Origin: an uncultured Candidatus Saccharibacteria bacterium
Lineage (GTDB): Bacteria > Patescibacteriota > Minisyncoccia > Phycocordibacterales > DAORIS01
Assembly (NCBI GenBank): GCA_964644035.1
Contig: CAZXUH010000001.1
Location: 461,720 to 525,719, forward strand
DNA length: 64,000 nucleotides
Direction of reading: 5' to 3'
Shown here: positions 1-64,000 of the stretch, one piece after another
How the letters are laid out: each line of letters starts with the position of its first letter
Position numbering within the stretch: the first letter of the stretch is position 1
Notes under the pieces: model-generated
Databases searched by the model: none
What the model was told of the DNA's origin: nothing
The model's input: only the letters and a program-made list of their open reading frames with translations
Program-made: the position numbers and the translations under genes

Positions 1-425
1 CCTCCCATATCCGAGCTTGTCATATAGACTACCTGACCAATAACAGTAAATGATGTTGCTGTTGAGCCTGGGCGTACTTCGAGGATTTCAATACGATCTG
101 GCCATGGACTTGAGACATAGCGTCCTGGTGCTGACCTTACATTATCCATCCAGTATTGGAGAAGTTCGGGATTTACGTATTTTCCGTATTCATTTCTGAT
201 CTGTTCTTTTGCTTGTGCTTCAGGCGCAGTCAAAGAGACATTTTTGAGTTTTGAGCCAAATTCTTTAACAAATTCATCGACGTCTTGGACTTGTTCTTCC
301 TGAGTTTCAGGGAGTTTTGCTGTATCATCGCTAAAATACATGTAGCCACCATATACTGCAACGATAAGTGCAATAATGAACAAGCCTATCACTGTCTTTC
401 CATTGAAAAATTTGTTGAATTTCAT
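1..425 (-). CDS. Hypothetical membrane-anchored protein; 5' end complete (ATG at 425), 3' end runs off the window
   Basis: Reverse-complement of 1..425 translates as MKFNKFFNGKTVIGLFIIALIVAVYGGYMYF... It has an N-terminal TM anchor and no stop before the window edge. The ORF track omits it because it is open-ended. Confidence 0.45.
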   Translation of the reverse strand, partial: MKFNKFFNGKTVIGLFIIALIVAVYGGYMYFSDDTAKLPETQEEQVQDVDEFVKEFGSKLKNVSLTAPEAQAKEQIRNEYGKYVNPELLQYWMDNVRSAPGRYVSSPWPDRIEILEVRPGSTATSFTVIGQVVYMTSSDMG

Positions 426-496
426 GTGTATTATTATATCAATCTATTGGGTATTTGATAGATGACGGCATAAACAGGGCAATATGACATAAAAAC

Positions 497-528
497 AACC
501 CCAGAAGCCTAGACTTCTGGGGTTTTGA
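497..528. terminator. Bidirectional Rho-independent terminator hairpin (CCCCAGAAG-loop-CTTCTGGGG, then TTTT)
   Basis: Perfect 9-bp inverted repeat with T-runs on both strands, sitting between convergent transcripts. Confidence 0.5.
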
Positions 529-531
529 TGA

Positions 532-873
532 TCAAGTACGTGCAACCGGGGTGTAGTACCATTCCTTGAAGGATGAAATCGGGAAAAGAAGGTAGTAAAG
601 GATACCAACCCTTTTCCTGAGCTGAAGAAAATCACAAAGATTATGCCTCTCGCGGCGCCGAGTCAGAGCGACTTGGAGAGAGAGCTTGTTGACGACTTGC
701 TGGTGCAAACCAGCTTGCAGGGTCAACCTCGTGACGGTGTTGTGCAATGTCTCGATCTGAGCCTTGCACTCCTCGATACTCATTTTGTCTTGGAACGGTC
801 GGAGCATTTCTGCCACAACCGGATCTGACGCCTCTGCAATCCTTGGTTTCGACGCTCGAAAAGAACAATGCAT
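532..873 (-). CDS. Hypothetical small protein, GC-rich; start moved to the internal ATG that follows an AAGGAG SD
   Basis: ORF 532..930. AAGGAG lies 7 nt upstream of the ATG at 873. Local GC is clearly above the background. No recognisable domain. Confidence 0.3.
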   Translation of the reverse strand: MHCSFRASKPRIAEASDPVVAEMLRPFQDKMSIEECKAQIETLHNTVTRLTLQAGLHQQVVNKLSLQVALTRRRERHNLCDFLQLRKRVGILYYLLFPISSFKEWYYTPVART

Positions 874-910
874 CTCAACTCCTTTGTTTGAGCCAAACAA
901 TATATAAACA

Positions 911-1195
911 TTATTCAGAAATAACGTCAATTTTACTGCTCTTACGTATCAAATCCATCTTCTGCTGTCGTTTGAGTTTTTTGAGAGCGTATTCCCTTCT
1001 CAGAGCTTCTTTCTGAGTTTTATATGTTTCGTAATACTTGAGCACTACTGGCCGTCGGGTTTTGGTATATCGTGCACCAGAATTGAAATGATTGTGTCGT
1101 GAAAGTCTTCTCTCAAGATCGATGGTGTAGCCAATGTAAAATGTCTTGTCTGCACATTCGAGTATGTAGACATAGTGTGACATTCTATTTTTCAA
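911..1195 (-). CDS. GIY-YIG nuclease superfamily protein (UPF0213/YhbQ-like)
   Basis: N-terminus YVYILECADKTFYIGYTIDLERRLSRHN matches the GIY-YIG signature. Length 94 aa. Confidence 0.7.
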   Translation of the reverse strand: MKNRMSHYVYILECADKTFYIGYTIDLERRLSRHNHFNSGARYTKTRRPVVLKYYETYKTQKEALRREYALKKLKRQQKMDLIRKSSKIDVISE

Positions 1196-1197
1196 GA

Positions 1198-1944
1198 TTA
1201 CAATTCAATCTTCGTAAACTGATACCAACCGACAAGAACCGTGACAACAGAGAGAGCAACAAGCACACTTAAGCTTGTCGTGGCCGAGAAGAAATTGTCA
1301 CCACTGAGCGCATAGCGCATACCGTCGACACCATACGTGAGCGGATCGATCTTGGTAATAACACTCAACACTTTTGGCAGACCATGTACTGGGAACAGTG
1401 CACCTGAAAGATAGAAAAGCGGCTGAATGATGAAGTTGATAATGAGTGGGAAGCTCTGCATATCATCGAGCCGCGCTGCAATAGCTGTACCAATAGCCGA
1501 GAAAAGAAATGAAATAAGAAGAAGGTACAAAAATGCCAATGGCAACATAGCAAAACTCTGTGGTCGGAAGCCTGCGACAAGAGTAATCAGAAAAACGAGC
1601 AGACCCTGCACACCAGCAACGGTCATACCACCTACCGTCTTACCGATAAATATTTCGAAACGAGACACAGGTGCAACGAATGTTTCTTTGAGGAATCCAA
1701 ACTGTTTATCCCAAATGATTTCCACTCCCGTAAAAATAGAAGTGAAAAGGATCGTCATAGCAATAATACCTGGAGCGATGAATTGAATATAATCTCCCCC
1801 ACCAGCCTTGGCATAGATCGGACTAAGACCAAAACCAAATGCAAAGAGGAAAATCACTGGCTGACCAAGAGCACCGACAAGACTAGCCTTCTTGCGAATG
1901 AAGCGCTTGCACTGACGTAACCATAGTATATATATTGTTCTCAT
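1198..1944 (-). CDS. ABC-2 type transporter permease
   Basis: 248 aa, six predicted TM helices, ABC-2 family pattern. Immediately downstream of an ABC ATPase on the same strand. Confidence 0.7.
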   Translation of the reverse strand: MRTIYILWLRQCKRFIRKKASLVGALGQPVIFLFAFGFGLSPIYAKAGGGDYIQFIAPGIIAMTILFTSIFTGVEIIWDKQFGFLKETFVAPVSRFEIFIGKTVGGMTVAGVQGLLVFLITLVAGFRPQSFAMLPLAFLYLLLISFLFSAIGTAIAARLDDMQSFPLIINFIIQPLFYLSGALFPVHGLPKVLSVITKIDPLTYGVDGMRYALSGDNFFSATTSLSVLVALSVVTVLVGWYQFTKIEL

Positions 1945-1953
1945 ATATGTTAT

Positions 1954-2742
1954 TTAGCGCATCATTTTATTAGAAATCCTCATCAAGTTTTTGCTTGCAT
2001 TGCCAGCTTCTTCGCGGATCTTCTTACCAGTAAGCTTGATAAATGCCTCTTCTAAGCTCTGTGAGCCTCCCTTGGCACGTATTTCGTCGGGAGTGCCATA
2101 TTCTATGAGTTTGCCATGATCAATGATAGCGATCTTCTGGGCCATTCGTTCTACTTCTTCCATATGATGAGTAGTGAAGAAAATAGTAACCTTCTCTTCT
2201 TTGTTGAGATTGTAAATGTAATTCCAAATATGATTGCGGGTTTGTGGATCGAGACCGATTGTCGGTTCATCGAGGAAAAGGACTTTTGGATGATGAAGGA
2301 GTCCACGAGCGATTTCGAGTCGACGCTTCATACCACCTGAGAAGTTTTTGACATACGCATCCTTGCGATCGGTCAGTTCTACCAGACCAAGAAGTTTTTC
2401 TATACGCTCTGCATACACACTCTTAGGCAAGCCATAGAGAATAGCGTGGAATTGCATGTTTTCATATGCAGTCAGTTCATTGTCGAGACTTGGATCTTGG
2501 AACACAATACCAAAAGAATGTCGGGTCTTATTTGGATCTTCAGTTACATTGTGACCATCGAGGAAAATCTGACCTTCTGTAGGATGAAGAAGTGTTGTCA
2601 GCATCTTAATCGTCGTTGTCTTACCAGCACCATTGGGACCAAGAAAAGCAAAGACTTCTCCCGTATTTACCTTGAAGGATACATTGTCTACCGCCGTAAA
2701 TTTACCGTACTTTCGAGTGACATTTTTTACTTCTATCATCAT
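1954..2742 (-). CDS. ABC transporter ATP-binding protein
   Basis: Walker A GPNGAGKTT, ABC signature FSGGMKRRLEIA, Walker B LFLDEPT. Confidence 0.85.
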   Translation of the reverse strand: MMIEVKNVTRKYGKFTAVDNVSFKVNTGEVFAFLGPNGAGKTTTIKMLTTLLHPTEGQIFLDGHNVTEDPNKTRHSFGIVFQDPSLDNELTAYENMQFHAILYGLPKSVYAERIEKLLGLVELTDRKDAYVKNFSGGMKRRLEIARGLLHHPKVLFLDEPTIGLDPQTRNHIWNYIYNLNKEEKVTIFFTTHHMEEVERMAQKIAIIDHGKLIEYGTPDEIRAKGGSQSLEEAFIKLTGKKIREEAGNASKNLMRISNKMMR

Positions 2743-2794
2743 TCCATAGTAGAAGAGCCAGCTATATATGTCAAAGTTGCCCTATGGTCTGATA

Positions 2795-3355
2795 CTAGAG
2801 AGTGCCTGCGATTGCTGCTATAAGCAAAATACCAAGATAATTGAAAATAAATGTCAGCGGCATCATCATTCGAGTGCGTACTTTTGAAAATCCCATCATT
2901 GTCAAACCGATCTCGTCTGGTACTGGAGATATGATAAGTAATGCTCCGAGAAGAGGCATCAACCATCTGAAAATTCTCAATTTAAATATCGATAAAACCC
3001 TTTTATATTTTGGACCCTTTACTAAATCATAGAAATCTTCTGCCACAGAGTCGCGAAGAAAAAGAAAAAGCAATGTATCACCAATCATCGCGCCCACTGC
3101 TCCCCACAGTGCCACTATAAAGGGAGATGATGTTTCTGATATTTTTGCCAACGCTATAGCAGCTGGGGCAATGGTAAATGCCGAAGTGAAAAAGAGTCCA
3201 GCCAAAAAGCTACCAATAAAACGCACTTCCTCGGTAGCACTGACAATATTTTCCAATACACCTACTCTGAGTAGGAAGTAAGCAAATATAATGCTGAGCA
3301 CTACAAGAAAGAGATCTCTAAACGCTTTTGAATGAGAATGCTTTCGACGAGCCAT
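2795..3355 (-). CDS. DedA/YqaA-family (SNARE-associated-like) small membrane protein
   Basis: 186 aa polytopic protein. The G-rich helix followed by a PVPDE motif resembles E. coli YqaA (PVVGD). Confidence 0.4.
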   Translation of the reverse strand: MARRKHSHSKAFRDLFLVVLSIIFAYFLLRVGVLENIVSATEEVRFIGSFLAGLFFTSAFTIAPAAIALAKISETSSPFIVALWGAVGAMIGDTLLFLFLRDSVAEDFYDLVKGPKYKRVLSIFKLRIFRWLMPLLGALLIISPVPDEIGLTMMGFSKVRTRMMMPLTFIFNYLGILLIAAIAGTL

Positions 3356-3407
3356 ATATAGAAATTATATCAGATCGCAGAAAGTGCGTTGCAGTCACTC
3401 CGACAGA

Positions 3408-4010
3408 CTAATTGACTACCAATGTTCTGCGGATACTATCGAATTCGCTGATCACTGCCTGCTTATCGAACTCTCTGACCGTTCCCTCTTCATAATTTTC
3501 AAACACACCATAGTGAATGAGATATCTGACAGCAATGCATGGTTCAGAATTTGGAAGTGCATACACTGTTTCTTCGTATCGATTGCCTGCACCAGCATCG
3601 GTCACGGCAGCGACTGAGTACATGACGCCATTTTCTTCTACATCAAGAGCATCGGCCTGCTTATCTTCTAAGAACAAATCAGCAGTGCATGCTTCAGATT
3701 CTGTAAGACGCTCGACTGCAATATAGCTATCAGAAGAAAGATTGGTACCAGTAGCCATCGATTCTGGAATTCTAAATTTTACATCCCGATCTCCTTCATA
3801 GACTTTGTAACTATCAGGATATCCTTCCGACGAAGAAGCTACTATGCTTGGGAAATTGATAGAAAATCCCAATACCTGATTTTCATATTTCTGCGAAAGG
3901 TTATTTTCTTCTACCGTAGGTTCTTCAATCACTTCAGTACGCTTCGTATAGTGCCACACTCCAAGAGCAATCAGCACCAAGACGATCAGAGCGATAAATA
4001 ATTTTTTCAT
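3408..4010 (-). CDS. Hypothetical secreted/membrane-anchored protein
   Basis: N-terminal signal/anchor MKKLFIALIVLVLIALGVW, followed by an acidic soluble domain. Confidence 0.5.
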   Translation of the reverse strand: MKKLFIALIVLVLIALGVWHYTKRTEVIEEPTVEENNLSQKYENQVLGFSINFPSIVASSSEGYPDSYKVYEGDRDVKFRIPESMATGTNLSSDSYIAVERLTESEACTADLFLEDKQADALDVEENGVMYSVAAVTDAGAGNRYEETVYALPNSEPCIAVRYLIHYGVFENYEEGTVREFDKQAVISEFDSIRRTLVVN

Positions 4011-4094
4011 ATATTTTAATAATACGCTTTATATAAGCAAAGACCATCCAGTAGGACGGTCTTTGCTAGGATTACATCTTTGGCTTAATGATGG

Positions 4095-5297
4095 TTATCT
4101 ATTACGATTTCCATTACCATTGTTGCCTTTGAGTAGTTTTTTCCAATTCCACTTTTTATCGTGTTTCTTGTTGTCATTGTCCGGTGCATCACCCCATGAA
4201 TCTCGGGCATTACCGAAATCAATGTTTTGGATGACTGAACCGTTGCTGATCGTCAATGATGCATAGTCTGCAGTCATCTGATCGATACCTTCATTTTCAT
4301 GGTTGATCAATTCGACACTATATGTACCGTCGGCAAGAGTACCAAATGAATAGTAACCATTGCTGTCAGTGGTTACGCTCTTCAGAGCGCTACCCTGCCA
4401 GTTGGTACCTGTATAGAGTTTGACTGTCCAACCTTGAAAACCAGGTTCGCCGGCATTGCGTACGAGGTTTTTATTGACGTCACGATAGACAATACCGCTG
4501 ATCGAACCTGCTCCAGGATTTGGAGGGGTTGTCGTAGCAGGATTTGTTACCGTACCGCTGACGCAGGCAGTTGTTGCAGTGGTGTTGTTTGCATCACCTC
4601 CGTATACTGCTTGCCAATAATACGTTCCGGCAGTATTAAACTGAACAGAACTAGAATTTGGCACGACACCGTTGGTCACTGTTCGTGTACCAGCATCGAC
4701 TGCTCCTGTCGTACATGCACTGTTGTTGTAGACTCGGAAGACAACCGATCCACCAGCGCCGGCAGTCGCATTGCCCAATGTTGCAGTGCTAAAGACCGAT
4801 GAACCAGTCTGTATCGAACTACTTGAGAGTGCGAGTGAGAGAGTTGTGTTTTGAGCTGACGAAGTCAACATTGCACAACCAGAATTGGCTGGTGAATAGA
4901 CATCACCTTGACCATTGAAGTGAGCGAGATATGAGAGACCTGTACTTGGTACTGTTGTTGCATTTGATTCAGCAACACCGTTGACCAAAGCCACACCCGA
5001 CTGCATGACTCCAGTACCCGTACATGATGTGTTTGGGTAAAGAGTAAAGTCGACGGTACCTGTTGCCATAGAGTTGCTATCAGTCGACGAAGCGACCGAA
5101 GCCCTTGCATGGACCGATGTGCCGATTGCTGCAGACGTGATTACGTTGTGACTTGAGTCATGAACAACGTTGGTCATTGTTGGTGCAACGTCAGCACGCA
5201 CAATAGCTGCCGCGAAGAGCAGTGAGCCAAGTGCGAGAGGTGTGATGAGTAAGAGTGCGTATCTACGGGCTTTATCCGAATAGTTACGTGTATACAT
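4095..5297 (-). CDS. Thr/Ser-rich cell-surface protein with C-terminal SdrD-B/Cna-B-like domain
   Basis: Signal peptide and long T/S/G/N-rich region. C-terminal ISGIVYRDVNKN...SNGYYSF...DGTYSVEL is an SdrD B-like fold motif. Basic K/N-rich tail. Confidence 0.55.
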   Translation of the reverse strand: MYTRNYSDKARRYALLLITPLALGSLLFAAAIVRADVAPTMTNVVHDSSHNVITSAAIGTSVHARASVASSTDSNSMATGTVDFTLYPNTSCTGTGVMQSGVALVNGVAESNATTVPSTGLSYLAHFNGQGDVYSPANSGCAMLTSSAQNTTLSLALSSSSIQTGSSVFSTATLGNATAGAGGSVVFRVYNNSACTTGAVDAGTRTVTNGVVPNSSSVQFNTAGTYYWQAVYGGDANNTTATTACVSGTVTNPATTTPPNPGAGSISGIVYRDVNKNLVRNAGEPGFQGWTVKLYTGTNWQGSALKSVTTDSNGYYSFGTLADGTYSVELINHENEGIDQMTADYASLTISNGSVIQNIDFGNARDSWGDAPDNDNKKHDKKWNWKKLLKGNNGNGNRNR

Positions 5298-5480
5298 GTT
5301 TTTTATAAGTTACTTTTAAGTTAAACCAGCTTTAAATGTTAAGTGAGTTATTGGTAATTGACCCTACATATGTATTCTACATCATTAGGGCCTTATAATT
5401 TGTGACGAGTGAACAGGCTTAGTCTGACGCTAAAAAGGCGTTAAGACATCATTAAAAATATGTGTCAATTTTAGATAGTT

Positions 5481-6269
5481 CTACGAAGTGTGCTTTCTAA
5501 AGAGATATCCTGAGAGAGGAATTGCAATAACGACAACTGCTGCACACCAGATAAGTGCGATAGTGGCATGATTGCCTACTGGAGTGCCTACCATATATCC
5601 GCGAATGGCTTCAATAACGTGTGTCACTGGCTGATTTTCTGCAAAGATTCTAAGTACTTTTGGCATACCTGCTGTCGGTACGAAGGCACTACTTGCAAAG
5701 GTAAGAGGAAAGACAAGCATGAAGCCCATCCACTGCACCGCTTCGACTGATTTTGCGAGAAGCCCCATGATTGCCGACGCCCACGAAAGTGCAAACGTAA
5801 AGGCAAGCAATATGCCAAGTGCCATGAGCCATTCGGTAAATGTTGCTGTTGGCCTAAACCCTACAAGCAAAGCGACAAGGATCATGACTGTCGAAGAAAT
5901 AGTGTTTCGCACCAGATCGGCAGTGACGTGACCAATAAGTACCGTTGAACTGACCATTGGGAGTGATTTGAATCGATCAATAATTCCCCTCTTAAGATCA
6001 GTTGCGACGTTAAGCGAAGTTGTGAGTGCTCCAAATGCCGCTGTCTGGACCAAAATACCAGCCACGAGAAAGTTTACATATGTTGTGCCACCTGTATCGA
6101 TTGCTCCACCAAAAACGTATCGGAAGAGAAGCATAAACATGATCGGCTGAATAGCGAGAGAAAGAAGCTGATCAAGATTTTTGAAAATATGCTTAAGACT
6201 TCGTACGATCAATACATACGTATCACTGAAAAACCAATAGAGTTGCTTGTGTTTAGACATTTTTTTCAT
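5481..6269 (-). CDS. ABC-2 type transporter permease
   Basis: 262 aa polytopic protein directly downstream of and overlapping the ABC ATPase. Confidence 0.7.
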   Translation of the reverse strand: MKKMSKHKQLYWFFSDTYVLIVRSLKHIFKNLDQLLSLAIQPIMFMLLFRYVFGGAIDTGGTTYVNFLVAGILVQTAAFGALTTSLNVATDLKRGIIDRFKSLPMVSSTVLIGHVTADLVRNTISSTVMILVALLVGFRPTATFTEWLMALGILLAFTFALSWASAIMGLLAKSVEAVQWMGFMLVFPLTFASSAFVPTAGMPKVLRIFAENQPVTHVIEAIRGYMVGTPVGNHATIALIWCAAVVVIAIPLSGYLFRKHTS

Positions 6270-7221
6270 TTATATGAGACTCGCCTTCGACTTCATGACC
6301 AGTAAGATTGAGAAATACATCATCAAGTGTCGGCTTGTGCAGTGACATACTCTCAATATTTATTCCCGCTTTTTCCAAGAGGTCAAGAATATCTTTGACC
6401 TGCTTTACGCCGGCTTCTATTGGAATACTAAGACTCTGTTCTTCTTCGACTATTGCCGAACCAGAAATATTGACCGCTACTTCTGCTTTCTTGAGATCTT
6501 CTGTTTTTGTAATGATAAGTTCGAGACGATTTTTTCCTACACGACTCTTGAGTTCGTCGGCTGTACCCTCAGCAATGACTTTGCCGTGATCGATAACAGC
6601 GATCCTATCGGCAAGCTTATCTGCTTCTTCGAGATACTGCGTAGTAAGAAGTATTGTTGCCCCTTCGCTCATGAGCTGCTGAATGACTTTCCACATGGCC
6701 AAGCGGCTGCGTGGATCGAGACCTGTTGTCGGTTCATCGAGAAAAATGATCGGCGGAGTAGCTACAAGACTTGCAGCCAAGTCGAGTCGGCGGCGCATAC
6801 CACCAGAGTACGTTTTTGCAGCGCGGCCAGCTGCATCTTCGAGATCAAACTGTTTGAGAAGTTCTGTTGCTCGGCGTTTGCTCTCTTCTTTACCCAAGTG
6901 ATACAAGCGTCCCATCATTTCCAAATTTTCTTTTCCAGTCAAATACTCATCAATAGCCGCATACTGTCCTGTGAGACCAATAATACGCCTGACATCGTCT
7001 GATTGCTTCACCACATCGAAACCTCCAATATGCGCCTGACCATTGTCAGGTTTGAGAAGTGTACTCAAAATACGCACAGTCGTGGTTTTACCAGCACCGT
7101 TTGGTCCAAGAAGAGCCAACATTGTGCCCTTTTTGATCGTAAGATTGATTCCTTCGAGGACTTTGACCTTCTTAAAGGACTTCGTGAGACCTTTTATTAC
7201 AATTGCATCATCGTTTGACAT
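6253..7221 (-). CDS. ABC transporter ATP-binding protein (DrrA-like, with C-terminal extension)
   Basis: Walker A GPNGAGKTT, signature YSGGMRRRLDLA, Walker B IFLDEPT. Confidence 0.85.
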   Translation of the reverse strand: MSNDDAIVIKGLTKSFKKVKVLEGINLTIKKGTMLALLGPNGAGKTTTVRILSTLLKPDNGQAHIGGFDVVKQSDDVRRIIGLTGQYAAIDEYLTGKENLEMMGRLYHLGKEESKRRATELLKQFDLEDAAGRAAKTYSGGMRRRLDLAASLVATPPIIFLDEPTTGLDPRSRLAMWKVIQQLMSEGATILLTTQYLEEADKLADRIAVIDHGKVIAEGTADELKSRVGKNRLELIITKTEDLKKAEVAVNISGSAIVEEEQSLSIPIEAGVKQVKDILDLLEKAGINIESMSLHKPTLDDVFLNLTGHEVEGESHINEKNV

Positions 7222-7249
7222 GTGGAGCCTATTCTATCGCAAATATTTT

Positions 7250-7522
7250 TTATGACAAATCTTTTGTATCGTCTTTTGGTCTTCCCCACTGCCATCGTGG
7301 TGATTCACCAGTTTTATAACAAATTCTGAGTAGTGTAATAGTAAGAAGTGTTATAGGCAGAAAAAAAGTAAACATCACTTCTTTTGGAGAAGAATTTTCA
7401 TCGATCGTTAGTGAAAATAAGAATACCAGAGCGACATATGACCACATCACTACCCACCCTTCCCAAGTAGCCGGATACCATCCCCAGCCATACCACTTTC
7501 TTTTAAACCACAGTTTTTTCAT
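7250..7522 (-). CDS. Small Trp-rich membrane protein, hypothetical
   Basis: 90 aa with two hydrophobic helices and a W-rich N-terminus. Confidence 0.4.
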   Translation of the reverse strand: MKKLWFKRKWYGWGWYPATWEGWVVMWSYVALVFLFSLTIDENSSPKEVMFTFFLPITLLTITLLRICYKTGESPRWQWGRPKDDTKDLS

Positions 7523-7532
7523 ATCTTTATTA

Positions 7533-7570
7533 TAACAAAAAGAAAAGGGCGACTCCGAAGCGTCGCCCTT
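7533..7570 (-). terminator. Rho-independent terminator (GGGCGAC-TCCGAAGC-GTCGCCC, then a T-run on the minus strand)
   Basis: Perfect 7-bp stem followed by TTTTCTTTTT on the minus strand, downstream of ogt. Confidence 0.55.
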
Positions 7571-7669
7571 AGTCCGAGGATGCGTACGTGTTAGCGATCC
7601 CGCAACCTCTAACGGTTACTGGTGCTATCAACACCTGTAACCACTCCTTCCTCCTATATTTATAACACT

Positions 7670-8176
7670 CTAGTTTGCATTAGACAATTTTCTTTCCCAA
7701 GCCAATAGTGCTTCTTTGCGTTTTGTTCCCCAGCGATACCCGCCAATCTTACCTGTAGAGGTTAGTACTCTATGGCATGGTATGAGAAATGCTATTGCGT
7801 TCTTCCCGCAGGCACTTCCGACTGCTCGCACCGCCTTTGGCGATCCGACTTTCTTTGCAATTTCTGCATACGTAGAAGTTTTACCAAATAGAATACCTAA
7901 AAGTGCTTTCCAGACTTTTCTCTGAAAGTCAGTCCCCTGCATGATCAGTTTTTTAGAATATATACTTTTCTTTGTACTAAAAATATCTTTTATATATTTT
8001 TTAGTTTCAGTATCTCTCCTCACTATTTCTGCTTCAGGCCAAATCTTTTTACTATTATTGATTGCAGTGGATTTTTTATTCGGATCGATAAAAGACAAAT
8101 GGATCACTTTTTGTTTTTCAATTGCTATGAGAGCAAGTCCAAAAGGAGTTTTGTGTATGCCGTAGGTTATTCGCAT
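7670..8176 (-). CDS. ogt: Methylated-DNA--protein-cysteine methyltransferase (O6-alkylguanine-DNA alkyltransferase)
   Basis: Active-site motif PCHRV, plus the FQRKVW...YAEIA HTH region typical of Ogt/Ada-C. Confidence 0.85.
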   Translation of the reverse strand: MRITYGIHKTPFGLALIAIEKQKVIHLSFIDPNKKSTAINNSKKIWPEAEIVRRDTETKKYIKDIFSTKKSIYSKKLIMQGTDFQRKVWKALLGILFGKTSTYAEIAKKVGSPKAVRAVGSACGKNAIAFLIPCHRVLTSTGKIGGYRWGTKRKEALLAWERKLSNAN

Positions 8177-8202
8177 AAGAATGCATTGTATCAGATTCTT
8201 TT

Positions 8203-8243
8203 TATTAAAATAAAAATCACTTGCTCTACGTTGAGCAAGTGAA
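8203..8243 (-). terminator. Rho-independent terminator downstream of the ABC-F gene
   Basis: CACTTGCTC...GAGCAAGTG hairpin followed by TTTTTATTTT on the minus strand. Confidence 0.5.
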
Positions 8244-8316
8244 CGGGCCAGTCCGATACTGTGGGTGTAGCCCTTCCACCATCCTGGTGGTCGCTAACTA
8301 CATTACACCCCTTTAC

Positions 8317-9774
8317 TTATTTCTCCAAATCTAAAACTTCATCGATACGAATCTTGGCCACAAATTCTGGGACGTGACTGACAAGAATCATTGCTCCTTG
8401 GTACGTATTGAGGGCTTCGGCTATAACCGGCAAATGACGGAAGTTAATATGATTGGTCGGTTCATCGAGAATAAGCAGTCCTGGCTTTTGCAGTACAAGA
8501 CGGGCAAATGCTACCAAACCTTTTTGACCTTCAGAGAGATCTCCTATTTTTGTTTTAATCAGCTCGCCTGTAATAAGAAAGCCTGCAGCAGTTGAACGCA
8601 AAGTTTCTTCGTGAGGCTTTTCCATTGCACTCCAGAGAGAATCATAGACAGTGTCTTCAAAATTGAGCGTCGAGAAATCCTGACGATAATACCCTACTCG
8701 CACACCAGAGCTTATAACAGCGCCGGCAGATGTGCTGAGGGCAAGTGACTCAAGCAACGTGCTTTTGCCAATACCATTGGGACCCTTGAGCAATAGATGT
8801 CGATTTCTTTTCAAAGATATTTTTGTTTTTCTGCTGACTGGCTTATGAGTCTTTGGGTTTATCGTCGTAAAAGAATTGATAGAAAGTATTTCCCCGACAA
8901 ATTCTGGCTGAGCTGGAATACTAAAAGGTCTAATCGTCTTATCTTCTCTACGTACATCAACTTTTTCTTCTTCAAGCTCTTCGGCTTTTTCTCTCATGCA
9001 TTTTGCTACGAGACGCATTTGACCGCCTTTGTTGGCAAAAAAGTTTGCCTTGTCTTTGTTTTCCTGAATTTCTTTTGCCAACTGAGCATTTTTCCTATTT
9101 TCTTTTTCAATACGAGCAGAAATTTCTTCGAGTAAGTCGAAATAGTTGCCGACATACTGTTCTACTTTTCTCGTGAAGACATCCAGATACAAGACGCCGT
9201 CGGTAAAAGAGTTTAGGAAATCAGCATCGTGAGAAATCACCAAGCATGTCTTTTTATAATTCTTAATGAAGTCTGTCAGATGAGCGATGCCGGCTTTGTC
9301 GAGATTGTTTGTCGGTTCATCGAGCAAAAGCACATCGGGATCTTGTATGAGCGCTGAAGCAAGCAAAAGTCGTGCTTGCTGTCCTCCAGAAAATGTTTTG
9401 ATAATTCTATCGTGCGGAGCGTGGAGATTGACGACATCGAGCACTGCATCGATTTTGGGATCGATATCATAGATTTTTGTACTAAAATTCTTTTCGAAAA
9501 ATTCCCTGACAGTCAACGTCATTTCATCACGAGGAATGACCTGTCGAGAGATAGCAATCGTCGTACCACGTCCAATATGAATCTCACCATCCTCCGGAGA
9601 GAGCTCTTGAGTGATCATTTTGAAAATCGTGCTCTTACCAGCGCCGTTTTGGCCCATGATCGTGACCTTGGAACCCTTGCGCACCGAAAAACTCACCTCT
9701 TGTAGGATGGGTTTGTTCTCTCCGTACTCAAACGATACATTGTCGAATCTGACGATAACCTCTTCTTTAGCCAT
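8317..9774 (-). CDS. ABC-F family ATPase (two tandem ABC domains, no TM; translation/antibiotic-resistance type)
   Basis: Two Walker A motifs (GQNGAGKST, GPNGIGKST), two ABC signatures, and a charged linker between the domains. Start taken at the MAKEE ATG; an alternative ATG exists at 9792. Confidence 0.8.
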   Translation of the reverse strand: MAKEEVIVRFDNVSFEYGENKPILQEVSFSVRKGSKVTIMGQNGAGKSTIFKMITQELSPEDGEIHIGRGTTIAISRQVIPRDEMTLTVREFFEKNFSTKIYDIDPKIDAVLDVVNLHAPHDRIIKTFSGGQQARLLLASALIQDPDVLLLDEPTNNLDKAGIAHLTDFIKNYKKTCLVISHDADFLNSFTDGVLYLDVFTRKVEQYVGNYFDLLEEISARIEKENRKNAQLAKEIQENKDKANFFANKGGQMRLVAKCMREKAEELEEEKVDVRREDKTIRPFSIPAQPEFVGEILSINSFTTINPKTHKPVSRKTKISLKRNRHLLLKGPNGIGKSTLLESLALSTSAGAVISSGVRVGYYRQDFSTLNFEDTVYDSLWSAMEKPHEETLRSTAAGFLITGELIKTKIGDLSEGQKGLVAFARLVLQKPGLLILDEPTNHINFRHLPVIAEALNTYQGAMILVSHVPEFVAKIRIDEVLDLEK

Positions 9775-9831
9775 TGCTCCACACGTTACCATTAATCGCT
9801 TCTTATACCTACTGTGTTAGGATGCTCGTAT

Positions 9832-11076
9832 ATGAATGAAGATTGGGATGTAGTGGTTATTGGTGGCGGTCCTGCAGGTATGATGGCAGCCGGCAGAGCG
9901 GCAGAACGTGGTGCAAAAGTGCTACTTTTGGAGAAAAATGACAGCTTGGGAAAGAAGCTGCTCATCACAGGAGGCGGCAGATGCAATGTCACCAATGCCG
10001 AGCTCGACACCAGAAAGCTTTTGGCAAAATTCAAAGATAATGACAAATATCTTTTTTCTGCTTTTTCGCAATGGAGTGTAAAGGAAACACTGGATTTCTT
10101 TCACTTGAAGCAAATGGATACGAAAATAGAAAATCTATTGCGTGTATTCCCTGTCAGCAACAAATCTCAGTCTGTTTGGAATGTACTTGTAGAATATTTG
10201 CAGCAAGGCAAGGTTACCGTGCGATCAAATACTCCTGTTACCGGTTTTGAAACTGAAGGCAACAATATTGTCGCAGTAAAACTTAAAGGAAAAGAGAAAA
10301 TATCTGCCAAGCAATTTATTTTGGCTACTGGTGGCAAATCTCGTCCAGAAACAGGTTCGACTGGGGATGGTTTTGAATGGTTGAAACACATCGGACATTC
10401 TGTCGCCGAATCGGACGCAGCGCTCGTGCCAATTGCTATCAAAGATGAATGGGTCAAACGTCTGCAAGGCGTGACGCTACAGAATGCAAAAATCACTCTT
10501 TTGCAAAATGACGCCAAACAAGCCACGAGTGCTGGCCGAGTATTGTTTACGCATTTTGGAATTTCGGGTCCAACCATACTCAATATGAGTCGCGACGTGA
10601 GCGAACTTTTAAAATACGGCGACGTCGTAGTATCACTCGACATACTTCCCAACCTCGACTATGGTCAGCTCAATGAAAAGCTTCAAGAAGTGTTCAAAGA
10701 GCATAGCAATAAAAAATTCAAAAATAGTTTGAGTACTCTCGTCTCTCCTGCCCTCGCACCAATCGTTGTCGAGCTTTCAGGTATTGATCCTGAAACCTGG
10801 AGTCATAGTGTCACACGTGAACAGCGTCTCGAACTTGTACAATTTCTCAAGGCAATACCACTGCACGTCGAAGGATTGCTTGGGGTTGAAAAAGCAATCG
10901 TCACTTCAGGCGGCGTAAAGCTCGATGAAGTCGATTTCAAAACTATGCGTTCACGTCTTTTCCCAAATCTTCTTTTGGTTGGAGATATTTTAAATATCGA
11001 TCGCCCTTCTGGTGGCTACAGCCTACAACTATGCTGGACCACAGGTTTCGTAGCGGGCAATTCGATTACTCTATAG
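9832..11076 (+). CDS. HI0933/BaiN-like FAD-dependent oxidoreductase (NAD(P)/FAD-binding flavoprotein)
   Basis: DVVVIGGGPAGMMAAGRAA Rossmann motif and the overall HI0933-family pattern. Start taken at MNEDWD; the ORF track begins 18 nt earlier. Confidence 0.7.
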   Translation: MNEDWDVVVIGGGPAGMMAAGRAAERGAKVLLLEKNDSLGKKLLITGGGRCNVTNAELDTRKLLAKFKDNDKYLFSAFSQWSVKETLDFFHLKQMDTKIENLLRVFPVSNKSQSVWNVLVEYLQQGKVTVRSNTPVTGFETEGNNIVAVKLKGKEKISAKQFILATGGKSRPETGSTGDGFEWLKHIGHSVAESDAALVPIAIKDEWVKRLQGVTLQNAKITLLQNDAKQATSAGRVLFTHFGISGPTILNMSRDVSELLKYGDVVVSLDILPNLDYGQLNEKLQEVFKEHSNKKFKNSLSTLVSPALAPIVVELSGIDPETWSHSVTREQRLELVQFLKAIPLHVEGLLGVEKAIVTSGGVKLDEVDFKTMRSRLFPNLLLVGDILNIDRPSGGYSLQLCWTTGFVAGNSITL

Positions 11077-11085
11077 GATATTTTC

Positions 11086-11559
11086 CTACCTCCCCTCGAC
11101 TTCTTTTTCATACAGATTTGCCTCAAGTTTTTCTTTTCTCAGTTCAACTCTGACGATTGCAAATAGACTCATATACACATTGGCGATAGCAACGAGACTA
11201 AAACCTGAAATGATATACCCTCTCCAATCATCGAAAAGTAGTTTGTACCCAGTCAAAATAAGAAATGCGATTGTTACATAATGACTAAAACAGTATTCGC
11301 AGGTAAATAAATAGAAGAATTTTCTGGTAAAAAGAGATTTGCCAATTTTACTTTTCCTAACACACCACTCTCTCGGCTCGCGAAATATTTCTTCATGCGT
11401 AACTGTCCACGATACTGCCGCAACGGGCAAAGCGATTACAAAAAGATAGATAATATCAAACCAGATTTGGTTCATAAATATAAATATTAGAGTATAAATT
11501 AACTGTATCACCCTGAATATTTTATTCAATCCAAATTGACAACTATCCTCCAAACACAT
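11086..11559 (-). CDS. Hypothetical polytopic membrane protein
   Basis: 157 aa, four hydrophobic helices, no recognisable motif. Confidence 0.4.
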   Translation of the reverse strand: MCLEDSCQFGLNKIFRVIQLIYTLIFIFMNQIWFDIIYLFVIALPVAAVSWTVTHEEIFREPREWCVRKSKIGKSLFTRKFFYLFTCEYCFSHYVTIAFLILTGYKLLFDDWRGYIISGFSLVAIANVYMSLFAIVRVELRKEKLEANLYEKEVEGR

Positions 11560-11600
11560 AATCTGTGACGCAGAACCTTAACCCCTTTTGGAGGATAGTT

Positions 11601-12359
11601 ATGGGCAAGTACGATAGCAATATTGCACGACAGAACTTTGAAGCATTGAGCAAGAATCCTTATCCAGGCCGAGGCATCGTCGTTGGCGTGGATGAGACGG
11701 GAGAAAGTATGATTCAGATTTACTGGATCATGGGCAGGAGCGAGAACAGCCGAAACCGCATTTTCAGCGCCGACAAATCATTCCTGGGCCGGATCTTTAC
11801 GGAGCCCGTCGACGCGTCAAAAGTCACCGACCTGAGCCTCACCATTTACAATGCAATGGACGAGGCTCACGGTCAGTGCATTGTCAGCAACGGCAATCAG
11901 ACCGATACTGTCACTGAGCAGCTCAAGAGCCGGAAAACTCTCGGCCTCGCATATATGCTCAGGGAATGGAAATACGAGCCTGATTCACCCAACTTCACCC
12001 CGCGCATTACCGCCATCAGCTCTTTTGGGATCGATGGCAAGTCAGATCCGCAAGTCTCATTTCTCACACTTAAAAAATGTGCGAACAATGACAGCTGTCA
12101 ACAAATTGGTCAGATGCACTTCTCGATCCAAAAAGGCTTCGGCTTCTGTGTCACCACCTACACCGGTGATGGCAATCCCTTGCCTTCGTTCGACGGCAAT
12201 CCGCTGCTCATGCCACTGACTGGCAATTCTGAAGCGATTGCCCAGACGTACTGGCGTGCACTCAACGAAGAAAACCGTGTCTCGCTCGTCGTCAAGACAA
12301 TCCCCCGCTCAAGTCCGACGACGGTTCGGATCATCAATAAGTTCAGCAAAATCGCCTGA
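11601..12359 (+). CDS. IMP cyclohydrolase-like protein (PurO family, NTN-hydrolase fold)
   Basis: Matches to archaeal PurO as I recall it: GRGIVVG...RSENSRNR, IVSNGNQTDTV, FTPRITAI. Start moved to the ATG at 11601, which follows a strong GGAGGATAG SD. Confidence 0.55.
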   Translation: MGKYDSNIARQNFEALSKNPYPGRGIVVGVDETGESMIQIYWIMGRSENSRNRIFSADKSFLGRIFTEPVDASKVTDLSLTIYNAMDEAHGQCIVSNGNQTDTVTEQLKSRKTLGLAYMLREWKYEPDSPNFTPRITAISSFGIDGKSDPQVSFLTLKKCANNDSCQQIGQMHFSIQKGFGFCVTTYTGDGNPLPSFDGNPLLMPLTGNSEAIAQTYWRALNEENRVSLVVKTIPRSSPTTVRIINKFSKIA

Positions 12360-12373
12360 TACTTCACACCAAA

Positions 12374-12408
12374 ACCCCCGAGAAAATTCTCGGGGGTTTA
12401 TTATTTGT
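12374..12408. terminator. Bidirectional Rho-independent terminator (CCCCCGAG-loop-CTCGGGGG, then TTTATT)
   Basis: Perfect 8-bp GC stem flanked by T-runs, between convergent genes. Confidence 0.6.
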
Positions 12409-12456
12409 ATAAAAAAACTTCCGGACAATTCCGGAAGTCTTGAGATCGATAGAAAA

Positions 12457-12711
12457 CTAATACCCGCGTCTCGCAGGATGCGAACGCAATCTTCTATCGG
12501 GAAAGCCATGTTTTCTCTCTCGCGCAGCGTGATTCTCCCGTATTTCAACCGCTGCCTCAGCAATAGCTCGGATCTCATCCTCGTCACCGCGCACGAGAGC
12601 GCTGCGCAAGATACGCAGAACGTTCTGAGAGTTTTCTGTCGCACTATCGACTGTTTTTTGCTCGATCAGTGGGTCGAGAGCTTCCGCCAATTCAACTTTG
12701 TTCATAACCAA
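12457..12711 (-). CDS. Hypothetical small acidic/helical protein encoded on a GC-rich island
   Basis: 84 aa. AAAGGA SD 8 nt upstream of the ATG at 12711. Own terminator hairpin at 12412-12436. GC clearly above the flanks. Confidence 0.4.
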   Translation of the reverse strand: MVMNKVELAEALDPLIEQKTVDSATENSQNVLRILRSALVRGDEDEIRAIAEAAVEIRENHAARERKHGFPDRRLRSHPARRGY

Positions 12712-12798
12712 GTCCTTTCGTAGAGGGTTTATTGATCCGCTGCTAATATTACTCGGAAAGCAGCCTTGTGCAAGATGCAGATAAAAAATTAGATTGCA

Positions 12799-13362
12799 TC
12801 AAACAGACAGTTCTTTTAATATTTTGCTGACCTCTTCGATTGGCAAACCAATGATATTTGACTCACTTCCCTCTATTCTTTCGACAAACTTATGACCATT
12901 GAGTTGGTACGCATACGCTCCTGCTTTTTTAAGAGCTTCACCTATTTTTGTATATTCAACAATTTCTTCTGCTGGAATTTTTCTAAACCAAATTTTTGTT
13001 TCAACCGATTTAGTAATTTCTTTTTTATGTTTAGTATCAATCACAGTCAAACCAGTGATCATTGAGTGCATATTTCCACTTAGCATCGACAACATTTCTA
13101 TTGATCGATCTTCGGTGTGAGGTTTACCCAAAACTTGACCATCAAAAACTCCGAGAGTATCTGCGCCAATAACAATCGCATCTTGATGTTTAGCAGCTAC
13201 AGATCTCGCCTTACCTAGAGACAGATGCATAGTGAGCTGCTCTGGAGACATCGGCAATGTCATATCTTCCTCAAAATTACTTGGAATAACTTCAAATTCA
13301 ATACCTGCATCCTCAAGCACTTTTTTCCTTCCTGCAGATTCTGAAGCGAGAATTATTTTCAT
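12799..13362 (-). CDS. maf: Maf-like nucleoside triphosphate pyrophosphatase (septum formation protein Maf)
   Basis: MKIILASESAGRKKVLE... matches the Maf N-terminus. Start moved to the internal ATG at 13362; the longer ORF would overlap the upstream gene. Confidence 0.75.
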   Translation of the reverse strand: MKIILASESAGRKKVLEDAGIEFEVIPSNFEEDMTLPMSPEQLTMHLSLGKARSVAAKHQDAIVIGADTLGVFDGQVLGKPHTEDRSIEMLSMLSGNMHSMITGLTVIDTKHKKEITKSVETKIWFRKIPAEEIVEYTKIGEALKKAGAYAYQLNGHKFVERIEGSESNIIGLPIEEVSKILKELSV

Positions 13363-13372
13363 ATAATTTATT

Positions 13373-13879
13373 TTATTGCCCATTCTCCCAAGTTCGAGCC
13401 ATATATCGAGCTTTATTTCCAGACAATACATATAAGGCTTTCTCAACATTGCGATCACGAGCTTCTTTGGATTTGAGCCACGATAGATATCTTAAAATTT
13501 CTTTCTTTCGACTTGGAATCAGGGCTTCCCAGGCTTTCTTGGCAATCTTATTTTTTGATAAAGGAATTCGAAACCACGATGGTATCGGATGCATCGGACC
13601 ATTTTTATATTTCTCATCAAAAGATATTTCTACTTTGACCATATCTCCTACTTTTGTACGAGAAGCCTTACGCACATCGCCATGCAAATATAAGTAAAAA
13701 TTCCCATCACCGATCGGCATCATATTGATGCGCCAGGCTTTTTCAGGCTTACCATTGATCCTGATCAATACAGGAAGTGCTTTTCGCCATTTGGATCTAA
13801 TAGTAGCGACTTGCGCGGCACTGACATGCACATATGGATTGCCGTTGTATATCTTTATTTCAGAAGTAAACTTGAGCAT
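13373..13879 (-). CDS. DUF1905 + YdeI/OmpD-associated (bacteriocin-protection-like) family protein
   Basis: 168 aa. The N-terminal beta-rich DUF1905-like region and the C-terminal YLSWLKSKEARDRNVEKALYVL tail are typical of the YdeI family. Confidence 0.5.
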   Translation of the reverse strand: MLKFTSEIKIYNGNPYVHVSAAQVATIRSKWRKALPVLIRINGKPEKAWRINMMPIGDGNFYLYLHGDVRKASRTKVGDMVKVEISFDEKYKNGPMHPIPSWFRIPLSKNKIAKKAWEALIPSRKKEILRYLSWLKSKEARDRNVEKALYVLSGNKARYMARTWENGQ

Positions 13880-13903
13880 TTACTCATTATATCAATTGAA
13901 GCT

Positions 13904-15139
13904 CTACTCGTATCGGAGAGCTTCCATCGGACTTTTTGCAGCCGCGCGTTTTGCGGGATAGATACCAAAGGCGAGACCGATAGCAGCTGAAACACCAAGA
14001 CCAAGGAGTGCTGCAGAGATTGGGAATGCAAATGTCCAACCAGCTGCGACATACGTACTCAGAACTATCGATGCCAGAAATGATATACCTGCTCCAAGCA
14101 AGATTCCGATCACACCACCAAGACCGGTGAGCATGACCGATTCAATAAGAAATTGAGAAAGAATATCACCTTCGGTCGCTCCGAGAGCTTTGCGAAGACC
14201 GATTTCACGCGTACGTTCTGTAACCGACACAAGCATGATATTCATAATACCAATACCTCCGACAACAAGAGAAATACCAGCAACAGATCCAAGGAGTGCT
14301 TTGAGCACGGTCGTAATTGTTCCAATGATTTCTACAGCATCGGCTTGAGTCGTAATATGAAAGTCATCATCTTTTGCATCAGTAATATCGTGAGACTCAC
14401 GAAGCGTGGCTTTGATATCAAAAAGTACACGAGGTAATATTTCTTTTGTTTCGGCGCGCACGATAATAGCATTGAAATGATCAGCGCCGCTGAGATATTG
14501 CTGTACGGTTGTATACGGAATGACAACCATTTTATCGACATTGAGAAGTGATTGGCCTTCTTTTGGAAATATACCGATCACCCTAAATGACTGATCTTTT
14601 ATTCTTATACTCTGCCCTATCGGATCGGATAGTCCGAAAATATCTTCTTTGATTTCTGCACCGAGCACCACGACACGTGATTTCTGCCTGACATCATCGA
14701 TAGTGAAAAATTCTCCAATATTTGGGTAGATCGTAAGAATATCTTCAAATACTTCAGACGCTCCAGTGACAGCTCCACGCTCTGTCTTGCCTTCATACAA
14801 AATAGTGACTGGCACCGTAACAAGCGGTGTCATATCTTTTACACCCTGGACATTTGAAGGTTTGCTGAGTGCATCGATATCTCTCTGTTTGAGAGAGTCT
14901 GTATAAAGTTCGGCATAATCGGACGGTCCGCTTGGCTGTTTGCCTGGTTCGATATTGATCGTTGTCGCACCAAGACCTTCTACTTGTTTAAGAATAAGAT
15001 TTTCTGCTCCCTGACCCATGGCCATGACGATGATGATCGATGTAATACCGATCACGATACCAAGAATCGTAAGAAGTGATCGAGATTTGTTTGTCGAAAG
15101 ACCAGTATATGCAGTTTTTACTCTGTGTTTGAGAAGCAT
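13904..15139 (-). CDS. MacB/FtsX-family ABC transporter permease (MacB periplasmic domain + FtsX-like 4-TM domain)
   Basis: 411 aa. N-terminal TM, large extracytoplasmic domain, C-terminal three-TM FtsX-like fold. Adjacent to a MacB-type ATPase. Confidence 0.8.
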   Translation of the reverse strand: MLLKHRVKTAYTGLSTNKSRSLLTILGIVIGITSIIIVMAMGQGAENLILKQVEGLGATTINIEPGKQPSGPSDYAELYTDSLKQRDIDALSKPSNVQGVKDMTPLVTVPVTILYEGKTERGAVTGASEVFEDILTIYPNIGEFFTIDDVRQKSRVVVLGAEIKEDIFGLSDPIGQSIRIKDQSFRVIGIFPKEGQSLLNVDKMVVIPYTTVQQYLSGADHFNAIIVRAETKEILPRVLFDIKATLRESHDITDAKDDDFHITTQADAVEIIGTITTVLKALLGSVAGISLVVGGIGIMNIMLVSVTERTREIGLRKALGATEGDILSQFLIESVMLTGLGGVIGILLGAGISFLASIVLSTYVAAGWTFAFPISAALLGLGVSAAIGLAFGIYPAKRAAAKSPMEALRYE

Positions 15140-15140
15140 A

Positions 15141-15857
15141 TTATTTTGAGAAATTATCAGCTGCGATTCGGCGATTGTCGACTCTCTTATCGCTTTCTAT
15201 ATTTCCGTCTTTGATTCTAATCGTTCTCTTGGCATGTTCGGCTGTCGATGTTTCGTGAGTAATAAGCAAGACAGTGTGTCCCTCATCATTGAGTTTCTGA
15301 ATAATTTCCATAACAGCCTTGCCTGATTTTGAATCAAGGTTGCCTGTTGGTTCATCGGCAAAAATAATACTTGGATTGTTTACCAACGCTCTTGCAATAG
15401 CAACACGCTGCTTTTCTCCACCAGAGAGTTGTGCTGGTTCAAAATCAATACGATGCGAGAGTCCTACTGCATCGATAGCTTTTCGAGCACGTTCATTCCA
15501 CTCTGATTCTGGAACATCAGAATATAGAAGTGGCAGTTTTACGTTTTCCAATACTGACGTACGAGCCAAGAGATTGAATGCTTGGAAAATAAAACCGAGC
15601 TTATTGTTGCGAATCTTAGCTACTTCTTCTTTGCTATATGTTGAGACTTCTTTGCCTTCAAAAATATATTCTCCACCCGTGTGAAGATCGAGAAAACCAA
15701 GAATCTGTAGCAAAGTAGATTTGCCCGAACCAGATGGTCCCATTACTGCCAAGAATTCTCCTTTTTCAAGAGTGAAATTGATACCGTGAAGTACGGGAGT
15801 TTCCGTACCTTCGCCATAATACGTTTTCTTAAGATTTTTTAATTCCAGAAGAGCCAT
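15141..15857 (-). CDS. ABC transporter ATP-binding protein (MacB/LolD type)
   Basis: Walker A GPSGSGKST, signature LSGGEKQRVAIARA, Walker B IIFADEPTGNLD. Confidence 0.85.
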   Translation of the reverse strand: MALLELKNLKKTYYGEGTETPVLHGINFTLEKGEFLAVMGPSGSGKSTLLQILGFLDLHTGGEYIFEGKEVSTYSKEEVAKIRNNKLGFIFQAFNLLARTSVLENVKLPLLYSDVPESEWNERARKAIDAVGLSHRIDFEPAQLSGGEKQRVAIARALVNNPSIIFADEPTGNLDSKSGKAVMEIIQKLNDEGHTVLLITHETSTAEHAKRTIRIKDGNIESDKRVDNRRIAADNFSK

Positions 15858-15862
15858 GGATA

Positions 15863-17374
15863 TTATTTACCTTCGCTAAATACGATCACTTTGTCTCCTT
15901 CGGTCAAACCACTAATGATTTCCACACTACCGTTTGATCCACGAAGTCCTGTCTGAACTGGTTTGTCTTCTACTACTTCCCCTACCTGAACTTGGACATA
16001 TTTATTGCCATTCTTGATAAACACTGCACGCTGAGGAACAGCGAGCACATTGTCTTTTCTTTGTCCTTTGACGATAAGATTGGCGGTCATACCAGATTTG
16101 ATACGATCATCTTTATCTACGAACTGAAATGTAGTCTTGTAGGTGGCAACACCATCGACAACCGTTTCTGCAGGATCAATAGCGGTTACTGTAGCCTTAA
16201 ATACTACATCACTGTCATAGGCATCGAGTGTGACGTCGGTCTCAGCACCTAGAATGATTTTGGCCATATCAGCTTCTGGGACATTGGCTTCGATTTCAAA
16301 CTGATTTGCCGAGATAACAGATACAACAGGCGTTGAAGCTGAAATACTTTCTCCTACTTTTGCTTTTACATCGGTCACGATTCCATTGACTGGAGATTTA
16401 ATAGTTCGATTGTTGATCTGTACCAAGATATCCTGAATATCGAGTTCTGCTTGTTCGATATCGATTCTGCTTATCTGTGTGTCGCGATTTTCATTGTTGA
16501 TCGAACGACGAGATTCATTGATAGCATTTTGAACACGAGTGATTTCCGACAAGAATCCATTGGTGCTTGAAGTAAATTCGTCGAGCGTTGCAAGATCGCG
16601 ATCTATTTCATCGGGTACCGGAGCGTCGGTATTGTCTTTGACATATTTTACGAGCGTTCGGGTATCTTTGACGATATCCGAGAGTGTTTTAGTAATAGTG
16701 TATGTTTTAGCAAGCATGGCTTCGAGTGCTTCTGGTGATGCATTGCGAGAAAAGCCCGTATAAGAAGTTTCGACTACACCAAAAGAAATCTTTGCACGAT
16801 CAAAACGTGCTCCGATCGATTCTTTATTTTCTCGAGCATTGGTACTTATATTGCGAACATTTGTATCTGAGAAGTACGGAGAATATGAAGTTTGATAAAA
16901 TATATTGTCGAATTCAGAAATAATATCTGGCAATTCTACGAATGTATCCGAAATCGCATTGAAGCCATCTTCATATGTCTTAGCGAGTGTTTCTTGTGCC
17001 GTTGCTGCTGTTCCCTGTTCAAAAGCGAGTCGAGCCTTTGCCAATGCAGCTTGCTGACGTGCAAGACGTACTTGCAAATCGGCGCTGTCTACTCGGACCA
17101 ATATTTGTCCTGTTGTTACTTCCTGACCTACTTTGACTGCAACCGAAGATACCCTTCCGCCTGATTGTACTGAAAGTGCAACATCTTCTGCAGGACGTAC
17201 TCGGCCAGTAACATCTACTTCTTGTGAGACTGTCTGTGGAGCCAAAACAATCGTTTCGCCCTGCACCTTTGGCTTTCCTCCGCCAAATACAACAGCACCA
17301 GCAATAATCAACACCAAAATAAGAGTTGGTATCGAGAATTTGTAATTTTTTATGAATCGTTTAATTTTTCCCAT
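15863..17374 (-). CDS. HlyD-family periplasmic adaptor (membrane-fusion protein) with long coiled-coil insert
   Basis: N-terminal TM, lipoyl/beta-barrel motifs at both ends, and a roughly 250-aa coiled coil in the middle. First gene of the adaptor–ATPase–permease operon. Confidence 0.7.
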   Translation of the reverse strand: MGKIKRFIKNYKFSIPTLILVLIIAGAVVFGGGKPKVQGETIVLAPQTVSQEVDVTGRVRPAEDVALSVQSGGRVSSVAVKVGQEVTTGQILVRVDSADLQVRLARQQAALAKARLAFEQGTAATAQETLAKTYEDGFNAISDTFVELPDIISEFDNIFYQTSYSPYFSDTNVRNISTNARENKESIGARFDRAKISFGVVETSYTGFSRNASPEALEAMLAKTYTITKTLSDIVKDTRTLVKYVKDNTDAPVPDEIDRDLATLDEFTSSTNGFLSEITRVQNAINESRRSINNENRDTQISRIDIEQAELDIQDILVQINNRTIKSPVNGIVTDVKAKVGESISASTPVVSVISANQFEIEANVPEADMAKIILGAETDVTLDAYDSDVVFKATVTAIDPAETVVDGVATYKTTFQFVDKDDRIKSGMTANLIVKGQRKDNVLAVPQRAVFIKNGNKYVQVQVGEVVEDKPVQTGLRGSNGSVEIISGLTEGDKVIVFSEGK

Positions 17375-17480
17375 GTGTATTGAGACTGATTTGATAAGTT
17401 TTAAAAGATTATAGCACGTTTTTCCAAAAAATCAATAGAAAATCTAGCAGAAAGCCGTGTGATCAACTTGCGATCAACTC

Positions 17481-17873
17481 CTAATAAGACGCTTCAGATG
17501 CCGCTTTATTACCCTTCAATCGAGCACCGAGCCAGACGCTAGGCAATGCCAGCACAACAAGTCCCCATGAATACCACGCTGGACCAAGATCAGCATTGGC
17601 AATAGCTCCTGCTGTACCTGCTACTAAACCGACAAAACCAAGAATAATTGCATGCTTCATAGGACGCTCCGGTGCAAGTGTTGCTGTTACGTAACCACCC
17701 AGCACTGTGTAGACCGTTCTATAAAACAATGCGAGCAAAAGAAGCGAATAACTGAACACCGCTCCATCTGGAAAAATATTGAATTTGTGAAGAATAGCGT
17801 CGGTACCAATAGAGAGAATAACTACTGTCAAAAATCCGAGAAAAATTGCTCCTATGCTTTTTAGTATTTTCAT
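17481..17873 (-). CDS. Hypothetical 4-TM membrane protein
   Basis: Hydrophobic 130-aa protein. Start taken at MKILKS. Confidence 0.35.
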   Translation of the reverse strand: MKILKSIGAIFLGFLTVVILSIGTDAILHKFNIFPDGAVFSYSLLLLALFYRTVYTVLGGYVTATLAPERPMKHAIILGFVGLVAGTAGAIANADLGPAWYSWGLVVLALPSVWLGARLKGNKAASEASY

Positions 17874-17887
17874 ATCGTTTGATTGTA

Positions 17888-17922
17888 TCAAAAAAGCCGC
17901 GGGTAGTTTTCCCCGCGGCTTG
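17888..17922 (-). terminator. Rho-independent terminator (AAGCCGCGGG-loop-CCCGCGGCTT)
   Basis: Perfect 10-bp inverted repeat followed by TTTTTT on the minus strand. Confidence 0.6.
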
Positions 17923-17933
17923 GTTCATGGCGA

Positions 17934-18530
17934 TCAATAGAGAGACGCCATCACTTCTTGGATCCATTGGAGCATTTCCTTGGTCTGGCATGGCTGTCCA
18001 ATGACGGCGTCGAAGTTGTTGGACTTCACCCATTCAGGTCCGAGTTCGGACGCGTTCTTGCTCATCGCAATGAGCTTCGTCATCAACGTAGCCGCATTGC
18101 TTTTCACGAAGACCTTGATCTCAGTCGCCTTCTCGACATGATCGACGTTGACGAAGATAACGTGCGGCTGGAATTCTTGAATGACGACCGAAGACATGAG
18201 TCCAAACTTCGTTGTCTGGACCACATACCCTTCCTCCTTCTCGATAAGAGCCTTGGGTATTTCGTAGACGTCAGGATCGACATCAATAATGAGCACCCGC
18301 ACCTGCGGTCCGACCAGAAAAATTCGAAGATCTCTGAGTGGTATCCCATGCTTCTGCATGAATGGAACCAAGTTCCTGACCTCGACCCGCCGATCCCGGC
18401 TACCCGGCAATCGATACCCTTTCAACAGGTCTTTATCGACCCATTTACTGACAGTTCGAGGTGCAACATTGCAGATTTTTGCAATCTGACCCGTGGTCAA
18501 CGTTTCATCCTTTGCTACCACAGAACCCAT
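17934..18530 (-). CDS. HTH_17 (excisionase/MerR-type helix-turn-helix) + CheY-like receiver-domain protein, GC-rich
   Basis: TTGQIAKICNVAPRTVSKWV is an excisionase-type HTH. The receiver-like region follows (VLIIDVDPD...IFVNVD...K). GC is well above the background. Start taken at MGSVV. Confidence 0.5.
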   Translation of the reverse strand: MGSVVAKDETLTTGQIAKICNVAPRTVSKWVDKDLLKGYRLPGSRDRRVEVRNLVPFMQKHGIPLRDLRIFLVGPQVRVLIIDVDPDVYEIPKALIEKEEGYVVQTTKFGLMSSVVIQEFQPHVIFVNVDHVEKATEIKVFVKSNAATLMTKLIAMSKNASELGPEWVKSNNFDAVIGQPCQTKEMLQWIQEVMASLY

Positions 18531-18623
18531 AACGTGCCTCCATTCGGTTAACAACGCGACTTTCGAGCCGCTCTTCTCGCCACACATTACAACACAAATT
18601 CGGGTTAGGCAATAATGGATCTA

Positions 18624-18659
18624 CTTAAAATAAAGACGTCCAAGAAATTGGACGTCTTT
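18624..18659 (-). terminator. Rho-independent terminator (AAGACGTCCAA-loop-TTGGACGTCTT)
   Basis: 11-bp perfect inverted repeat plus TTTATTTT on the minus strand. Confidence 0.6.
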
Positions 18660-18678
18660 AAAGTGATCAGTTCGGTTT

Positions 18679-19131
18679 CTACTGCAGTGATTCGACGACA
18701 CTAAAGAAGTCAGGAAGTGCTTTCTTGAGCTCAGCACTTGGTGGCTCATCAAATATCTTCGCGATTTCCTCCGGAGTAAGAGGGCGTTGTGGTGCCTTGT
18801 TCCACGCAACAGTCTCTGCGCAAACAGAATCCAAGTATTTCAGCCCTTTTTGACGTAGTGGAGTGTTCACCTCGGATAATTTCTCAGCTAGAGTAGCAAA
18901 GAACTCCAGTGGAGTTTGTCCCTTTCCGCCAATGGTAAACTCTTTCAGTTTTGCGGCCGCTTCTGCTGAGAATTCACCCTTCGCAACTCCGAGGGGATCT
19001 GTTAGAAGTGTGAAAGAAACAAGACCTTTTGCTTCTTCACCCTTAAGCCACTCGACCATGTCCACAATACCCGGACAACCCACTTCCTTAAATATCTTTT
19101 TCAGATTTTCCGTATCAATCGTCTCTGCCAT
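18679..19131 (-). CDS. Hypothetical soluble protein, GC-rich
   Basis: 150 aa. AAAGGAG SD 7 nt upstream of the ATG at 19131. No recognisable motif. Confidence 0.4.
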   Translation of the reverse strand: MAETIDTENLKKIFKEVGCPGIVDMVEWLKGEEAKGLVSFTLLTDPLGVAKGEFSAEAAAKLKEFTIGGKGQTPLEFFATLAEKLSEVNTPLRQKGLKYLDSVCAETVAWNKAPQRPLTPEEIAKIFDEPPSAELKKALPDFFSVVESLQ

Positions 19132-19256
19132 CGTATCTCCTTTCAAAAGAATAGATTCTCATAACAGACTAAAGGAATTCCAGATTGTGTCAATAAATTA
19201 GGTAATACGAAATTTTTCTTGCTTAAATATTCTCTCGGAGTAAGATGAGAACAGAG

Positions 19257-19427
19257 TTAGAACAATACCCAAACAATAGGAGTCTCAAGGTCAGACTCAA
19301 CTTTATTAAAATTGAAAAGCACTTCGCCAACCAGACTTACGAGCTCCGTCAATTGCTCATCCGAAAGACCATCATCTAGAGCCCCTGGATTTCCATCATC
19401 ATATTGATCTAGATATTTTTTATCCAT
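19257..19427 (-). CDS. Possible small acidic protein (56 aa)
   Basis: Unannotated ORF MDKKYLDQYDDGNPGALDDGLSDEQLTELVSLVGEVLF... lying between flanking genes. No SD seen. Confidence 0.2.
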   Translation of the reverse strand: MDKKYLDQYDDGNPGALDDGLSDEQLTELVSLVGEVLFNFNKVESDLETPIVWVLF

Positions 19428-19429
19428 AA

Positions 19430-19702
19430 TTAATCAAACTGCAAAACATAAAAACCTTTATCACTTAGTTCTGGCTGATTTTCAACCCAGTTCTTTAAAT
19501 CAACCTTTCGTGCATAAGTAACTTTCTTTTCAACAAATCTCCCTGTTGGCTTCCTATCGGCACCTGTTCCAACCCACTCTTCAAGACGAAGAATATCACC
19601 GTCCTCAATATCAAAATCGGCAAGTCTTAGTTCAAACTTTTTCTTACCCGCAAGAATCATATCTAACCATTCCTTATCGATTTTTTTAATTACTGTTCTC
19701 AT
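19430..19702 (-). CDS. DUF3850 (ASCH-like) domain protein
   Basis: 90 aa. DKEWLDMILAGKKKFELR...ILRLEEW pattern typical of the DUF3850/ASCH fold. Confidence 0.5.
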   Translation of the reverse strand: MRTVIKKIDKEWLDMILAGKKKFELRLADFDIEDGDILRLEEWVGTGADRKPTGRFVEKKVTYARKVDLKNWVENQPELSDKGFYVLQFD

Positions 19703-20022
19703 ATATTTTCCAAAGGATACACGTCCAAAGCAACTTCATCATATGGATGAATTTCCTTTATTACTGCAATAACATTCTTGAGTTTTTCTCTGGGACAGAT
19801 CGTTTCAATTCTTTCTTCAATCACTTCTTCAAGTTTTCCAACTTCACCAATATGAGGATTGGCTCCTTGTTCAGGTTTAAAACGTCCAACACCCTTTGAG
19901 GAGAAAGTGCAGTGGCTATAGTTACCAATTTTTCCTGCACCCGCTTTGCCCATAGCTTCACGAACCACATCAGTATGCGTTTCTGGGACAAATACAACAA
20001 TTTTTACATTAACAGAATCCAT
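19699..20022 (-). CDS. Small PII-like protein resembling the insert domain of Nif3/YqfO-family proteins
   Basis: GKIGNYSHCTFSSKGVGRFKPEQGANPHIGEVGKLEEV...ERIETICPRE...IHPYDEVALDVYPLE matches the conserved YqfO insert-domain pattern as I recall it. Confidence 0.35.
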   Translation of the reverse strand: MDSVNVKIVVFVPETHTDVVREAMGKAGAGKIGNYSHCTFSSKGVGRFKPEQGANPHIGEVGKLEEVIEERIETICPREKLKNVIAVIKEIHPYDEVALDVYPLENI

Positions 20023-20179
20023 AAATAGATTTTAACATTTTAAGCACCCGTTGACCCCTCTAGGTCTCTAGGTACCAAAAACTTGATTGCTGGTAATCTG
20101 GGAATGTCACCGAAAATTATATGCTGCTAATCATGCTCCTTTTTCAGTTCGAGTCTCAGAGGGGTTTAACAACGAGTGA

Positions 20180-21859
20180 TTAACCGAAGGTAAAAGTAAA
20201 TGCTCGCAATCCAGCGTTCGGTATCACTATCTTAAGCGTGTGCTTTCCATAGTCTGTATCTTGGATGAGCTGGTAGAGCGTTTCATCCTTGATAGTTATC
20301 GTCTTCACTAGCTTATCATCTTCATAGATTTCAACATCCACACCGTTCACCGACCCTGCAGTCATATAGACATTCTTAGCCTCATAACCGAACACAATGG
20401 TTGCCGATCCTTTATTTTCAGCATATTCATCTTCAATATCCCAGACGCCTCCAAGATAGAGATTATTAGGTACGACGCGAGCGGGAATAGAAAGTGTTTG
20501 CTCGCCAACTACACCAAAGCGACCATTCGCCAGATACTGATTTCTGCTAGCGCCGAAATACGTTTCTGGACTCCTTACCTTCCTTGAATCAACCAAAATA
20601 ACATCTGAAGGAGTGGTGTTTGCAGCTTCAGACACGGTATTCTCTGTGCCCATTCGCAGAGCGCGCTCCTCCAGCGCCTTTTGAATAGCCTTTTCTGTTT
20701 CTTCATAAGAACCTTCGCCGATATGGTCATATACGATATAGCCATCGATATCGACAAGATATTTTCGCGGCCAGTACTGATTGCCGAGTGCTCGCCATGT
20801 CGAGTAATCATTATCTAAAACGACAGGATATTTGATATCGAATTTCTCAACGGCTTTTTCTACATTTGACTGAACTTTTTCAAATCCAAATTCCGGTGTA
20901 TGCAGTCCTACGATCTCAAGCCCCTGGTCATGATATTTTTCATACCAATCGTTAAGATATGGAATGGTTCTCTGGCAATTGATGCAACTGTATGTCCAGA
21001 TATCAAGAAGCACCACCTTGCCCTTGAGCGAATCCAGCGTGATCGGCTTGCCATCTGTATTGATGTATCCGTCGATCGTGCTTAGTTCAGGAACCTTGTT
21101 GAATTTTTTTTCTTTACTATCATCCTTAGCTTCGTTCTGTACCTCCAAAAGCTTTTGCTCTACTTTGGTTATATCGAAGAAGCCCGAGTTCGTAATGAGC
21201 GTCTCGATTTTCTTGTCGACACCAGTGAGAATTGCCACGCCCACGAGAATGAAGATAATTCCCAGAACGCGTTTGAACGTTCCCTTCGGATTAGACACGA
21301 CGCCAAGCTTGCCCATGATCTTCTGCCCGACAAAAGCAATAGCAAGCAGCGCCACGCCCAAGCCGACAGTGTAAGAAAGCAGATACACCATACCAAGGAC
21401 CGGGCTTACCGGAAGCACGGTAGCAAGAACGATAAAGTATGTTGGGCTGCATGTAGAGAATACCGGACCCAACGCAGCGCCCACAATGACGTCTCCCCAA
21501 AAATTTTTCTTTTGATCGCCTTTGCCGAGCAGTTTGTTAGACCCGATACTCAACTTAGCAATGATCCGACTCTCCCACAGAGCTGGGAAAAGCGTCACAA
21601 GCCCCAAAAACAGGATGATTCCTCCTGATATAACTTTCCAAGTATATTCCGGGACCGCAACAAATGCCGTACTCACCTTGAGAAGGAGCGTGAAGGCAAT
21701 GACAGAAAGACCGAGCGAACCAATTACTGTCAAAGCCTTTTTTACATTTACTTTTCCGTCGGCAAGCGATCCTCCCACGATAATGGGCAACAGAGGGAGA
21801 ATGCACGGAGCGAGCACGGTCAGTACGCCGCCTATAAATGAAATAATCAGAAGAAACAT
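20180..21859 (-). CDS. Fusion of CcdA/DsbD-type thiol-disulfide transporter TM domain with a TlpA/ResA-like thioredoxin domain and a C-terminal beta-rich domain
   Basis: N-terminus LAPCILPLLP matches the CcdA cysteine motif. The thioredoxin domain carries DIWTYSCINCQ (CxxC). Confidence 0.7.
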   Translation of the reverse strand: MFLLIISFIGGVLTVLAPCILPLLPIIVGGSLADGKVNVKKALTVIGSLGLSVIAFTLLLKVSTAFVAVPEYTWKVISGGIILFLGLVTLFPALWESRIIAKLSIGSNKLLGKGDQKKNFWGDVIVGAALGPVFSTCSPTYFIVLATVLPVSPVLGMVYLLSYTVGLGVALLAIAFVGQKIMGKLGVVSNPKGTFKRVLGIIFILVGVAILTGVDKKIETLITNSGFFDITKVEQKLLEVQNEAKDDSKEKKFNKVPELSTIDGYINTDGKPITLDSLKGKVVLLDIWTYSCINCQRTIPYLNDWYEKYHDQGLEIVGLHTPEFGFEKVQSNVEKAVEKFDIKYPVVLDNDYSTWRALGNQYWPRKYLVDIDGYIVYDHIGEGSYEETEKAIQKALEERALRMGTENTVSEAANTTPSDVILVDSRKVRSPETYFGASRNQYLANGRFGVVGEQTLSIPARVVPNNLYLGGVWDIEDEYAENKGSATIVFGYEAKNVYMTAGSVNGVDVEIYEDDKLVKTITIKDETLYQLIQDTDYGKHTLKIVIPNAGLRAFTFTFG

Positions 21860-21860
21860 G

Positions 21861-22346
21861 TTATTTTACTTCAGCAACAAGAGCCTCTAGGGTCGGGCTA
21901 CCGCTCCACTTCTTAATGAGATTGCCATCCTTATCCGCCTGAACGAACGTATGCTGATAGGTAACTCCATATTTTTTCTTTAGATCCGCAGAGTTGTCGT
22001 AGTCAACATCAAGGATAGTGAGGCTCGAAGGAATGTAACCGAGATGCGCCTTTATGTCTTTATCAAGCGCAATACAGGTTGGACACCATCCCGCTCTAAA
22101 AAAGAGTACGACATCATGAGTGCTTGAAGCCATCGCAATCTTTTCAGGCGCGTATGCTTCATATGATCCTGCTTTCATCATGGTGTCACCCATCATTGCA
22201 TCATCCTTGTCCATCATCACCTGATCATCTGACATCATGTTTTCTTTTTCCATCATCGCATCGTCTTTATTATTCATTGATGCATACACTCCAATAACAA
22301 CAACCAAGACAACGATTCCAATAATAATTCCTGTGTTTTTATTCAT
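21861..22346 (-). CDS. Membrane-anchored thioredoxin-family protein with Met/Asp-rich linker
   Basis: WCPTC active site. N-terminal TM anchor. Linker DDAMMEKENMMSDDQVMMDKDDAMMGDTMM. Confidence 0.65.
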   Translation of the reverse strand: MNKNTGIIIGIVVLVVVIGVYASMNNKDDAMMEKENMMSDDQVMMDKDDAMMGDTMMKAGSYEAYAPEKIAMASSTHDVVLFFRAGWCPTCIALDKDIKAHLGYIPSSLTILDVDYDNSADLKKKYGVTYQHTFVQADKDGNLIKKWSGSPTLEALVAEVK

Positions 22347-22431
22347 AAAAATATACTAGCTAATAATGACTCTTACTATGATTAGTATAGAAAGGATCAA
22401 AAGAAATGTAAAGTATACTTTACATTATATG

Positions 22432-22794
22432 TTATAGATTTTTATCGCTCCAGATACGAGTAGCTATTTTTGCCACCACCATTCCAATGAGAGCAGCGAC
22501 AAGCCACGCATCAACCTCATGAGAATATCCCTGAATGATAATTCCAAGCATGAGCATCCCTGCACCAACAAGAAAAGCGTTTCTTCCTGACAAGGATTTA
22601 TGATACTCGTCTCTTTCATCAGCCGCTTTTTCGCGAAGAATGAAGCTCGCAAAGACGCCAAATAGCACGAGCGCGGCAACGAGCATGCTCATCACCATCA
22701 TGTCCGGCATCCAGAAATGAAAGGGGTTGAGCAACAATATCGCGATCGCAATCAATACCGCCGTAACGATGATTTCTTTTATATTATTTTTCAT
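22432..22794 (-). CDS. Small 4-TM membrane protein (DUF2178-like) partnered with an XRE regulator
   Basis: 120 aa, hydrophobic, overlaps the stop of the upstream XRE gene. Confidence 0.4.
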
Positions 22795-22996
22795 ATGATA
22801 TTTTAAATATTTTCTCGACTGAGACCTTGAAAAAGTCCGCGATCTTTAGAGCGAGTAAAATCGAAGGTGTATAATTCCCTTTTTCGAGGGCGATGATCGT
22901 TTGCCTGCTCACAGCAACCTTTGAAGCAAGCTCTTCTTGGGTTACACCCTTCTCTATTCTATATTTGCTTACTTCATTTTTTATTTTCTCTTTCAT
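22784..22996 (-). CDS. XRE/Cro-type helix-turn-helix transcriptional regulator
   Basis: [24 protein letters not shown] is a classic HTH_3/XRE motif. Confidence 0.75.
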
Positions 22997-23217
22997 ACTC
23001 TTGATTATCACAAATATATCCGGTGTGATATTAAATGTAAAGTTGTCTTTACTTTTAATATTTTCTGCTTATTTAACCCACCTAGGTCTCGAACTGATTC
23101 CATGGCTCAAAATATAGAAACCGATTTTGACCCGTCTAGGACGCTTTTTGTAGTTTTCCAAACCACCCTTGTTTTGCTTCACGTGTCTAGGTCTATTGGT
23201 ACAAAAAACTAAACTGC

Positions 23218-23286
23218 TGCCAGTCAGGGACTCGAACCCCAATAACATCCTCCAGAGGGATGTGTCCTACCATTAGACGAACTGGC
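23218..23286 (-). tRNA. tRNA-Gln (anticodon CTG), atypically short (69 nt)
   Basis: The reverse-complement folds with a 7-bp acceptor stem, anticodon loop CU-CUG-GA and T-loop TTCGAGT. The D-arm is short and there is only one connector nucleotide. Confidence 0.55.
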
Positions 23287-23398
23287 AATATCACGAGGAT
23301 AGTTTCCAAACGATACCCCAAAAAGCGCTTTTACTCAAGTATTGCGCAGATATAAAAAAATCCCAGAGCCTCGTCTCTGGGATTCGTTTCATGCGATA

Positions 23399-23812
23399 TC
23401 AAATCTTCTGCAAGACCAACTCGTGTGACGGCAACAAGCAACACTTGTGCGGCGGGGTGATCTTGTCGATCAGCCGGTAAAAAAACAAAATTTCATTGTT
23501 CTGCGCAGTATGAGTAAGCTGACGTCCCACCCACTCCGCACAATCAACGACTGTTTTCAACCCCGCCTTCGGCGAATATGGTATCTGGTCCTGACACATC
23601 GTGACTAAGATCGGGAGCGGATCTTTGTACCTTTGGGGATGATTGTAGATATGGATCGCAAACCCTCCCTGCTCCGGATACATATAAGCTGGTATGCCAT
23701 GACTACGGACGATATTCAGAAATTCCTCCCATTGTTTCTCGGTAAATTCAGTTTTACCCCGCAGACTCTCGATGAATTTCAATTCATCGGCTTCAAGTGT
23801 GACAAATTTCAT
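23399..23812 (-). CDS. Hypothetical protein
   Basis: Start moved to the ATG at 23812, preceded by a GGAGGT SD. No recognisable domain. Confidence 0.4.
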   Translation of the reverse strand: MKFVTLEADELKFIESLRGKTEFTEKQWEEFLNIVRSHGIPAYMYPEQGGFAIHIYNHPQRYKDPLPILVTMCQDQIPYSPKAGLKTVVDCAEWVGRQLTHTAQNNEILFFYRLIDKITPPHKCCLLPSHELVLQKI

Positions 23813-23886
23813 ACTACCTCCGCAAAAAAACAAAGAAACTGTTCTCTAAAATTGTAGCCTAAAAAATTGAGCGATTCAATTGCTCT

Positions 23887-25539
23887 TTATTTGTTTTTAT
23901 TGAGTGCTGCTTTGATAAAAGCGCTGAAAAGCGGATGTGGGGCGAGCGGTCGAGCCCTAAACTCAGGATGAAACTGCGTACCAAGGAAAAATGGATGTTC
24001 TGTCTTGGGAAGTTCAGCGATTTCCATCAGTATTCCATCTGGAGATTTGCCCGAAAAGATAAGACCTGCGGCTTCAATTTGCTTGGCATATTCTGGATTT
24101 ACCTCGTAACGGTGACGATGACGCTCACTGACAGAATCGCTCTTATACGCTGCGGCGGCAATTGATCCTTTTCTTAAGTGCGCCAGTCGAGCACCGAGAC
24201 GCATGCTGCCGCCGTAGCGTTTCTTTTCCATATTGATCTTCTGCTCTGGCAAAATATCGATAACGGGATGCGGAGCGTTGGGATTGATTTCAGTCGTGTG
24301 TGCACCCTTGAGATTGGCAACATGTCGAGCGTACTCGATCACTGCCAATTGCATGCCGTAGCAAAGTCCAAAATATGGAATCTTATTTTCACGACAGTAT
24401 TTAATAACATTGATTTTGCCTTCTATGCCACTTGAACCGAAGCCTCCAGGTACAATCACGCCAGCGTATTGGGAAAGTTCTTTTACCTTTTTAGGATCGC
24501 CACCTGCACTCTGATCAAATTCTTTAGAATTGATCCAAGAAATATTGGCTTTGACGCCGGCATTGTATGCCGAAAATTTCACCGCTTCGATCACAGAGAT
24601 ATATGAATCAGAAAGGACAAATTCTCCCGTATCAAAATATTTACCAACAATAGCAATCTTCACTTCCCCTTTTGGCGACTTCATCTTGCGCACATATTGT
24701 CTCCATGGACCGATACCAGCGGAATTTTTCTTTGGCTTGAGGCGCAACTGTTCGAGAATATAATCACCAATACGATCACGTTCAAAATTGAGCGGTACAT
24801 CGTAAATACTTTCTATATCAGGCGCTGAGATAACACCTGCTTCAGGGATATTGCAGGAAATAGAAATTTTCTGCTTACGCTTATGATCAAGTGGCAATTC
24901 TGCTCGGGCAATAACCATGTCTGGCTGTATACCATAGCTATTGAGCTGTCTGACAGCATGTTGTGTTGGTCTTGTTTTCATTTCACCAATCTTGCCTGGT
25001 ATTGGCACATAGCTCACCAGGACAAAGAGTACATCGTCGGGATGTTTGAGACGTATGACACGTGCCGCTTCGATAAAAAGAGCATTTTGATAATCACCCA
25101 CCGTACCACCGACTTCGACAAGACAAATATCTGTTTCTCTAGCGACTTTTTCTATTCTGCCAACAATTTCATCGCGAATATCTGGAATTGCTTCAACGCA
25201 TCGTCCGCCATAGCCGAGATTGCGCTCTTTTTCTATGACATGCTGATAGATCATGCCGCTCGTCATGTATTCAGCATTGGTCAGATCAAGATTGAGAAAA
25301 CGCTCATAGTTGCCCATGTCTTGGTCGGTCTCCAGTCCAGAATCAAGCACGTACGTTTCACCATGCTCAGTCGGATTCATCGTGCCTGCGTCGACGTTGA
25401 GATATGGATCGATCTTGATCGGCCTTACTTCATAACCCTTGCCTTGGAGGATAAGACCGATAGAAGAAGTTGCTATTCCCTTGCCTACTCCAGACATCAC
25501 TCCACCGAAGACGAAAATATACTTGGGCTGTTTTTTCAT
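23887..25539 (-). CDS. pyrG: CTP synthase
   Basis: N-terminal synthetase domain YIFVFGGVMSGVGKG. C-terminal glutamine amidotransferase with GLCYGMQ and the HPEF motif. Confidence 0.95.
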   Translation of the reverse strand: MKKQPKYIFVFGGVMSGVGKGIATSSIGLILQGKGYEVRPIKIDPYLNVDAGTMNPTEHGETYVLDSGLETDQDMGNYERFLNLDLTNAEYMTSGMIYQHVIEKERNLGYGGRCVEAIPDIRDEIVGRIEKVARETDICLVEVGGTVGDYQNALFIEAARVIRLKHPDDVLFVLVSYVPIPGKIGEMKTRPTQHAVRQLNSYGIQPDMVIARAELPLDHKRKQKISISCNIPEAGVISAPDIESIYDVPLNFERDRIGDYILEQLRLKPKKNSAGIGPWRQYVRKMKSPKGEVKIAIVGKYFDTGEFVLSDSYISVIEAVKFSAYNAGVKANISWINSKEFDQSAGGDPKKVKELSQYAGVIVPGGFGSSGIEGKINVIKYCRENKIPYFGLCYGMQLAVIEYARHVANLKGAHTTEINPNAPHPVIDILPEQKINMEKKRYGGSMRLGARLAHLRKGSIAAAAYKSDSVSERHRHRYEVNPEYAKQIEAAGLIFSGKSPDGILMEIAELPKTEHPFFLGTQFHPEFRARPLAPHPLFSAFIKAALNKNK

Positions 25540-25592
25540 GTTGTTTCTTTTTTAGACTTCTGCGGGGTGGAGTAAGAAACGTAGGTCATGAA

Positions 25593-26519
25593 TTAGTTGG
25601 TGAGATACTTGCGAACCGCCAGGTAGCTGGAAACGGCGCCAAGAATAATGCCTGAGCTGATAATAAGTACAAAAATCTGTGGAAAATGCGAAATATAATA
25701 TGCATGAATGCTGACGCCTGAAAGGAAATTGACGGTCAGATTGCCTATCCAATATGTCACAGGATACGCTACAGCCAGTGTCAAAATACCTGCAAATACT
25801 CCATATATAATACCGATGACCACAAATGGTCCTCTGATATATTTATTGCTTGCACCGACAAGTCGCATCACAGCAATTTCTTCTCTAGAAATATAAATCG
25901 CCAATCGAATTGTATTGAATGTAATGATGATCGAAAGACTGATCATGATACAGGTGAAGATAAGACCGAGACGTTCCCCTGCTCTGATAAACTTCGTCAG
26001 TTTGTCGATTGCACTCTTGGTATCGACGTAGTTGATCTTGTCGATAATAGAAATACCGTCTTTTGAAAGGAATGATTGATTGTTGAGATCATTGTAAATC
26101 GCTTCGTATTGATTTGGATCCTTGGCTTTTACGTTGATAATAGCGCCAAGTGGATTTTCACCGATTTCTTCAAGAGAAAGGAGGATGGTGCTGTCGTTTT
26201 GGTGACGATCCTTGAAAGCTGCAAGTACTTGTTCTTTAGGAATATAGTTGGCAGCAGCTACTTCAGGCAACTTTTCTATGACAGCCTTGGCTGCAAGTAC
26301 TTCTTCTTCACTGGCATTGGCTGAGAAATAGATATTGATATCGACTTTGTCTTTGATTTCGGTCAAAGCTGCATTGAAAATGACGCTCAAAAAGAGAAGA
26401 GAAGCAATGACAGAGAGAGTAATGAACATCACCAAGATAGATGAAAGCGAAACAAACGTACCTCTCCAAAATTGTACGAATCCCGATTTTATTACGCGCT
26501 TAGTGGTGGTTAAAAACAT
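25593..26519 (-). CDS. ftsX: Cell-division ABC transporter permease FtsX
   Basis: 308 aa FtsX topology (TM, periplasmic domain, three TM) directly downstream of ftsE. Confidence 0.8.
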   Translation of the reverse strand: MFLTTTKRVIKSGFVQFWRGTFVSLSSILVMFITLSVIASLLFLSVIFNAALTEIKDKVDINIYFSANASEEEVLAAKAVIEKLPEVAAANYIPKEQVLAAFKDRHQNDSTILLSLEEIGENPLGAIINVKAKDPNQYEAIYNDLNNQSFLSKDGISIIDKINYVDTKSAIDKLTKFIRAGERLGLIFTCIMISLSIIITFNTIRLAIYISREEIAVMRLVGASNKYIRGPFVVIGIIYGVFAGILTLAVAYPVTYWIGNLTVNFLSGVSIHAYYISHFPQIFVLIISSGIILGAVSSYLAVRKYLTN

Positions 26520-26543
26520 AGTGGTATTTATAGCATGGATCGG

Positions 26544-27224
26544 TTAGAGGACATACCTTCCCTGCTGATCGTCCCTGATAACGCGACCATTCTCCATTGT
26601 CAGCACTCTTCGACCTAAATTGTCGATCACACCCTTGTTGTGAGTAGTGAGAACGATTGTCGTACCTAAGTCATTGATCTTTTTAAAGATCTGCACGATT
26701 TCGTACGTACTAATAGGATCAAGGTTGCCTGTTGGTTCGTCAGCAATGATAAGATCGGGCTGATTGACGATAGCTCGAGCAATAGCGACACGCTGACGCT
26801 CTCCTCCCGAGAGCTGACTTGGGAAATTGTGTCCTTTGCTACCAAGATCAACGAGTTCAAGTACATGCGGTACGTCGGCAGCTATTTCTTCATCGCTTCT
26901 GCCAGCCACTTCCATGGCAAAAGCAATGTTTTCATAGGCGGTTTTATTGGGCAAAAGCCTGAAGTCCTGAAAGACTACACCTATCTTACGTCGAAGATTG
27001 TTGATTTCCTTTCTGCGGAGTTTGTGAATATTGGCTGAATGAAAAAAGACTCCCCCAGAGGTAGGTCGGTCTTCTGCCAATATCATTTTGAGAAGGGTCG
27101 TCTTGCCAGCACCGGATTGTCCGACGACAGAAACGAATTCTTTGGGTTCTATATTGAAGCTGACGTTATCGAGAGCAACCGCATCCGCGCCATAAATCTT
27201 CGATACTTTGTCGAAATAGATCAT
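26544..27224 (-). CDS. ftsE: Cell-division ATP-binding protein FtsE
   Basis: Walker A GQSGAGKTT, LSGGERQRVAIARA, IIADEPTGNLD. Sits in an ftsE-ftsX arrangement. Confidence 0.9.
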   Translation of the reverse strand: MIYFDKVSKIYGADAVALDNVSFNIEPKEFVSVVGQSGAGKTTLLKMILAEDRPTSGGVFFHSANIHKLRRKEINNLRRKIGVVFQDFRLLPNKTAYENIAFAMEVAGRSDEEIAADVPHVLELVDLGSKGHNFPSQLSGGERQRVAIARAIVNQPDLIIADEPTGNLDPISTYEIVQIFKKINDLGTTIVLTTHNKGVIDNLGRRVLTMENGRVIRDDQQGRYVL

Positions 27225-27275
27225 TGCTCTCTATTTTACCCCATAGAGAACTCAGTGCAACCCATATTTTGTGGT

Positions 27276-28145
27276 CTAAAGGTGTTTTTCAGCCTCAATA
27301 AAGTCATCAAGCTCACCGTTGAGGACTTTTTCGACATCTCTGACCTCCATATCTGTCCTATGATCCTTGACCATCTTATACGGATGCAAGACATACGATC
27401 TGATTTGGTTCCCCCATTCGATATCTGTTGTCGAAGAAATCTGCATACCCTTTTCTTTGGCTTTTTGTTCTTCCTGTTGTCGTTTAAAGAGTTTAGCTTT
27501 TAAGATTTCTATAGCCTTTTCTTTGTTCTGAGCTTGAGAACGTTCTGAAGCTACATGGACCGACATGTTTGTCGGAATATGTACTACCCTGACCGCAGTC
27601 TCACGCTTGTTTACATTTTGTCCTCCAGGTCCTCCAGCTTTTGAAAGTTCAAATCGCATATCACCAGCGGGAATATCGATCGAAATCGTTTTTTGAAATT
27701 TTGGTATGACTTCAACCATTGAAAAAGAAGTATGCCGCATACCCTTTGAATTGAAAGGAGAAACTCGCACCAAACGATGTACACCTGATTCATTTTTGAG
27801 ATTGCCGTAGACATTTTTACCCTCGATTTCAAATGTCACATTGCGATAACCGCCGTGATCATTGGTATTTTCATGAATAATTGCCGCACTCCAGCCTTTG
27901 CCTGCAACGTATTTTCGATACATATCAAACAGCATGGCTGAAAAATCTTCAGCATCGTCTCCACCAGCTCCTGAGAAAATCGTAATGACTGCTCCCCCTT
28001 TGTCATACATACCTGCCCCTTCTTTTTTTGCTTTGAGCTCGGCAATTTCCCTGATCACTGCCTGAGCATTGTTTTTATCCTGCCAAAAATCGGCAGCGGA
28101 CATCGATGCTTCGAGCTCTGCAATTTTTAAATCAATATCTTCCAT
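27276..28145 (-). CDS. prfB: Peptide chain release factor 2 (short N-terminus, no programmed frameshift site detected)
   Basis: GGQ motif (GGPGGQNVNK), RF2-type SPF tripeptide (VRVSPFNSKGMRHTSF), and C-terminal GWGNQIRSYV. Confidence 0.85.
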   Translation of the reverse strand: MEDIDLKIAELEASMSAADFWQDKNNAQAVIREIAELKAKKEGAGMYDKGGAVITIFSGAGGDDAEDFSAMLFDMYRKYVAGKGWSAAIIHENTNDHGGYRNVTFEIEGKNVYGNLKNESGVHRLVRVSPFNSKGMRHTSFSMVEVIPKFQKTISIDIPAGDMRFELSKAGGPGGQNVNKRETAVRVVHIPTNMSVHVASERSQAQNKEKAIEILKAKLFKRQQEEQKAKEKGMQISSTTDIEWGNQIRSYVLHPYKMVKDHRTDMEVRDVEKVLNGELDDFIEAEKHL

Positions 28146-28183
28146 TGGTCACAGAGTATCAGGTAAACCAGTACTCTGCAAAA

Positions 28184-28522
28184 TTAAGCGTGGAGTATTT
28201 CTTTAACTTTTGGAATGTCTTTGTATTCTATCTTTTTATCAAGCTGCGACCTTAGAAAATTCATTTCTTCGCCCTGTCTTTCCTGAGTATTCTCCAGTGT
28301 TATAAATTTTTCTCCGAGAGCATCAAATTTGCGTTCGACAAACATACGAAGTGATTTGATTTCATTCCGTATATCAGCAAATTCTTCCCAAACTTCTTGC
28401 CTAAATGAAATCGTATCCTGTCTTAGGGAATTGATGTCTTCTTTAATTGGTAAAAGTGCTTTTTCTAATAAAGGTCCGATGATCTCAATCAGATCTTCCT
28501 TATATAATGGTGTTTTTTGCAT
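28184..28522 (-). CDS. Hypothetical coiled-coil protein
   Basis: About 112 aa, helical and acidic. Start taken at MQKTPLY. Confidence 0.4.
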   Translation of the reverse strand: MQKTPLYKEDLIEIIGPLLEKALLPIKEDINSLRQDTISFRQEVWEEFADIRNEIKSLRMFVERKFDALGEKFITLENTQERQGEEMNFLRSQLDKKIEYKDIPKVKEILHA

Positions 28523-28617
28523 GCACACATCGTAACAAAACACCTATGAAGAAACGTTCAAATAAAAATAAAATTTCTGTTTGAAATATAAAAACCAAAT
28601 CTTGTCAAAATAGAAAG

Positions 28618-28693
28618 TGGAGCCACCTCGCAGGATCGAACTGCGGACCCCCGCTTTACGAAAGCGGTGCTCTACCAACTGAGCTAAGGTGGC
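28618..28693 (-). tRNA. tRNA-Thr (anticodon CGT), CCA encoded
   Basis: Reverse-complement GCCACCTTAGCTCAGTTGGTAGAGC...TTCGTAA...GGTGGCTCCA forms a perfect cloverleaf. Confidence 0.85.
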
Positions 28694-28783
28694 CCTTCTA
28701 CGCTTCTGCTACGCAGAAGCTATGAAGGACAAACGCCAATTGCATGCTTGTCGCGCGAAGCTCCTTTAGGAGCGAAGTGCGAG

Positions 28784-28856
28784 AGCCGTTGCCCGGAATC
28801 GAACCGGGGACCTTTTCCTTACCATGGAAATGCTCTACCGACTGAGCTACAACGGC
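28784..28856 (-). tRNA. tRNA-Thr (anticodon GGT)
   Basis: Reverse-complement GCCGTTGTAGCTCAGTCGGTAGAGCATTTCCATGGTAAGGAAA...CAACGGCT forms a perfect cloverleaf. Confidence 0.85.
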
Positions 28857-28951
28857 ATATACCGATCAAACTCATCCGAGATCGGATGAGTGACGTAAAT
28901 GTAGCTTATTTAAAGCTTTTTTTCAATTATTCGAGCTTATCTTAGGCCTTT

Positions 28952-29626
28952 TTAGGCATTGAGAAGACAAGCACTGAGAAATGCTGTTTGAGTCCACCCG
29001 CATTTGCCTGTTGCCTGACGTTCACACGTTGCTGTTTGATAGCACGCATATTCTGCTTTATACTCGCAACTTGAAGCGACATCTGGTTCATCAGAACATA
29101 TTTGAGCGCTGCAACCACCAACATAGCACTTACCTGTCGCCACAGGAGTCACACCTCCAGGATTGTGAGGTTCTATAGTAAATGTAAATCGATAATCGCT
29201 ATCTGTAATATCTCTGGTAGATACTGGATATGGTTCTACTTCTTTGAGAGTAATCTTGAGAGTTTCAGTGGTGACTGACTTACCTACTTCGAGTGTATTG
29301 GTCGATGTGCCCATTGCTGTATATATATTGAGAGACATTCTTACACGACCAGCTTGTATACACTGTACATCCGAAGGACAGCGACTATCTTCTATCACAG
29401 CACGCGGTTCAAAAACCGTTCCAGAAACAGTTTTCTTTTCGTTAAGTTTCATAACAACCGTGGTTGTAGCCTGAAGAGGAATATCATCTATATCAGGAGT
29501 CGATTCTGTCGATGTCACTACTTCGCCAGTATCGACTGGAGCAGCATCTTCACTGTAGGTAAAATACACACCTGCCAATATCGCCACCAATACCAACATG
29601 ATTACTAAAAAATGTATGGGTCTCAT
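28952..29626 (-). CDS. Secreted protein with C-terminal Cys-rich module
   Basis: Signal/anchor MRPIHFLVIMLVLVAILAGV. Roughly ten Cys in the last 70 aa (CYVGGCSAQICSDE...CEYKAEYACYQTATCERQATGKCGW). Confidence 0.45.
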   Translation of the reverse strand: MRPIHFLVIMLVLVAILAGVYFTYSEDAAPVDTGEVVTSTESTPDIDDIPLQATTTVVMKLNEKKTVSGTVFEPRAVIEDSRCPSDVQCIQAGRVRMSLNIYTAMGTSTNTLEVGKSVTTETLKITLKEVEPYPVSTRDITDSDYRFTFTIEPHNPGGVTPVATGKCYVGGCSAQICSDEPDVASSCEYKAEYACYQTATCERQATGKCGWTQTAFLSACLLNA

Positions 29627-29702
29627 AATATAAGTATAACGTTACTATAATGACTAAGACGCATGAATAGGCACTTTATGACGCTAGATCTCTCAACTAC
29701 CC

Positions 29703-30395
29703 TTATTTCACCTTCTGTTTGAAGTATTCCTTGAGCTTCTCTTCCCCGAGAGGTTTGTCACCTTTTTCTATTACCAGACTCTCCTTTATTTCTCTCCAGT
29801 GATTTCGATTGTATTTCCAGTTGATAAGAAAGACGACAAACATAGCAATGATTGCCCCGAGTCCTGCTACCAACATATCTTTCTGTGCATCCCATATATC
29901 TCCCTGACTTCCGAGGAATGCCAGACCGGCAGATGGGTCAACACGTAGTGCCGTAAGCCATTCAACGATTTCGTAGATTGCTGACATAGCGAAGGCAATA
30001 TCGATTGGCATAAAGTATGACCAAATTCCCTTTGCTTTTGAAATTCGTATAAATACTTCACGTACGGGATATGCCAAGAGAAATCCGAAACTAAAATGCA
30101 CTAAGCGATCGTACATATTTCTATCAGCACCAAGCCAATCTTTGAGCGTGTTGCCAAAAGGCACCTCGGCATAAGTGTAGTGAGAACCAATAACATGCAG
30201 AATCATAAAAATCGTCACCAAGGTATACGAAACGTTTGAGAGTTTGAAGTATCTACCTGTAATCAATATTAGAGGTACAAAAATAAATACGAGATAGTTT
30301 TCTAGTAGCCAACCATCTCTATACAGAGGATTGATCGCCGCCCAAATCCACACTAGTAGAAATGCCACAATAAGCCCCTTTTTATATGTGATCAT
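29703..30395 (-). CDS. DUF2238 (YjdF-like) membrane protein
   Basis: 230 aa polytopic protein with the YjdF-family pattern (NPLYRDGWLLENYLVF...HFSFGFLLAYP). Confidence 0.55.
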   Translation of the reverse strand: MITYKKGLIVAFLLVWIWAAINPLYRDGWLLENYLVFIFVPLILITGRYFKLSNVSYTLVTIFMILHVIGSHYTYAEVPFGNTLKDWLGADRNMYDRLVHFSFGFLLAYPVREVFIRISKAKGIWSYFMPIDIAFAMSAIYEIVEWLTALRVDPSAGLAFLGSQGDIWDAQKDMLVAGLGAIIAMFVVFLINWKYNRNHWREIKESLVIEKGDKPLGEEKLKEYFKQKVK

Positions 30396-30449
30396 AATAA
30401 GTTTAGTATAACAAAACCGTGTCAGAGCATGACACGGTTTGAAGTAAAT

Positions 30450-30740
30450 TCAAATGGTACAAGGTATTGTTAGGCTATGGAGAAATTCTTTCGCTCCCAC
30501 TTCCCTAGCCATCTCAAAAGCAAATCTGTACGTCCTGCCACATTTGCAACACTTTGGTGTATCGAAAAGAAATTTTCCGTGAAAAGTGCCAATGACTTTC
30601 TTCACCACCACCCCATCACAATCTTTTTCTCGACATAATCCTCCCGGTAAAGGAGTCTCTTGTTCTGCTGAAGCAGCTATTTTAGCTTCGATTTCGCGCC
30701 ACATCTTCTTAGAAATCCGTATTGCCTTTTTACGAGCCAT
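30450..30740 (-). CDS. Small Cys-containing protein (possible zinc-ribbon), hypothetical
   Basis: AAGGAG SD 8 nt upstream of the ATG at 30740. The ORF-track extension to 30908 is an artifact that reads through tRNA-Asp. Confidence 0.45.
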   Translation of the reverse strand: MARKKAIRISKKMWREIEAKIAASAEQETPLPGGLCREKDCDGVVVKKVIGTFHGKFLFDTPKCCKCGRTYRFAFEMAREVGAKEFLHSLTIPCTI

Positions 30741-30796
30741 ACCTATCTCCTTTTGGTAAACGTCTACCGAGAATATAGCACAAAATCTCTTTGTTG

Positions 30797-30871
30797 CGCG
30801 GCCGACCGGACTTGAACCGGCAACCTCTCGCGTGACAGGCGAGTGCTCTAACCAAGTTGAGCTACGACCGC
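30797..30871 (-). tRNA. tRNA-Asp (anticodon GTC)
   Basis: Reverse-complement GCGGTCGTAGCTCAACTTGGTTAGAGCACTCGCCTGTCACGCGAG...CGGCCGCG forms a canonical cloverleaf. Confidence 0.85.
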
Positions 30872-31018
30872 AAATTATCGATGTGTAACTGAGAAATGAC
30901 TCTGTCACAGTCGAAGTGCTTAAAATCTAACAGATTTAATGCTTTTCCACAATAGGAAAAGGGGGTCGCGATTGCAACCCCCTTCATTGAACCATTCCCC
31001 TACAAACAGGCGGGATAC

Positions 31019-31312
31019 CTAGGAAGCGATTGAAAAGGCTTCCTCCAGTGTGGCAATTGCCATCTTTGCGCCATCGGTATCCATCTTGGGAACCGGTGAA
31101 CGAAATCTTCTGCACCGTTGACCCCGCGGTGCCGGCTGAATGCTTGACTCGAAAGTCTGCTGCTCGTAGACCTCCCGAGTGACATTTTGCCCAAACGATG
31201 TGAATCCGTTGGCATTGAGTATAGCATCGCCAACAAGCGCGCATGCTTTCTCGTTACCTGCCGGACGATCTCCGATGTGGCGTTCGCCACATACTATATT
31301 TGGTGACGACAT
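31019..31312 (-). CDS. Hypothetical small protein on a GC-rich island
   Basis: 97 aa. GGGAGGACGACT SD directly before the ATG at 31312. Terminator hairpin GGGGGTCGCGATTGCAACCCCC downstream. GC well above the flanks. Confidence 0.4.
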   Translation of the reverse strand: MSSPNIVCGERHIGDRPAGNEKACALVGDAILNANGFTSFGQNVTREVYEQQTFESSIQPAPRGQRCRRFRSPVPKMDTDGAKMAIATLEEAFSIAS

Positions 31313-31482
31313 AGTCGTCCTCCCGAAAAAACAGAAATGAGGGATGAAGAATACCGGCATCCATGGAGGTATTTACCTCAAATCCCTGCCCAAATATCAT
31401 CCTACTCCCATGAATAATCATGTCAAGATGATGTTTCAACCATTTTGCCTTTTGTATCTAAGCCCTGTATGCTCTCCAATAT

Positions 31483-32784
31483 ATGCGGACAAATATAGTG
31501 GCCGAGGGTGCAGACGAACTAACATATGAAATACGAGGTATTGTAGCTGTTGCTCATCACCTCAAGAAACTTGGCGTCGACATTTTTTGGGAAAATATTG
31601 GTGATCCAGTAGCTAAAGGCCATGTGTTGCCTGAATGGATAAAAAATACCATTGTTTCCAAAATATCTTCAGATCCTACTGTCTTCGGCTACTCCCCGAC
31701 TCAAGGCGTGCTTGAGGCAAGAGAATTTATATCTCAAAAAAGAAATAAAGAAAGTAATGTAAACATCACGACCGAAGACATTCTTTTCTTCAATGGTCTT
31801 GGCGATGCTATTTCCAAAATCTACACTCATCTCAATACCAACGTACGAGTCATTGGCCCTGATCCAGCCTACCCTACTCACTCTTCGGCTGAAGCTTCGC
31901 ATGCTGATTCTCCTCATCCGACGTACAAACTCGATCCTAAAAACAATTGGCTGCCAGATATCAATGATCTTGAGAATAAAATCAAATTCAATCCTGCCAT
32001 TGGCGGCATTCTCATTATCAATCCAGACAATCCGACCGGCATGGTCTATCCAAAAGAAGTGTTGATAAAAATAGTAGCTTTGGCAAAAAAGTACGATCTG
32101 TTTATCATTTCAGACGAAATCTATGCCAATATCTATTATCACGCTTCGCATATCACTCTCCTTTCCGATGTTATTGGCGACGTGCCAGCGATAGCGATGA
32201 AAGGTATATCAAAAGAAATACCATGGCCGGGAGCGCGATGCGGCTGGGTAGAATTTTACAATCGTTCCAAAGACAAAGTATTTGAACGATATGCAAAAAG
32301 TCTCGTCGATGCAAAAATGCTCGAGGTCTGCTCGACTACCCTACCTCAAAAAGTATTGCCTGAAATTCTTGGCGACAAGAAATATCCAGCATATCTCAAA
32401 GAAAAAAGTCTTTTTTACAAAAAGCGTGCCGATGCTGCCTACACTATTCTTTCAAAAAACTCAGGAATAGTAGTGGTAAAACCAAAAGGCGCTTTTTATA
32501 TGTCGGTAGTATTTAAAGATAATAAACTTACTGAAAAACAAACTTTAAAGATAGAAAATAAGAAAGTAAAAGAATATATAGAGTCTATTACCAAGGATAT
32601 TCCTGCTGACAAACGCTTTGTCTACTATCTTTTAGGTGCTACAGGCATATGCGTTGTTCCCCTTTCTGGTTTCAACTCCTCGCTTCAAGGATTTAGGATC
32701 ACCTTGCTCGAAACTGACGACAAAAAATTCAATCAGGTCTTCAAAACACTCGATGAAGCTATAAAAAAATATCTGGCTTCTTAA
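31483..32784 (+). CDS. Class I/II PLP-dependent aminotransferase (AlaA/aspartate aminotransferase-like)
   Basis: ELTYEIRG N-terminus similar to AlaA-type enzymes. SDEIYANIYY motif near the PLP-lysine region. Length 433 aa. Confidence 0.75.
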   Translation: MRTNIVAEGADELTYEIRGIVAVAHHLKKLGVDIFWENIGDPVAKGHVLPEWIKNTIVSKISSDPTVFGYSPTQGVLEAREFISQKRNKESNVNITTEDILFFNGLGDAISKIYTHLNTNVRVIGPDPAYPTHSSAEASHADSPHPTYKLDPKNNWLPDINDLENKIKFNPAIGGILIINPDNPTGMVYPKEVLIKIVALAKKYDLFIISDEIYANIYYHASHITLLSDVIGDVPAIAMKGISKEIPWPGARCGWVEFYNRSKDKVFERYAKSLVDAKMLEVCSTTLPQKVLPEILGDKKYPAYLKEKSLFYKKRADAAYTILSKNSGIVVVKPKGAFYMSVVFKDNKLTEKQTLKIENKKVKEYIESITKDIPADKRFVYYLLGATGICVVPLSGFNSSLQGFRITLLETDDKKFNQVFKTLDEAIKKYLAS

Positions 32785-32829
32785 ACAACTATTTGCACAA
32801 GGGCAGTTTTTACTATAGTATTGCTTGCA

Positions 32830-32904
32830 AGCGGGGTGGAGCAGCAGTAGCTCGCCAGGCTCATAACCTGGAGGTCGTAGGTGCAATTCCTGCCCCCGCT
32901 ACCA
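32830..32904 (+). tRNA. tRNA-Met, initiator-like (anticodon CAT), CCA encoded
   Basis: AGCGGGGTGGAGCAGC...GGCTCATAACCTGG...CCCCCGCTACCA closely resembles bacterial tRNA-fMet. Position 1:72 is an A:U pair. Confidence 0.8.
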
Positions 32905-32984
32905 ATTTTATTCTTTTTTCTTCTTTAGACTCCGTTTGAGAGTTTGTCTTTATCGCTTTTTTTTGTTTAAATACCACCACACAT

Positions 32985-33057
32985 GTCAGGGTAGCTCAGT
33001 CGGTAGAGCACAGGACTCATAAGCCTGGGGTCGTGGGTTCGATCCCCACCCCTGACA
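32985..33057 (+). tRNA. tRNA with CAT anticodon (elongator Met or Ile2)
   Basis: GTCAGGGTAGCTCAGTCGGTAGAGCACAGGACTCATAAGCCTGG...CCCTGACA forms a cloverleaf with one mismatch at 31:39. Confidence 0.75.
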
Positions 33058-33196
33058 CATTAAACTTTAGTCTCCTATTTTCCTTGGGGATCGAAAGCCG
33101 GAAGATAAGCTCCGGGGGAGCTTATCTGAGGCGGGGTCGCGACTTTTGCGAAGCAAAAAGTTGTGACCGATCCTCAACCTCACACTATCTTAGAAA

Positions 33197-33907
33197 CTAT
33201 ATAAACTCGTATTCCTTAAATACGTTTTCGTAGAGACCAATTACACGTCGCGCTTCTCTTGGAGTGAGCACAAAATTTTCTCCTTCATGCGCAATCGCAT
33301 TGCGTATCTTGTGGGCCTCCCACGCATCATTGAGCGTATCCATATCACCCTGCTCTACCTTTTTGAGTTTCTCCCCTATCGTTTCACCACGATATCCATT
33401 TACATCAAGTATTTCATCGAGAATAATATCGGCTTCAAGTATTGCCAGCTTCCAATCAGACGGATTCTCAGACTGAGCATAGAGGACAATACGTCTCCAG
33501 CGCTTCTTGCCGGGATCTTCTTCGACATGAGCAATACCCGGAGTCGAAAGTTCTTTATACTCTTCATCATTACCCTGACTAACCTTTCTAAAGAGCCAGA
33601 TAATAGCACCGATGAAAAATGCCGCAATAAGATAGAGAAAATATTTCAACAGTAAAAAGCAGATATAGAGGGTATGAAAGAACGGCGACGTCTCAGACAT
33701 GCGTCGCAAATTGCGAAGTGAAGGATCAGCATAGAAACGACGAAGCAAACTATCCTGATCGAGACGATGGACGAAAAAGTAATCTATGCCGTATTTGATA
33801 CCAAGGATTGCTCGGTAACAAAGATAGATAGCAACAAGAATAACAAGAATCTCTTCGAGGAGTACCCACACATCCTTGTCCGGACTTTTTTCTTTTTCTT
33901 CTGCCAT
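33197..33907 (-). CDS. Membrane-anchored protein with C-terminal DUF4145/HEPN-like domain
   Basis: Two N-terminal TM helices. C-terminal ...WEAHKIRNAIAHEGENF matches the Rx4-6H HEPN motif and the DUF4145 consensus (IRNxxAHG). Confidence 0.5.
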   Translation of the reverse strand: MAEEKEKSPDKDVWVLLEEILVILVAIYLCYRAILGIKYGIDYFFVHRLDQDSLLRRFYADPSLRNLRRMSETSPFFHTLYICFLLLKYFLYLIAAFFIGAIIWLFRKVSQGNDEEYKELSTPGIAHVEEDPGKKRWRRIVLYAQSENPSDWKLAILEADIILDEILDVNGYRGETIGEKLKKVEQGDMDTLNDAWEAHKIRNAIAHEGENFVLTPREARRVIGLYENVFKEYEFI

Positions 33908-33919
33908 ATGTATAGTGTC

Positions 33920-35341
33920 CTATGAATTCAGGACTTTTTCAAATTTCTTTCCCACTTCAAACAGAATATCTTCCCTAAAATGCGCTGACATAAACTGTAT
34001 ACCAACAGGCAATTGTTTACCTTCCCTCTCTACGCTACCACTAGGGACCGACATGCCAGGTACTCGTACAAGATTGGCCGAGACGGTAAAGATATCGGCA
34101 AGATACATTGCGAGTGGATCGCTACTTTTCTCCCCTATTTTGAAAGCTGGCATAGGCGAAGTCGGAGTCGCAATTGCATCTACTTCCGCAAAAGCTTTTA
34201 GGAAATCGCTTGTCATGAGTTTCTGCACACTCTGAGCTTTGTTGTAATACGCATCATAATATCCTGATGACAAGACATAGGTACCGAGCATAATTCTACG
34301 TCTCACTTCTTTGCCAAATCCTGCTGCACGAGTAACAAAGTAATCATCGATGACGTTTTCTCCATCTACATGCAAACCATATTTAATACCATCAAAACGA
34401 GACAGGTTCGATGACGCTTCTGCAGGCATGAGCACGTAGTAGACAGCTAGTGCATATTGAAGATTTGGAAGAGAAACATCTTTGATCGTATAGCCAGCTT
34501 TTTCTAATAGTTTGAGGGAGTCTTCAAAATTCTTAAGGACGTCAGTATCTACACCGTTTTTGAGCATTGAAAATGGCACACCAATAACACCTGTTTTCTT
34601 TGTAGAAATATCTTTTGCTTCGAGCGTAGTTGCATCCATTGGATCAGCACCCCTCAGAGCATTGAAAATGATCTCTGCGTCATCGACAGATTTTGTAATC
34701 GGACCTATTTGATCGAGTGACGATGCCATAGCCATAAGACCATATCGAGACACACTACCGTAAGTAGGCTTAAGCCCTACCAAGCCAGTAAAACTCGCTG
34801 GCTGTCGTATAGATCCGCCCGTATCAGAACCAAGTGCTGCTAGCGCTCCATGCATAGCAACAGCTGCCGCTGAGCCACCAGATGATCCTCCAGGAACAAG
34901 TTCTTCATCGACAGGATTGCGAGTAATACCATACGCCGAAGATTCTGTGGATCCTCCCATGGCAAATTCATCCATGTTTGCTCGGCCGATAAAAATAGGA
35001 TTTTCTTTTTTGATTTTCTCTATTACTGTCGCATCGTAGGGAGCAACATAGCCTTCAAGGATTTTTGAAGCAGCTGAAGCCTTCTTTCCTTTTATTAAAA
35101 TATTGTCTTTGATAGCCAAAGGAATGCCGGTGAGAAGCGTAGCTGAGCCGTCATTGATTCTCTTCTGTGCTACTTCGATCTGTTCATCGAGATCATCGTA
35201 TATTTCGAGATAGGCATTGAACTTTTTATTACGCGCATCAATATTTTTCGTATATGCATGCACTAAGTCCTTTACTGAGAACTTTTTTTGCACAAGTGCT
35301 TCATGCGTCTGCCTGATATTGAGTTTCTCTACATCGATCAT
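33920..35341 (-). CDS. gatA: Glutamyl-tRNA(Gln) amidotransferase subunit A
   Basis: Amidase signature GGSSGGSAAAVA. Length 473 aa. Immediately downstream of gatC. Confidence 0.9.
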   Translation of the reverse strand: MIDVEKLNIRQTHEALVQKKFSVKDLVHAYTKNIDARNKKFNAYLEIYDDLDEQIEVAQKRINDGSATLLTGIPLAIKDNILIKGKKASAASKILEGYVAPYDATVIEKIKKENPIFIGRANMDEFAMGGSTESSAYGITRNPVDEELVPGGSSGGSAAAVAMHGALAALGSDTGGSIRQPASFTGLVGLKPTYGSVSRYGLMAMASSLDQIGPITKSVDDAEIIFNALRGADPMDATTLEAKDISTKKTGVIGVPFSMLKNGVDTDVLKNFEDSLKLLEKAGYTIKDVSLPNLQYALAVYYVLMPAEASSNLSRFDGIKYGLHVDGENVIDDYFVTRAAGFGKEVRRRIMLGTYVLSSGYYDAYYNKAQSVQKLMTSDFLKAFAEVDAIATPTSPMPAFKIGEKSSDPLAMYLADIFTVSANLVRVPGMSVPSGSVEREGKQLPVGIQFMSAHFREDILFEVGKKFEKVLNS

Positions 35342-35342
35342 A

Positions 35343-35627
35343 TTAGAAGATATTTTTTACCTTTACATAATTGCCTTCTCTATCTGGAGCAGCCTTCAAT
35401 AGTGCTTCTGTATACGTACCACCTTCTGTGACCTCTATATCATTCCGAAACGTATTGTGAGATCGTGGTACGGAAACTGCCACTTCACCTTCAGCAGATA
35501 CTTTTTGTATTTGTGCAACATAGCCCAAAATACCGTCGATTTCCTTTTGAAAAGAGGCTATTTCACCTTCTGAGAGTTTGATACGCGAGAGTTCGGCTAG
35601 TTTTTCTATATCTTTCCTTTCAATCAT
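35343..35627 (-). CDS. gatC: Glutamyl-tRNA(Gln) amidotransferase subunit C
   Basis: 94 aa. KLSRIKLSEGEIASFQKEIDGILGYV is typical of GatC. Positioned 5' of gatA. Confidence 0.85.
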   Translation of the reverse strand: MIERKDIEKLAELSRIKLSEGEIASFQKEIDGILGYVAQIQKVSAEGEVAVSVPRSHNTFRNDIEVTEGGTYTEALLKAAPDREGNYVKVKNIF

Positions 35628-35663
35628 AGTAGCGTCATATTAGCATTTATTGGCTTTTTTGGT

Positions 35664-37679
<2,016 letters not shown>

Positions 37680-37687
37680 CTACAGGA

Positions 37688-39028
37688 TTACAGACATAGA
37701 GGGAAATTGTCCAAATCTTCAAATGTTTCTACTTCAAAAAAGTACCCTGGGGCTTCTGTGTCGGGATCGGTATTGTCGTATTTACCAGCTACACCTCTAT
37801 TGAGGAAGTCGCTGCAGTTTGCATATCCATCGCATAGCAATCCTCCAGTTCCAATACCAATAGTGTATACAGTAATACCCTGAGCTTTAGCATCATTGGC
37901 TTCTATGATTGCATCTTGAATAGCATCAGCTCTTCCTTCATCACCCGTGCGATATGTACCAGTCGTGCAATCATCTCCATTTGCATATTCACCATCCTTA
38001 CACAATTCATCTCGGTTTGAACCGTCGCTCAAAATAAGCATGAAGTCTGGATATGAAAGATCGTCGCGATCGTGTACTGGAACATCGGCACCTGTGGCTG
38101 TGAGATTGTAAGAACCGATATTGCCTGCTACCTGACCAGTAAGTTCATATCGTGCTACTCGAATACCTCCAGAAAGGTTGGTACCTCCATTTACATATCC
38201 AAGCTCATCGACGTGATTTTTAAGATCTTCTGAAGAGTCCTTTAGGTGGTCTTTAAGATAAATATGATCTTTGAACCAAATCATACCAATGTTGGTTCCT
38301 GGTGGTGACGGGTTGAGTTCGTCGATGAATCGTTTTGCTGAGGCTTTGAGCAAATCAAGCTCGCTAGGTGGAACTGATTCTTCATTTGGATCTTCTTCAC
38401 CACTGATACTTCCTGAAATATCCATCACAAGCATTGTATCGCCTCTGTTGCTGCAAAGATCTCGCGGAACTGGAGTGTACGTAAGCTTTACTGCTCTTTC
38501 GAGGCGACGAGGACCTGTGGTGTCTGTATTGCGACCGTACGAATCGATAGATGTTTCATTGGTCTCGACATTTTTTTCTACATATACATCACCATCGGGA
38601 GTACCAGGTGTATCTTCGAGAAGACTAAAAGAAACTTTGTATTTTTTGCATTCACCGACACTGTCTTGGCATGGAATACAATCGCCAGAAATATTCTCGC
38701 ATGCAGTTTTATCAGGTTCAGTCGATGTAACGTCTGTGACTGGTATTGCTTCATTGCCAAAACAGCTAATAGTTGCCTTGCCTGCACCGGGCAAGAAAGC
38801 ATTTCTATCGGTAGTAACCTGATCCCAGTATTTTACACACTCAAGACCAGAGTCGGCTGCATAAAATGCCACCTGTGATTCCCTTCCGACAGACGAAATA
38901 ATGAGGTGTTTTGAACTAAGACCAATGATAGAAAATGCCACTGCAAGCAAAAGACTCATCAGAAGGACACCGAAAAGAAGAGTGAATCCTTTATTTGAAT
39001 CTTTTTTCATATCTAAAAAGTATATCAT
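37688..39028 (-). CDS. Pilin-like protein with vWA (MIDAS) domain; putative pilus-tip adhesin (PilY1/TadG-like)
   Basis: N-terminus KGFTLLFGVLLMSLLLAVAF looks like a pseudopilin. MIDAS motif DISGSIS. First gene 5' of the minor-pilin set. Start could be 39028 or 39010; the track starts at a TTG at 39040. Confidence 0.6.
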   Translation of the reverse strand: MIYFLDMKKDSNKGFTLLFGVLLMSLLLAVAFSIIGLSSKHLIISSVGRESQVAFYAADSGLECVKYWDQVTTDRNAFLPGAGKATISCFGNEAIPVTDVTSTEPDKTACENISGDCIPCQDSVGECKKYKVSFSLLEDTPGTPDGDVYVEKNVETNETSIDSYGRNTDTTGPRRLERAVKLTYTPVPRDLCSNRGDTMLVMDISGSISGEEDPNEESVPPSELDLLKASAKRFIDELNPSPPGTNIGMIWFKDHIYLKDHLKDSSEDLKNHVDELGYVNGGTNLSGGIRVARYELTGQVAGNIGSYNLTATGADVPVHDRDDLSYPDFMLILSDGSNRDELCKDGEYANGDDCTTGTYRTGDEGRADAIQDAIIEANDAKAQGITVYTIGIGTGGLLCDGYANCSDFLNRGVAGKYDNTDPDTEAPGYFFEVETFEDLDNFPLCL

Positions 39029-39603
39029 CTTACTTCCCAATCAAAGAGCACTTCTCTAACGGTAAATGTCTTACCTCCAAAAGGTCCTGACGACCACGTA
39101 ACAGTTGCCACGACCTCGGCTTCAGTATCACTAACCAGTTTTATATTGATATGACGAGAATAGTTGGAGTTTGTACCCGTAACATGGTTGTAGCCGTTGG
39201 CACTATCGAGTTTTAGAGTGCAACTAGATCCTGAGCATGGAGTAATACCGACCGCAGAAATATCAGTCACTACGTCGACACTGCAATTTCTTGGTGTATT
39301 GTCCCCGACAGGCTGAATACATTCTACAGGTATGTTCAGGCACCCATCACTCTCATCGCCCCCAGTGAGCCATGGGCAGGTTGTCGTGGCAATATAGTTG
39401 GTATCGCGAATACTTCTGACTTGTTCGATCGCCTCTTCAGCCAAATAAAAGGCGCTGATCTGGTCTCGAGCATAAAACGACGACTGCAAACCCATTTGAG
39501 CAGCACTGAGCGTTGCTCCTATAGCGACTGTAATAATAAAGATCGCCACCAGTGTCTCGATGATTGTAAATCCTTTGGTATTTTTTGTTGAAAATAGTTT
39601 CAT
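39025..39603 (-). CDS. Type IV minor pilin / pseudopilin (prepilin N-terminal methylation domain)
   Basis: KGFTIIETLVAIFIITVAIG is a prepilin cleavage motif (G|FTxxE). Confidence 0.75.
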   Translation of the reverse strand: MKLFSTKNTKGFTIIETLVAIFIITVAIGATLSAAQMGLQSSFYARDQISAFYLAEEAIEQVRSIRDTNYIATTTCPWLTGGDESDGCLNIPVECIQPVGDNTPRNCSVDVVTDISAVGITPCSGSSCTLKLDSANGYNHVTGTNSNYSRHINIKLVSDTEAEVVATVTWSSGPFGGKTFTVREVLFDWEVR

Positions 39604-39604
39604 A

Positions 39605-40168
39605 TTAGCTTGCAGGATTTATTTGGCGCTTTGTCATGAGCGTTTGTATGAAAAATGACGATCTGTTGGTTGTCTTGGTCTGAGCATAGCCCTTGAGTCG
39701 TAGGAATACCTTGTCTTGAAATTCTCGAGGAGAGCCTGTGTCGACACTCAGTACAAACGCTGCATCCTCTATCTTCACTTCATCGGCTGTAAAAGGTTTA
39801 TAAATACCAGCAGCGAGCGTACTTCCCTTTTCCAAACGTCCTGTATGCGCCGATCCATCGGTTTCCATAAATCTATAAATATACTGCTCACCATCGGCGC
39901 CAATATCAGGGGTAAATTGTATAGCTAAACAATCATCATCAGTGCCATCGACACAAGAGAAATCAGTACCAACTCGTATCTCTCTGGCCATGGACTCAAG
40001 TGCAGTGTTGAGGTTGGTCATGACAGAGTTCAATGACTGAGACTTTTGATTGGCATCAATCACTGCCAAGATTGCGGCCGTGCCGGAGATAACGACAACT
40101 GCAAAAAGGGCCACGGAAACAAGAATCTCTATGAGGCTGAAACCGCTGTTTGATGAATTGTGTTTCAT
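39605..40168 (-). CDS. Type IV minor pilin / pseudopilin
   Basis: SGFSLIEILVSVALFAVV is a prepilin motif. Start taken at MKHNSS. Confidence 0.75.
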   Translation of the reverse strand: MKHNSSNSGFSLIEILVSVALFAVVVISGTAAILAVIDANQKSQSLNSVMTNLNTALESMAREIRVGTDFSCVDGTDDDCLAIQFTPDIGADGEQYIYRFMETDGSAHTGRLEKGSTLAAGIYKPFTADEVKIEDAAFVLSVDTGSPREFQDKVFLRLKGYAQTKTTNRSSFFIQTLMTKRQINPAS

Positions 40169-40189
40169 GCTATATGTATTTTCACACAC

Positions 40190-40831
40190 TTAGTTGCAAG
40201 TATCCACCACTTCGATCTGACCTGAGCTCAAAATATTGACCTGTTTTGTCTTAGCGGTCTGTGAAAGCAAACAGATAGTTGCTTGGTTGAAATGCGTGCC
40301 ATTGGCAATAATAATCGCATCTGGATTTGGCCGCATAAAGGTCACGCTCATAGCTGTAATAGAAGGAGATGTATCGTCAGAACACTCTATATCGGCAACA
40401 CCTGAGTCTGGTATGACGCAGAAATTTTGTATCGTATTGCCCGCGGGGAAACTAAAGGTGCGCATAATCGTATCGGATGAATCGTAGCCTTCTATACCTC
40501 CTGCCCCACCAACAATATTGTTGGTATCAGCGAAGAAACTGTAGCGAGCATTGTTTGAAGCAGATAGATAGATTCCATAAGGATTATTGAAAGAACCAAG
40601 ACCATCCACATCCTTGCTACCAAGACCATATGTCTGAGCTTCGCGTATTGAGAGAGCAACGTCGTCGGCCAAACCGGAGAGAATAATATTGTTTCCAAAC
40701 TTTCTTTGATTGGCGACGAGTACTGTCGTCAAAATAGAAAAGATAGCCATGACGATAAGGAGTTCGAGCAAGCTAAATCCAAAAGAGCTTTTTTTAAATA
40801 ACTTTAAAATATGTTTTGAAATATGTTTCAT
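40190..40831 (-). CDS. Type IV minor pilin / pseudopilin (GspH/FimT-like)
   Basis: FGFSLLELLIVMAIFSIL is a prepilin motif. Confidence 0.75.
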   Translation of the reverse strand: MKHISKHILKLFKKSSFGFSLLELLIVMAIFSILTTVLVANQRKFGNNIILSGLADDVALSIREAQTYGLGSKDVDGLGSFNNPYGIYLSASNNARYSFFADTNNIVGGAGGIEGYDSSDTIMRTFSFPAGNTIQNFCVIPDSGVADIECSDDTSPSITAMSVTFMRPNPDAIIIANGTHFNQATICLLSQTAKTKQVNILSSGQIEVVDTCN

Positions 40832-41595
40832 CGTGTGAAAGAAAATAGCATCAATATGTCTTCAATATGTATATTAGCAAAAAATACGAAGGCTGTACCT
40901 ATCACCAAAAACGGTGCAAACGGTATTTCACTTTTCATGTGCAGATTGCCAAGCCGGAAAACCATGACCAAAATACCAATAAGCGCCCCGATCCAAAATG
41001 CGAGCGTGATAGCTGCATAGCCCATATTCATTCCAAGCATCCAGCCCATGGCCAAGCCAAACTTAGCATCGCCAAATCCCATCCACTTCCCTTTTGAAAT
41101 GAGCCAGATAAACAGAAATGGAAATGCTACTGCCGGTCCAGCGACCAAAAGCGATATGGCTTCGCTTGGTATGCGGACAAAAAGCATATTCACAAACAGA
41201 CTGAGAAATGCAAAAGAAAATACCAAACCATCGGGAATAATTTTGTGCTTGAGATCATATACAAAAATCGCTACCAGCAATGACCATACGATTGCATAGT
41301 ATGGAGTACCGATAGTAAATCCAAAAATCTCATATATTCCGACAAAAAGAGCTCCAGTAGTAAACTCTACCAATGGATATTGCCATGATAATCGGCTATT
41401 GCAGCCCGTACAGCGGCCACCCTGAAAGAAGAAACTAAACAATGGTATAAGTTCGTACCAAGCGAGCGTTTTGCCGCAGGAGAGGCATTTTGAGCGGCCA
41501 GTGATTTTCCAACCTGTGTTGTATCTATAGATAACTACATTGAGAAAGCTGCCTATGCATAGACCGATCAGAAAAATAAAGAGTTCAACGATCAT
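40828..41595 (-). CDS. pilD: Prepilin peptidase (A24 family)
   Basis: N-terminal Cys box (CLSCGK...CTGC), polytopic, catalytic Asp region GFGDAKF. Length 255 aa. Confidence 0.85.
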   Translation of the reverse strand: MIVELFIFLIGLCIGSFLNVVIYRYNTGWKITGRSKCLSCGKTLAWYELIPLFSFFFQGGRCTGCNSRLSWQYPLVEFTTGALFVGIYEIFGFTIGTPYYAIVWSLLVAIFVYDLKHKIIPDGLVFSFAFLSLFVNMLFVRIPSEAISLLVAGPAVAFPFLFIWLISKGKWMGFGDAKFGLAMGWMLGMNMGYAAITLAFWIGALIGILVMVFRLGNLHMKSEIPFAPFLVIGTAFVFFANIHIEDILMLFSFTR

Positions 41596-41652
41596 GATGC
41601 AATAATAGTAGCATATATTTTAGTTGACCTACTGGATACCTCCTCCCCTAGC

Positions 41653-41739
41653 CCCTCCTCTAAAGAGGAGGGGAACACTAAAAGGTCTTGTGCTTCAGAG
41701 TCCTCCCTCCTCATTCTGAGGAGGGATTGAGGGAGGAGG
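41653..41739 (+). repeat. GA/CT-rich palindromic repeat element, copy 1
   Basis: 22-bp perfect palindrome CCCCTCCTCTAAAGAGGAGGGG plus a 65-nt tail containing a second inverted repeat CCTCCCTCCTCA...TGAGGAGGGATTGAGGGAGGAGG. Ends 4 nt before the pilin stop. Confidence 0.7.
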
Positions 41740-41743
41740 CATA

Positions 41744-42163
41744 TCACCTACTCACCTTAAAATTGTTTGCCGGAGTGCCGCTATTGCAACTATCTGATGT
41801 CGCTACGGAAGTACTATTTGCATTTTCAAGCGTCGTACCAAGACAATACGAAAGTCTGAGACCACTAGCATTGGTTGTCGGATTGTAGCTATATGCATCC
41901 CCTTGTGGTCCAACAGGCAATGTCGGCACAAAACCTTCTGTCACAAGCTGCATAAGATTAGCTGGATACTGCTTACTTTCACTGTCTGAGTTCTGAAACG
42001 ACGCTTCAAGTGCTATTTGAACCTGCTTAATATCATTGAGTCTTCTTGCATCACGTGCTCTCTGTCGAGCTTCATTGCCCCGAAACATTACTACACCAGA
42101 AAGAACACCGATAATAGCTACTGCAATAAGCAATTCAATAAGAGTAAATCCTTTTTTATTCAT
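41744..42163 (-). CDS. pilA: Type IV pilin (PilA-like)
   Basis: MNKKGFTLIELLIAVAIIGVLSGV is the canonical type IVa prepilin leader. Start moved to 42163 (GAAGGT SD). Confidence 0.85.
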   Translation of the reverse strand: MNKKGFTLIELLIAVAIIGVLSGVVMFRGNEARQRARDARRLNDIKQVQIALEASFQNSDSESKQYPANLMQLVTEGFVPTLPVGPQGDAYSYNPTTNASGLRLSYCLGTTLENANSTSVATSDSCNSGTPANNFKVSR

Positions 42164-42184
42164 ACATATATTGTACCTTCTACC

Positions 42185-42218
42185 TAGACAAAACAAAACA
42201 CCGCTTTTGGCGGTGTTT
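42185..42218 (-). terminator. Rho-independent terminator between the two pilin genes
   Basis: AACACCGC-loop-GCGGTGTT hairpin followed by TTTTGTTTTG on the minus strand. Confidence 0.55.
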
Positions 42219-42253
42219 TTATCTGCAATGAGTAGAGAAAATAGAAAAGCTCT

Positions 42254-42676
42254 CTAGCTACAAGATACTGCGGTACCTGAAGGATTAGCCGTTGTGGCAA
42301 CTGCATTACCCTTTGAGTCAACACACCAATATGATGCAGTATTACTCTTCAACTGGGCTGATAGTACCCAAGCACCAGCAACATCTTTACATACAGTCGC
42401 ACCTGATCCAGCCAACCTTGAGCCTGTGGCCATCTGGTCAATACCACCACCAGTTGAACTGTTATAACAAACGCCTAAGTAACTCTGGCTATTTGAATCA
42501 TAGTAGAGTTCAGCCTGTGCACGTGCATTGTTAACGTTAGACTTAATGGCTGCATCAGAACCCTTTGCGCGAGCAGAGTTGAGTGATGCAAGCACAACCG
42601 CTGATAGGATACCGATGATAGCGATGACCACCAAGAGTTCAATCAGGGTGAAACCTTTTCTAAAAGAAGTTTTCAT
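42254..42676 (-). CDS. pilA: Type IV pilin (PilA-like), second copy
   Basis: MKTSFRKGFTLIELLVVIAIIGILSAV. C-terminal Cys pair for the D-region disulfide. Confidence 0.85.
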   Translation of the reverse strand: MKTSFRKGFTLIELLVVIAIIGILSAVVLASLNSARAKGSDAAIKSNVNNARAQAELYYDSNSQSYLGVCYNSSTGGGIDQMATGSRLAGSGATVCKDVAGAWVLSAQLKSNTASYWCVDSKGNAVATTANPSGTAVSCS

Positions 42677-42832
42677 TTATAAATATATTATCTTATAACT
42701 ATTAAACATCGCGTCCCTACGTTTGGCCATTATCAGCGGCTAAATAAAGGCACGACTGCTTACACGTAATTATATACCGCCTATTGAAGGCGTAAATGGG
42801 TCGTGTGGATAACCAATCACCTTCTCCCCTTT

Positions 42833-42854
42833 CCCCTCCTCTAAAGAGGAGGGG
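42833..42854 (+). repeat. Palindromic repeat, copy 2 (palindrome only)
   Basis: Exact CCCCTCCTCTAAAGAGGAGGGG followed by AAC, as in copy 1. Confidence 0.7.
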
Positions 42855-42918
42855 AACTTTATGTTTTATTGAGGTTATTTTTAGTACTTCTGCATACAAC
42901 GAGAGTCATACTCCTTAC

Positions 42919-43341
42919 ATGAAGAAAATAATAAACAAAAATGAGCTGCTTTTACGCAGACGAGACCTAAGAAAATCAATGACTCACCAAGAGATACTTC
43001 TATGGGAGCATTTTAGACGCAAGCAAATGGGCTATCGCATCCATCGACAATACAGTATCGGATCATTTGTTGTGGATTTTTATTGCCCAAAAGCAAAGCT
43101 TATTATAGAAATCGATGGGTATCACCATAATAAACCAGAAGAAATAGAATACGATACTTTTCGAACAAAATTCTTTGAAGAACTTGGCCTCAATGTAATA
43201 CGTTTTACTAATCAACAAATTAATACCAATCTTGTAAAAGTTCTTACAGCGATTAAAGCTAAACTCCTCTCCTCCAAAGAGGAGAGAGCTTCTACACCTC
43301 CTCCCTCAATCCCTCCTCATCTTGAGGAGGGAGGACTCTGA
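42919..43341 (+). CDS. DUF559 endonuclease-domain protein (Vsr/restriction-endonuclease-like fold)
   Basis: SMTHQEILLWEHFRRKQMGYRIHRQYSIGSFVVDFYCPKAKLIIEIDGYHH...RTKFFEELGLNVIRFTNQQI matches the DUF559 consensus. The 3' end reads into repeat copy 3. Confidence 0.7.
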   Translation: MKKIINKNELLLRRRDLRKSMTHQEILLWEHFRRKQMGYRIHRQYSIGSFVVDFYCPKAKLIIEIDGYHHNKPEEIEYDTFRTKFFEELGLNVIRFTNQQINTNLVKVLTAIKAKLLSSKEERASTPPPSIPPHLEEGGL

Positions 43342-43383
43342 AGTACAGGACCTTTAGTGTTCCCCTCCTCTATAGAGGAGGGG
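43265..43383 (-). repeat. Palindromic repeat, copy 3 (inverted relative to copy 1) plus a degenerate extra palindrome
   Basis: Reverse-complement of 43297..43383 aligns almost base-for-base with copy 1. The palindrome variant is CCCCTCCTCTATAGAGGAGGGG. An extra CTCTCCTCCAAAGAGGAGAG sits at 43265-43289. Confidence 0.65.
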
Positions 43384-43421
43384 TCAGGGGAGGAGGTGTA
43401 AAAAGGAGGTGGCCAGGGTGG

Positions 43422-44630
43422 TTAAAACGCCGACGCAATATTGTAAATAGGCACCAAAACTGCCGCAAGGAGAATACCAACCCCGACACCCAAAAGCACA
43501 ATCATCACTGGTTCGATAAGACTGACCAGTGTATCTACAGCATTGAGCACTTCGCGCTGATAAAAGGTCGACATAGTCTTGAGAATCTTACCAAGCTCAC
43601 CAGTTTCTTCACCGACTTTGACCATTTGAATGAATATGCCTGGGAATTGTGGATATCTTGAGAATACGTCGGAAACCGATGCTCCAGCTTTGACTGCTTC
43701 GATACTATCGAGCAAGATTTTCTGATAGGTATAACTCTCAACAACTGTCGAAGTGATTTCGAGTGTGCGAAGCATTGGTATACCAGCCACGATCATCGTG
43801 TTCATGTTGTCGGCAATACGAGAAAGGAAAAGTTTTCTGTACAAATCACCGATAAAAGGTATTTTGAGTTTCATTTCATCGAACCATGCCTTGCCGGAAT
43901 CGCTTTTTATATATCGGAAGAAAAGAAAACCACAGATCACTAATGCGCCGAGCAAGAAGAATCCATAATTGACCAAAAATGCACTGGCCCCAAGGATAAT
44001 CTTGGTATAAATCGGTATTTCCTGACCAGAATCGGTCAAAATCGTGGCGATCTTAGGAATGACCATCGTGAACATCAGGATCATGACAGTAATGAACGTC
44101 GCGACGATAAATGCCGGATAAATAAAGGCATTGCGAGCCTTCGACGTCACTTCAAATGATCGGTCGAGATAGTCAGCAAGATAGACAAAGGTCTCATTGA
44201 GCTTACCTGATTCTTCACCAGCTCTCACCATGTTTACATAGAAAAGAGAAAATGTTTTTGGATGTTTACCCAAAGCTGCAGAGATAGAACTTCCACCCTG
44301 CAAGTCATCGGCTACGACCGTCAAAATAGTACGTAGTTGTGGCTGTTCTGTCTCAGCAGCCAAAAGTCTGAACACTCGAAGCGCTGAAACTTGCGATTCG
44401 AAAAGGATCGATATCTGACGAGAAAGAATAACGACATCTTTATTGCTAACACGAGAAAAGAAATTGAGATTTCTCTTAAGAATCGAGCCTTCTTCTTGGA
44501 GTGGCTTGATCGAGGTAAGTATCAATCCCCTTCTTTGAAGAGAATTGATGGCAATATCCATCGTGATCGCATCGATCGATCCTTCTTTTGATGTGCCGTC
44601 TGATTCGAGTGTCTTGTATCTAAAAATCAT
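43422..44630 (-). CDS. pilC: Type IV pilus platform protein PilC (GspF family)
   Basis: 402 aa. Two GspF repeats, three TM segments, typical PilC organisation. Confidence 0.85.
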   Translation of the reverse strand: MIFRYKTLESDGTSKEGSIDAITMDIAINSLQRRGLILTSIKPLQEEGSILKRNLNFFSRVSNKDVVILSRQISILFESQVSALRVFRLLAAETEQPQLRTILTVVADDLQGGSSISAALGKHPKTFSLFYVNMVRAGEESGKLNETFVYLADYLDRSFEVTSKARNAFIYPAFIVATFITVMILMFTMVIPKIATILTDSGQEIPIYTKIILGASAFLVNYGFFLLGALVICGFLFFRYIKSDSGKAWFDEMKLKIPFIGDLYRKLFLSRIADNMNTMIVAGIPMLRTLEITSTVVESYTYQKILLDSIEAVKAGASVSDVFSRYPQFPGIFIQMVKVGEETGELGKILKTMSTFYQREVLNAVDTLVSLIEPVMIVLLGVGVGILLAAVLVPIYNIASAF

Positions 44631-44638
44631 GATTTATT

Positions 44639-45703
44639 TTATGAAAGCATGCGCTCGAGAAGCTTAGGATTGACTGAACGATTGTATGCATTCTCGATAG
44701 AAATTTGTCCCTGACGTACAAGCTCGACCAAAGACCGGTTAAGATCGATCATTCCCTGCTGAGAACTTGTTTCGATCACGGTATTGATTTCATGCGTGCG
44801 CTTTTCGCGGATAAGATTGGCGACGGCACCGTTGTTGATAAGCAATTCATAGGCTGGCACAAGACCTCCTGATATACGAGGGATGAGACGCTGAGAAAAG
44901 ATACCAGTAAGGCTGGCTGCAAGCTGCACGCGGATCTGAGCCTGCTGCTCTGCAGGGAAAATGTCGATAATACGTTCGATAGTCTGAGCAGCATTGTTGG
45001 TATGAAGTGTAGAAAATACCAAATGTCCTGTTTCAGCAGCAGTAACAGCTGTTGCGATAGTTTCGAGACCGCGCATTTCACCGATAAGAATCACGTTGAC
45101 GTCTTGTCGGACAGCGTGGACAAGAGCAGTGTTGAAATCTTTTGTATCTATATTGACTTCACGTTGGTTGATAATAGATTTTTTAGGAGTGTAGACATAT
45201 TCCACTGGATCTTCAATGGTAATGATGTGTTCCATTCGATCTTGGTTGATAAGTTCGATAAGTGCAGCAAGTGTCGTCGACTTTCCCTGTCCGACTGGTC
45301 CTACCACAAGAAAGAAACCTTGTTTCTTGCGAGTAAAGATTTCGAGTGAAGGCGGAAGTCCGAGTTCTTCGAGTGTTCTGACATGATTTGGAATCGTTCT
45401 GAGTGCAAGACCAATCCTTCCCTGCGCTACATAGCCATTGCCGCGGAAACGTCCTGTGTCGCCATGAGAATATGCAAAATCTATTTCTTTATTGGCAATA
45501 AACTGCTGCTTGTACTCTGGCGACATGAGAGCATCGACAATACCAAGCATTTGATCTCTAGTGAGTGGTTGAAAATTGAGAAGTGGTACGAGATATCCCG
45601 ATACGCGAATAGAAGGCTGACGATGTTCTGCAAGATGCAGGTCAGAACCACCTTCCTTTATGACAATTTGAATGAGCGAATCGAGAAATTTTTTTGTATC
45701 CAT
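44639..45703 (-). CDS. pilT: Twitching-motility (retraction) ATPase PilT
   Basis: Walker A GPVGQGKST, Asp box, His box. Length 354 aa. AIRNLIRE-type motif near the C-terminus. Confidence 0.85.
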   Translation of the reverse strand: MDTKKFLDSLIQIVIKEGGSDLHLAEHRQPSIRVSGYLVPLLNFQPLTRDQMLGIVDALMSPEYKQQFIANKEIDFAYSHGDTGRFRGNGYVAQGRIGLALRTIPNHVRTLEELGLPPSLEIFTRKKQGFFLVVGPVGQGKSTTLAALIELINQDRMEHIITIEDPVEYVYTPKKSIINQREVNIDTKDFNTALVHAVRQDVNVILIGEMRGLETIATAVTAAETGHLVFSTLHTNNAAQTIERIIDIFPAEQQAQIRVQLAASLTGIFSQRLIPRISGGLVPAYELLINNGAVANLIREKRTHEINTVIETSSQQGMIDLNRSLVELVRQGQISIENAYNRSVNPKLLERMLS

Positions 45704-45733
45704 GCCAAATCTATTTAATGAACGTATTATATC

Positions 45734-46141
45734 CTACAAAGCCTCCGCAATATAGCGCTTGCCTGCCATTATTTCTCTCACTCTGGTTACTACTTCTGAA
45801 GGAATCGTCGTGGCCTTGATAATATAACCATCGACACCGATATCTTTTGCGATTTTTATATCTGGAGATTCAGATTGATTGGTAAGCATGACAATTTTTA
45901 CCTTTGGAAGAAGATTTTCAGTCTTGAGTTTCCTTACAAGTTCGATACCGTCCATGCCTGGCATAACAATATCAACAAGAAGTACATCTGGAGCGTAGCC
46001 GGCTTTTATTTTGTCATAGGCAAGCATTGCATTGTCCGCAGTCTCAATAGCAAATCCACTGTGGTCGAGCTTACGCGCATACATATTAAGTAGGAATTTA
46101 TCATCATCGACGAGCAGTACTTTTTTCTTATCTGCGTCCAT
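45734..46141 (-). CDS. Stand-alone CheY-like response-regulator receiver (PilH/PilG-like)
   Basis: KKVLLVDDDKFLLN...DVLLVDIVMPGMDGIEL...KIVMLT carries the phospho-acceptor Asp and a conserved Lys. Confidence 0.8.
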   Translation of the reverse strand: MDADKKKVLLVDDDKFLLNMYARKLDHSGFAIETADNAMLAYDKIKAGYAPDVLLVDIVMPGMDGIELVRKLKTENLLPKVKIVMLTNQSESPDIKIAKDIGVDGYIIKATTIPSEVVTRVREIMAGKRYIAEAL

Positions 46142-46209
46142 ATGGTTGTAGGTAGTTATAGTATATACCCCAGCTCATACTCATACAACACCGTCAAGAG
46201 GAGAACTGT

Positions 46210-47904
46210 TTATATCTTATCGATTTCTGAAAGGGCAAATTTACCTTCCAAGACCTTGAGCATGGCATCTTCTTGCATCGTGAGCATTCCCTGTTTTCTT
46301 GCGACCCTGACAATCTCATCTTCGGTCGGATTCTTGAGAATTGCATTCTCTAGTTCCCTATCTCGCTCAATAACCTCAAAAACTGCCATACGTCCCCGCG
46401 TACCTGTCGGACAATCAGACGAACTTCCAAGCTCATAGACGCTTGCCGGTATCTTAATATCTTTCCTGACTTCTTCGGCTACACCTTCGAAACGCTTTTC
46501 AATGCGCATTTTGACTGCACCTTCAACTTCTATCTTTGTACCTGCATTTGGACAAAGCACATTGCCAAGTCGCTGGGCAATAGCGAGCTGAAGGGTTGGA
46601 GCAATAAGAAATGGATCGACTCCCATATCGATAAGTCGGGGTATGACGCCCGCAGCATTGTTGGTGTGAATGGTCGAAAGCACAAGGTGGCCAGTAAGCG
46701 CCGCTTGAATAGCAAGCTGAGCAGTTTCTTTGTCTCGAATTTCACCCACCAAGATAACATCTGGGTCCTGACGAAGTGTCGTACGTAGACCTGTAGCAAA
46801 TGTATACCCAATTTCCGGCCAGACCTGAGACTGGCTGACGCCTTCAATATTGTATTCGATCGGATCTTCAAGAGAGAGCACATTCTTCTCTTCCCTATTG
46901 ATCTCATTGAGCATAGAGTACAGTGTTGTCGTCTTACCGGATCCAGTAGGACCTGAAATAAGCACCAAACCGTAGGGCTTATTGATACCTTCCCGAATAA
47001 TCTTGAGATTTTTCTCTGTCATACCTAGAGCCTCGAGAGGCTTAACGCCGCGTTCATGGTCAAGAATTCTCATCACCACCTTTTCACCAAAATATGTTGG
47101 GAAGGTAGAGACACGAAAGTCGATTTTCCTGCCCTCAATACGAGCCGAAAAGCGGCCGTCTTGTGGTTTGCGCTTTTCGTCGAGCTTCATATTGGAAAGA
47201 ATCTTAATACGAGCAACCACCGCCTGATGAACGTTGATCGGAAGCTGCAAACTTGTATTGAGTACACCATCCACTCGGAAACGCACGCGAATATGATCGC
47301 GAAGTGGCTCGACATGCACGTCGGATGCCAAACCTTCTGTCGCATAGCGCAAAATGGTAGCTACGATTTTGGTAATCGGTGCATCTTCTTTGATATCATC
47401 CTCGCTTTTTGCCTGCTCTTCATCGTGTTCCTGACTGACCACTATCCCCGCCTGCTGACGCAGTTCGCTATCAAGATCGGTAAGGGCTTTTGTTACTTCA
47501 CCTGAGAGACCTTTGTAGAGAGCGAGTACTTTGTGAAAATCTTCACGCGTAATAAGAAAAAGTTTGTATGGCAGATTGACCCTCGATGTAATGAAGTTGA
47601 GCGCATTGCGAGCTTCTATATTGTCGGGATCGACAATACCTACTTCAAGCGCACCTTCTTTGACCGAAATCGGTACAAATTCATAATGAAGAGCTGAGTC
47701 TTCGGGAATATAATCGAGCACGTCATACGCAATATCGTCGACATTGACGTTGCGCAGCGGCATATTGAGACGCTCGGCTTTTTGAGCAAGAGATTCTTTT
47801 TCTACTTGAGCCTGAATAGAAAGACCTCCTTCATCTTGGCCAGAAGCCCGCTTAACTTGAAGCGGTCGAGCGCCCTTCTTGTCTTGTGAATTGCTTGTAG
47901 GCAT
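46210..47904 (-). CDS. pilB: Type IV pilus assembly ATPase PilB (GspE family)
   Basis: Walker A GPTGSGKTT, tetracysteine motif CPNAG...C...C. Length 564 aa. Confidence 0.9.
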   Translation of the reverse strand: MPTSNSQDKKGARPLQVKRASGQDEGGLSIQAQVEKESLAQKAERLNMPLRNVNVDDIAYDVLDYIPEDSALHYEFVPISVKEGALEVGIVDPDNIEARNALNFITSRVNLPYKLFLITREDFHKVLALYKGLSGEVTKALTDLDSELRQQAGIVVSQEHDEEQAKSEDDIKEDAPITKIVATILRYATEGLASDVHVEPLRDHIRVRFRVDGVLNTSLQLPINVHQAVVARIKILSNMKLDEKRKPQDGRFSARIEGRKIDFRVSTFPTYFGEKVVMRILDHERGVKPLEALGMTEKNLKIIREGINKPYGLVLISGPTGSGKTTTLYSMLNEINREEKNVLSLEDPIEYNIEGVSQSQVWPEIGYTFATGLRTTLRQDPDVILVGEIRDKETAQLAIQAALTGHLVLSTIHTNNAAGVIPRLIDMGVDPFLIAPTLQLAIAQRLGNVLCPNAGTKIEVEGAVKMRIEKRFEGVAEEVRKDIKIPASVYELGSSSDCPTGTRGRMAVFEVIERDRELENAILKNPTEDEIVRVARKQGMLTMQEDAMLKVLEGKFALSEIDKI

Positions 47905-47909
47905 TTATA

Positions 47910-48245
47910 TTATCTCGCTTTTATAACTGGAGTTGATGGCGCTTTGCCAACAGGAGCAAATGGATTGGATCGGCCTGTCGGTCCTTCAACAAGAGTAATC
48001 GTCGAATCCTGCAGAGTGTTGTAGGCAGCATCGGCAAAAAGGACTGTACCAGCGTCGAGATTGAGTCCTTTGACGCGTTCAAGCTGAGCTTTGATCTCTA
48101 CCCCAGGGAAATTTACATTAAGATCTTCTTCAGTAAGACCAAGTTGATCATTGGTTACAAAATATTTTGTATATACAAAGATGGCACCTACAAGGAGAAC
48201 AATGATACCGACGACGATTGCGAGATTTTTAATAGTACTGTTCAT
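47910..48245 (-). CDS. Small single-TM protein in pilus operon (possible PilP-like component)
   Basis: 111 aa with an N-terminal TM. Located between pilO and pilB. Confidence 0.3.
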   Translation of the reverse strand: MNSTIKNLAIVVGIIVLLVGAIFVYTKYFVTNDQLGLTEEDLNVNFPGVEIKAQLERVKGLNLDAGTVLFADAAYNTLQDSTITLVEGPTGRSNPFAPVGKAPSTPVIKAR

Positions 48246-48246
48246 A

Positions 48247-48786
48247 TTATTTTGCCCAGTAGGTCTTAATAGTAAGGTTAAATGTATACAGCGAATCAGT
48301 ATCGTTTGGACTAAAGGTCAAACCAGTAACATCAGCGAGGCGAAGGTTTGATTCTAAATCCTTGAGGAAATCGGTAAATCTGTCATACGACGTTGCAATA
48401 CTGAAGCTAAGCGCAAAAGCATTGTCATTTTGCTTCTGAGGAGTCTTGGTTGTCGACTGCAAATCAGCAGTGTTGGTAATACGAATGCTTTTAACACCAG
48501 TCGAATACTTCTTGGCGATTTCATTGATCTCGATAACCAAACGTATCGTGTCGATATTCTGAGGGATCATGACATGAAGGCGATCAAGATCCTCTCCAGA
48601 GAAACTGTTTTTTATATTATTGAGCTTGGTGATCTCAACATCGAGTTCCCTCGCCTTTTCGAGAGCATCCTCATACTGAGCTTTGTCAGCCAAGAGTCTC
48701 TGTATGTTTGCATAGAGAGGTTTTGTATAAAAGAAACTACCGGCGATGGCGAGAACGATAAGTATGAGTGGTGCAAGTTGGCGCAT
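48247..48786 (-). CDS. pilO: Pilus assembly protein PilO
   Basis: N-terminal TM plus coiled-coil, 179 aa. Sits in pilM-N-O order. Confidence 0.6.
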   Translation of the reverse strand: MRQLAPLILIVLAIAGSFFYTKPLYANIQRLLADKAQYEDALEKARELDVEITKLNNIKNSFSGEDLDRLHVMIPQNIDTIRLVIEINEIAKKYSTGVKSIRITNTADLQSTTKTPQKQNDNAFALSFSIATSYDRFTDFLKDLESNLRLADVTGLTFSPNDTDSLYTFNLTIKTYWAK

Positions 48787-48790
48787 AAAA

Positions 48791-49456
48791 TTATCTTGTT
48801 GAAGTTGATGTGGTTGTCGTACTTGTCTCCTCGACCTCCGGTGTATCAGAACTTGTAACTTCTATTGCTGACTTCTCCCTTATCAAAGCCTTATACGAAA
48901 TAACAATCGGAGCGACACCTGTCTTCAAAGAAAATGAGACAGTATTGTCTGTTCCGAGCGAAACGTCAGAGAAAAGCGGTCCTACAAAACGCTTGTCGGC
49001 CAATACTTTGTCGGACTGGAGCGCTACGTCAGGGAAACCCTTAGCAAGACCAAACATTGAGAAGGATGGGCTTGTAAGATCATTGTTTTCGTATACAAAA
49101 TTCTTCCACTGCACATTTGGATGAGTTACATCTTCAAGCACTTCAAACAAATTTGATAACGCAAGGTGGCTATTGAGATGATTTGTGGCTACGGCAATTC
49201 TGTCGTTGAGTCTAATAAGTTCTTGGATATTGGGATCGGTAAGTTTTGCCTGATAGACGTCAAGTTCGTCTTTGAGCGCTTCATTACCCCTTACAAGAGT
49301 CTGTTTCCAGAGGAAAAGAAGTCCTGCCAAAACGGCGGCAACTACAAAAAATGCCACGCAAATAAGAGTGAAGATACTGACAGCTGTGCGCGAAGGGAGT
49401 GCTGCATCGGCGGCGCTTTTGCGGGGAATAAAAGACGATTGAAACTTTGGATCCAT
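48791..49456 (-). CDS. pilN: Pilus assembly protein PilN
   Basis: Single TM after a short cytoplasmic N-terminus, then coiled-coil. Immediately downstream of pilM. Confidence 0.6.
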   Translation of the reverse strand: MDPKFQSSFIPRKSAADAALPSRTAVSIFTLICVAFFVVAAVLAGLLFLWKQTLVRGNEALKDELDVYQAKLTDPNIQELIRLNDRIAVATNHLNSHLALSNLFEVLEDVTHPNVQWKNFVYENNDLTSPSFSMFGLAKGFPDVALQSDKVLADKRFVGPLFSDVSLGTDNTVSFSLKTGVAPIVISYKALIREKSAIEVTSSDTPEVEETSTTTTSTSTR

Positions 49457-49558
49457 AAATTACTCTCAAAATTATACCACGGCTATATCCAATGCATATG
49501 GGGATATACATGCTTTATCAACAGTACAAAGATAAAAACAGAGATAGAAGAAGAGAAA

Positions 49559-50668
49559 TTAACCCAATTCCTGCAAACGACGCAGTGCTATACCAACAGC
49601 AATGGTAAATTCCGGACCAGTAACCTTGAGTACAGATTCAAGAAAGGCTGGCGTTTCTATTTTTGAAAATGGATCGCCTGGAATAACGTCATTTTCCAGA
49701 CCTTTTCGAGATGCTTCGATAAATCCACGCAATTTGACTCCCCCGCCGACGAGATAGACTCTGCTTAGATTTTTATTGTATTTTTTCTGATAGTTGAGTA
49801 TGACACGATCTGCTTCTGAGAAAATAAAATTGAGACTGGTATTGAAAATACTTTGCATGACACTTTCCTGACCTTGCTTTGGACTGACCAATCCCCTTTT
49901 CAAGAGTTCTGCTTGCTCAATACTTACCCCGAGTGCCGAAGAGAGACCGAGTGTCAGATCCTGAGAGCCTTTGTTGATCGTATGGGAATTGCGAATGATG
50001 CCATGCTCGATAATATAGAGCTTCGTCGATGCCGCACCCATGTCAAAGATCATGACGGGCGAAGAATCGTTCTCAAGCAACGCTCTAATAGCACTGAAGA
50101 TCTCTATTTCAAAAAATGACGCATGGAGATCGGCTGTTTTGACGATTTCCTGATATTTAGTGAGCGTGTCATTGTGAATAGCGACGACCAAAACATCGAT
50201 TTTATCTTTTTTTAAGGAATCCTTCACATCGCCTTCGTTAAAATTGGGTTCGTCCTTGGGACGAGGGATGACAGACCAGTCGAGGCTGACCTCGGAGATC
50301 GGTACGGGAATATATTTTCTAGCTTCAATTGGAATAATATTTGCCAATTCCTTGCTTGATACAGCGGGTATCTCTATGGTCGATACAAGACTCGACGAAA
50401 ACGGTATTGCAATACCACACGTTTTTGATGTGGCCTTACATTCACGAAGAAGATCACTGAGAGCTTTACCCACATCGGCTGCCGGCATATTGGTCGCTCG
50501 GCCGATTTCAGTATGAGCATAGGGTCCAAGAGCCAATTCACCGTATGTCTCAAGAAAAGCCTTGCCACCCTTGCGCTTGAGCTGGACAACCTTGATCGAA
50601 GAAGAGCCGATGTCTATTCCTAGAACTGACTGCTCTCTCGACTCGAACATATTAGATAAAAATCCCAT
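49559..50668 (-). CDS. pilM: Pilus assembly ATPase-fold protein PilM (actin-like)
   Basis: 369 aa. GIDIGSSSIKVVQL phosphate-1 motif of actin/FtsA-like fold. MGAASTKLYIIE. Confidence 0.8.
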   Translation of the reverse strand: MGFLSNMFESREQSVLGIDIGSSSIKVVQLKRKGGKAFLETYGELALGPYAHTEIGRATNMPAADVGKALSDLLRECKATSKTCGIAIPFSSSLVSTIEIPAVSSKELANIIPIEARKYIPVPISEVSLDWSVIPRPKDEPNFNEGDVKDSLKKDKIDVLVVAIHNDTLTKYQEIVKTADLHASFFEIEIFSAIRALLENDSSPVMIFDMGAASTKLYIIEHGIIRNSHTINKGSQDLTLGLSSALGVSIEQAELLKRGLVSPKQGQESVMQSIFNTSLNFIFSEADRVILNYQKKYNKNLSRVYLVGGGVKLRGFIEASRKGLENDVIPGDPFSKIETPAFLESVLKVTGPEFTIAVGIALRRLQELG

Positions 50669-50673
50669 AATAT

Positions 50674-51375
50674 ATGAAAAGTATAGCAGAAAAAGGCGTA
50701 TTAGGCAGGCTTGGCAATACGATCTATAAAAGGATCAGTGCGCTATCTGCCAGCATATATACATCTATTCTCGATTTTTGTTTCGGTGAGGAAATATTTG
50801 GAGAATATTCGTATGATTTACTAAAGCAAAAATCAGCTCATGTACAGCCCACTTCGCACCCACAGATGTATGCATGTCTTCCCTACCAAGATCCGGTGGT
50901 CAAAAAAGCTATTTTTGAAATCAAATACAGAAAGAATAAAAGATTGGCCAAAATATTCGGCCTGCTATTAATGGAAAAAATAATTGAAGCATGCAAAGAA
51001 CAAAAAGAAATCGTGCTTATTCCCTTGCCTGCCCATAAAAAGAGACTGAGCGAATATGGTTTCAATCAAACACTACTTTTGTGCGAAGGAATACTCGCAC
51101 ATGCACATACATACAGCAATATTAGTTTTTCTATATGCACTATTCTCAAATATAAAAAAGAAAGTAGCGATCACAAACTCATGAATCGCGAAGAACGTAT
51201 TTCTCATTCAGAAAATCAGTTCATTGTTTCTGAAAAAGATACAAAATACATTGCTGGCAAAAATATTATCTTAATAGATGACGTGATCACGACCGGATCG
51301 ACATGTCTCGATGCTATGAGAGCATGTGAAGTTGCAGCACCTACACATATCGTAGCGTTTGCAGTCGGACACTAG
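50674..51375 (+). CDS. comF: ComF-family phosphoribosyltransferase-domain protein (competence protein ComFC-like)
   Basis: C-terminal PRTase motif IILIDDVITTGST. Length 233 aa. Divergent from pilM by 5 bp. Confidence 0.7.
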   Translation: MKSIAEKGVLGRLGNTIYKRISALSASIYTSILDFCFGEEIFGEYSYDLLKQKSAHVQPTSHPQMYACLPYQDPVVKKAIFEIKYRKNKRLAKIFGLLLMEKIIEACKEQKEIVLIPLPAHKKRLSEYGFNQTLLLCEGILAHAHTYSNISFSICTILKYKKESSDHKLMNREERISHSENQFIVSEKDTKYIAGKNIILIDDVITTGSTCLDAMRACEVAAPTHIVAFAVGH

Positions 51376-51465
51376 GGTATATCTGCAATTGAACTTAGAA
51401 ATCCTTTGTGCTTATATATGCTCAGAACTGGATGAGTCCTACACCCCTAACAAAAGGAGAACCCT

Positions 51466-51816
51466 ATGCTCATCCGCATTTGTATTGTCGTTTTGGCGTT
51501 TTGCCTTTATGGCTGCAAATCGCAGCCTGAAGTCGTAATACCGACCACCTACGAGGTAGTGAAGAATAGACACTTCGTTGAATGCGATGAAATCCGAGAT
51601 CGGCTTACCAAGCCAATTTTTCTGAAAGGCCTTGCTGGCTATGCCAATGGATATGGCTTTCGACTGCAAGTCGTAGTCGTCAATGATGATAAGTACGGAG
51701 AGGTTATGGCTATCATGACCCTGGAAGAATCACAGCAACTGGCTGTATCTGTTCCAGGCAAAATGATATTCATCAGCACCGGCGCTAGTGAAAAAGCCCG
51801 AGAATTCCTCCCCTAG
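51466..51816 (+). CDS. Lipoprotein, hypothetical (GC-rich)
   Basis: Lipobox LYGC after a hydrophobic signal. Followed by terminator CCCGCGAGAAATCGCGGG. Confidence 0.45.
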   Translation: MLIRICIVVLAFCLYGCKSQPEVVIPTTYEVVKNRHFVECDEIRDRLTKPIFLKGLAGYANGYGFRLQVVVVNDDKYGEVMAIMTLEESQQLAVSVPGKMIFISTGASEKAREFLP

Positions 51817-51823
51817 CCACAGT

Positions 51824-51852
51824 CCCGCGAGAAATCGCGGGATTTGTTTTTC
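51824..51852 (+). terminator. Rho-independent terminator
   Basis: CCCGCG-AGAAAT-CGCGGG hairpin followed by ATTTGTTTTT. Confidence 0.6.
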
Positions 51853-51922
51853 GATAGACTAGCGAGAAATAATTTGTTACCTTTGCGTCAGAACAGACAT
51901 ACACTTACAGAAAGGGTTTCCA

Positions 51923-52306
51923 ATGCTAGATTCAGAATTCACGGGACGTATCCGGATTGTCACCACTCCTGCAGGAGAAGCACCTCTTTGGGTTCGAGAA
52001 GCTTGGGTTGGGCTCAGATTGCCTTGTTGGCCACTAGTAGGTCTCCCCAGCGGTCCTGAGGTCGGCGTTTTAAGTAGCAAAGAGGTCAATCACAATTGTT
52101 TTGTTTGTCATGTGCCTCAAGATGAAGCAATTGTAATTTTACGGAAAGAAAGACCTGAAGCCGCAAAATGGTGGGAAGAGAACAATTTTCCCCAACCTGG
52201 AAAAAGTTTCACTTTTAGGGAGGAGGAAATAAGGATGATCTGTGGTGTACGACGCACAGGAATCATCCATGTTACCGAAGAAATGATGGGTGACCCCAAT
52301 CGATAG
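51923..52306 (+). CDS. Hypothetical protein (GC-rich)
   Basis: 127 aa, no recognisable motif. Followed by a near-copy of the upstream terminator. Confidence 0.35.
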   Translation: MLDSEFTGRIRIVTTPAGEAPLWVREAWVGLRLPCWPLVGLPSGPEVGVLSSKEVNHNCFVCHVPQDEAIVILRKERPEAAKWWEENNFPQPGKSFTFREEEIRMICGVRRTGIIHVTEEMMGDPNR

Positions 52307-52321
52307 CCACAGAAGCACAAA

Positions 52322-52350
52322 TCCCCGCAAGAAATTGCGGGGATTTTATT
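52322..52350 (+). terminator. Rho-independent terminator (paralogous to the one at 51824)
   Basis: CCCCGCAAGAAATTGCGGGG followed by ATTTTATT. Shares the preceding TAGCCACAG with the 51824 terminator. Confidence 0.6.
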
Positions 52351-52577
52351 AAAAAGAACCCTGCCATTACAGCAGGGATTCACAACATTGTTAGAACTTT
52401 GACCAAACAAGTACGACCAGTACCATCAGCACAATTGCTTTGATGGAGATTGGCATCTTCGCAGTAGTCCGATTCCGAAGGTCGTAATACGACTTAATAC
52501 GTTGCCATTCATTGCGCAGCATATGTTCACCTCCTTTCAACTGCAGTCAATACTAGCACAAAGAAAAATAAAGACTA

Positions 52578-52596
52578 GCGGAGACGGCGAGATTCG
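52578..52596 (-). repeat. 19-nt duplicate of the tRNA-Ser 3' end (att-like direct repeat)
   Basis: GCGGAGACGGCGAGATTCG is identical to 52750-52768, which covers the acceptor and T-arm 3' half of tRNA-Ser. Confidence 0.6.
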
Positions 52597-52750
52597 GCTA
52601 CAGATACTTTTCTCGCCGTCGCTCGAAAAGTTCTGCAGCCCCGGCTCGGTATCGCTCGCTACTGCTCGCGATATACCTCCGCCTTTTCTCATCTTTCCAC
52701 CTCTCGACATCAGTTCTTCACCGAGCTTTGCTCGGTTCGAACTGCTGTTG

Positions 52751-52841
52751 CGGAGACGGCGAGATTCGAACTCGCGAGAGGCTTTTAGACCCCTACCTCG
52801 TTAGCAGTGAGGCGCTTTCGACCAGGCTCAGCCACGTCTCC
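52751..52841 (-). tRNA. tRNA-Ser (anticodon GCT), class II with long variable arm
   Basis: Reverse-complement GGAGACGTGGCTGAGCC...CTGCTAA...long variable arm...GCGAGTTCGAATCTCGCCGTCTCCG. Acceptor and T stems are perfect. Confidence 0.8.
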
Positions 52842-52933
52842 AGTTATTCGAGAATAGCACAAAAGCTGCCGAAATCACAAGAAAATATCATTGAAGGGCA
52901 GTACAGAGCTAGAAGGTAAGTTGAGAAATAATT

Positions 52934-54730
52934 TTAAGAAACTTTTTCGAGTTCATCGATCAGATTCTTAAAATGCACAATCACCGAAGAGAGTGATTCT
53001 TTCTTTTCGAGATCGAGTCCTGCTTTACGCAAAAGATTGAGAGGCCAGTCACTGCCACCTGAACGCAACATATTGAGATATGCTTCTCTTTCTTTTTCGC
53101 CACCACTCAGCACTTTTTGCGAAAGAGCAATAGCAGCAATCAAACCAGTCGCGTATTTGTACACATAAAAAGCTCGGTAGAAATGCGGTATGCGTAGACA
53201 TTCAAGCTCGAGTTCAGGATCAATCACAAAATCAGGACCAAAATACAATTCAAGCAGTGTTCGATATTCTTTTCTAAGCACATCTACCGTTAGTGGCTCC
53301 CCTTTTTCAGAAAGTTCATGTGTGCGTTTTTCAAATTCGGCAAACATAACCTGACGAATGATCGTCGTGCGTATTGCATCGACAGCATGATTGAGAAGAA
53401 ATGCTTTCTGCTTTTTGTCGGCTTTGGCAAGCAATGAATGCAACAGAAGCTGCTCATTGAACGTACTTGCAATCTCAGCTGTAAAGATCGGATAGCCAGC
53501 ACGCTGGAAAGGTTGATTTTTATTGGCCAGATAGGTGTGCATCGAATGCCCTGCCTCGTGAGCAAGCGTAAAGACCTGCTCAAGCACTTTCTCATCGAAG
53601 TTCATGAGAATATATGGCTGCGAATCATAGCTTCCCGAACTAAATGCACCTGAATGTTTGCCGATATTTGGATATCGATCGCACCAGCGAGCAGATGTCA
53701 GACCCTTGCTCAAAGCATCGGTATATTCTTTTCCCAATACTTTTGTTGCAGTAATCGTCATTTCCACAGCATCGTCCCATGTATGACTTTCTGCAGCATC
53801 GGGAAATATAGAGGTGTATACATCGTATTGATGCAGATCTTTTATATTGAGCTTGTCTTTTCTGATTTTGAGATAGCGATAGAGATCGGGCAGAAGCTTG
53901 TGTACGACATCGATCAGGTTTTCATAGACTTTTGGATTGATATTGTCTGCAAAAAGGCTCGCGCCGAGCGAACTTTTATACTTTCTAACCTTTGAATAAT
54001 AAATATCAGTCTGCACTGAAGCATTGTAGGTAGCGGCAATAGTATTTTTATGATGTTCGTATTCTTTGAAATACGCATGGAACATATCCTTGCGCACAGA
54101 GCGTACTGGATGACGCAACACTTGAGAAAACGTGCTGTGGTTCACATCTATCACATTACCCTTATCATCTTTGATCTGTCCCCACTTCAAATCGACATCA
54201 TTGAGCTGTCTAAAAATAGAATCGGGTCCCCCGCTGATCTGACCCTGCATAGCCAAAAGCGTTTCTTCAGGCAGACTCAGACTATGCGGTTTGTATCTAA
54301 TGATTTTTTCTAGCTGCAATTTCCATTCTTTCAAAAGAGGACTTTTTATAAATAATGTTATTTTTGCACTTGGAATGGCAAGAATTTCTGGACGAATAAA
54401 ACTTGAAAGTTCACCCTGTCTTGTCGCCACATGCTCAAATCGACCCTTCATACGCAGGTAGATAGAATTACCCTCATCTTCTGAACCCTTTAGAAAAGCA
54501 TAAGTGCCCAAATTGTCTCCTTCCCTCTCAATAGCGGCACTAAACTCAAACAGAGCGACGAGTTGCTTAGCACTTTTACTTAGCGTACCTTTGTATTTTT
54601 TATACCCCTCAATCTTTTTTGACCACTTAGCAAAAGCACTTTCCCAGGCCTGATCGCTCTTGTACATACCCGAAAGATCCCATGTATTGGCTGCTGAAAC
54701 ATCCTTTCTCTGTTTGAGTTTGTCTGTCAT
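52934..54730 (-). CDS. pepF: Oligoendopeptidase F (M3B family zinc metallopeptidase)
   Basis: HEAGHSMH zinc-binding HEXXH. About 600 aa, typical PepF length and pattern. Confidence 0.85.
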   Translation of the reverse strand: MTDKLKQRKDVSAANTWDLSGMYKSDQAWESAFAKWSKKIEGYKKYKGTLSKSAKQLVALFEFSAAIEREGDNLGTYAFLKGSEDEGNSIYLRMKGRFEHVATRQGELSSFIRPEILAIPSAKITLFIKSPLLKEWKLQLEKIIRYKPHSLSLPEETLLAMQGQISGGPDSIFRQLNDVDLKWGQIKDDKGNVIDVNHSTFSQVLRHPVRSVRKDMFHAYFKEYEHHKNTIAATYNASVQTDIYYSKVRKYKSSLGASLFADNINPKVYENLIDVVHKLLPDLYRYLKIRKDKLNIKDLHQYDVYTSIFPDAAESHTWDDAVEMTITATKVLGKEYTDALSKGLTSARWCDRYPNIGKHSGAFSSGSYDSQPYILMNFDEKVLEQVFTLAHEAGHSMHTYLANKNQPFQRAGYPIFTAEIASTFNEQLLLHSLLAKADKKQKAFLLNHAVDAIRTTIIRQVMFAEFEKRTHELSEKGEPLTVDVLRKEYRTLLELYFGPDFVIDPELELECLRIPHFYRAFYVYKYATGLIAAIALSQKVLSGGEKEREAYLNMLRSGGSDWPLNLLRKAGLDLEKKESLSSVIVHFKNLIDELEKVS

Positions 54731-54797
54731 ACGAAACCACTATAGCAAAAATCCCGCCGAAGCGGGACTTTTGACGATTCTGACAAATATGCAGAAA

Positions 54798-55436
54798 CTA
54801 TTTTGCCAAGAACTTGTAGAAATTCATACCGATCACTGCACCGACAATCGGAGCGAGACCGTAGACAATGTTGAGAGTGCCTGCTGTCAAAGCTGCTGCA
54901 GGGTTGAGGATACCAAATGCACCGCCAAATGAAGCGATGATTGAGCCCAAAAGAAGAGCAGTACCAATAACCATGCCATGCATCGATGTATGAGGCTTCT
55001 CATAGACTACTGATGCAATACCAAAGGCAAAGATGATTGTACCGATTGTCTCGGCTGCAAATATCTTCAAGCTTACGCCAGCCATTGAAGGAGCAATAGG
55101 AAGCTTCATAGCCAAGAAGTATGATGCAAGTCCAAATGCAAGCACTGCACCTACAAACTGAGCAATGATGTATGCAAGAGATTCCTTGGGAGTAATCTTC
55201 TTGACCGAAAGAAGACCGAGCGTGACCGCAGGGTTTATGTGTGCACCCGAGATCGATCCAATCGAGTAGACAATGAATCCGACGACGATAGCCGCCAAGA
55301 ATGGAGTAAAGGCTGCAGCATTGCTGCGTGAAGCCAAAAGGATAATAAGAGCAAGCATGAACGTACCGAACGCTTCTGCTATGTATCTTTTCAACTGAAC
55401 TATGTTTATGTTTATCATATTAATATTAATTACCAA
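54798..55436 (-). CDS. Aquaporin/glycerol-facilitator family channel (MIP)
   Basis: Two NPA boxes (HINPAVTLG and ILNPAAAL) and six TM helices. Unusual MININI repeats at the N-terminus. Confidence 0.85.
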   Translation of the reverse strand: MVININMININIVQLKRYIAEAFGTFMLALIILLASRSNAAAFTPFLAAIVVGFIVYSIGSISGAHINPAVTLGLLSVKKITPKESLAYIIAQFVGAVLAFGLASYFLAMKLPIAPSMAGVSLKIFAAETIGTIIFAFGIASVVYEKPHTSMHGMVIGTALLLGSIIASFGGAFGILNPAAALTAGTLNIVYGLAPIVGAVIGMNFYKFLAK

Positions 55437-55464
55437 TTATCTGCCCTTATAGTATAGTACGAGC

Positions 55465-56271
55465 GTGCTAGACTTCAAAACCTTCAAAAAGACCATTTGG
55501 CAACACTATAAAAAGTACGGCCGCGATTTTCCGTGGAGAAATACCCGCAATCCGTACAGGATTTTGGTATCCGAAATCATGCTTCAGCAGACGCAGGCCG
55601 ATAGAGTGATACGAAAATACGAAGCTTTTATAAAAAGGTTTCCTGATTTCAAATCTCTAGCTCACGCTTCCCTCTCCGATGTCCTGACACTCTGGAAAGG
55701 TCTTGGATACAACAGACGAGCACTCAACCTTCAGCGAGCTGCACAGATAGTACACACCAATTTCAAAGGAAAACTACCCAAAGACAGAGAAACTCTTCTG
55801 TCACTACCTAGTATCGGACCAGCCACTGCCGGCGATATCCGTGCTTTTGCTTGGAATATGCCTGATATAGTTATAGAAACCAATATTCGTAGTGTCTATA
55901 TTCATTTTTTCTTTAAGGACAGTAAAGAAGTACATGACAAAGATATTTTGGTACTTATAGAAAAAACCGTCGATCAGAAAAATCCCCGCGAATGGTATTT
56001 TGCTCTCATGGACTATGGAAATCTACTCAAAAGGACTGTTGGTAATGCATCGAGACAGAGCATTCATTATAAAAAGCAGTCTTCTTTCAAGGATTCCAAT
56101 AGAAAATTGCGCGCAGACATTCTATTTCTTTTGCACGATAAAAAACGGATTACTGAAAAAAGCATAGTAGAACATTTCAACGATGAAAGAACGCTCAAGA
56201 ATCTATCAGCCCTTTCTAAAGAAGGATTTGTGAAGAAGCAAGGAGCAACGTGGTATATTGTCGGTACATGA
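55465..56271 (+). CDS. HhH-GPD base-excision DNA glycosylase (MutY/Nth-like, no Fe-S cysteine cluster)
   Basis: LVSEIMLQQTQ...LPSIGPATAGDIRAFAW is a helix-hairpin-helix GPD motif. No C-x6-C-x2-C-x5-C cluster. Confidence 0.7.
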   Translation: MLDFKTFKKTIWQHYKKYGRDFPWRNTRNPYRILVSEIMLQQTQADRVIRKYEAFIKRFPDFKSLAHASLSDVLTLWKGLGYNRRALNLQRAAQIVHTNFKGKLPKDRETLLSLPSIGPATAGDIRAFAWNMPDIVIETNIRSVYIHFFFKDSKEVHDKDILVLIEKTVDQKNPREWYFALMDYGNLLKRTVGNASRQSIHYKKQSSFKDSNRKLRADILFLLHDKKRITEKSIVEHFNDERTLKNLSALSKEGFVKKQGATWYIVGT

Positions 56272-58430
56272 ATTTGAGCACGCCCCTCGAGGAAGCACTA
56301 CGTATAGATACCGAACACAGGCGCGCTCTAGAGCGTCTTGGTATAAGCACCGTGCGAGACTTGCTGCACTATTTTCCTGTCCGTTATGAGGAAGCGGGAG
56401 AGGTCAGAAATATTGCCGAGCTCGTGAGTGGAGAGCGAGTGTCGCTTGTTGGTACTATTTCAAAAATAAATTATCGAAAAACATTCAAATCAAGGATTGC
56501 CATTGCTACAGCTACTCTTACCGATACTACCGGCTCGATTGAGCTGATATGGTTTCATCAGCCATATATAGCAAAAATCTTGCCCGAATCATCGATCGTC
56601 CAGATCACCGGCACTGTTTCGACGGGCAAAAGAGGTATTTTTATTTCCAATCCCGAATACGAAAAGGTCGACAAAGCACCCGACGGTATTAGTAAAAATC
56701 TTTTCAAGGATATGCCCGACTCGGTCAACGGCGGGCTCTATCCTGTCTATCCAGAAACAAAAGGTCTGACATCAAAATGGCTCCATCACGCTATTAGGAA
56801 AATCATCGCTCACAATCTTCTCGGTGAAATAGTCGATCCCCTGCCCGAAGAAATGCGTGAGAAATACAATTTGCCAACAATTCAAACAGCAATCATTTGG
56901 ATTCATACACCAAAAAGAATAGAAGACAGTGAAGTCGCAAGAAAACGTTTTGCATTTCAAGAAGTATTCCTTATTCAGCTTCAGAAACAGAAAAATCGAT
57001 ACGAATACGAGCACGAAACTGCTTGGGAAATAAAAAATAAGAAAAAAGACGTCGGACAGTTTATACAACAGTTTCCTTTTTCGCTCACCGAAGGTCAGTC
57101 GAGTGTTATCGAAGATATATTGAACGATTTTGATAGTAGTAAACCAATGTCACGCCTCCTCGAGGGCGATGTCGGCTCGGGGAAAACCGCTATTGCTGCT
57201 TCGACAGCTTTTGCCGTAGCCACTACGTATCCCAAAGGTCAGGATTTTGGCAATTTGCAGGTTGCGTATATGTGCCCAACTGAAATCTTGGCTCGACAGC
57301 ATTTTGAATCGTTTATTGGATACTGCAAAGAAGCAAAAATATCTGTCGGACTTCTCACTGCTTCTGAATGCAAAAAATTTCCATCCAAGGTCAATAAAAA
57401 TGAAGCGACGCATATATCGAGAACACAACTTCTCAAATGGGTCGCCAATGGCGAAATACCGATCCTTATTGGCACGCACTCGCTCATACAAGAAAAAGTG
57501 ACGTTCAAACATCTCGCCTACGTGATTATCGACGAACAGCATCGCTTCGGCACCGCTCAGCGCCAGAAACTGGCTCAGAAAGATAAGAAATTGCCACACC
57601 TCTTGTCGATGACTGCTACACCTATTCCCCGCACCTTGGCCCTCACAGTCTATGGCGACCTCGATATATCTGTCCTGGATCAAATGCCTCACGGTAGGAA
57701 GCCTGTGATCACAGAAATCGTCTTGCCAGCCAAAAGAAACAGAGTCTATGAAGATATAAAAAAAGAAATACGAAATGGCCGACAACTCTACGTCATTTGT
57801 CCAAGAATCAATGAACCTGATCCATCAAAAGAAAAAGCTTTGGCGGCAAAATCAGTGACCGAAGAAGCTAAGCGTTTAAAAAAAGAAGTATTCAAAGAAT
57901 TTGAAATCGGTATTCTTCACAGCAAAATGACACTACCAGCCAAAGATAGTGTTATGAAAGATTTTGTAAACAATAAAATACAAATTTTGGTTGCTACATC
58001 GGTTGTCGAAGTTGGCGTCAATGTACCCAATGCAACCATGATCATTATTGAGGGTGCAGAACGATTTGGCTTGGCACAGCTTCATCAGTTGCGTGGTCGT
58101 GTCATACGAAGCAATCATCAAGCCTACTGCTATATCTTTGCTGACCCAAAGACCGACAAGACACTCGATCGTCTCAGCGCTCTTACCAAGGCTAAAAATG
58201 GCTTCGAATTGGCCGAATACGATCTTGCTCAGCGAGGTATGGGTATGCTCTATGGTGCCAAGCAATGGGGCATTTCAGACCTCGGTATGGAAGCAATAAA
58301 AAATATTAAAATGGTTGAAGCAGCACGGAGTGAAGCGCATCAGATCATTACGAAAAATCCTGATCTATCGAAACATCCGCTGCTTCACAAACTGCTCTCA
58401 GGTGGTGAAAGAAACGTGCATTTCGAGTAG
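56268..58430 (+). CDS. recG: ATP-dependent DNA helicase RecG
   Basis: Wedge domain, helicase motif I (GDVGSGKT), DEQH box (IIDEQHRFG). About 720 aa. Start taken at the ATG at 56268, which overlaps the previous stop (ATGA). Confidence 0.9.
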   Translation: MNLSTPLEEALRIDTEHRRALERLGISTVRDLLHYFPVRYEEAGEVRNIAELVSGERVSLVGTISKINYRKTFKSRIAIATATLTDTTGSIELIWFHQPYIAKILPESSIVQITGTVSTGKRGIFISNPEYEKVDKAPDGISKNLFKDMPDSVNGGLYPVYPETKGLTSKWLHHAIRKIIAHNLLGEIVDPLPEEMREKYNLPTIQTAIIWIHTPKRIEDSEVARKRFAFQEVFLIQLQKQKNRYEYEHETAWEIKNKKKDVGQFIQQFPFSLTEGQSSVIEDILNDFDSSKPMSRLLEGDVGSGKTAIAASTAFAVATTYPKGQDFGNLQVAYMCPTEILARQHFESFIGYCKEAKISVGLLTASECKKFPSKVNKNEATHISRTQLLKWVANGEIPILIGTHSLIQEKVTFKHLAYVIIDEQHRFGTAQRQKLAQKDKKLPHLLSMTATPIPRTLALTVYGDLDISVLDQMPHGRKPVITEIVLPAKRNRVYEDIKKEIRNGRQLYVICPRINEPDPSKEKALAAKSVTEEAKRLKKEVFKEFEIGILHSKMTLPAKDSVMKDFVNNKIQILVATSVVEVGVNVPNATMIIIEGAERFGLAQLHQLRGRVIRSNHQAYCYIFADPKTDKTLDRLSALTKAKNGFELAEYDLAQRGMGMLYGAKQWGISDLGMEAIKNIKMVEAARSEAHQIITKNPDLSKHPLLHKLLSGGERNVHFE

Positions 58431-58464
58431 CACATTTGAATTTTTTGCTGTATATTCGTGGTAC

Positions 58465-58537
58465 GCGCGTGTAGCTCAGTTGGTAGAGCAGCCGTCTTAT
58501 ACACGGCCGGTCCCTGGTTCGAGTCCAGGCACGCGCA
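58465..58537 (+). tRNA. tRNA-Ile (anticodon TAT, decoding AUA)
   Basis: GCGCGTGTAGCTCAGTTGGTAGAGCAGCCGTCTTATACACGGC...CACGCGCA. Anticodon stem is perfect, loop is CU-UAU-AC with A37. Confidence 0.75.
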
Positions 58538-58547
58538 CCGATAGAAG

Positions 58548-60503
58548 TTACTTACTTTCCTCCTTTTTCTTAGGCTGAATGCCAAAAATGATAAGCATTT
58601 TTTCGTATTCGTCTCTTTCAATCGTTTCTTCTTCCATGAGACGAGTTGCGATCGTATCTACAAGCTTACGATGTTTAGAAATAATATCCTCAGCCTTCTT
58701 CAATCCTTCATGCATAATACGAGACACTTCAGAATCTATTTCTGCACTGACTCTTTCTGAATATTCTCCATCTTCTCTTCCCCTACCGAAGAGCGCTCTA
58801 CCACCTTCGCCTTCGAGAGCCACGGGGCCGAGTTTGTCCGACATGCCATAGCGAGTGACCATGTCACGAGCGAGAGCAGTCGCGACCTGCAAGTCATTGG
58901 AAGGACCAGTCGTGAGATCACCATAAATAATTTTCTCTGTCACATATCCACCAAGAGACATGGCAATATCATCGAGAAATTCTTTCTTCGACTGAAGCTT
59001 GCGATCTTCAAGAGGAAGTTTGAGCGTATACCCTGCTGCTCTACCTCGAGAAATGATTGAGATTTTGTGCACAGGATCAGCAAATGGAAGTACCGAAGCG
59101 ACGACAGCATGACCAGCTTCATGATACGCAGTGAGTTCTTTCTCTCTTTTTGAAAGAACATGACTTTTTCTTTCAGGACCGAGCATGACTTTTTCTATCG
59201 AGCGTATGAGATCGTATTGAGAAACCTTTTTTCTATTTTCTCGTGCTGCTAAGATTGCTGCTTCATTCATAAGTGAGTACAAATCCGCACCAGAAAATCC
59301 TGGGGTGCGTTCTGCGACCACATCGAGATTGAAATCTTCGGCAAATGGCTTCTGTCGAGCATGAATCTTGAGAATCTCTACACGATCATGTCTATCAGGA
59401 AGATCAATTGTCACCCTTCGATCAAAACGTCCTGGTCGCAAGAGTGCAGGATCGAGGACATCAGGACGGTTTGTAGCCGCCATCACTATCACCTTTTCAT
59501 TTGGTTCAAATCCATCCATTTCGACAAGAATCTGGTTCAATGTCTGCTCACGTTCGTCATTGCCACCACCTACTCCCGTACCGCGCACGCGTCCTACTGC
59601 ATCGATTTCATCGACGAAAATAATAGCTGGCGCAGCGTGCTTAGCGAGCTTGAAGAGATCACGCACACGACTTGCTCCAACACCGACAAACATTTCCACA
59701 AATTCCGATCCAGAAATAGAAAAGAACGCCACCTGAGCTTCTCCAGCCACAGCTCGAGCGAGCAATGTCTTACCAGTACCAGGTGCACCCATCAAAATAA
59801 TACCCTTTGGAATCCGTGCACCAATATCGATAAATTTCTTTGGATTTTTCAGAAAATCGACGATCTCCATCAATTCTTCTTTGGCTTCTTTTGCACCAGC
59901 TACGTCCTTGAACGTTACTCTCTGATTTTTATCTTCCGGATCGATCAAGCGTGCTTTTGACTGACCAAAAGTAAATGCCTGCATACCCGATCCACGCATT
60001 TGTCGCATGAGGAACCAAATAAATACTACGAGAAATACAAGTGGAATGAGAAATGGCAATAGATTGACTGCCCAATATCCAAAACCCGTATCATCTTTGA
60101 CACTTATCTTCACACCAGCAAGTGCTTCTTTGGAAACACCGTAGTTTGAGAGCGTATCGGTGAGTGCTGTTCCCTCTTCTTTCTTTGCTGTCTTCGTTGT
60201 TGCAGGGATTGTGGGTTCAGTAGAACTTGCATTGATTACTTCGGGATACGAGATAACAAGATTGTCTCCAGTAACTTCTATCGATGAGACCTGACCGTTG
60301 GCAATATCGGCTGCGAGTTCTGAGATAGAAATCTGATTCTTACTATCACTGTGAGATGAGATCAGGCTGTAGCTGGCAATGATAAGTATAAAAATGACAA
60401 AGGCAGTCATTAGATTGCTCCAGAAACTCCTCTGCTTAGGTTGTTCGGGCTTCTGCACTGGTGGAAACGGAGGTTGTTTTTTATTGAAATTTTTTAGTGG
60501 CAT
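58548..60503 (-). CDS. ftsH: ATP-dependent zinc metalloprotease FtsH
   Basis: Walker [12 protein letters not shown] motif, HEAGH zinc site. Start taken at MPLKNF (60503); the upstream ORF-track extension overlaps the next gene. Confidence 0.9.
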
Positions 60504-60600
60504 AGGCGCAGTATACACAATTTTCTCCCATAAAAAAAATAAACGCCTCCGCAAAAAATTCATAAGAATCTTTCTTGGAGGCGTTGTGTACGTAGCGTAT

Positions 60601-61164
60601 CTACTCACCTCGAACCATACCAGCTTGAATGAGCAAATACTCCATGATCGGTTCGAGCTTATCGAGACACTTACGAGCACCAACAGGATGCCACTTAGGA
60701 TCCTTTGATGTCTTGTCGAGGATAGGCTCGAAACCAGGAGGCACGAGCATCTTCCAGACATGCATCCGCGTATGAGCAGCAGGCAATGGTCCTTCTTCGT
60801 TTTCAGACGATGGATTGAAGACATCTTGCTGATGACTGAATTCGATCTGCTTAATCTGTTCGGGTCTCAGACCTGCCTCACGCTTGGCAAGCCGATACAA
60901 AGCATCTTTAGACCGCTCACCTATCCGCTGCCGCCCGCCAAAAATCCAGCGCACATCGGACCACATGCCGCCAACGCGAGTGATGAGTAAGTATTCGTAA
61001 CGCTTGAGAACATCATTGTGCCGTATCAAAATGAAATCGTCGGTCGGTATGACCGTATTGGCCAAGATCGTCCTATACACCTCTGCATTGAGATGTCCCT
61101 TGTCCATCTGGGCCAATTTTTCATCGTTGGCAAACATTAATGCCTGTAACTTTTTCGGGTCCAT
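60601..61164 (-). CDS. NUDIX-family hydrolase (degenerate Nudix box)
   Basis: GGRQRIGERSKDALYRLAKREAGL approximates GX5EX7REUXEEXGU, though several catalytic Glu positions are substituted. Start taken at MDPKKL. Confidence 0.45.
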   Translation of the reverse strand: MDPKKLQALMFANDEKLAQMDKGHLNAEVYRTILANTVIPTDDFILIRHNDVLKRYEYLLITRVGGMWSDVRWIFGGRQRIGERSKDALYRLAKREAGLRPEQIKQIEFSHQQDVFNPSSENEEGPLPAAHTRMHVWKMLVPPGFEPILDKTSKDPKWHPVGARKCLDKLEPIMEYLLIQAGMVRGE

Positions 61165-61298
61165 ACGTCCCAGCCTTTCTAAGGTGTGAAAAGAGCACTG
61201 TTCTTGAACTAAAATTATTTTATCACGAAAAAATAGAAAGGTCAATTATTTGTGACAACAAAAAACCACCTCTTTCGAGGTGGCTTCTTGTTTGGAGC

Positions 61299-61496
61299 TT
61301 ATGCTCGCTGTACGTTCACAGCGTTTGGACCCTTTGGAGAGTCTTCAACCTGGAAAGTAACGGTATCGCCTTCGCGAAGTTCATCGAACTGTACGCCGAC
61401 GAGGCCATTGCTGTGGAAGAACAAGTCCTTACCACCGTCTTCAGTACCGATGAAACCGAAACCCTTGGGCATGATTTTCTTGATTGTGCCTTTCAT
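61299..61496 (-). CDS. cspA: Cold-shock protein (CspA family)
   Basis: GTIKKIMPKGFGFI...DLFFH carries the RNP1/RNP2 motifs. Length 65 aa. Confidence 0.9.
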   Translation of the reverse strand: MKGTIKKIMPKGFGFIGTEDGGKDLFFHSNGLVGVQFDELREGDTVTFQVEDSPKGPNAVNVQRA

Positions 61497-61627
61497 GTGA
61501 TTGGTTTATTGGTTATTAAAATACAAATAGTGTACGTTTAGGAATTCAACCTTGTTTGAACCATAACTCTTTGCCGCTCAACACTAGGATATAAAGCTCG
61601 CACTGTCAACTAGCTTGGGACTGAGCT

Positions 61628-61674
61628 GAAAAGAAAAAGCCGCAGATCAGTCATTGCGACTTTTCTGCGGCTTG
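61628..61674 (-). terminator. Rho-independent terminator (AAGCCGCAGA-loop-TCTGCGGCTT)
   Basis: 10-bp perfect inverted repeat followed by TTTTTCTTTT on the minus strand. Confidence 0.55.
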
Positions 61675-61697
61675 AACTTAAAAACTCTAGGATACCC

Positions 61698-61955
61698 TCA
61701 GTTGCGGTGCTTGGCCTGCTCTCGCTTGCGCTCGATGACGGCACGGGCCATCTTCTGAAAATCGTTCATCTCGTCTGTCGGCATGGTTGCTATGATTCTG
61801 GCGGCGCGACCCAAGCTGGAGACCTTTTCCCGATCGGCAGTACCGGCTTCGAGATCGATTCCGGCCAGAGCCAGTGCCTTCGCTTGCTCGGGGTCCTTCT
61901 TCACTGCGTCACGGAAATGCTTCAGGACGTGAGGAGGCAAATTAACAGTGCCCAT
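61698..61955 (-). CDS. Hypothetical small helical protein on a GC-rich island
   Basis: 85 aa. AAGGAG SD 7 nt upstream of the ATG. Own terminator. Local GC is far above the flanks. Confidence 0.4.
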   Translation of the reverse strand: MGTVNLPPHVLKHFRDAVKKDPEQAKALALAGIDLEAGTADREKVSSLGRAARIIATMPTDEMNDFQKMARAVIERKREQAKHRN

Positions 61956-62022
61956 TGAATCTCCTTCTGTGAGTTTGTTATTGATCTTTTTTAATTATAG
62001 CACATTTAGTAGTTTTGTCAAC

Positions 62023-62226
62023 TTATTTCTGATACTCCAAAATATCCCCCGGCTGGCATTGCAAGGCTTTGCAAATCGCTTCGAGAGTCGAAAATCTGAC
62101 CGCCTTTGCCTTTCCATTTTTCAAAATAGAAAGATTGGCCATGGTGATTCCAACTTTTTCTGTGAGTTCGGTGACGCTCATTTTCCGTTTGGCCAGCATC
62201 ACGTCTATGTTAATGATGATTCCCAT
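62023..62226 (-). CDS. YozG/Cro-type HTH transcriptional regulator
   Basis: MSVTELTEKVGITMANLSILKNGKAKAVRFSTLEAICKALQCQPGDIL is the classic YozG-family HTH pattern. Confidence 0.8.
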   Translation of the reverse strand: MGIIINIDVMLAKRKMSVTELTEKVGITMANLSILKNGKAKAVRFSTLEAICKALQCQPGDILEYQK

Positions 62227-62236
62227 AATATTTTAT

Positions 62237-62719
62237 TTAGACGGTTAAGTCGTTCTCAGATTTAATATCTATTGCATTCTGTACGAGCTTCTGAAGAACA
62301 GCTGCAAACACAGCAACTACAAGTGGCGCACAAACAAATGCCATTCCTATAGGTACAGCACCTGGAGCATCGTCAGCCTCTGCTACCCAAAAGAAAAGTG
62401 GAATGGCCCCCGAAAAAACTACTGTCATAGCAATCGCAGCGTATTTAATATGCTTTAGAGCATTGACTGACAAATCTGAGAAAGCTTTGTTCTTATCGAT
62501 ATAGCTGAGTAGTTTAAACGTTTCCCATATAGCAATGAAGAAAGTTACTGTCGCAGCATACAGACCAGCCAAAATCATGCTCGGCGAGTATGGCATACCT
62601 GGAAATTCTGCCACTATCCCCCTACTTGCTGGTGGAAAGGCAAAGATGCATAGAGCAAGTACTCCTAATGTTGCGAGCACAAGCACTCCTCTCAAAAATA
62701 ATGTTGACCCTTGTTTCAT
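62237..62719 (-). CDS. DUF2975-like membrane protein partnered with YozG regulator
   Basis: 160 aa, 4-TM protein immediately upstream of the HTH gene. This pairing is conserved in many bacteria. Confidence 0.5.
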   Translation of the reverse strand: MKQGSTLFLRGVLVLATLGVLALCIFAFPPASRGIVAEFPGMPYSPSMILAGLYAATVTFFIAIWETFKLLSYIDKNKAFSDLSVNALKHIKYAAIAMTVVFSGAIPLFFWVAEADDAPGAVPIGMAFVCAPLVVAVFAAVLQKLVQNAIDIKSENDLTV

Positions 62720-62892
62720 AATGATTGCTTATTTGTTAATGAAATAAGCCTAACATATCATTTATCGTTTAGCAATAAATATATATTGTTAATATATACA
62801 TAGCAGTCCTAGGAAAATTTCACAACGAAAAAGCCACGGAACTGCTGTAGCTTTTCCGTGGCCTATATACCAATACTGAAGACCAGTGAATA

Positions 62893-63297
62893 TTAGCCGC
62901 GCTTGAAACCCAGAGTGACAATGTATGGCTCAAATTTATTCTCGAGCCACGAATCAAACTCATCCTGGGAATCAAATGGTGCTTCCTCCATCTGACCGAT
63001 ATCAACTTCAGCATCCACCCGATGCTTTATAATTCCGCCCTCACCGATCCCGTGGTGGACATGAATTACCTTGGCATTGATGGATTGAATTGATACCGAC
63101 GCAACAGTATTGATCCCAAGAAATTCTCCAATTCTTGGCAAAGCCGGAGTTGAAAGTTGCCTGTGAAAAAAGATGGTCATTGTATCAATTTTCACATTCT
63201 TGTACTGACCCACAAATTCAATGTTGGCTTCAAATTTCATACTATATACCTTCTCAGATCGGACAGTGGTCCAGATCAATCGTGCATGTGTCGACAT
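62893..63297 (-). CDS. Hypothetical protein
   Basis: ORF of 134 aa (or 115 aa from MKFEAN). No recognisable motif. Confidence 0.3.
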   Translation of the reverse strand: MSTHARLIWTTVRSEKVYSMKFEANIEFVGQYKNVKIDTMTIFFHRQLSTPALPRIGEFLGINTVASVSIQSINAKVIHVHHGIGEGGIIKHRVDAEVDIGQMEEAPFDSQDEFDSWLENKFEPYIVTLGFKRG

Positions 63298-63431
63298 GCT
63301 TTTATCACGATTTCGAAACGAAAAGAAGGTCCTTTCTGGTGTATATTATACACTATATAATTATTTAAGTCAATATATTGGAGATGGCTTGGGAAAATCA
63401 GCATTGATTCTATTACATTATCTGATGTAAT

Positions 63432-63488
63432 TCCAAGGTTGAAATAAAAAAACCGCGAGAGGTCGTAGAGAATTGAATCTCTTATGAC
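63432..63488 (-). terminator. Rho-independent terminator (CCGCGAGAG...CTCTCGCGG, long loop)
   Basis: 9-bp inverted repeat followed by TTTTTTTATTT on the minus strand, downstream of the 63510..63824 gene. Confidence 0.4.
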
Positions 63489-63509
63489 TTTCTCGCGGCG
63501 TGATCGGTT

Positions 63510-63824
63510 TCAAGCAGGAATAAGTTCGACCGAGTCGAGGTTCCTCCAGAGATACTTCTGAAAACGAGCTGCGTTGAATTTGTCTCTGGTAAACACGACC
63601 CAGGTTCGGTCGCGAACACGGTTCCATCGCTTGAATGCTCCGCAGGTTAGGAGCCTATCAAAGGATTCTGTATCTGGAAAACCAAAATATCCCCGATCGA
63701 TGAGATTGTTGAAACAAGACATGGCCGTCTCGATTTGATCATGCGAAACTTTTTTGAACACAAGCTTAAGCTTGGTCCCCTTCACAACCTGGTCAACAAT
63801 TTTCTGAAGTTTGGTTTTATCCAT
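63510..63824 (-). CDS. Hypothetical protein
   Basis: 104 aa ORF with a downstream terminator. No motif recognised. Confidence 0.35.
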   Translation of the reverse strand: MDKTKLQKIVDQVVKGTKLKLVFKKVSHDQIETAMSCFNNLIDRGYFGFPDTESFDRLLTCGAFKRWNRVRDRTWVVFTRDKFNAARFQKYLWRNLDSVELIPA

Positions 63825-64000
63825 TAAGTACCTCCAGTATGAATGTTTCTTATAGATCCTTGATAGTAACGACTACCTAGGAACAACTACAATTATAGTA
63901 ACATAATTATATAAAAAGTCAATGATTAGGCTAAATCAACTGCTTAACATCACCTTCCCACTTAAGTTTTAGATAAGATGCCTATTCCTAAAAGCAAAGC

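Follow-up and report, generated by a model that had tools for sequence, protein, structure and literature searches.

P1 to P4, four small GC-rich ORFs that all lie on the minus strand of the 64,000-nucleotide stretch of DNA analysed here (the window), probably represent four independent, unrelated and lineage-restricted orphan transcription units and not a gene family, a known RNA or a mobile module; we assign this reading a probability of roughly 0.6. The original prediction had grouped them as isolated single-gene patches whose GC content is far above that of their flanks. The ORFs themselves were found where they had been predicted, with ATG 12705 being a likelier start of P2 than TTG 12711, and a Shine-Dalgarno site of its own as well as a terminator hairpin with a T run could be located for each of them. 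As one class they do not hold together, as their products are unrelated in shuffle tests, their DNAs share nothing and no repeats flank them. The elements of the four islands are:

532..873, minus strand: P1, an open reading frame of 113 codons
879..884, minus strand: Shine-Dalgarno sequence AAGGAG of P1, 5 nt before the ATG at 873
497..524, minus strand: intrinsic terminator of P1, a hairpin with a 12-bp stem followed by the T run GTTTTT
12457..12705, minus strand: P2, an orphan protein of 82 aa, annotated by NCBI, with its ATG at 12705
12713-12718, minus strand: Shine-Dalgarno sequence AAAGGA of P2
12414..12441, minus strand: terminator of P2, a hairpin followed by the T run T7
12372-12399: second, bidirectional hairpin common to P2 and the convergent PurO gene
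11601..12359, plus strand: PurO-like IMP cyclohydrolase gene (Pfam PF07826, E = 9e-41), convergent with P2
31019..31312, minus strand: P3, an open reading frame of 97 codons, GC-rich and hairpin-rich
31319-31324, minus strand: Shine-Dalgarno sequence GGGAGG of P3
31399..31426, minus strand: promoter-like site upstream of P3 (TTGACA, 16-nt spacer, TAGGAT; 10/12 matches)
30961..30982, minus strand: terminator hairpin GGGGGUUGC-AAUC-GCGACCCCC followed by UUUU, between P3 and tRNA-Asp (30796-30871)
61698..61955, minus strand: P4, a basic orphan protein of 85 aa, annotated by NCBI
61961..61966, minus strand: Shine-Dalgarno sequence AAGGAG of P4, 5 nt before the ATG
61994..62021, minus strand: promoter of P4 (TTGACA, 16-nt spacer, TG-TATAAT; 12/12 matches, extended -10)
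61637..61673, minus strand: terminator of P4, a hairpin followed by a T run

The window carries bacterial signals (Shine-Dalgarno sites, intrinsic terminators, FtsH and CspA), and the nearest relatives of an HI0933-like gene flanking P1 and P2 are Candidatus Paceibacteria/Parcubacteria MAGs with at most 82% amino-acid identity. Because of these two observations we take the host to be a Patescibacteria (CPR) bacterium that appears Paceibacteria-like, judged by the relatives of its flanking genes. An archaeal host, at which PurO and a tRNA-Ile(TAT) had seemed to hint, was rejected for the same two reasons. Logan contigs from several runs, all of one strain, are 99.97-100% identical to the window, so its sequence is not an assembly artefact. 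Independent Logan contigs from different runs (loci L085 and L086) have a common end at 30825, inside tRNA-Asp and 194 nt past the P3 stop, where the assembly probably broke because other organisms have the same tRNA sequence. For comparison we used 160 loci from relatives, comprising genome contigs around the HI0933-like gene and metagenome contigs around ftsH. The gene order flanking the islands is not conserved across these loci, and since it varies, an insertion is indistinguishable from a rearrangement. The lack of homologues described below may partly reflect sparse sampling of the lineage, the nearest relatives having 82% identity near P1/P2 and 76% for full-length FtsH. The window further contains eight tRNA genes (Rfam, gathering score), scattered and single or paired; a tRNA-Ile at 58465-58539 (plus strand) whose anticodon, TAT, is uncommon among bacteria; a type IV pilus cluster at about 39025-50668 (minus strand) with five genes for N-terminal methylation motif proteins (pilins), T2SS-F, T2SS-E, PilO and a response regulator; and many further small genes without a Pfam match.

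The GC content of the window is 42.8%. Inserts of 55-60% GC had been proposed, a range reached by P4 (57.8%) and by none of P1, P2 and P3 (50.0, 51.8 and 52.7%). Compared with sliding windows of the same length, P1, P2, P3 and P4 have z-scores of 1.9, 2.1, 2.5 and 3.5, corresponding to percentiles of 96.4, 97.9, 99.2 and 99.95. Peaks of 0.52-0.57 in 250-bp windows also occur in PurO, ABC transporter genes, FtsH, a tRNA-Thr pair and tRNA-Ser, all among the thirty highest windows, with the top window, 61689-61938 in P4, reaching 0.592. For 51 long ORFs GC3 is 0.394 ± 0.066 and ranges from 0.291 to 0.638. GC3 values within that distribution, which would speak against the proposed islands, were obtained for P1 (0.57), P2 (0.49) and P3 (0.51), and only P4 (0.674) lies outside. 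Island 2 is not isolated either, as it adjoins a GC-rich ORF of 795 bp that holds the PurO gene (11565-12359; GC 0.513, GC3 0.638) and forms with PurO part of a GC-rich stretch of about 1.1 kb.

To decompose the GC excess, each protein was re-encoded according to the codon usage found in 26 bulk genes. About half of the excess derives from an amino-acid composition rich in Ala, Arg and Gly and about half from codon choice. Amino-acid composition contributes +0.04 to +0.055 in the four ORFs: Ala, Arg, Gly and Pro together make up 0.24-0.35 of the four products compared to 0.23 in the bulk genes, and Lys, Ile, Asn, Phe and Tyr 0.15-0.21 compared to 0.27, a composition that would be that of idealised helical proteins. 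Codon choice contributes +0.041 in P2, +0.050 in P3, +0.051 in P1 and +0.105 in P4, with the 26 bulk genes ranging from -0.044 to +0.021. In synonymous resampling this second component is positive in all four ORFs (z = 2.3-6.2, the highest value being that of P4), and a weak codon bias common to all of them may exist. At four-fold degenerate sites the GC content of the bulk genes is 0.38 with a per-gene SD of 0.058; P1-P3, with 38-53 such sites each, do not differ significantly from this (0.49-0.50), and P4 has 0.62 (z = 2.5). P4 is the sole clear compositional outlier among the four. P1-P3 would thus have been picked out of the upper tail of a broad GC distribution, their contrast being sharpened by AT-rich promoter and terminator flanks.

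We then compared the four products pairwise by Smith-Waterman alignment against 500 shuffles. Four of the six pairs gave z ≤ 0.8; P1/P2 reached z = 2.1 over 15 residues only, and P2/P4 reached z = 4.2 with residues 27-64 aligned to residues 8-44, an out-of-register alignment made up largely of Ala/Glu/Arg helices. A family shared by P1-P4 is ruled out by these tests. The predicted basic C-terminal motif [AV][IL]xR[RK]RE, seven residues long, is indeed present in P1 and P4, without any similarity of the whole proteins (z = -0.01). DNA similarity was found neither among the four islands nor between them and other parts of the window. The islands are flanked by neither direct nor inverted repeats, the flanking genes that were scanned include no integrase, and the window contains neither mobile-element hallmarks nor repeated copies of an island. 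The immediate neighbours differ as well, being GIY-YIG for P1, PurO/Maf for P2, aminotransferase/tRNA-Asp for P3 and HTH_26/cspA for P4.

Homologues were sought on several levels. None of the four products matched Pfam, NCBIfam, PHROGs (nothing below E = 0.05) or PADLOC, and Pfam searches of the alternative frames and strands of each island were negative, too. Tblastn of all four against phage records gave no significant match, P1 alone appearing at E = 0.8; P1 and P4 have no match in IMG/VR viral contigs and P4 has none in a plasmid search. Likewise, tblastn against the 160 loci from relatives yielded nothing significant, with P4 against locus L028 as the best match (E = 0.04, 49 aa). For P1 the homologue search comprised these tblastn runs on relatives' loci and phage records together with the viral contigs. 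P2, P3 and P4 were also compared with 5.8 billion protein clusters, giving self-matches only, and their 90%-identity clusters are singletons. When P4 was searched with HMMER against 1.84 billion cluster representatives (15 billion proteins) it retrieved itself and three large repeat proteins. The latter, an Ig-repeat protein, a TPR protein and a tandem-repeat protein without significant Pfam match, are mutually unrelated and their scores are summed over repeats, and we rejected them as chance matches. As judged by these searches, P2, P3 and P4 appear to be orphan, i.e. taxonomically restricted, with no homologue beyond their own strain. Anti-defence or addiction roles, which had been put forward for the islands, find no support in PADLOC, PHROGs, phage records or viral contigs, and the islands are single-gene units: P2, P3 and P4 each stand alone between a promoter-like site and a terminator, and no toxin or antitoxin domain was recognised by Pfam, NCBIfam or PADLOC.

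The coding potential was assessed by three-base periodicity, expressed as a chi-square that relates base to codon position. Stretches of 90 codons taken in frame from real genes have a median chi-square of 23.8, with 12.2 as the 5th percentile. P1 falls into two parts. Codons 1-78 are GC-rich and terminate in RRRERHN, and the remaining tail of 35 codons is AT-richer, aromatic and hydrophobic. The periodicity of the core (chi-square 13.6, p = 0.03) is at the low edge of real genes, P1 is called by neither the NCBI nor the Logan gene finder, and no promoter passing our rules was found upstream of it on the same strand. P1 is thus a doubtful gene with borderline coding status. As only 37 nt separate the stop of the GIY-YIG gene (911-1183) from its Shine-Dalgarno site, P1 is possibly co-transcribed with that gene.

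P2 is in the range of real genes (chi-square 16.9, p = 0.01), and in the AlphaFold prediction (pLDDT 75) three helices form a bundle from which a basic, disordered tail extends. Judged by its periodicity and this model, P2 appears to be a real small protein of that kind. The convergent PurO is an archaeal-type enzyme in a CPR genome, and its NCBIfam scores fall far short of the equivalog cut-offs. With a four-fold-site GC of 0.67 it would be a better candidate for horizontal transfer than the small ORFs.

For P4 the periodicity (chi-square 29.5, p = 5e-5) is likewise in the range of real genes. Its promoter is the only perfect sigma-70 consensus in the 64 kb (one observed compared to 0.02 expected) and is followed by a short, A-rich leader. 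To judge from these sequence signals P4 is a real gene, and one that is probably very strongly expressed. AlphaFold predicts its structure with a pLDDT of 83, comprising a strand (residues 3-5), helices 8-20 and 23-30, a second strand (39-41) and helices 42-57 and 60-83, and no structural match to this predicted fold was obtained. Of the helix-rich character that had been ascribed to the islands' products, AlphaFold thus supports the part that concerns P2 and P4 only. P4 could act via its basic C-terminal helix, which would bind nucleic acid or a partner protein, as suggested by its charge and the predicted helices.

P4 is located between a DUF2975/HTH_26 gene pair and cspA, upstream of ftsH. 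We compared this region with 80 metagenomic ftsH relatives with 67-76% identity over the full length, one partial match having 82%. In none of the 80 are cspA, a NUDIX-like gene, P4, HTH_26 or DUF2975 found nearby, and the gene on the far side of ftsH is conserved in 38 of them. P4 thus appears to lie in a lineage-specific variable block upstream of ftsH. An insertion of P4 alone is not demonstrable, because the whole flank differs in the relatives.

A fifth GC-rich patch, predicted to carry two genes, was found to do so:

17934..18587, minus strand: HTH_17 gene of 217 aa, excisionase/MerR-type at the N-terminus (Pfam HTH_17; BldC and excisionase matches)
18679..19131, minus strand: second gene of the patch, 150 aa, no family match, four-fold-site GC normal (0.36)

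Only the first of them is GC-atypical, with a four-fold-site GC of 0.65 compared to 0.36 and a GC3 of 0.624. The C-terminal domain of its product is unassigned, and there is a weak match to PADLOC mad1. Shifted four-fold sites were also observed in a gene for a hypothetical protein of 144 aa without Pfam match (23399-23833, minus strand; 0.63) and in the gene of the HTH_26 regulator adjoining P4 (62023-62226, minus strand; 0.65). The 19 nt that end tRNA-Ser(GCT) (52750-52841, minus strand), CGAATCTCGCCGTCTCCGC at 52750-52768, recur 153 nt downstream of the tRNA at 52578-52596. The segment between the two copies is GC-rich (0.568 in a 250-bp window) and contains no convincing ORF. This repeat resembles the att-type duplication that an integrated element, lost since then, would have left behind. 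Directly downstream of it lies an ORF of 49 aa (52391-52540, minus strand) that has GAAAGGAGG as a strong Shine-Dalgarno site. Its product is hydrophobic in the C-terminal segment and may be a small membrane protein.

Compositional contrast of this kind could have arisen if all patches had been acquired recently by horizontal transfer, from a host, phage or plasmid richer in GC, and had not yet ameliorated, an explanation also offered by the original prediction and one that we consider unlikely for the patches as a whole. It gains weight from the four-fold-site GC of P4, PurO, the HTH_17 gene, the 23399-23833 gene and HTH_26, which is 0.62-0.67 compared to 0.38 in the bulk, and from cspA, which is presumably highly expressed and stays at 0.33, so that the shift is not linked to expression. 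Moreover, the att-like 19-nt duplication brackets a GC-rich segment of 153 nt beside tRNA-Ser, and none of the genes is present in the sampled neighbourhoods of relatives. However, neither a donor nor a homologue emerged from 15 billion proteins, phage records, viral contigs or, for P4, plasmids, the islands have neither flanking repeats nor an integrase among the flanking genes scanned, and the flanks are not syntenic in the relatives, so that absence there is no proof of insertion. The direction of the shift is also at odds with an acquisition, since bacterial ORFans and recently acquired genes are, as Daubin and colleagues reportedly found in 2003, usually AT-richer than the host genome, whereas the genes studied here are GC-richer. 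At silent sites the shift of P1-P3 is within noise, and what remains of the proposal fits P4 only, based on its four-fold-site GC (0.62 compared to 0.38), its codon choice (z = 6.2) and the absence of its block in the 80 relatives, although no donor was found. Horizontal transfer of P4 is plausible on compositional grounds, and its silent sites would be those of DNA that was recently acquired or has recently arisen. It is also highly improbable that the GC excess of the islands reflects translational selection, i.e. that they are highly expressed small genes with a preference for C- or G-ending codons. The perfect consensus promoter and strong Shine-Dalgarno site of P4 would agree with such selection, as would cspA, in which the preference for C-ending codons is raised as well (0.81 compared to 0.31 in the bulk) and the codon-choice GC excess is +0.061. 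Yet the bias of cspA is towards C and T endings, with all four Glu codons being GAA, whereas P4 uses GCC, CTG, CGC and GAG. Among the type IV pilin genes, two, including the probable gene of the major pilin, reach a GC3 of only 0.36 and 0.30, and PurO and the HTH_17 gene are shifted without comparable expression signals. Because cspA and the two pilin genes lack it, the silent shift of the P4 type is not expression-linked and looks like the product of a different mutational background.

Non-coding RNA genes classically stand out as GC-rich patches from an AT-richer genome, and the islands might thus be structured RNA genes or structure-constrained mRNAs, their ORFs being by-products of stop-poor GC-rich sequence. 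For the four patches together this is very unlikely. Scanning of the intervals with Rfam 15, one of the checks suggested for them, assigned no ncRNA family: inside the islands nothing matched at the gathering score, at which only the eight tRNAs were found, or at E ≤ 10, where the only nearby matches were the terminator hairpins at 12366-12448 and 490-544. Folding z-scores against dinucleotide shuffles are -0.62 for P1 (terminator excluded), -1.83 for P2 (terminators included) and +0.54 for P4, whose transcript folds no better than shuffles, compared to -0.54, -2.20 (PurO) and -1.11 for coding controls, and the periodicity of P2 and P4 is gene-like. The suggestion of a structured RNA overlapping the ORF thus fails for P1, P2 and P4 and survives for island 3. 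There the minus strand without the terminator has z = -3.39, with one of 100 shuffles being as stable, and the ORF alone has z = -2.97. P3 lacks codon periodicity (chi-square 7.5, p = 0.28), being below the 5th percentile of real-gene segments and similar to shuffled sequence; island 3 has three open frames on a single strand, and P3 is called by Logan only, without NCBI annotation. Promoter-like and terminator-like sites are present, as are two perfect hairpins at the 5' end of the island, one of them around the putative ATG. In the sequence they appear as a pair of perfect palindromes where the P3 ORF begins, GACGAC-TAT-GTCGTC (31305-31319), which encloses the ATG, followed by ATGTGGCG-AA-CGCCACAT (31275-31292). 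Their role could be that of RNA hairpins or of operator sites. The folding signal is not strand-specific, though, as the opposite (plus) strand folds even better (z = -4.35). DNA homologous to island 3 was not found in 1.9 Mb of relatives' loci, and a search of these for tRNA-Asp upstream regions yielded one tRNA-Asp, located at a contig end. P3 is probably not translated, and it may be non-coding. A bolder combination, in which island 3 (about 30955-31392, minus strand) would be a new structured RNA of Paceibacteria, about 430 nt long and with its own promoter just upstream of tRNA-Asp, and P4, separately, a small nucleic-acid-binding protein that is very highly expressed and has arisen recently, either de novo or by very fast evolution, seems quite unlikely to us.

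Four unrelated, lineage-restricted orphan units are hence our preferred reading of the islands, and the likeness to known systems is limited. Like the small orphan genes of CPR bacteria, P1-P4 are short (82-113 codons), carry expression signals of their own and have no family and no homologue outside the strain, but orphan genes are usually AT-richer than their genome, whereas P1-P4 are GC-richer, P4 clearly so at silent sites. Horizontally transferred genomic islets resemble P4 in its atypical silent sites and in the block beside ftsH that is not conserved in relatives; unlike such islets, P1-P4 are single genes that lack an integrase, flanking repeats, att sites linked to a tRNA and identifiable donors. 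P4 shares with ribbon-helix-helix proteins (CopG/Arc/MetJ) a predicted strand-helix-helix arrangement in residues 3-30, a V-x-L-P-x-x-L sequence as in many N-termini of that family and its small size and basic character, and a match to the family was found neither by profile nor by structure. The best PDB sequence matches of P4 and P2 are de novo designed helical repeat proteins, and the resemblance of both to such designed or idealised helical bundles is one of composition and fold class, not of homology.

In summary, the finding is an ordinary one, namely heterogeneous orphan genes that are not part of a shared system, and it illustrates that judging GC contrast by eye lumps together small ORFs that are unrelated. 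Island 3 is a candidate for an unannotated RNA. P4, which combines the strongest promoter in the window with a confidently predicted helical fold and foreign-looking codons, would be a clean test case for the gain of small genes in CPR bacteria.

Follow-up and report, generated by a model that had tools for sequence, protein, structure and literature searches.

A putative HTH_17-receiver regulator with an aspartate-less receiver, probably acquired horizontally, in a Patescibacteria genome

Two neighboring minus-strand genes in a stretch of Patescibacteria DNA raise three connected questions: how a protein that joins a DNA-binding domain to a receiver domain could work with no histidine kinase nearby, whether it came from another lineage, and whether the two genes act together. 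We refer to the whole stretch of DNA that was analyzed, 64 kb in length, as the window, and to the two genes as gene A and gene B (Table 1). The host was placed in Patescibacteria (CPR) on the basis of the flanking genes, the best relatives of which are from Patescibacteria, Parcubacteria and Paceibacterota. A preliminary description of the locus had reported the two open reading frames and one terminator per gene; the ORF list contains both frames, and downstream of each gene lies a hairpin with a T-run. The ATG of gene A lies at 18530 with GGAGG 7 nt upstream, and this start is supported by the alignment, in which the N-termini of the family align there. A longer gene A frame of 217 aa, reaching to 18587, is probably an over-extension. 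The hairpin past gene A is also listed as inverted repeat I4 in the repeat search. The same arrangement of the two genes was found in independent assemblies, which are 99.97-100% identical in this region, and the locus is thus real and non-chimeric. Overall, we hold it to be probable that gene A is a horizontally acquired, phosphorylation-independent transcription factor of the HTH_17-receiver family and that gene B is unrelated to it.

Table 1. Coordinates of the features of gene A and gene B in the window.
Feature	Position	Strand	Basis
Gene A, putative 198-aa regulator (HTH_17 and aspartate-less receiver)	17934..18530	minus	ORF list; homologues to E 1e-39
Gene A, stop codon	17934..17936	minus	
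Gene A, winged helix-turn-helix, residues 9-62, excisionase/MerR/BldC-like class	18345..18506	minus	Pfam, NCBIfam, family profile, model
Gene A, receiver-fold (beta-alpha)5 domain, residues 76-198, degenerate phosphorylation pocket	17937..18305	minus	profile, AlphaFold2, Foldseek, residue statistics
Gene A, Asn128 codon AAC, phospho-acceptor Asp position, C-terminal end of strand beta3	18147..18149	minus	alignment, model
Gene A, Shine-Dalgarno GGAGG	18537..18541	minus	sequence
Intrinsic terminator-like hairpin past gene A	17894..17921	minus	10-bp stem, 8 GC pairs, then TTTTTT
Gene B, 150-aa protein of a very rare small-protein family	18679..19131	minus	ORF list
Gene B, Shine-Dalgarno AAGGAG	19137..19142	minus	sequence
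Intrinsic terminator-like hairpin past gene B	18631..18660	minus	13-bp stem, then T-run

Searches with gene A returned 3,214 homologues, all annotated HTH_17+Response_reg and about 192 aa in length, with a top E value of 1e-39. Relatives were present in at least 597 genome stretches of the species-representative genome set, and the best 80 of these were all from Planctomycetota, mostly from the class Phycisphaerae (Tepidisphaerales and Phycisphaerales). Among named genomes the family is confined to Planctomycetota, where it is chromosomal and usually monocistronic, a widespread orphan response regulator whose members are annotated as 'response regulator', as 'excisionase family DNA binding protein' or, in Poriferisphaera corsica, as 'DivK'. 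No conserved kinase partner was recognized among the planctomycete neighbor clusters, of which representative sequences were inspected by eye, and exact k-mer counting in 69 upstream regions of planctomycete genes yielded no shared operator motif. Literature searches found no characterized HTH_17+Response_reg protein. The architecture is therefore already known, as that of a large, catalogued and uncharacterized family of which gene A is a new member. The domain order had initially been described as inverted; the HTH does precede the receiver, but the order is not unusual, as it defines a family of more than 3,200 proteins. Gene A shares with the Planctomycetota HTH_17 + Response_reg regulators this order, a length of 192-198 aa, the invariant HTH and wing residues and the receiver fold, and differs from them in its Patescibacteria host, in an identity of only 35-42% and in the pocket residues V84, N128, V176 and Q179.

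The N-terminal HTH_17/excisionase-like motif proposed at the outset is real, although the match of gene A alone to Pfam HTH_17 is borderline, just under the cutoff (26.3 bits against 27, E 9e-6). Further matches were to NCBIfam HTH_BldC (NF033787; 27.1 bits, cutoff 77, E 2.7e-6), to TIGR01764 'excisionase' (18.8 bits, below the cutoff of 28.8), to Pfam MerR (18.3 bits, below the cutoff of 28.2) and to PHROG excisionases and small terminases (E 1e-3 to 1e-4). Against the HTH-only profile of the family the domain scores 107 bits. It is 63% identical to the family, within which HTH identity is about 85%, and by per-position conservation it keeps the family-invariant LTTG..AKICNVAPRTVSKW and GYR.PGS.DRR, with every invariant position of the signature LTTG..A.ICNVAPRTVSKW ... 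GYR.PGS.DRR present. AlphaFold2 models it as strand-helix-helix-strand-helix with a pLDDT of about 90, which a short linker helix (residues 66-73) connects to the receiver. With its DNA-binding domain preserved, the protein is expected to retain DNA binding, and from its domain class we infer a DNA-binding, regulatory function. The nearest solved relative of this HTH is BldC of Streptomyces (PDB 6ama/6amk; PMC5859096), with PDB matches at E about 0.1, and the BldC-like HTH suggests DNA binding without the coiled coil of MerR. BldC itself is a single domain of 68 residues without a receiver, whereas gene A has 198 aa and reaches 27 bits against a BldC cutoff of 77. In classical MerR proteins the HTH is followed by a coiled-coil dimerization helix and an effector-binding region, and in gene A by the short linker helix and the receiver.

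Pfam Response_reg matches gene A alone only weakly (15.2 bits, E 0.024). The family profile matches PDB receivers at E 7e-18, and a receiver-only profile of the family, built without the window sequence, aligns with gene A end-to-end (84.8 bits, E 2e-22, profile positions 1-123 of 124). The AlphaFold2 model of the whole protein (pLDDT 87.3) consists of the winged HTH and a (beta-alpha)5 domain, the latter with a pLDDT of about 90, and the top Foldseek matches of this domain are all receivers (DivK, RR468 and PhoB; TM 0.8-0.87). Both sequence motifs cited in the preliminary description, VLIIDVDPD and IFVNVD, are found in the product, and the receiver-like C-terminal domain that had been read from them is borne out by the profile score, the (beta-alpha)5 model and the structural matches at TM 0.81-0.87. 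A B12-binding or methyltransferase Rossmann domain had been named as the alternative; the C-terminal domain is instead a receiver, with DivK and other receivers as its best PDB matches, and the Pfam scan of gene A gave no B12-binding match. Regulators of the CarH/LitR type share with gene A a MerR-like HTH at the N-terminus and an alpha/beta regulatory domain behind it (weak HTH match to PDB 8jbs), but theirs is a cobalamin-binding Rossmann domain. A further receiver for comparison is PDB 3cnb from Colwellia psychrerythraea. This entry, in which only the receiver is solved, bears the name of a 'DNA-binding response regulator, merR family', and it matches both the family profile (E 7e-14) and the gene A model. 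Judging by its deposit name, 3cnb suggests that combinations of a MerR-class HTH with a receiver also occur outside Planctomycetota.

The pocket of this receiver is degenerate. Strand beta3 comprises residues 124-128 in the model, and the phospho-acceptor Asp does not align, Asn128 standing in its place. Lys is replaced by Gln179, the second acidic, Mg-binding residue by Val84 and the aromatic switch by Val176, while D83 (acidic-1) and Ser157 (the beta4 Thr/Ser switch) are kept. Across the family the acceptor column reads D in 172/186, N in 11/186 and E in 3/186 sequences, and conservation is 92% for D, 97% for K and 90% for F/Y at the aromatic switch. Aspartate-less variants nevertheless recur (14/186 and 9/76, with N or E in about 8-12%), and the copy of Poriferisphaera corsica likewise has Asn in this column. 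Q179 and V84 are unique to gene A among the 186 family members, and its receiver has 27% identity to those of the other members, which among themselves reach 57%. By its sequence, the domain is an aspartate-less pseudo-receiver and not a working two-component receiver.

We then considered where such a gene came from. At 0.50, the GC content of gene A falls within the highest 1.0% of 597-bp windows, and its GC3 of 0.624 is approximately 3 sd above the mean of the window ORFs (0.398, sd 0.076), with adjoining genes that are host-like in composition. Nothing more than 42% identical to it was found in 5.8 billion proteins or in JGI contigs, and neither these proteins nor the species-representative genomes nor the JGI metagenome contigs yielded another Patescibacteria homologue. 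Based on composition and phyletic distribution, gene A was probably acquired horizontally. The preliminary description had called both genes markedly GC-richer than their neighbors and had suggested a horizontally acquired regulator; acquisition is plausible for gene A, but the GC excess does not extend to gene B, which is not GC-anomalous (GC 0.468, top 12% of windows; GC3 0.423, about 0.3 sd above the mean). In neighbor-joining (NJ) analysis of 186 sequences, gene A grouped with one aspartate-less subclade in 93/100 bootstraps, in 49/60 once the pocket columns were removed and in 0/60 with HTH-only columns. The two have 9 derived residues in common and the composition of the subclade is similar (GC3 0.55-0.59). 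The branch of gene A is very long (median distance 1.24, where the maximum within the family is 0.85), so that the grouping could be due to long-branch attraction. A separate grouping with a 'Pirellulales' sequence, seen in 62% of NJ bootstraps with 67 named genomes, was judged to be long-branch attraction and was superseded by the 186-sequence analysis. Given the grouping with an aspartate-less subclade of moderate GC, the loss of the phospho-Asp is probably older than the transfer.

Vertical descent, under which gene A would be a native Patescibacteria gene and its GC excess incidental, is unlikely. Other genes of the window also have a GC of about 0.5, mobile-element scars are absent around gene A, and its identity of 35-42% makes it about equidistant from all sampled planctomycete members, which fits an old separate lineage. 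However, no second Patescibacteria homologue turned up in the three collections, the GC3 excess stands out between host-like neighbors, and gene A nests with one derived aspartate-less subclade instead of falling outside the family. That level of identity is hard to square with a recent transfer from any sampled lineage, yet the GC3 anomaly suggests that gene A is incompletely ameliorated, so that an unsampled donor must be postulated; the Patescibacteria host probably took gene A up from such a donor, of moderate GC and related to the aspartate-less subclade. Insertion scars were not seen: there are no meaningful direct or inverted repeats around 17.4-19.3 kb, no integrase among the scanned window ORFs and no adjoining tRNA, the nearest tRNA being at 23.2 kb. 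Searches for a vector among plasmids, phages and IMG/VR gave nothing or four weak matches. The closest relatives with the MacAB operon (63% and 59% identity) differ in upstream gene order and are too diverged for an empty-site comparison.

Returning to the kinase, none was found among 30 scanned window ORFs of at least 219 aa, a set made up of all ORFs from 250 aa upward that lie outside the L001 stretch and of seven shorter ORFs, nor among the predicted genes of the matching contig, in agreement with the absence of a cognate histidine kinase first reported for the 64 kb. A receiver without its aspartate would explain the missing kinase. It is distinctly unlikely that gene A is instead a working response regulator, with a kinase elsewhere in the genome and a deamidated Asn128 or Asp130 as acceptor. 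The kinase search covered 64 kb of genome, the receiver fold is intact and confidently modeled, D83 and Ser157 are retained, Asp is kept in 92% of the family and presumably phosphorylated there, and an Asn in the acceptor position could in principle turn into Asp by deamidation, a change that is documented (PMC4395418). Against this, V84, N128, V176 and Q179 have all been replaced together, losing Asp together with Lys and the Mg-binding acidic residue is the hallmark of phosphorylation-independent aspartate-less receivers (ALRs; PMC4395418), and the window has no kinase. In ALRs, acidic-1 is kept, acidic-2 and Lys are often lost and Asn is a common substitute (PMC4395418). The phospho-Asp is replaced within a receiver fold in the ALRs RitR of Streptococcus pneumoniae (Asn53) and ChxR of Chlamydia, as in gene A (PMC4395418), which likewise keeps acidic-1, has lost acidic-2 and Lys, carries a DNA-binding domain and is without a kinase partner in the window. 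RitR and ChxR are of the OmpR type, with an N-terminal receiver and a C-terminal winged helix, whereas gene A is reversed with an N-terminal HTH_17, and the sequence relationship between them is limited to the receiver superfamily.

For a phosphorylation-independent regulator these observations suggest the following mode of action. With the phosphorylation chemistry lost at N128, Q179, V84 and V176, the receiver would not be drivable by a histidine kinase, and it would most likely serve as a constitutive or ligand- or partner-controlled oligomerization module, making gene A a one-component-like regulator. The protein may bind DNA as a dimer or as a head-to-tail multimer on repeated sites, in the manner of BldC, excisionases and MerR-like winged HTH proteins; the head-to-tail multimerization of BldC on direct repeats (PMC5859096) serves gene A as an analogy only. 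Taken together, we infer DNA binding, phosphorylation independence, a role of the receiver in oligomerization, and the transfer and its direction.

That gene A is a decaying, functionless remnant drifting toward a pseudogene is very unlikely. It is a singleton in its phylum, its pocket is destroyed and its receiver has only 27% identity to a family that is 57% identical within itself, as a remnant might be. On the other hand, its reading frame is unbroken and comes with a strong ribosome-binding site and a terminator of its own, every family-invariant DNA-contact residue is kept, the receiver core has a pLDDT above 90 and matches at 85 bits end-to-end, and similar aspartate-less forms are maintained in several planctomycete lineages. 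We give equally little credence to a more specific version of the acquisition. Patescibacteria are mostly episymbionts, and gene A could have been captured from a moderate-GC planctomycete host lineage of the CPR cell, one carrying the aspartate-less subclade, and might then have been put to new use in controlling nearby genes without a kinase. In that case gene A would be a clue to the host organism of this CPR lineage and an instance of cross-phylum recruitment of a transcription factor with a pseudo-receiver. Its targets might include the MacAB-type efflux operon directly downstream, which has a promoter-like site at 17408..17435 ahead of the MacA-like gene and here lacks the MarR regulator found before it in two relatives.

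Whether gene B takes any part in this was judged from its own relatives. A word-index search with gene B recovered gene B itself only, and an exhaustive HMMER search added nine small remote homologues and two spurious repeat proteins; their alignments held no stretch conserved enough for scanning contig collections. Genomic contexts could be read for three homologues. One contig carries the homologue alone, and the other two homologues have HIT/FolB-like neighbors and pilus and dCMP-deaminase neighbors, respectively. None of these three lies next to an HTH-receiver gene. As the homologues adjoin unrelated genes, gene A and gene B do not form a conserved module, and gene B was rejected as a partner of gene A. 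The two had been presented as a pair and are better seen as mere neighbors, separated transcriptionally by the strong terminator between them, with gene B probably an unrelated, native small protein. Despite the HTH_17, TIGR01764 and PHROG excisionase and small-terminase matches and the adjacency of gene A and gene B on one strand in a variable region, it is extremely unlikely that gene A is a mobile-element excisionase or recombination directionality factor, or that it makes up a two-gene module together with gene B (e.g. a regulator and its anti-regulator), since integrase, att-like repeats and adjoining tRNA are all absent (scanned window ORFs and repeat search), plasmid or phage relatives are absent, planctomycete members of the family are chromosomal and monocistronic, and in the contexts that could be read gene B homologues never adjoin an HTH-receiver gene. 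Excisionases such as Xis and TorI (TIGR01764) are small single-domain winged HTH proteins beside a recombinase, whereas gene A has two domains and no integrase among the scanned ORFs.

In the annotation of this genome, gene A can move from 'hypothetical protein' to a defined class of regulator. As a cross-phylum copy within a reduced CPR genome, it adds a little to the evidence on gene flow into Patescibacteria and leaves current views unchanged. Gene A also draws attention to the HTH_17-receiver family, which is large, strongly conserved and apparently unstudied. Because this family repeatedly loses the phospho-Asp, it offers a natural system for how receivers become phosphorylation-independent.

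Gene A, which encodes the HTH_17-receiver regulator, carries an aspartate-less receiver (ALR) and belongs, as a divergent member that was probably acquired horizontally, to a large, already catalogued family, whose best 80 genome matches are all planctomycete and mostly of class Phycisphaerae. It represents neither a novel architecture nor half of a functional gene pair. Taken alone against Pfam, gene A gave a borderline match to HTH_17 (26.3 bits; cutoff 27) and a weak one to Response_reg (15 bits), with NCBIfam matches to BldC-type and excisionase-type HTH domains; family homology was decisive. A homology search returned 3,214 matching proteins, the best of which (identical copies aside) share 35–42% identity, are about 192 aa long and are all annotated HTH_17 plus Response_reg. 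The HTH-only family profile scored 107 bits, and residues 76–198 matched end to end a receiver-only profile of 185 family members, window protein left out (84.8 bits, E 2e-22). Solved receivers were matched by the family profile (E 7e-18). The AlphaFold2 model (pLDDT 87.3) comprises a winged HTH (residues 10–60) that a linker helix connects to a classic (beta-alpha)5 domain, and its closest PDB structures are DivK, RR468, PhoB and similar receivers (TM 0.8–0.87). A B12-binding or methyltransferase-like Rossmann C-terminus was thereby excluded. The order of domains given in the preliminary description, HTH first and receiver second, was thus confirmed, but its status as an unusual architecture was not. 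As modeled, the product combines a winged HTH of excisionase/MerR/BldC type, still intact, with a folded pseudo-receiver.

The receiver pocket is degenerate. Among 186 non-redundant family members the phospho-acceptor is D in 172, N in 11 and E in 3; gene A has N128, so that no phospho-acceptor Asp aligns. The beta5 Lys (K in 180) is replaced by Q179 and the second acidic residue (D, E or S in most members) by V84, both unique to gene A, and the aromatic switch (F/Y in 90%) is V176. The invariant first acidic residue (D83) and the beta4 Ser (S in 174; S157) are kept. ALRs usually keep the first acidic residue, often lack the second and the Lys, and commonly carry Asn in place of the phospho-Asp, RitR being an example (PMC4395418); the gene A pocket shows this pattern, with D83 kept, the second acidic residue and Lys lost and Asn as in RitR. 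Judged from these residues, the receiver, whose fold is kept, has almost certainly lost its phosphorylation chemistry. This fits the lack of a cognate histidine kinase noted from the outset: none was found among the 30 scanned window ORFs (219 aa or more) or among genes called on the matching contig. The HTH and wing residues invariant in the family are all retained. Identity to the family is 63% in the HTH and 27% in the receiver, against within-family values of 85% and 57%.

Features of the window around genes A and B
Feature	Position	Strand	Remarks
SdrD_B + Big_3_5 (Ig-like) protein	4095..5297	-	400 aa; probably a surface adhesin; GC ~0.50 at 4640..5280
Archaeal-type IMP cyclohydrolase-like gene	11565..12359	+	PF07826, E 9e-41; strand opposite to neighbours
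MacA/ABC/MacB-type efflux operon	13904..17374	-	downstream of gene A
Sigma-70-like promoter (predicted)	17435..17408		TTGATT-16-TATAAT + extended TG
Small membrane-protein gene	17481..17891		130-136 aa
Hairpin + T-run 3' of gene A	17921..17894	-	strong
Gene A	17934..18530	-	198 aa; GGAGG ahead of ATG
Hairpin + T-run 3' of gene B	18660..18631	-	strong
Gene B	18679..19131	-	150 aa; AAGGAG upstream
56-aa ORF	19257..19427		after the next two genes
90-aa DUF3850/ASCH-domain protein and overlapping 107-aa protein	19430..20022	-	upstream of gene B; 107-aa protein with faint P-II/CutA-like similarity
DsbD-like membrane domain + thioredoxin/AhpC-TSA fusion	20180..22346	-	559 aa, adjoining 161-aa thioredoxin; resembles a thiol-redox module acting outside the cytoplasm; GC up to 0.51 at 21200..21800
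Type IV pilus cluster	40828..50668	-	prepilin peptidase, PilC-like T2SSF, two T2SSE ATPases (one with MshEN), PilM

Gene A is equipped with signals of its own for translation and termination; a longer 217-aa ORF (to 18587) probably starts too far upstream, as it is without a ribosome-binding site and overshoots the N-termini of all homologues. Each gene has its own hairpin terminator, as first described, and the two look like separate transcription units. The "GC-rich pair" resolved into one GC-rich and one normal gene. In a window of 42.8% GC, gene A (50%) is among the 1.0% most GC-rich stretches of its length and its GC3 of 0.624 ranks second among 75 window ORFs (0.398±0.076); gene B, at 46.8% GC, falls in the top 12% and is ordinary in GC3 (0.423). 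The highest GC3 in the window (0.638) belongs to the IMP cyclohydrolase-like gene, which stands out in composition more than gene B does and is a second candidate for horizontal acquisition. The 90-, 107- and 56-aa ORFs just upstream of gene B have very low GC3 (0.24–0.28), in sharp contrast with gene A, located some 0.9 kb downstream of them on the minus strand. Type IV pilus clusters such as that in the window are common in CPR genomes.

Gene B matched nothing in Pfam, NCBIfam or PHROG, and a word-indexed search found only itself. Exhaustive HMMER against 1.84 billion representatives yielded nine small homologues (32–48% identity) with the N-terminal motif ...F..AGCPGI..LI(D/E)(W/Y)L.... Those with context adjoin HIT/FolB-like genes, or pilus and dCMP-deaminase genes on low-GC contigs, and none has an HTH-receiver gene beside it, which argues against a functional pair. 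Overall, the observations of the preliminary description largely stood, and its interpretation held by half.

The arrangement seen in the window is not a chimera, since it recurs in independent assemblies at 99.97–100% identity. The best relatives of the flanking MacA-like adaptor (63–46% identity) are in Patescibacteria, Parcubacteria, Paceibacterota and Minisyncoccota genomes. Relatives of gene A are encoded by at least 597 stretches in the species-representative genome set, the best 80 all from Planctomycetota, mostly Tepidisphaerales and Phycisphaerales; JGI metagenome contigs held none closer than 40% identity, and plasmid and phage searches gave no matches. Because gene A stands alone in its phylum and deviates in composition, horizontal acquisition, suspected earlier, is probable and the most economical reading. 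The donor would lie outside the sampled lineages, as the distance of the window protein to every member (median 1.24) exceeds the largest distance within the family (0.85). Neighbor joining with all 186 sequences placed gene A with a small ALR subclade (P0085, P0093, P0101, P0102, P0114) in 93/100 bootstraps on all columns, 49/60 without pocket columns, 54/60 on the receiver without pocket columns and 0/60 on HTH columns alone. Nine derived residues are common to both. The subclade contigs have moderate GC and non-CPR gene content, and the genes a GC3 (0.55–0.59) close to that of gene A. From this grouping and similar GC3, loss of the phospho-Asp probably predates the transfer, with long-branch attraction as a caveat.

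We infer that the gene A protein would bind DNA and regulate transcription without phosphorylation, its receiver serving for oligomerisation, either constitutive or dependent on a ligand or partner, as other ALRs do. Among solved structures BldC is the closest relative of the HTH; it forms head-to-tail multimers on direct repeats (PMC5859096); such binding is shown for BldC and is an analogy only for gene A. In two Patescibacteria relatives a MarR gene directly precedes the MacAB-type operon (L083 9559..13486, L085 9571..13470). The window operon is without that MarR and its nearest upstream regulator gene is gene A, with a terminator and the small membrane-protein gene in between. The operon is a candidate target, and only a lead.

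The family is very widespread in Phycisphaerae (planctomycete loci L003–L082 and L093–L172). Its genes usually form transcription units by themselves, flanked on either side by genes of the opposite strand. In Phycisphaerales these encode a 775-aa protein, pseudopilin and secretin; in Tepidisphaerales, a glycosyltransferase and an ECF sigma/anti-sigma pair. No kinase was recognised in the conserved neighbour clusters, by inspection of representative sequences rather than Pfam scan. ALR members, with N or E in place of the phospho-Asp, make up about 8–12% of the family (14/186 and 9/76), have arisen repeatedly, in some cases without Ser and Lys too, and include the copy in cultured Poriferisphaera corsica (P0032). 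Two viral or proviral IMG/VR contigs (L091 5001..5279, L092 5001..5174) encode the HTH part without receiver, at 47–52% identity to gene A residues 1–88 or 11–68, and may be stand-alone relatives of its DNA-binding module. Our literature search found no paper characterising any member, and this planctomycete family is arguably a more interesting by-product than gene A itself.

Follow-up and report, generated by a model that had tools for sequence, protein, structure and literature searches.

Nearly all that is known of HEPN domains in bacteria comes from conflict systems, i.e. toxin-antitoxin modules, abortive infection systems, and CRISPR effectors. The domain is defined by an Rx4-6H motif that closes helix 3 and by a conserved acid which, in those domains that have it, is located in helix 2, and helices 2 and 3 are typically separated by an insert (PMC3710099). 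Membrane-bound HEPN proteins have been described for bacteria in three groups, namely DUF4145 proteins with a transmembrane (TM) helix carrying a WP signature, Abi2/Swt1-type domains behind a single TM helix, and HEPN-2TM-Zn-ribbon proteins, and signal-dependent RNA cleavage at the membrane was proposed for these groups (PMC3710099). Ire1 (with its KEN domain) and C6orf70, whose activity depends on oligomerization, were proposed as their eukaryotic analogues (PMC3710099). Two further described proteins are of interest for the comparison made here. HepS is a stand-alone HEPN anticodon nuclease of the Gifsy-1 prophage that needs no antitoxin and cleaves tRNA anticodon loops (PMC13043305), and Csx28, an experimentally studied accessory protein of Cas13b, is an octameric pore with face-to-back packing (bioRxiv 10.1101/2021.11.02.466367).

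The gene under study, here called X, was found at 33197..33907 on the minus strand of the window (the whole stretch of DNA that was analyzed, 64,000 nucleotides), with the stop codon at 33197-33199. According to the ORF list it is the sole long ORF at this position, starts with ATG, and encodes a protein of 236 aa for which a membrane anchor and a HEPN domain were predicted. An identical protein (P0001) is present in public assemblies. The window protein gave no match in Pfam, NCBIfam, and PADLOC except for transmembrane noise (FixQ). The PDB was searched with the single sequence and with profiles; the profile of the whole protein picked up only TM or coiled-coil noise, that of the domain brought up no relevant entry, and X is thus without a sequence relative in the PDB. 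From the evidence given below we consider it probable that X spans the membrane twice and exposes to the cytoplasm a HEPN domain of the RNase type, with a putative RNase activity, and that it belongs to a new family and is encoded by a core-like gene.

The first-pass annotation had pointed to the stretch KIRNAIAHEG at the C-terminus as a match to the Rx4-6H motif of HEPN ribonucleases. This was confirmed, as the stretch corresponds to residues 200-209, and a hand check against the sequence showed that the putative catalytic Rx4H motif R202-N203-A-I-A-H207 is encoded by 33287-33304 (minus strand). The motif was invariant in 50 of 50 aligned homologues and was kept in 343 of 343 family members examined, 339 of which carried it in the form W[ED]AHxxRNxxxH. 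This invariance indicates that the motif is not a chance match. In the AlphaFold models RNAIAH terminates the helix formed by residues 192-211, and a coincidental motif in a non-helical context, for which the first-pass annotation had left room, was therefore not what we found.

The domain carrying the motif comprises residues 132-236 (33200..33514, minus strand), with predicted helices at residues 132-144, 149-169, 192-211, and 216-232. The second and third of these are separated in the model by an insert of 22 residues that contains a short additional helix (residues 177-183). Within the helix of residues 149-169 lies the conserved acidic stretch E158-A-D160 (33428..33436, minus strand), in which E158 was invariant and D160 was at least 90% conserved in the alignment of homologues; judged by this alignment and the predicted helix, both residues are expected near the HEPN active site. 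The C-terminal 109 residues aligned without gaps and with a mean column identity of 69%, and the N-terminal half of the protein was poorly conserved. AlphaFold2 modeling of the full protein from a 50-sequence alignment (mean pLDDT 91) yielded a compact helical C-terminal domain, and the model of the domain by itself was confident (pLDDT 95, pTM 0.88). The domain is thus predicted to form a four-helix up-and-down bundle whose second and third helices are set apart by an insert, and in the model the motif, the acidic residue of helix 2, and the insert are all three placed as in the published HEPN definition (PMC3710099).

Structural searches with Foldseek ranked HepS first (PDB 9oij; probability 0.99, 17% identity), together with AF0298 and a HEPN protein from Sulfolobus (SSO), followed by 1wty and MtlR, with weak E-values (0.13-0.8 across these matches, 0.13-0.4 in the run headed by HepS). 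Sequence identity of X to minimal HEPN domains, i.e. AF0298 (2hsb), the HepT toxins (5yep, 7ae2, 8xdj), and TTHA0636 (1wwp), was 7-14%. Four-helix bundles are known to draw generic matches in Foldseek.

At the sequence level, Pfam scans covered 50 full-length and 31 domain-only family members, and in these scans none matched a curated HEPN model above threshold. The nearest Pfam neighbours were all sub-threshold and were, among the 31 domain-only members, HEPN_Swt1 (PF18731; 17 members), pEK499_p136 (PF18736; 10), and HEPN_RiboL-PSP (PF18735; 9), besides Hypoth_Ymh (5) and HEPN_Cthe2314 (3), all five being HEPN families by name or by previous knowledge. The best E-value was 9.8e-4 (HEPN_Swt1), and the gathering score was reached by none. 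A comparison with the PF18736 alignment (43 sequences, seeded from the pEK499 'HEPN family nuclease') using hhalign gave a probability of 64% and an E-value of 6.5e-5 over ~42 columns, i.e. for the helix-2 to helix-3 region only, and placed RNaIAHeG of the X family on RnSVAHF of PF18736, motif on motif.

These results bear on the question whether Rx4H might have arisen by coincidence in an ordinary four-helix bundle unrelated to HEPN, in which case X would be a structural or membrane-organizing protein specific to these bacteria. The highest-ranked structural matches obtained by two methods were specifically HEPN proteins and not generic bundles, the motif is invariant and sits at the defining position, several independent HEPN families of Pfam recur among the sub-threshold matches, and the profile-profile alignment superimposes the two motifs. 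We therefore regard an origin outside HEPN as very improbable. The fold matches, the sub-threshold Pfam matches, and the hhalign result together bear out the C-terminal HEPN domain with a canonical RNxxxH that had been annotated at first pass, and it is highly likely that this domain has the HEPN fold with an intact predicted catalytic signature.

The more specific assignment to DUF4145, on the other hand, was not upheld. PF13643 remained unmatched at E<=10 by the window protein as well as by the 50 full-length and 31 domain-only members, a verdict drawn from the Pfam HMM scans, in which HMMER filters drop most matches above about E 0.1. By these profiles the X family appears to stand outside DUF4145 and every other curated family. 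The anchor itself is less unusual than had been supposed at first pass, as three bacterial groups of membrane-tethered HEPN proteins were already described in 2013, and these groups share with X the joining of TM segments to a HEPN domain predicted to be cytoplasmic (PMC3710099). X differs from them in that the TM hairpin comes first and the HEPN domain last, in having neither a Zn ribbon nor an N-terminal globular domain, in its confinement to Patescibacteria, in being locked to gatCA, and in lacking a DUF4145 HMM match. A WP signature was also not apparent in the TM-region alignment blocks, as judged from half of the rows. A resemblance to DUF4145 exists in architecture, where fusions to 'TM and SH3' listed for Firmicutes (PMC3710099, table) recall those long members of the X family that bear SH3b domains.

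The anchor of X begins with a short charged tail (residues 1-12) ahead of TM helix 1 (residues 13-31; 33815..33871, minus strand), which has a hydropathy peak of 2.27 and falls into an AlphaFold helix of residues 11-48. A loop (residues 32-84; 33656..33814, minus strand) connects it to TM helix 2 (residues 85-103; 33599..33655, minus strand), with a hydropathy peak of 2.31 and an AlphaFold helix of residues 75-120, and a juxtamembrane linker (residues 104-131; 33515..33598, minus strand) leads to the HEPN domain. Hydropathy and AlphaFold thus agree with the two N-terminal TM helices of the first-pass annotation, and the linker proposed to follow them was recovered as a stretch of low confidence in the model (residues 121-131, with pLDDT <50 at residues 125-127). 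By Kyte-Doolittle hydropathy, two hydrophobic helices precede the HEPN domain in most members, and 31 of 85 members had one segment only above the crude hydropathy threshold. The HEPN domain was C-terminal in every family member.

The loop between the TM helices varies in both length and sequence across the family; its median length is 29 aa, and the extremes are about 0 and 497 aa. In long homologues (450-700 aa) tandem bacterial SH3 repeats (SH3_3, SH3b) are located between TM helix 1 and TM helix 2, and one member (P0108) has a surface-layer SLAP domain (PF03217) somewhere along the protein. Both SH3b and SLAP are modules of the cell wall or S-layer and as such extracytoplasmic. The position of the SH3b repeats between the two TM helices therefore argues for a loop outside the cell and for an N-terminus and HEPN domain in the cytoplasm. 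A weak positive-inside signal was also present, with 2.4 and 3.1 K/R on the cytoplasmic flanks versus 1.8 on the loop. We infer a hairpin topology in which the N-terminus and the C-terminal HEPN domain would reside in the cytoplasm and the loop outside. We also considered whether the long members could be fusions of GatA and X, given that 696 is about 473 + 223, and rejected this idea, as the extra length consists of SH3b-type repeats. No fusion of X to GatA, GatB, or GatC was found among the family members.

This architecture is similar to that of Csx28, in which a TM helix at the N-terminus is likewise followed by a cytoplasmic four-helix bundle resembling HEPN at the C-terminus. Csx28 demonstrates that a protein of this build can be a pore instead of a nuclease. 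With the octameric Csx28 pore as a precedent, anchored bundles of X could be imagined to form a ring that depolarizes or permeabilizes the membrane, so that the 'HEPN motif' would be an interface and not an active site. The motif of Csx28 is divergent, however, whereas that of X is a canonical and invariant RNxxxH accompanied by the acid of helix 2. Csx28 is further linked to cas13b, whereas neither cas13b nor any other CRISPR gene was present among the called neighbours of X (five annotated loci) or the recurrent downstream ORFs. A constitutive pore in a housekeeping operon would presumably be deleterious, and Csx28 was absent from the structural matches to X. A pore is therefore a highly improbable explanation, and a cytoplasmic domain of the RNase type is preferred. 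In this respect X compares with Ire1 and C6orf70, which similarly combine a TM anchor with a segment on the outer or lumenal side and with a HEPN RNase (putative in X) in the cytoplasm. X lacks a kinase domain, however, no specific relationship to them was detectable in its sequence, and its outside loop is in most members very short (median 29 aa).

Upstream of X the window encodes a block of housekeeping genes on the same strand. This conserved block opens with ligA (35664..37670, minus strand; 668 aa), the gene of an NAD-dependent DNA ligase, and continues with gatC (35343..35627, minus strand; 94 aa) and gatA (33920..35341, minus strand; 473 aa, Amidase family), which is directly upstream of X. 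The spacer between gatA and X (33908..33919, minus strand) has only 12 nt and contains AGGA overlapping the gatA stop codon, and a scan of this spacer gave no match to a promoter or terminator. Among 83 related loci, in which GatA identity was 53-65%, gatA was located directly upstream of X and on the same strand in 81 (the 80 genome loci being those most similar to the query, so that this synteny figure may fail for remote members). The gap between both genes had a median of 14 nt and was <=60 nt in 72 of these loci, and gatC and ligA were found ahead of gatA wherever the contig extended that far. The context of X in the annotated loci is hence a housekeeping one, and neither mobile nor that of a defence island. 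Based on gene order we predict that X is co-expressed with housekeeping genes, which by itself would not prove a functional link to GatCAB. The entire region, including the tRNA genes downstream, is syntenic in this lineage, and the adjacency to gatA may reflect inheritance and not function.

One related locus (L065) showed a further gene of this operon. Here a complete gatB (GatB_N + GatB_Yqey) begins 20 nt after X, giving the order gatC-gatA-X-gatB, and compared with the classical operon X is thus inserted where gatA and gatB meet. A gatB gene was found only in this locus and neither in the window nor in the other 85 loci. The possibility that X replaces GatB or its tRNA-binding tail was rejected, because a full GatB follows X directly in L065.

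On the downstream side no conserved protein partner was found in 59 loci, the biggest clusters of ORFs being LAGLIDADG-like (10 of 59 loci) and RF2 (8 of 59). Several apparent downstream 'ORFs' turned out to be tRNA genes read as protein. Of the conserved neighbourhood in relatives for which the first-pass annotation had suggested a check, the upstream part was thus present, with gatA in 81 of 83 loci, and a conserved protein gene downstream was not. Just past the stop codon of X the window contains two stem-loops (33104..33168, minus strand), one of them with a perfect 10-bp stem, and this region folds more stably than shuffled sequences (z = -3.05). It might represent the end of the transcript; the stem-loops are without a U-tract, and a scan for consensus terminators gave no call.

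Beyond the stem-loops, two tRNA-Met(CAT) genes are located at 32830-32904 and 32985-33058 on the plus strand, i.e. inverted here and converging on X. Of 77 related loci, 48 had a tRNA-Met(CAT) gene no more than 300 nt downstream of X, in 41 of them on the same strand and at a median distance of 53 nt, and this downstream tRNA-Met is initiator-like in many loci. In the tRNA block of the relatives, a second tRNA-Met, a tRNA-Asp, and two tRNA-Thr genes usually come next. The window has the same set, with both tRNA-Met genes inverted. An Rfam scan of the window detected only tRNAs.

This neighbourhood might alternatively be explained by a HEPN domain that does not cut, and that binds RNA, tRNA, or a nucleotide as an adaptor, for example by holding GatCAB or its tRNA substrates at the membrane. 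The close coupling to gatA, the position of X between gatA and gatB in L065, and the initiator-like tRNA-Met directly downstream in many loci would all fit such a function, and many HEPN domains are indeed non-catalytic binders, e.g. those of kanamycin nucleotidyltransferase, GlnE, and Swt1 (PMC3710099). Non-catalytic HEPN domains are, however, usually without the Rx4-6H motif (PMC3710099), whereas R, N, and H are invariant in the X family and the acidic residue of helix 2 is retained. Moreover, the domains joined to X in long members are SH3b inserts and not GatA, GatB, or GatC. An adaptor without catalytic activity is therefore quite unlikely in our view, and a catalytic HEPN domain remains the preferred reading for X.

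The family to which X belongs is large. More than 1,500 homologues were obtained at 90% clustering, none with a precomputed Pfam domain in the HEPN region. A profile search of 1.84 billion cluster representatives retrieved 2,882 proteins at E<=1e-3 (each standing for a cluster at 50% identity), of which 1,838 were within E<=1e-10. In a scan of one genome per species we found at least 566 loci in at least ~560 species. Among the matches listed, all named records belonged to Patescibacteria (Taylor-, Zambryski-, Kaiser-, Campbell-, and Lloydbacteria, Parcubacteria, and Paceibacterota), and the family appears, as far as sampled, to be confined to Patescibacteria of the Parcubacteria/Paceibacteria type. 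No viral relatives were detected in 2.9 million viral contigs. Judged by its distribution and sequence conservation, X seems to be at least largely vertically inherited and strongly conserved.

Defence genes are typically patchy, mobile, and fast-evolving. The first-pass annotation had raised phage defence, abortive infection, or a toxin, and X would in that case be an RNase of the HEPN type held at the membrane that, when phages or stress strike, kills the cell or stops its growth, its antitoxin or trigger having escaped notice. Bacterial HEPN families are indeed found mostly in conflict systems (PMC3710099), and the best Foldseek match of X, HepS, is a single-protein abortive-infection nuclease. 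Weak matches to the CARF_HEPN and CARF_TM models of PADLOC-DB v2 were also scattered among the family (1-4 of 50 members), with none for the window protein and with no PADLOC model reaching a meaningful score. Against this stand the fixed place within a housekeeping operon (81 of 83 loci), the high conservation of the sequence together with its occurrence in the genomes of at least ~560 species, and the lack of relatives in the viral contigs.

A partner protein that could keep a toxin in check was likewise not encountered. For HEPN-MNT systems (HepT/MntA, type II/VII) an adjacent nucleotidyltransferase antitoxin gene would be expected, and it was absent on both sides of X, where gatA is upstream (81 of 83 loci) and the downstream region (59 loci) contained neither an MNT gene nor any other conserved antitoxin candidate. 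The absence of an obvious antitoxin partner, as stated at first pass, thus agrees with our results, with gatA upstream and no conserved protein family downstream. Unlike HepT and other minimal HEPN proteins, X is without an MNT partner or a toxin-antitoxin context and is membrane-anchored and part of a housekeeping operon. HepS also differs, being soluble, tetrameric, prophage-encoded, and triggered by a phage tail-tip protein (PMC13043305), whereas X is membrane-anchored, chromosomal, and at least largely vertically inherited. We therefore consider a toxin or abortive-infection effector distinctly unlikely. A housekeeping or regulatory role, as opposed to that of a mobile toxin or defence module, is the best reading for X, and the role as a stress RNase that had also been raised at first pass is a possible one.

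For RNase activity, dimerization, gating, and substrate of X we infer the following model. X would be the last cistron of a ligA-gatC-gatA transcript, and its cytoplasmic domain would most likely act as a metal-independent endoribonuclease that cleaves tRNA or mRNA of the cytoplasm close to the inner membrane face. As in other HEPN enzymes, a face-to-face dimer would join two RNxxxH motifs into a composite site, as is the rule for canonical HEPN enzymes (bioRxiv 10.1101/2021.11.02.466367). The TM hairpin would fix the domain at the inner membrane face and may set the geometry of the dimer. The loop outside, with SH3b repeats in some members, may relay signals from the envelope and gate the activity, similar to what was already proposed for other TM-HEPN proteins (PMC3710099). 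A HEPN nuclease that is constitutively co-expressed would need a control mechanism, and none was identified for X.

With regard to the substrate, the gatCAB and tRNA neighbourhood and the precedents of tRNA-cleaving HEPN proteins such as HepS might suggest tRNA, which by such analogy is conceivable and nevertheless rather doubtful. A wider proposal would make X a HEPN endoribonuclease that is held at the membrane, belongs to the vertically inherited core of Parcubacteria/Paceibacteria, and has a function linked to tRNA metabolism. It could then cut or trim particular tRNAs and in this way throttle translation upon an envelope or host-contact signal received through the outside loop. Such a tie, if true, would explain the place of X in the gatC-gatA(-X-gatB) operon and upstream of an initiator-like tRNA-Met, and X would represent a bacterial housekeeping counterpart of Ire1-type signaling and a rare use of HEPN outside of conflict. 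We regard this proposal as unlikely.

X is of a known kind in that bacterial membrane HEPN proteins were catalogued computationally in 2013, and what is new is a large uncurated family of Patescibacteria with a hairpin anchor and a fixed place in a housekeeping operon for replication and translation, a setting unusual for HEPN domains of bacteria. A search of the literature on HEPN in the candidate phyla radiation, Parcubacteria, and Patescibacteria returned no title or abstract on such a family. If X is an active membrane RNase, these ultra-small and largely uncultivated bacteria, about whose RNA metabolism little is known, would have in it a candidate enzyme of RNA turnover or translation control specific to their lineage, and the variants with an SH3b loop would then offer a simple model for signaling from envelope to RNA. 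A curated profile of the family would annotate thousands of 'hypothetical proteins' in Patescibacteria genomes. Many of the matched MAGs bear the label 'uncultured Saccharibacteria', and we suspect that these labels are generic.

Downstream of the gene for the membrane-anchored HEPN-domain protein (33197-33907, - strand) lies a conserved block of tRNA genes, located at 28618-33058 in the window and also present after the gene in related loci L003-L086. Its members are two tRNA-Met(CAT), tRNA-Asp(GTC), tRNA-Thr(GGT) and tRNA-Thr(CGT). Among relatives the first tRNA-Met is encoded on the same strand as the HEPN gene, at a median distance of 53 nt from its stop codon, and carries a 1:72 mismatch (C1xA72 or A1xA72). 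This it has in common with bacterial initiator tRNAs, of which a 1:72 mismatch is a trait. Compared with the relatives, both tRNA-Met genes of the window (32830-32904 and 32985-33058, + strand) have the opposite orientation, and tRNA-Asp is preceded by an inserted aminotransferase gene (31483-32784). In 10 of 59 loci, ORFs similar to LAGLIDADG homing endonucleases (motif ...FFAADGYI...) recurred between the tRNA genes, at a distance of 400-2700 nt on the downstream side of the HEPN gene; an example is 8424-9095 in locus L017.

Directly 3' of the HEPN stop codon, between this gene and the convergent tRNA-Met, the window contains two stable stem-loops (33104-33168, - strand), one of which has a perfect 10-bp stem (GAUAAGCUCC/GGAGCUUAUC; fold z = -3.05 against shuffles). 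No U-tract was found at these stem-loops, and they therefore do not represent a textbook intrinsic terminator.

In one related locus, L065, the gene order was gatC-gatA-HEPN gene-gatB, with a complete gatB (7326-8786, + strand; 487 aa, GatB_N plus GatB_Yqey) starting 20 nt after the HEPN stop codon. A gatB gene was found neither near the HEPN gene in the other 85 loci nor anywhere in the 64-kb window. The metagenome-assembled genome 'MDV bin70' encoded one gatC-gatA-HEPN locus on each of two contigs (L080 and L084), with a HEPN protein of 220 aa in each, which could reflect strain redundancy of the bin or a true duplication. Upstream of ligA, the window encodes a type IV pilus-like cluster (37688-47904, - strand) consisting of genes for a VWA-domain protein (37688-39040), a T2SS F-type protein (43422-44630) and a T2SS/T4P ATPase (46210-47904), together with several small ORFs that are pilin-like (N_methyl) by the annotation of relatives. 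Pilin-like genes were also located upstream of ligA in three related loci (L001, L005 and L006).

Long homologues of the HEPN protein (P0136 with 696 aa, P0147 with 607 aa, P0169, P0179 and P0208) contained several tandem SH3b-like repeats between both transmembrane helices (consensus ...GP..GxxYWxVDFxxGxxGWVxE..L), and a SLAP surface-layer domain was present in homologue P0108. Both kinds of domain are candidate modules for binding to the cell wall or to a host surface, joined to a cytoplasmic HEPN domain.

Elsewhere, the window encodes a tRNA-Ile with anticodon TAT (UAU) (58465-58539, + strand), which is uncommon in bacteria. AUA is usually read by a lysidine-modified CAU tRNA-Ile2; the UAU tRNA would read it directly and the modified tRNA would not be required.

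Follow-up and report, generated by a model that had tools for sequence, protein, structure and literature searches.

The closest described relatives of the locus analyzed here are the 'T4P-1'-type loci of Saccharibacteria, where the homologous locus is essential and tied to twitching, and where candidate adhesins are known in the form of PilX proteins extended by an accessory domain at the C-terminus (PMC11623550, PMC10633639). As described for Nanosynbacter lyticus TM7x and, as T4P1, for Southlakia epibionticum, both of the same phylum-level group as our DNA, this locus comprises PilB, PilT, PilC, PilM/N/O, PilD and five pilins, is secretin-less, and encodes PilX1 and PilX2, whose signal peptide is non-canonical and which, with an additional domain at the C-terminus, are proposed as tip adhesins (PMC11623550, PMC10633639). 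A pilin module with a C-terminal, MIDAS-bearing vWA module is found in Streptococcus sanguinis PilB (PDB 7B7P), a demonstrated adhesin from a monoderm-type type IV pilus with PilT (PMC8179133). PilX and GspK, from diderm type IVa pili and type II secretion systems (T2SS), respectively, lack Glu5, are encoded by the last of four minor-pilin genes and have been modelled at the filament tip, as its predicted cap (PMC7541494), while in diderms the vWA-containing PilY1 rests on PilX at that tip (PMC7541494, PMC8179133).

The locus at positions 37688-51375 of the window, i.e. a 64,000-nucleotide stretch from an uncultured Candidatus Saccharibacteria bacterium, resembles T4P-1 in all of the machine components above, including a PilX-type pilin. 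It differs in the accessory module, which is vWA/MIDAS instead of the beta-jelly-roll or beta-propeller of the T4P-1 PilX proteins. Furthermore, neither the receiver and the GRxNPF protein nor the neighbors comF and ligA, all described below, are mentioned in the text of the T4P-1 paper (PMC11623550).

Gene content and conservation of the locus

Every pilus gene listed for this secretin-less, type IVa-like locus by an earlier, sequence-only reading was found where it had been placed and on the same strand, mostly by HMM matches (VWA, N_methyl, A24, T2SSF, T2SSE, TIGR01420, TIGR01175). The extendable and retractable pilus it proposed was likewise borne out by the presence of PilB, PilT, PilC, PilM/N/O, PilD, two PilA and four minor pilins. 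The genes run pilM-pilN-pilO-small TM gene-pilB-receiver-pilT-pilC-pilA2-pilA1-pilD, followed by the genes of three minor pilins with Glu5 and of a vWA pilin of 440 aa, with a ComF-like gene divergent upstream and ligA directly downstream. No secretin was found among the window ORFs scanned. The same order (pilM-N-O-smallTM-pilB-REC-pilT-pilC-pilA(n)-pilD-mpH-mpJ-mpI-pilX-ligA) was seen again across genome loci and 80 metagenome loci, about 160 Patescibacteria loci in total, which identifies the window locus as a conserved 'T4P-1'-type locus of CPR bacteria. A CPR origin, also suggested earlier, agrees with the search by PilX module, in which 80 out of 80 genome loci retrieved were from Patescibacteria MAGs. 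In the closest relative, PilB, PilT, PilC, the receiver and LigA are 78-84% identical to the window proteins. It is highly probable that this region of a Patescibacteria (CPR) genome is a conserved type IVa-like pilus locus that lacks a secretin and includes a vWA-bearing PilX-type tip pilin.

The organism also stands apart from the described T4P-1 systems in that its PilB, PilT, PilC and LigA are only approximately 60-65% identical to their nearest genome representatives. These carry the labels Paceibacterota, Saccharibacteria, Taylorbacteria or Patescibacteria group.

All machine genes lie on the minus strand. The actin-like cytoplasmic alignment protein PilM (49559..50668) matched PilM_2 (E=4.3e-35) and TIGR01175 (164 bits, cutoff 133). 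The assignment of the bitopic PilN-like protein (48791..49456) held only through its family: the window ORF itself had no HMM match, but Pfam PilN was matched by 11 of 20 orthologues (best E=1.8e-4), and the family has an invariant S-F-I-P-K at the N-terminus, followed by a TM helix. PilO (48247..48786) scored 23.1 bits against a Pfam cutoff of 22, and its position is kept in related loci. Between pilO and pilB, a small bitopic protein (47910..48245) ends in a G-R-x-N-P-F motif that is invariant in the family alignment; a G[RK]x[ND]PF ORF occupies this place in 77 of 89 loci. Without relatives in Pfam or PDB, it is a conserved, uncharacterised subunit of the pilus machine.

The extension ATPase PilB (46210..47904) was identified by T2SSE (E=2e-119) and MshEN domains, with a Walker A GPTGSGKT in the translation; its top NCBIfam match was TIGR02538 PilB, at 493.6 bits under the equivalog cutoff of 675.65. 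The retraction ATPase PilT (44639..45703) reached 420.7 bits with TIGR01420 PilT/PilU (cutoff 319.1) and contains Walker A GPVGQGKST and the AVANLIRE motif. Between these two motors lies a stand-alone CheY-like receiver (45734..46141; Response_reg E=5.5e-23) with the acidic pocket (DD, D), T and K residues in place. It is 84% identical to that of the closest relative and is similarly placed in 45/47 and 36/49 related loci; scanning the 30 other window ORFs revealed no histidine kinase partner. The platform protein PilC (43422..44630) matched T2SSF in two stretches (E=2.5e-53), with the GspF and PilC families as top NCBIfam matches, and the prepilin peptidase PilD (40828..41595) matched A24_N_bact (E=1.8e-28) and Peptidase_A24 (E=8e-12), with the GFGDAK motif and CxxC...CxxC pairs present.

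Both PilA pilins and the three Glu5 minor pilins, all on the minus strand, score 26-38 bits with N_methyl, for which the cutoff is 21.2 bits. PilA2 (42254..42676; leader G|FTLIE, 35.5 bits) is likely the major pilin, given its own promoter-like site (TTTACG-16-TATAAT at 42769..42796, minus strand, 10/12 consensus match) and terminator-like hairpin (42195-42219). The closest relative retains both hexamers (-35 and -10) as well as the 5'UTR. PilA1 (41744..42163; MNKKG|FTLIE, 37.6 bits) is 139 aa long in an independent gene call. The three minor-pilin leaders seen in the translations agree with the earlier reading. They belong to a tentatively GspH/FimU-like pilin (40190..40831; G|FSLLE, 30.7 bits, weak GspH E=9e-4), whose position is kept in 77/81 loci, a tentatively GspJ/PilW-like one (39605..40168; G|FSLIE, 26.8 bits, GspJ E=3.4e-6, sub-cutoff), and a tentatively GspI/PilV/ComGE-like one (39025..39603; G|FTIIE, 26.4 bits, with ComGE, GspI and PilV matches at E ~1e-5, all sub-cutoff). 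The GspH, GspI and GspJ labels are tentative, as these sub-threshold matches lie mostly over the N-terminal helix.

The description of the genes as contiguous was correct as to strand, but a plus-strand DUF559 ORF (42919-43341) interrupts them between pilC and pilA2. It belongs to a cassette (42812..43415; DUF559 E=1.3e-29, Vsr-like endonuclease fold) which is not part of the pilus system, and is surrounded by 40-nt inverted repeats (42818-42857 and 43359-43398; 90% complementary); in the closest relative, pilC and pilA2 are only 115 nt apart. Between pilA1 and pilD, which are separated by only 30 nt in the closest relative, lies a solo double-hairpin repeat of about 105 nt (41640..41735), a second copy of which is found inverted at 43290-43398. 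The cassette and repeats, inserted within the operon, count against the pilus model given below, as they could perturb co-transcription.

The comF and ligA neighbors and DNA uptake

A ComF-family PRTase-like gene (50674..51375, plus strand) abuts pilM divergently, their start codons 5 nt apart, and a divergent comF next to pilM is found in 69/69 metagenome loci. On the other side, ligA (35664..37670, minus strand; NAD-dependent DNA ligase, DNA_ligase_aden E=3.8e-91 and further ligase domains) comes after the vWA pilin gene with a gap of 17 nt, and ligA follows pilX immediately in 78/81 loci. The divergent ComF gene of the earlier reading was thus recovered, with PRTase_2 and Pribosyltran matches, but only as a ComF-like gene: TIGR00201 comF (E=2.8e-20) gave 73 bits against a cutoff of 233, and the protein has no CxxC and no N-terminal zinc finger. 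The scan of the 30 other window ORFs did not find comEC, comEA or dprA. The earlier claim of a full DNA-uptake machinery was not borne out; what suggests a link to DNA uptake is solely the conserved comF and ligA synteny.

These neighbors would fit a pilus primarily for DNA uptake, which would capture extracellular DNA for delivery to ComEC, ComFC and DprA and serve adhesion only in second place, and the window locus shares with the monoderm ComG pilus a secretin-less type IV filament, an adjacent ComF-family gene and a weakly ComGE-like minor pilin. The Com system is not known to have PilT or PilM/N/O, both of which give the window locus a type IVa-like architecture. Moreover, the ComGA score of 262 bits is below its cutoff of 300 as well as below PilB/GspE, and ComGB, also under its cutoff, scores below GspF. 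The earlier competence-pilus reading was consequently rejected as regards a Com(G)-type pilus. As for a competence role of the pilus more broadly, natural competence occurs in some Saccharibacteria, and CPR bacteria are unable to synthesise nucleotides (PMC6744442; PMC10633639); the TM7x authors speculate on DNA uptake by T4P-1 (PMC11623550). In Southlakia, however, comEC is dispensable while the pilus is essential, and this essentiality is considered unrelated to competence (PMC10633639). A vWA/MIDAS tip is furthermore typical of adhesion to protein ligands and not of DNA binding. We regard a primarily DNA-uptake pilus as possible but unlikely.

The two-module vWA pilin

For the vWA gene (minus strand), the most probable start is the ATG at 39010, with which the protein has the 440 aa also predicted for this DNA by an independent gene call; a TTG at 39040 was disfavored. 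The product consists of a PilX/GspK-type pilin module (residues 1-182; 38465..39010; leader MKKDSNKG|FTLLF) and a vWA module (residues about 192-440; 37691..38437; VWA E=3.5e-10) with a complete MIDAS motif (D197, S199, S201, T277, D329). The leader has Gly-1 and Phe+1, but Glu5 is missing, N_methyl gave no match, and PilX_N remained sub-threshold at 15.5 bits (E=0.017). In an AF2 model, the pilin module forms a 57-residue helix (7-63) and a beta-sheet with pLDDT mostly above 90, while the vWA part has moderate confidence (pLDDT 50-87). Judged by its prepilin-type leader and this predicted fold, the vWA protein really is of pilin type, as had been read.

An exhaustive search with the PilX module (match over residues 5-178) gave at least 633 cluster representatives at E<=1e-10. 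The members of this CPR-wide family are mostly stand-alone proteins of 150-200 aa, are annotated as PilX by NCBI and JGI, and have F, I, L, Y, V or M at position +5, never Glu. PilX_N was matched by 8 of 39 long members and is also recorded in source annotations, and the PilX-module profile found no sequence relative among solved structures. The window protein is a member of this Glu5-less PilX/GspK class. In S. sanguinis PilB, the class III signal peptide contains Glu5, and the window carrier is of a different kind, being a larger PilX/GspK-type module without it. The two share only 14-15% identity, with no detectable sequence kinship. Foldseek returned this PilB as the top match of the vWA module, with other pilus-tip adhesins also among the best, and the MIDAS DxSxS...T...D is invariant across 14 relatives. 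Compared to the diderm PilX and PilY1 pair, the vWA is here covalently fused to the PilX-type pilin, with no PilY1 gene in the locus; the outer-membrane secretin of diderm systems is likewise lacking. TadG-type pseudopilins of Tad/Flp pili (PF13400 and VWA; named TadG by JGI) also fuse a pilin-like N-terminus to a vWA, and appeared as weak matches of the vWA profile. The similarity is confined to the vWA, since their N-terminal domain is of another family and the window locus has no TadA/B/C or Flp pilin. By analogy with these systems, we infer that the vWA pilin would sit at the pilus tip and that its vWA module may bind the host.

The vWA could instead be a mechanosensing or assembly-control element that signals surface contact, perhaps via the conserved receiver of the operon, like the vWA of Pseudomonas PilY1, which is implicated in force-dependent surface sensing (PMC9210963, PMC8806160). 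The 12 cysteines of the vWA pilin, from which several disulfides could form, are in line with this. PilX has no vWA at all, however, in 79/81 orthologous genome loci, making the module an accessory and not a core control element. The modules that replace it in other family members (Malectin, ConA-like lectin, CBM6, CBM35, discoidin, PKD and DUF2341) include lectins and carbohydrate-binding modules and point to ligand binding. Identity to the closest relative is 28% for the vWA module versus 59% for the pilin module, which suits a diversifying ligand surface; set against the 78-84% of PilB, PilT, PilC, the receiver and LigA, the vWA module is fast-evolving. A sensing role in place of host adhesion is therefore quite improbable.

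Finally, a T2SS-like pseudopilus that exports proteins without any surface pilus, the vWA pilin being its GspK-like, substrate-contacting cap, would be in keeping with the weak GspH, GspI and GspJ matches, the top GspF score of PilC, the nearly equal GspE and PilB scores of PilB and the cap pilin without Glu5, but is hardly credible given a PilT above its curated cutoff where T2SS has no retraction ATPase, PilM/N/O in place of GspL/M/C, the lack of a secretin among the ORFs scanned, and the visible pili that drive twitching from homologous Saccharibacteria loci (PMC11623550).

A retractable pilus with a proposed vWA cap

From the gene content, synteny, motifs and fold observed in this analysis, we infer the following mechanism for the pilus. 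PilD would cut the prepilins after the leader glycine, whereupon the three Glu5 minor pilins (of tentative GspH, GspJ and GspI type) would assemble with the PilX-type pilin, which lacks Glu5, into a priming complex at the PilC/PilMNO platform. PilB would polymerise the major pilin, probably PilA2, underneath this complex, which would thereby reach the filament tip. Through the C-terminal vWA of the PilX-type pilin, with its complete MIDAS, the tip would display a metal-ion-dependent ligand-binding module. PilT would then retract the bound pilus and draw the cell towards the bound object, most plausibly a host-cell surface, and the receiver, whose gene separates pilB from pilT, probably acts as a switch or bias between extension and retraction. 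The conserved flanking comF-like and ligA genes suggest, rather than prove, that DNA uptake is also fed by the same pilus.

The locus is, in short, a standard retractable CPR type IV pilus cluster whose sole unusual feature is that the expected cap pilin bears a fast-evolving, metal-dependent vWA adhesion domain. A pilus capped in this way is a recognisable variation on known systems and not a novel type of machine.

A type IVa pilus locus between comF-like and ligA genes

The gene list that the sequence-only reading had given for the cluster at 37688-51375, running from PilM to a vWA-domain pilin, was borne out by an ORF map together with HMM scans. On the minus strand, pilM (49559-50668; PilM_2, E=4e-35; TIGR01175, 164 bits against a cutoff of 133) is followed by a pilN-like gene (48791-49456) with family-level support only, and by pilO (48247-48786), whose PilO score of 23.1 bits lies just above the cutoff of 22; together these make up the PilM/N/O alignment subcomplex. 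Next come a 111-aa bitopic protein assigned to no family (47910-48245), pilB (46210-47904; T2SSE, E=2e-119, and MshEN), a stand-alone receiver (45734-46141; Response_reg, E=5.5e-23), pilT (44639-45703; TIGR01420, 420.7 bits against a curated cutoff of 319.1) and pilC (43422-44630; T2SSF in two stretches). The remainder of the minus-strand cluster consists of pilA2 (42254-42676), pilA1 (41744-42163), pilD (40828-41595; A24_N_bact and Peptidase_A24), three minor pilins with the leaders G|FSLLE (40190-40831), G|FSLIE (39605-40168) and G|FTIIE (39025-39603), and the gene of the vWA protein (37688-39010; VWA, E=3.5e-10). N_methyl was matched by five pilins, i.e. the two PilA proteins and the three minor pilins, and their class III signal peptides (G|F..xE) were read off the translations. 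The minor pilins appear to be GspH-, GspJ- and GspI/PilV/ComGE-like, in that order, but these labels are tentative since the sub-threshold NCBIfam matches mostly cover the N-terminal helix.

Within the PilN family, the N-terminal motif S-F-I-P-K, which precedes a TM helix and which we take to resemble the PilM-binding N-terminus of PilN, is invariant; Pfam PilN was matched by 11 of 20 PilN orthologues, and a PilN-family profile run against PDB sequences found nothing. The pilA2 gene has a promoter-like site of its own (42769-42796, minus strand; TTTACG-16-TATAAT), which the closest relative shares along with the 5'UTR, and ahead of pilA1 there is a terminator-like hairpin (42195-42219, minus strand); together these suggest that pilA2 encodes a separately and highly expressed major pilin.

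Together the genes make a complete set for a monoderm-type type IVa pilus (T4aP), retraction ATPase included, and the locus belongs to the known Patescibacteria class of T4P-1, i.e. the type IV pilus locus one of Saccharibacteria. The best NCBIfam match of PilB was TIGR02538, at 493.6 bits and under the equivalog cutoff of 675.65. A scan of the locus and of 30 other window ORFs found neither the secretin PilQ nor the lipoprotein PilP, an absence reported as general for CPR, where this type of locus is widespread (PMC6744442). Locus one is essential and tied to twitching in TM7x and Southlakia (PMC11623550, PMC10633639).

The cluster is bracketed by a comF-like gene and by ligA. A ComF-family gene (50674-51375, plus strand) is divergent, with its start codon 5 nt from that of pilM, and a comF-like gene abuts pilM in this orientation in all 69 metagenome loci with at least 700 nt upstream. 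Its C-terminal PRTase-like domain scored above cutoff for PRTase_2 and Pribosyltran, while TIGR00201 was matched only over model positions 35-169, at 73 bits (cutoff 233). The window protein has no CxxC pairs and no N-terminal four-cysteine zinc finger; the CxxC pairs of the ComF zinc finger were present in two of the 69 orthologues and absent in 67. On the other side, ligA (NAD-dependent ligase; 35664-37670, minus strand) begins 17 nt 3' of the vWA gene, and since it directly follows pilX, the gene of the putative cap pilin, in 78 of 81 Patescibacteria loci, a DNA-repair gene is a fixed 3' neighbor of the pilus operon. This conserved bracket keeps alive the idea of a pilus serving primarily in DNA uptake, which is nevertheless weakened by the T4aP architecture, by data from Southlakia (PMC10633639) and by the lack of channel genes among the scanned ORFs. 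The full DNA-uptake machinery that had been read into the locus was not recovered, as the 30 other window ORFs that were scanned yielded no ComEC, ComEA or DprA. The label of competence pilus did not hold either. ComGA reached 262 bits (cutoff 300) and ComGB 128 (cutoff 240), and a Com pilus was rejected on account of these sub-cutoff scores and of the presence of PilT and PilM/N/O. A T2SS-like pseudopilus is contradicted by the same PilT and PilMNO genes, and neither the locus nor the 30 other ORFs yielded a GspD secretin or GspC/L/M.

A PilX-type pilin with a vWA module

The vWA protein is a PilX-type two-module pilin with a MIDAS-competent vWA domain. Its likely product is 440 aa long and starts at an ATG, in agreement with an independent gene call; an exact-product look-up of a 450-aa ORF with a TTG start gave no match. 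The leader, MKKDSNKG|FTLLF, has Gly at -1 and lacks Glu at +5, and cleavage by prepilin peptidases depends on the former, not the latter. A word-indexed homologue search with the whole protein gave five matches, and an exhaustive HMMER search over 1.84 billion cluster representatives gave 2933 at E<=1e-3, with 633 at E<=1e-10. The best 150 of these were mostly stand-alone proteins of 150-200 aa, aligning to residues ~5-178 only, and the N-terminal 182 residues therefore constitute an autonomous, widespread module. A leader of the form G|(F/x)(T/S)L could be recognised in 141 members, none of which has Glu at +5; the residues found there are F, I, L, Y, V, M, S and T.

Several observations bear on the relation of this module to PilX. 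The window protein gave a sub-threshold match to PilX_N (PF14341), over all positions of the model (1-51 of 51) at 15.5 bits (E=0.017; cutoff 25.5); 8 of 39 long homologues matched it at E<0.001 (best E=1.4e-6), and homologues are named PilX by both NCBI and JGI. A PilX-module profile found no relative among PDB sequences. An AF2 model, built with a 104-sequence alignment, predicts one long helix for residues 7-63 followed by a six-stranded sheet, with pLDDT mostly >90, and the predicted shape is that of the pilin "lollipop". The known subunits without Glu5, i.e. PilX homologues and GspK, have been modelled at the very tip (PMC7541494).

The vWA module occupies residues ~192-440, after a pilin module (1-182) at pLDDT mostly >90. 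Its MIDAS (DxSxS...T...D) is complete, with D197, S199, S201, T277 and D329, and these residues are invariant across 14 vWA-bearing relatives. With the whole model as query, the top Foldseek match was PilB of S. sanguinis (7B7P; E=5e-8, 355 aligned columns), a characterised two-module vWA pilin adhesin (PMC8179133). The protein is accordingly a modular (bimodular) type IV pilin sensu Raynaud et al. 2021, and it unites two known ideas, namely modular pilins, of which vWA pilins and many CPR examples have been described (PMC8179133), and PilX-type CPR cap pilins with accessory domains (PMC11623550). Though the same concept, it may be absent from the InterPro-based survey of modular pilins because it has no detectable N_methyl motif.

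Other modules take the place of vWA in related proteins. A vWA-only profile search gave nine matches, and the fusion occurs in two of 81 genome loci and in at least 22 clusters at 50% identity, a count biased upward since the query itself contained the vWA domain. Alternative C-terminal domains in long members include Malectin, ConA-like lectin, DUF2341, PKD, CBM6, CBM35-type and discoidin domains, among others, and the architecture is therefore one in which a conserved carrier, the putative cap pilin, bears a probable ligand-binding module that can be exchanged. That the vWA module is missing from most orthologous loci contradicts a sensing role for it.

Two further window proteins may be mentioned here. 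The one encoded at 20180-21859 (minus strand) has DsbD-type transmembrane, Redoxin and Thioredoxin_10 domains, and may be relevant to the disulfides of cysteine-rich surface proteins, e.g. the 12-Cys vWA pilin. The 400-aa product at 4095-5297 (minus strand) combines SdrD_B with bacterial Ig-like domains and is likewise a candidate for a role at the surface or in adhesion.

Conserved neighbors and lineage-specific insertions

Assembly of run SRR14271360 yielded a 26.7-kb contig with the same DNA. By scanning one genome per prokaryotic species for the conserved PilX motif, with a 5-sequence alignment as locus query, we obtained 80 loci, every one of them from a Patescibacteria MAG; the labels were Kaiserbacteria, Paceibacterota/Parcubacteria, Zambryskibacteria, Taylorbacteria, Wolfebacteria and "Saccharibacteria". 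In this set, to which the window's own genome does not belong, the best relatives share ~60-65% identity in PilB, PilT, PilC and LigA. BLASTP of the window proteins against the ORFs of the genome loci showed an almost invariant synteny, i.e. pilM-pilN-pilO-small TM-pilB-REC-pilT-pilC-pilA(1-5 copies)-pilD-mpH-mpJ-mpI-pilX-ligA, where REC is the receiver and mpH, mpJ and mpI are the three minor pilins; the order mpH-mpJ-mpI-pilX is kept in ~77 of 81 loci. A metagenome scan with PilM added 80 further loci. The closest relative is Ga0163144_10017616, with 81% identity in PilM, 83% in PilB, 82% in PilT, 78% in PilC and 84% in both the receiver and LigA. Identities are 67% for PilD, 61% for PilO, 56% for PilN, 49% for the small TM protein, 57-62% for the minor pilins, 59% for PilA1, 51% for PilA2 and 59% for the PilX module. 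No other part of the locus has diverged nearly as much as the vWA module (28%), whose MIDAS site is nonetheless retained, a pattern that would fit an exposed ligand-binding surface without being proof of one.

Some accessory genes are conserved as well. The receiver, an operon member conserved like the motors, has the gene of the extension ATPase, pilB, on one side and that of the retraction ATPase, pilT, on the other in 45 of 47 and 36 of 49 loci; no histidine kinase turned up when the 30 other window ORFs were scanned. The bitopic 111-aa protein, for which no relative was found in Pfam or the PDB, has an invariant C-terminal G-R-x-N-P-F motif, and in 77 of 89 loci an ORF with a motif of this type separates pilO from pilB. 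A truncated PilP was considered in view of an RDPF-like motif in PilP; none of 27 members matched Pfam PilP, and a PilP-like role is only a guess, while an extra subunit of the alignment complex is possible. The receiver, the GRxNPF protein, the divergent comF-like gene and the downstream ligA are thus conserved parts or neighbors of the CPR pilus operon, and of these the receiver and the ligase receive no mention in the text of the main experimental paper (PMC11623550).

Contrary to the sequence-only reading, the minus-strand genes are not fully contiguous, since a plus-strand DUF559 ORF (42919-43341; E=1.3e-29, Vsr-like endonuclease fold) splits pilC from pilA2. It belongs to a cassette at 42812-43415, between pilC and the pilA2 promoter, and is flanked by 40-nt inverted repeats (42818-42857 and 43359-43398; 90% complementary), each of which holds the perfect palindrome CCCCTCCTCT-NN-AGAGGAGGGG. 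One end of the cassette is formed by a MITE-like double-hairpin element of ~105 nt (43290-43398) with the palindromes CCCCTCCTCT-NN-AGAGGAGGGG and TCCCTCCTCA-NNN-TGAGGAGGGA; a solo copy in opposite orientation lies between pilA1 and pilD (41640-41735), and a partial copy at 42818-42857. The first palindrome had no exact match in any of 161 loci from other contigs; its only matches lie in a further locus that is a copy of the window DNA itself. In the closest relative the pilC-pilA2 spacer is 115 nt and the pilA1-pilD spacer 30 nt, and both elements are therefore lineage-specific insertions rather than pilus components, the DUF559 insert looking like a small mobile cassette. Within the pilus mRNA, the double hairpin may function in attenuation or in RNA stability.

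Elsewhere in the window, ARAGORN identified two adjacent tRNA genes with CAT anticodons (32830-33058, plus strand) and a tRNA-Ile with the anticodon TAT (58465-58539, plus strand), which is uncommon in bacteria.

A candidate determinant of host recognition

In the mechanism that we propose, the vWA pilin would be processed by PilD despite its missing Glu5, and would join the three minor pilins in a four-pilin priming complex that ends up at the filament tip. There, the vWA domain would bind a ligand on the host surface in a metal-dependent manner, followed by PilT-driven retraction, with the receiver controlling the motors.

A broader "attach-and-acquire" reading, which we consider doubtful, is that the Patescibacteria pilus locus is one conserved module for attachment and DNA acquisition with an exchangeable host-range cap. 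If true, the module would comprise a retractable pilus, a motor-controlling receiver and a previously undescribed GRxNPF membrane subunit, and the comF-like and ligA genes on its flanks would tie retraction of the pilus to the import and repair of DNA. Which host the episymbiont can bind would then be determined by an exchangeable part, the C-terminal module of the PilX cap pilin (vWA here, and lectins, carbohydrate-binding modules or discoidin elsewhere), and the vWA variant would mark a lineage recognising a protein ligand, not a glycan, on its host.

The basic picture is unchanged, since vWA tip adhesins, like type IV pili and modular pilins, are well known. The divergence of the C-terminal module greatly outpaces that of the rest of the machine, which makes the PilX C-terminus a plausible determinant of host range and a marker of use in mining CPR genomes. 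With regard to how uncultivated CPR episymbionts recognise their hosts, the main value of the locus lies in the putative vWA cap pilin as a concrete, testable candidate for this role, together with the comparative observations on conserved accessory genes.
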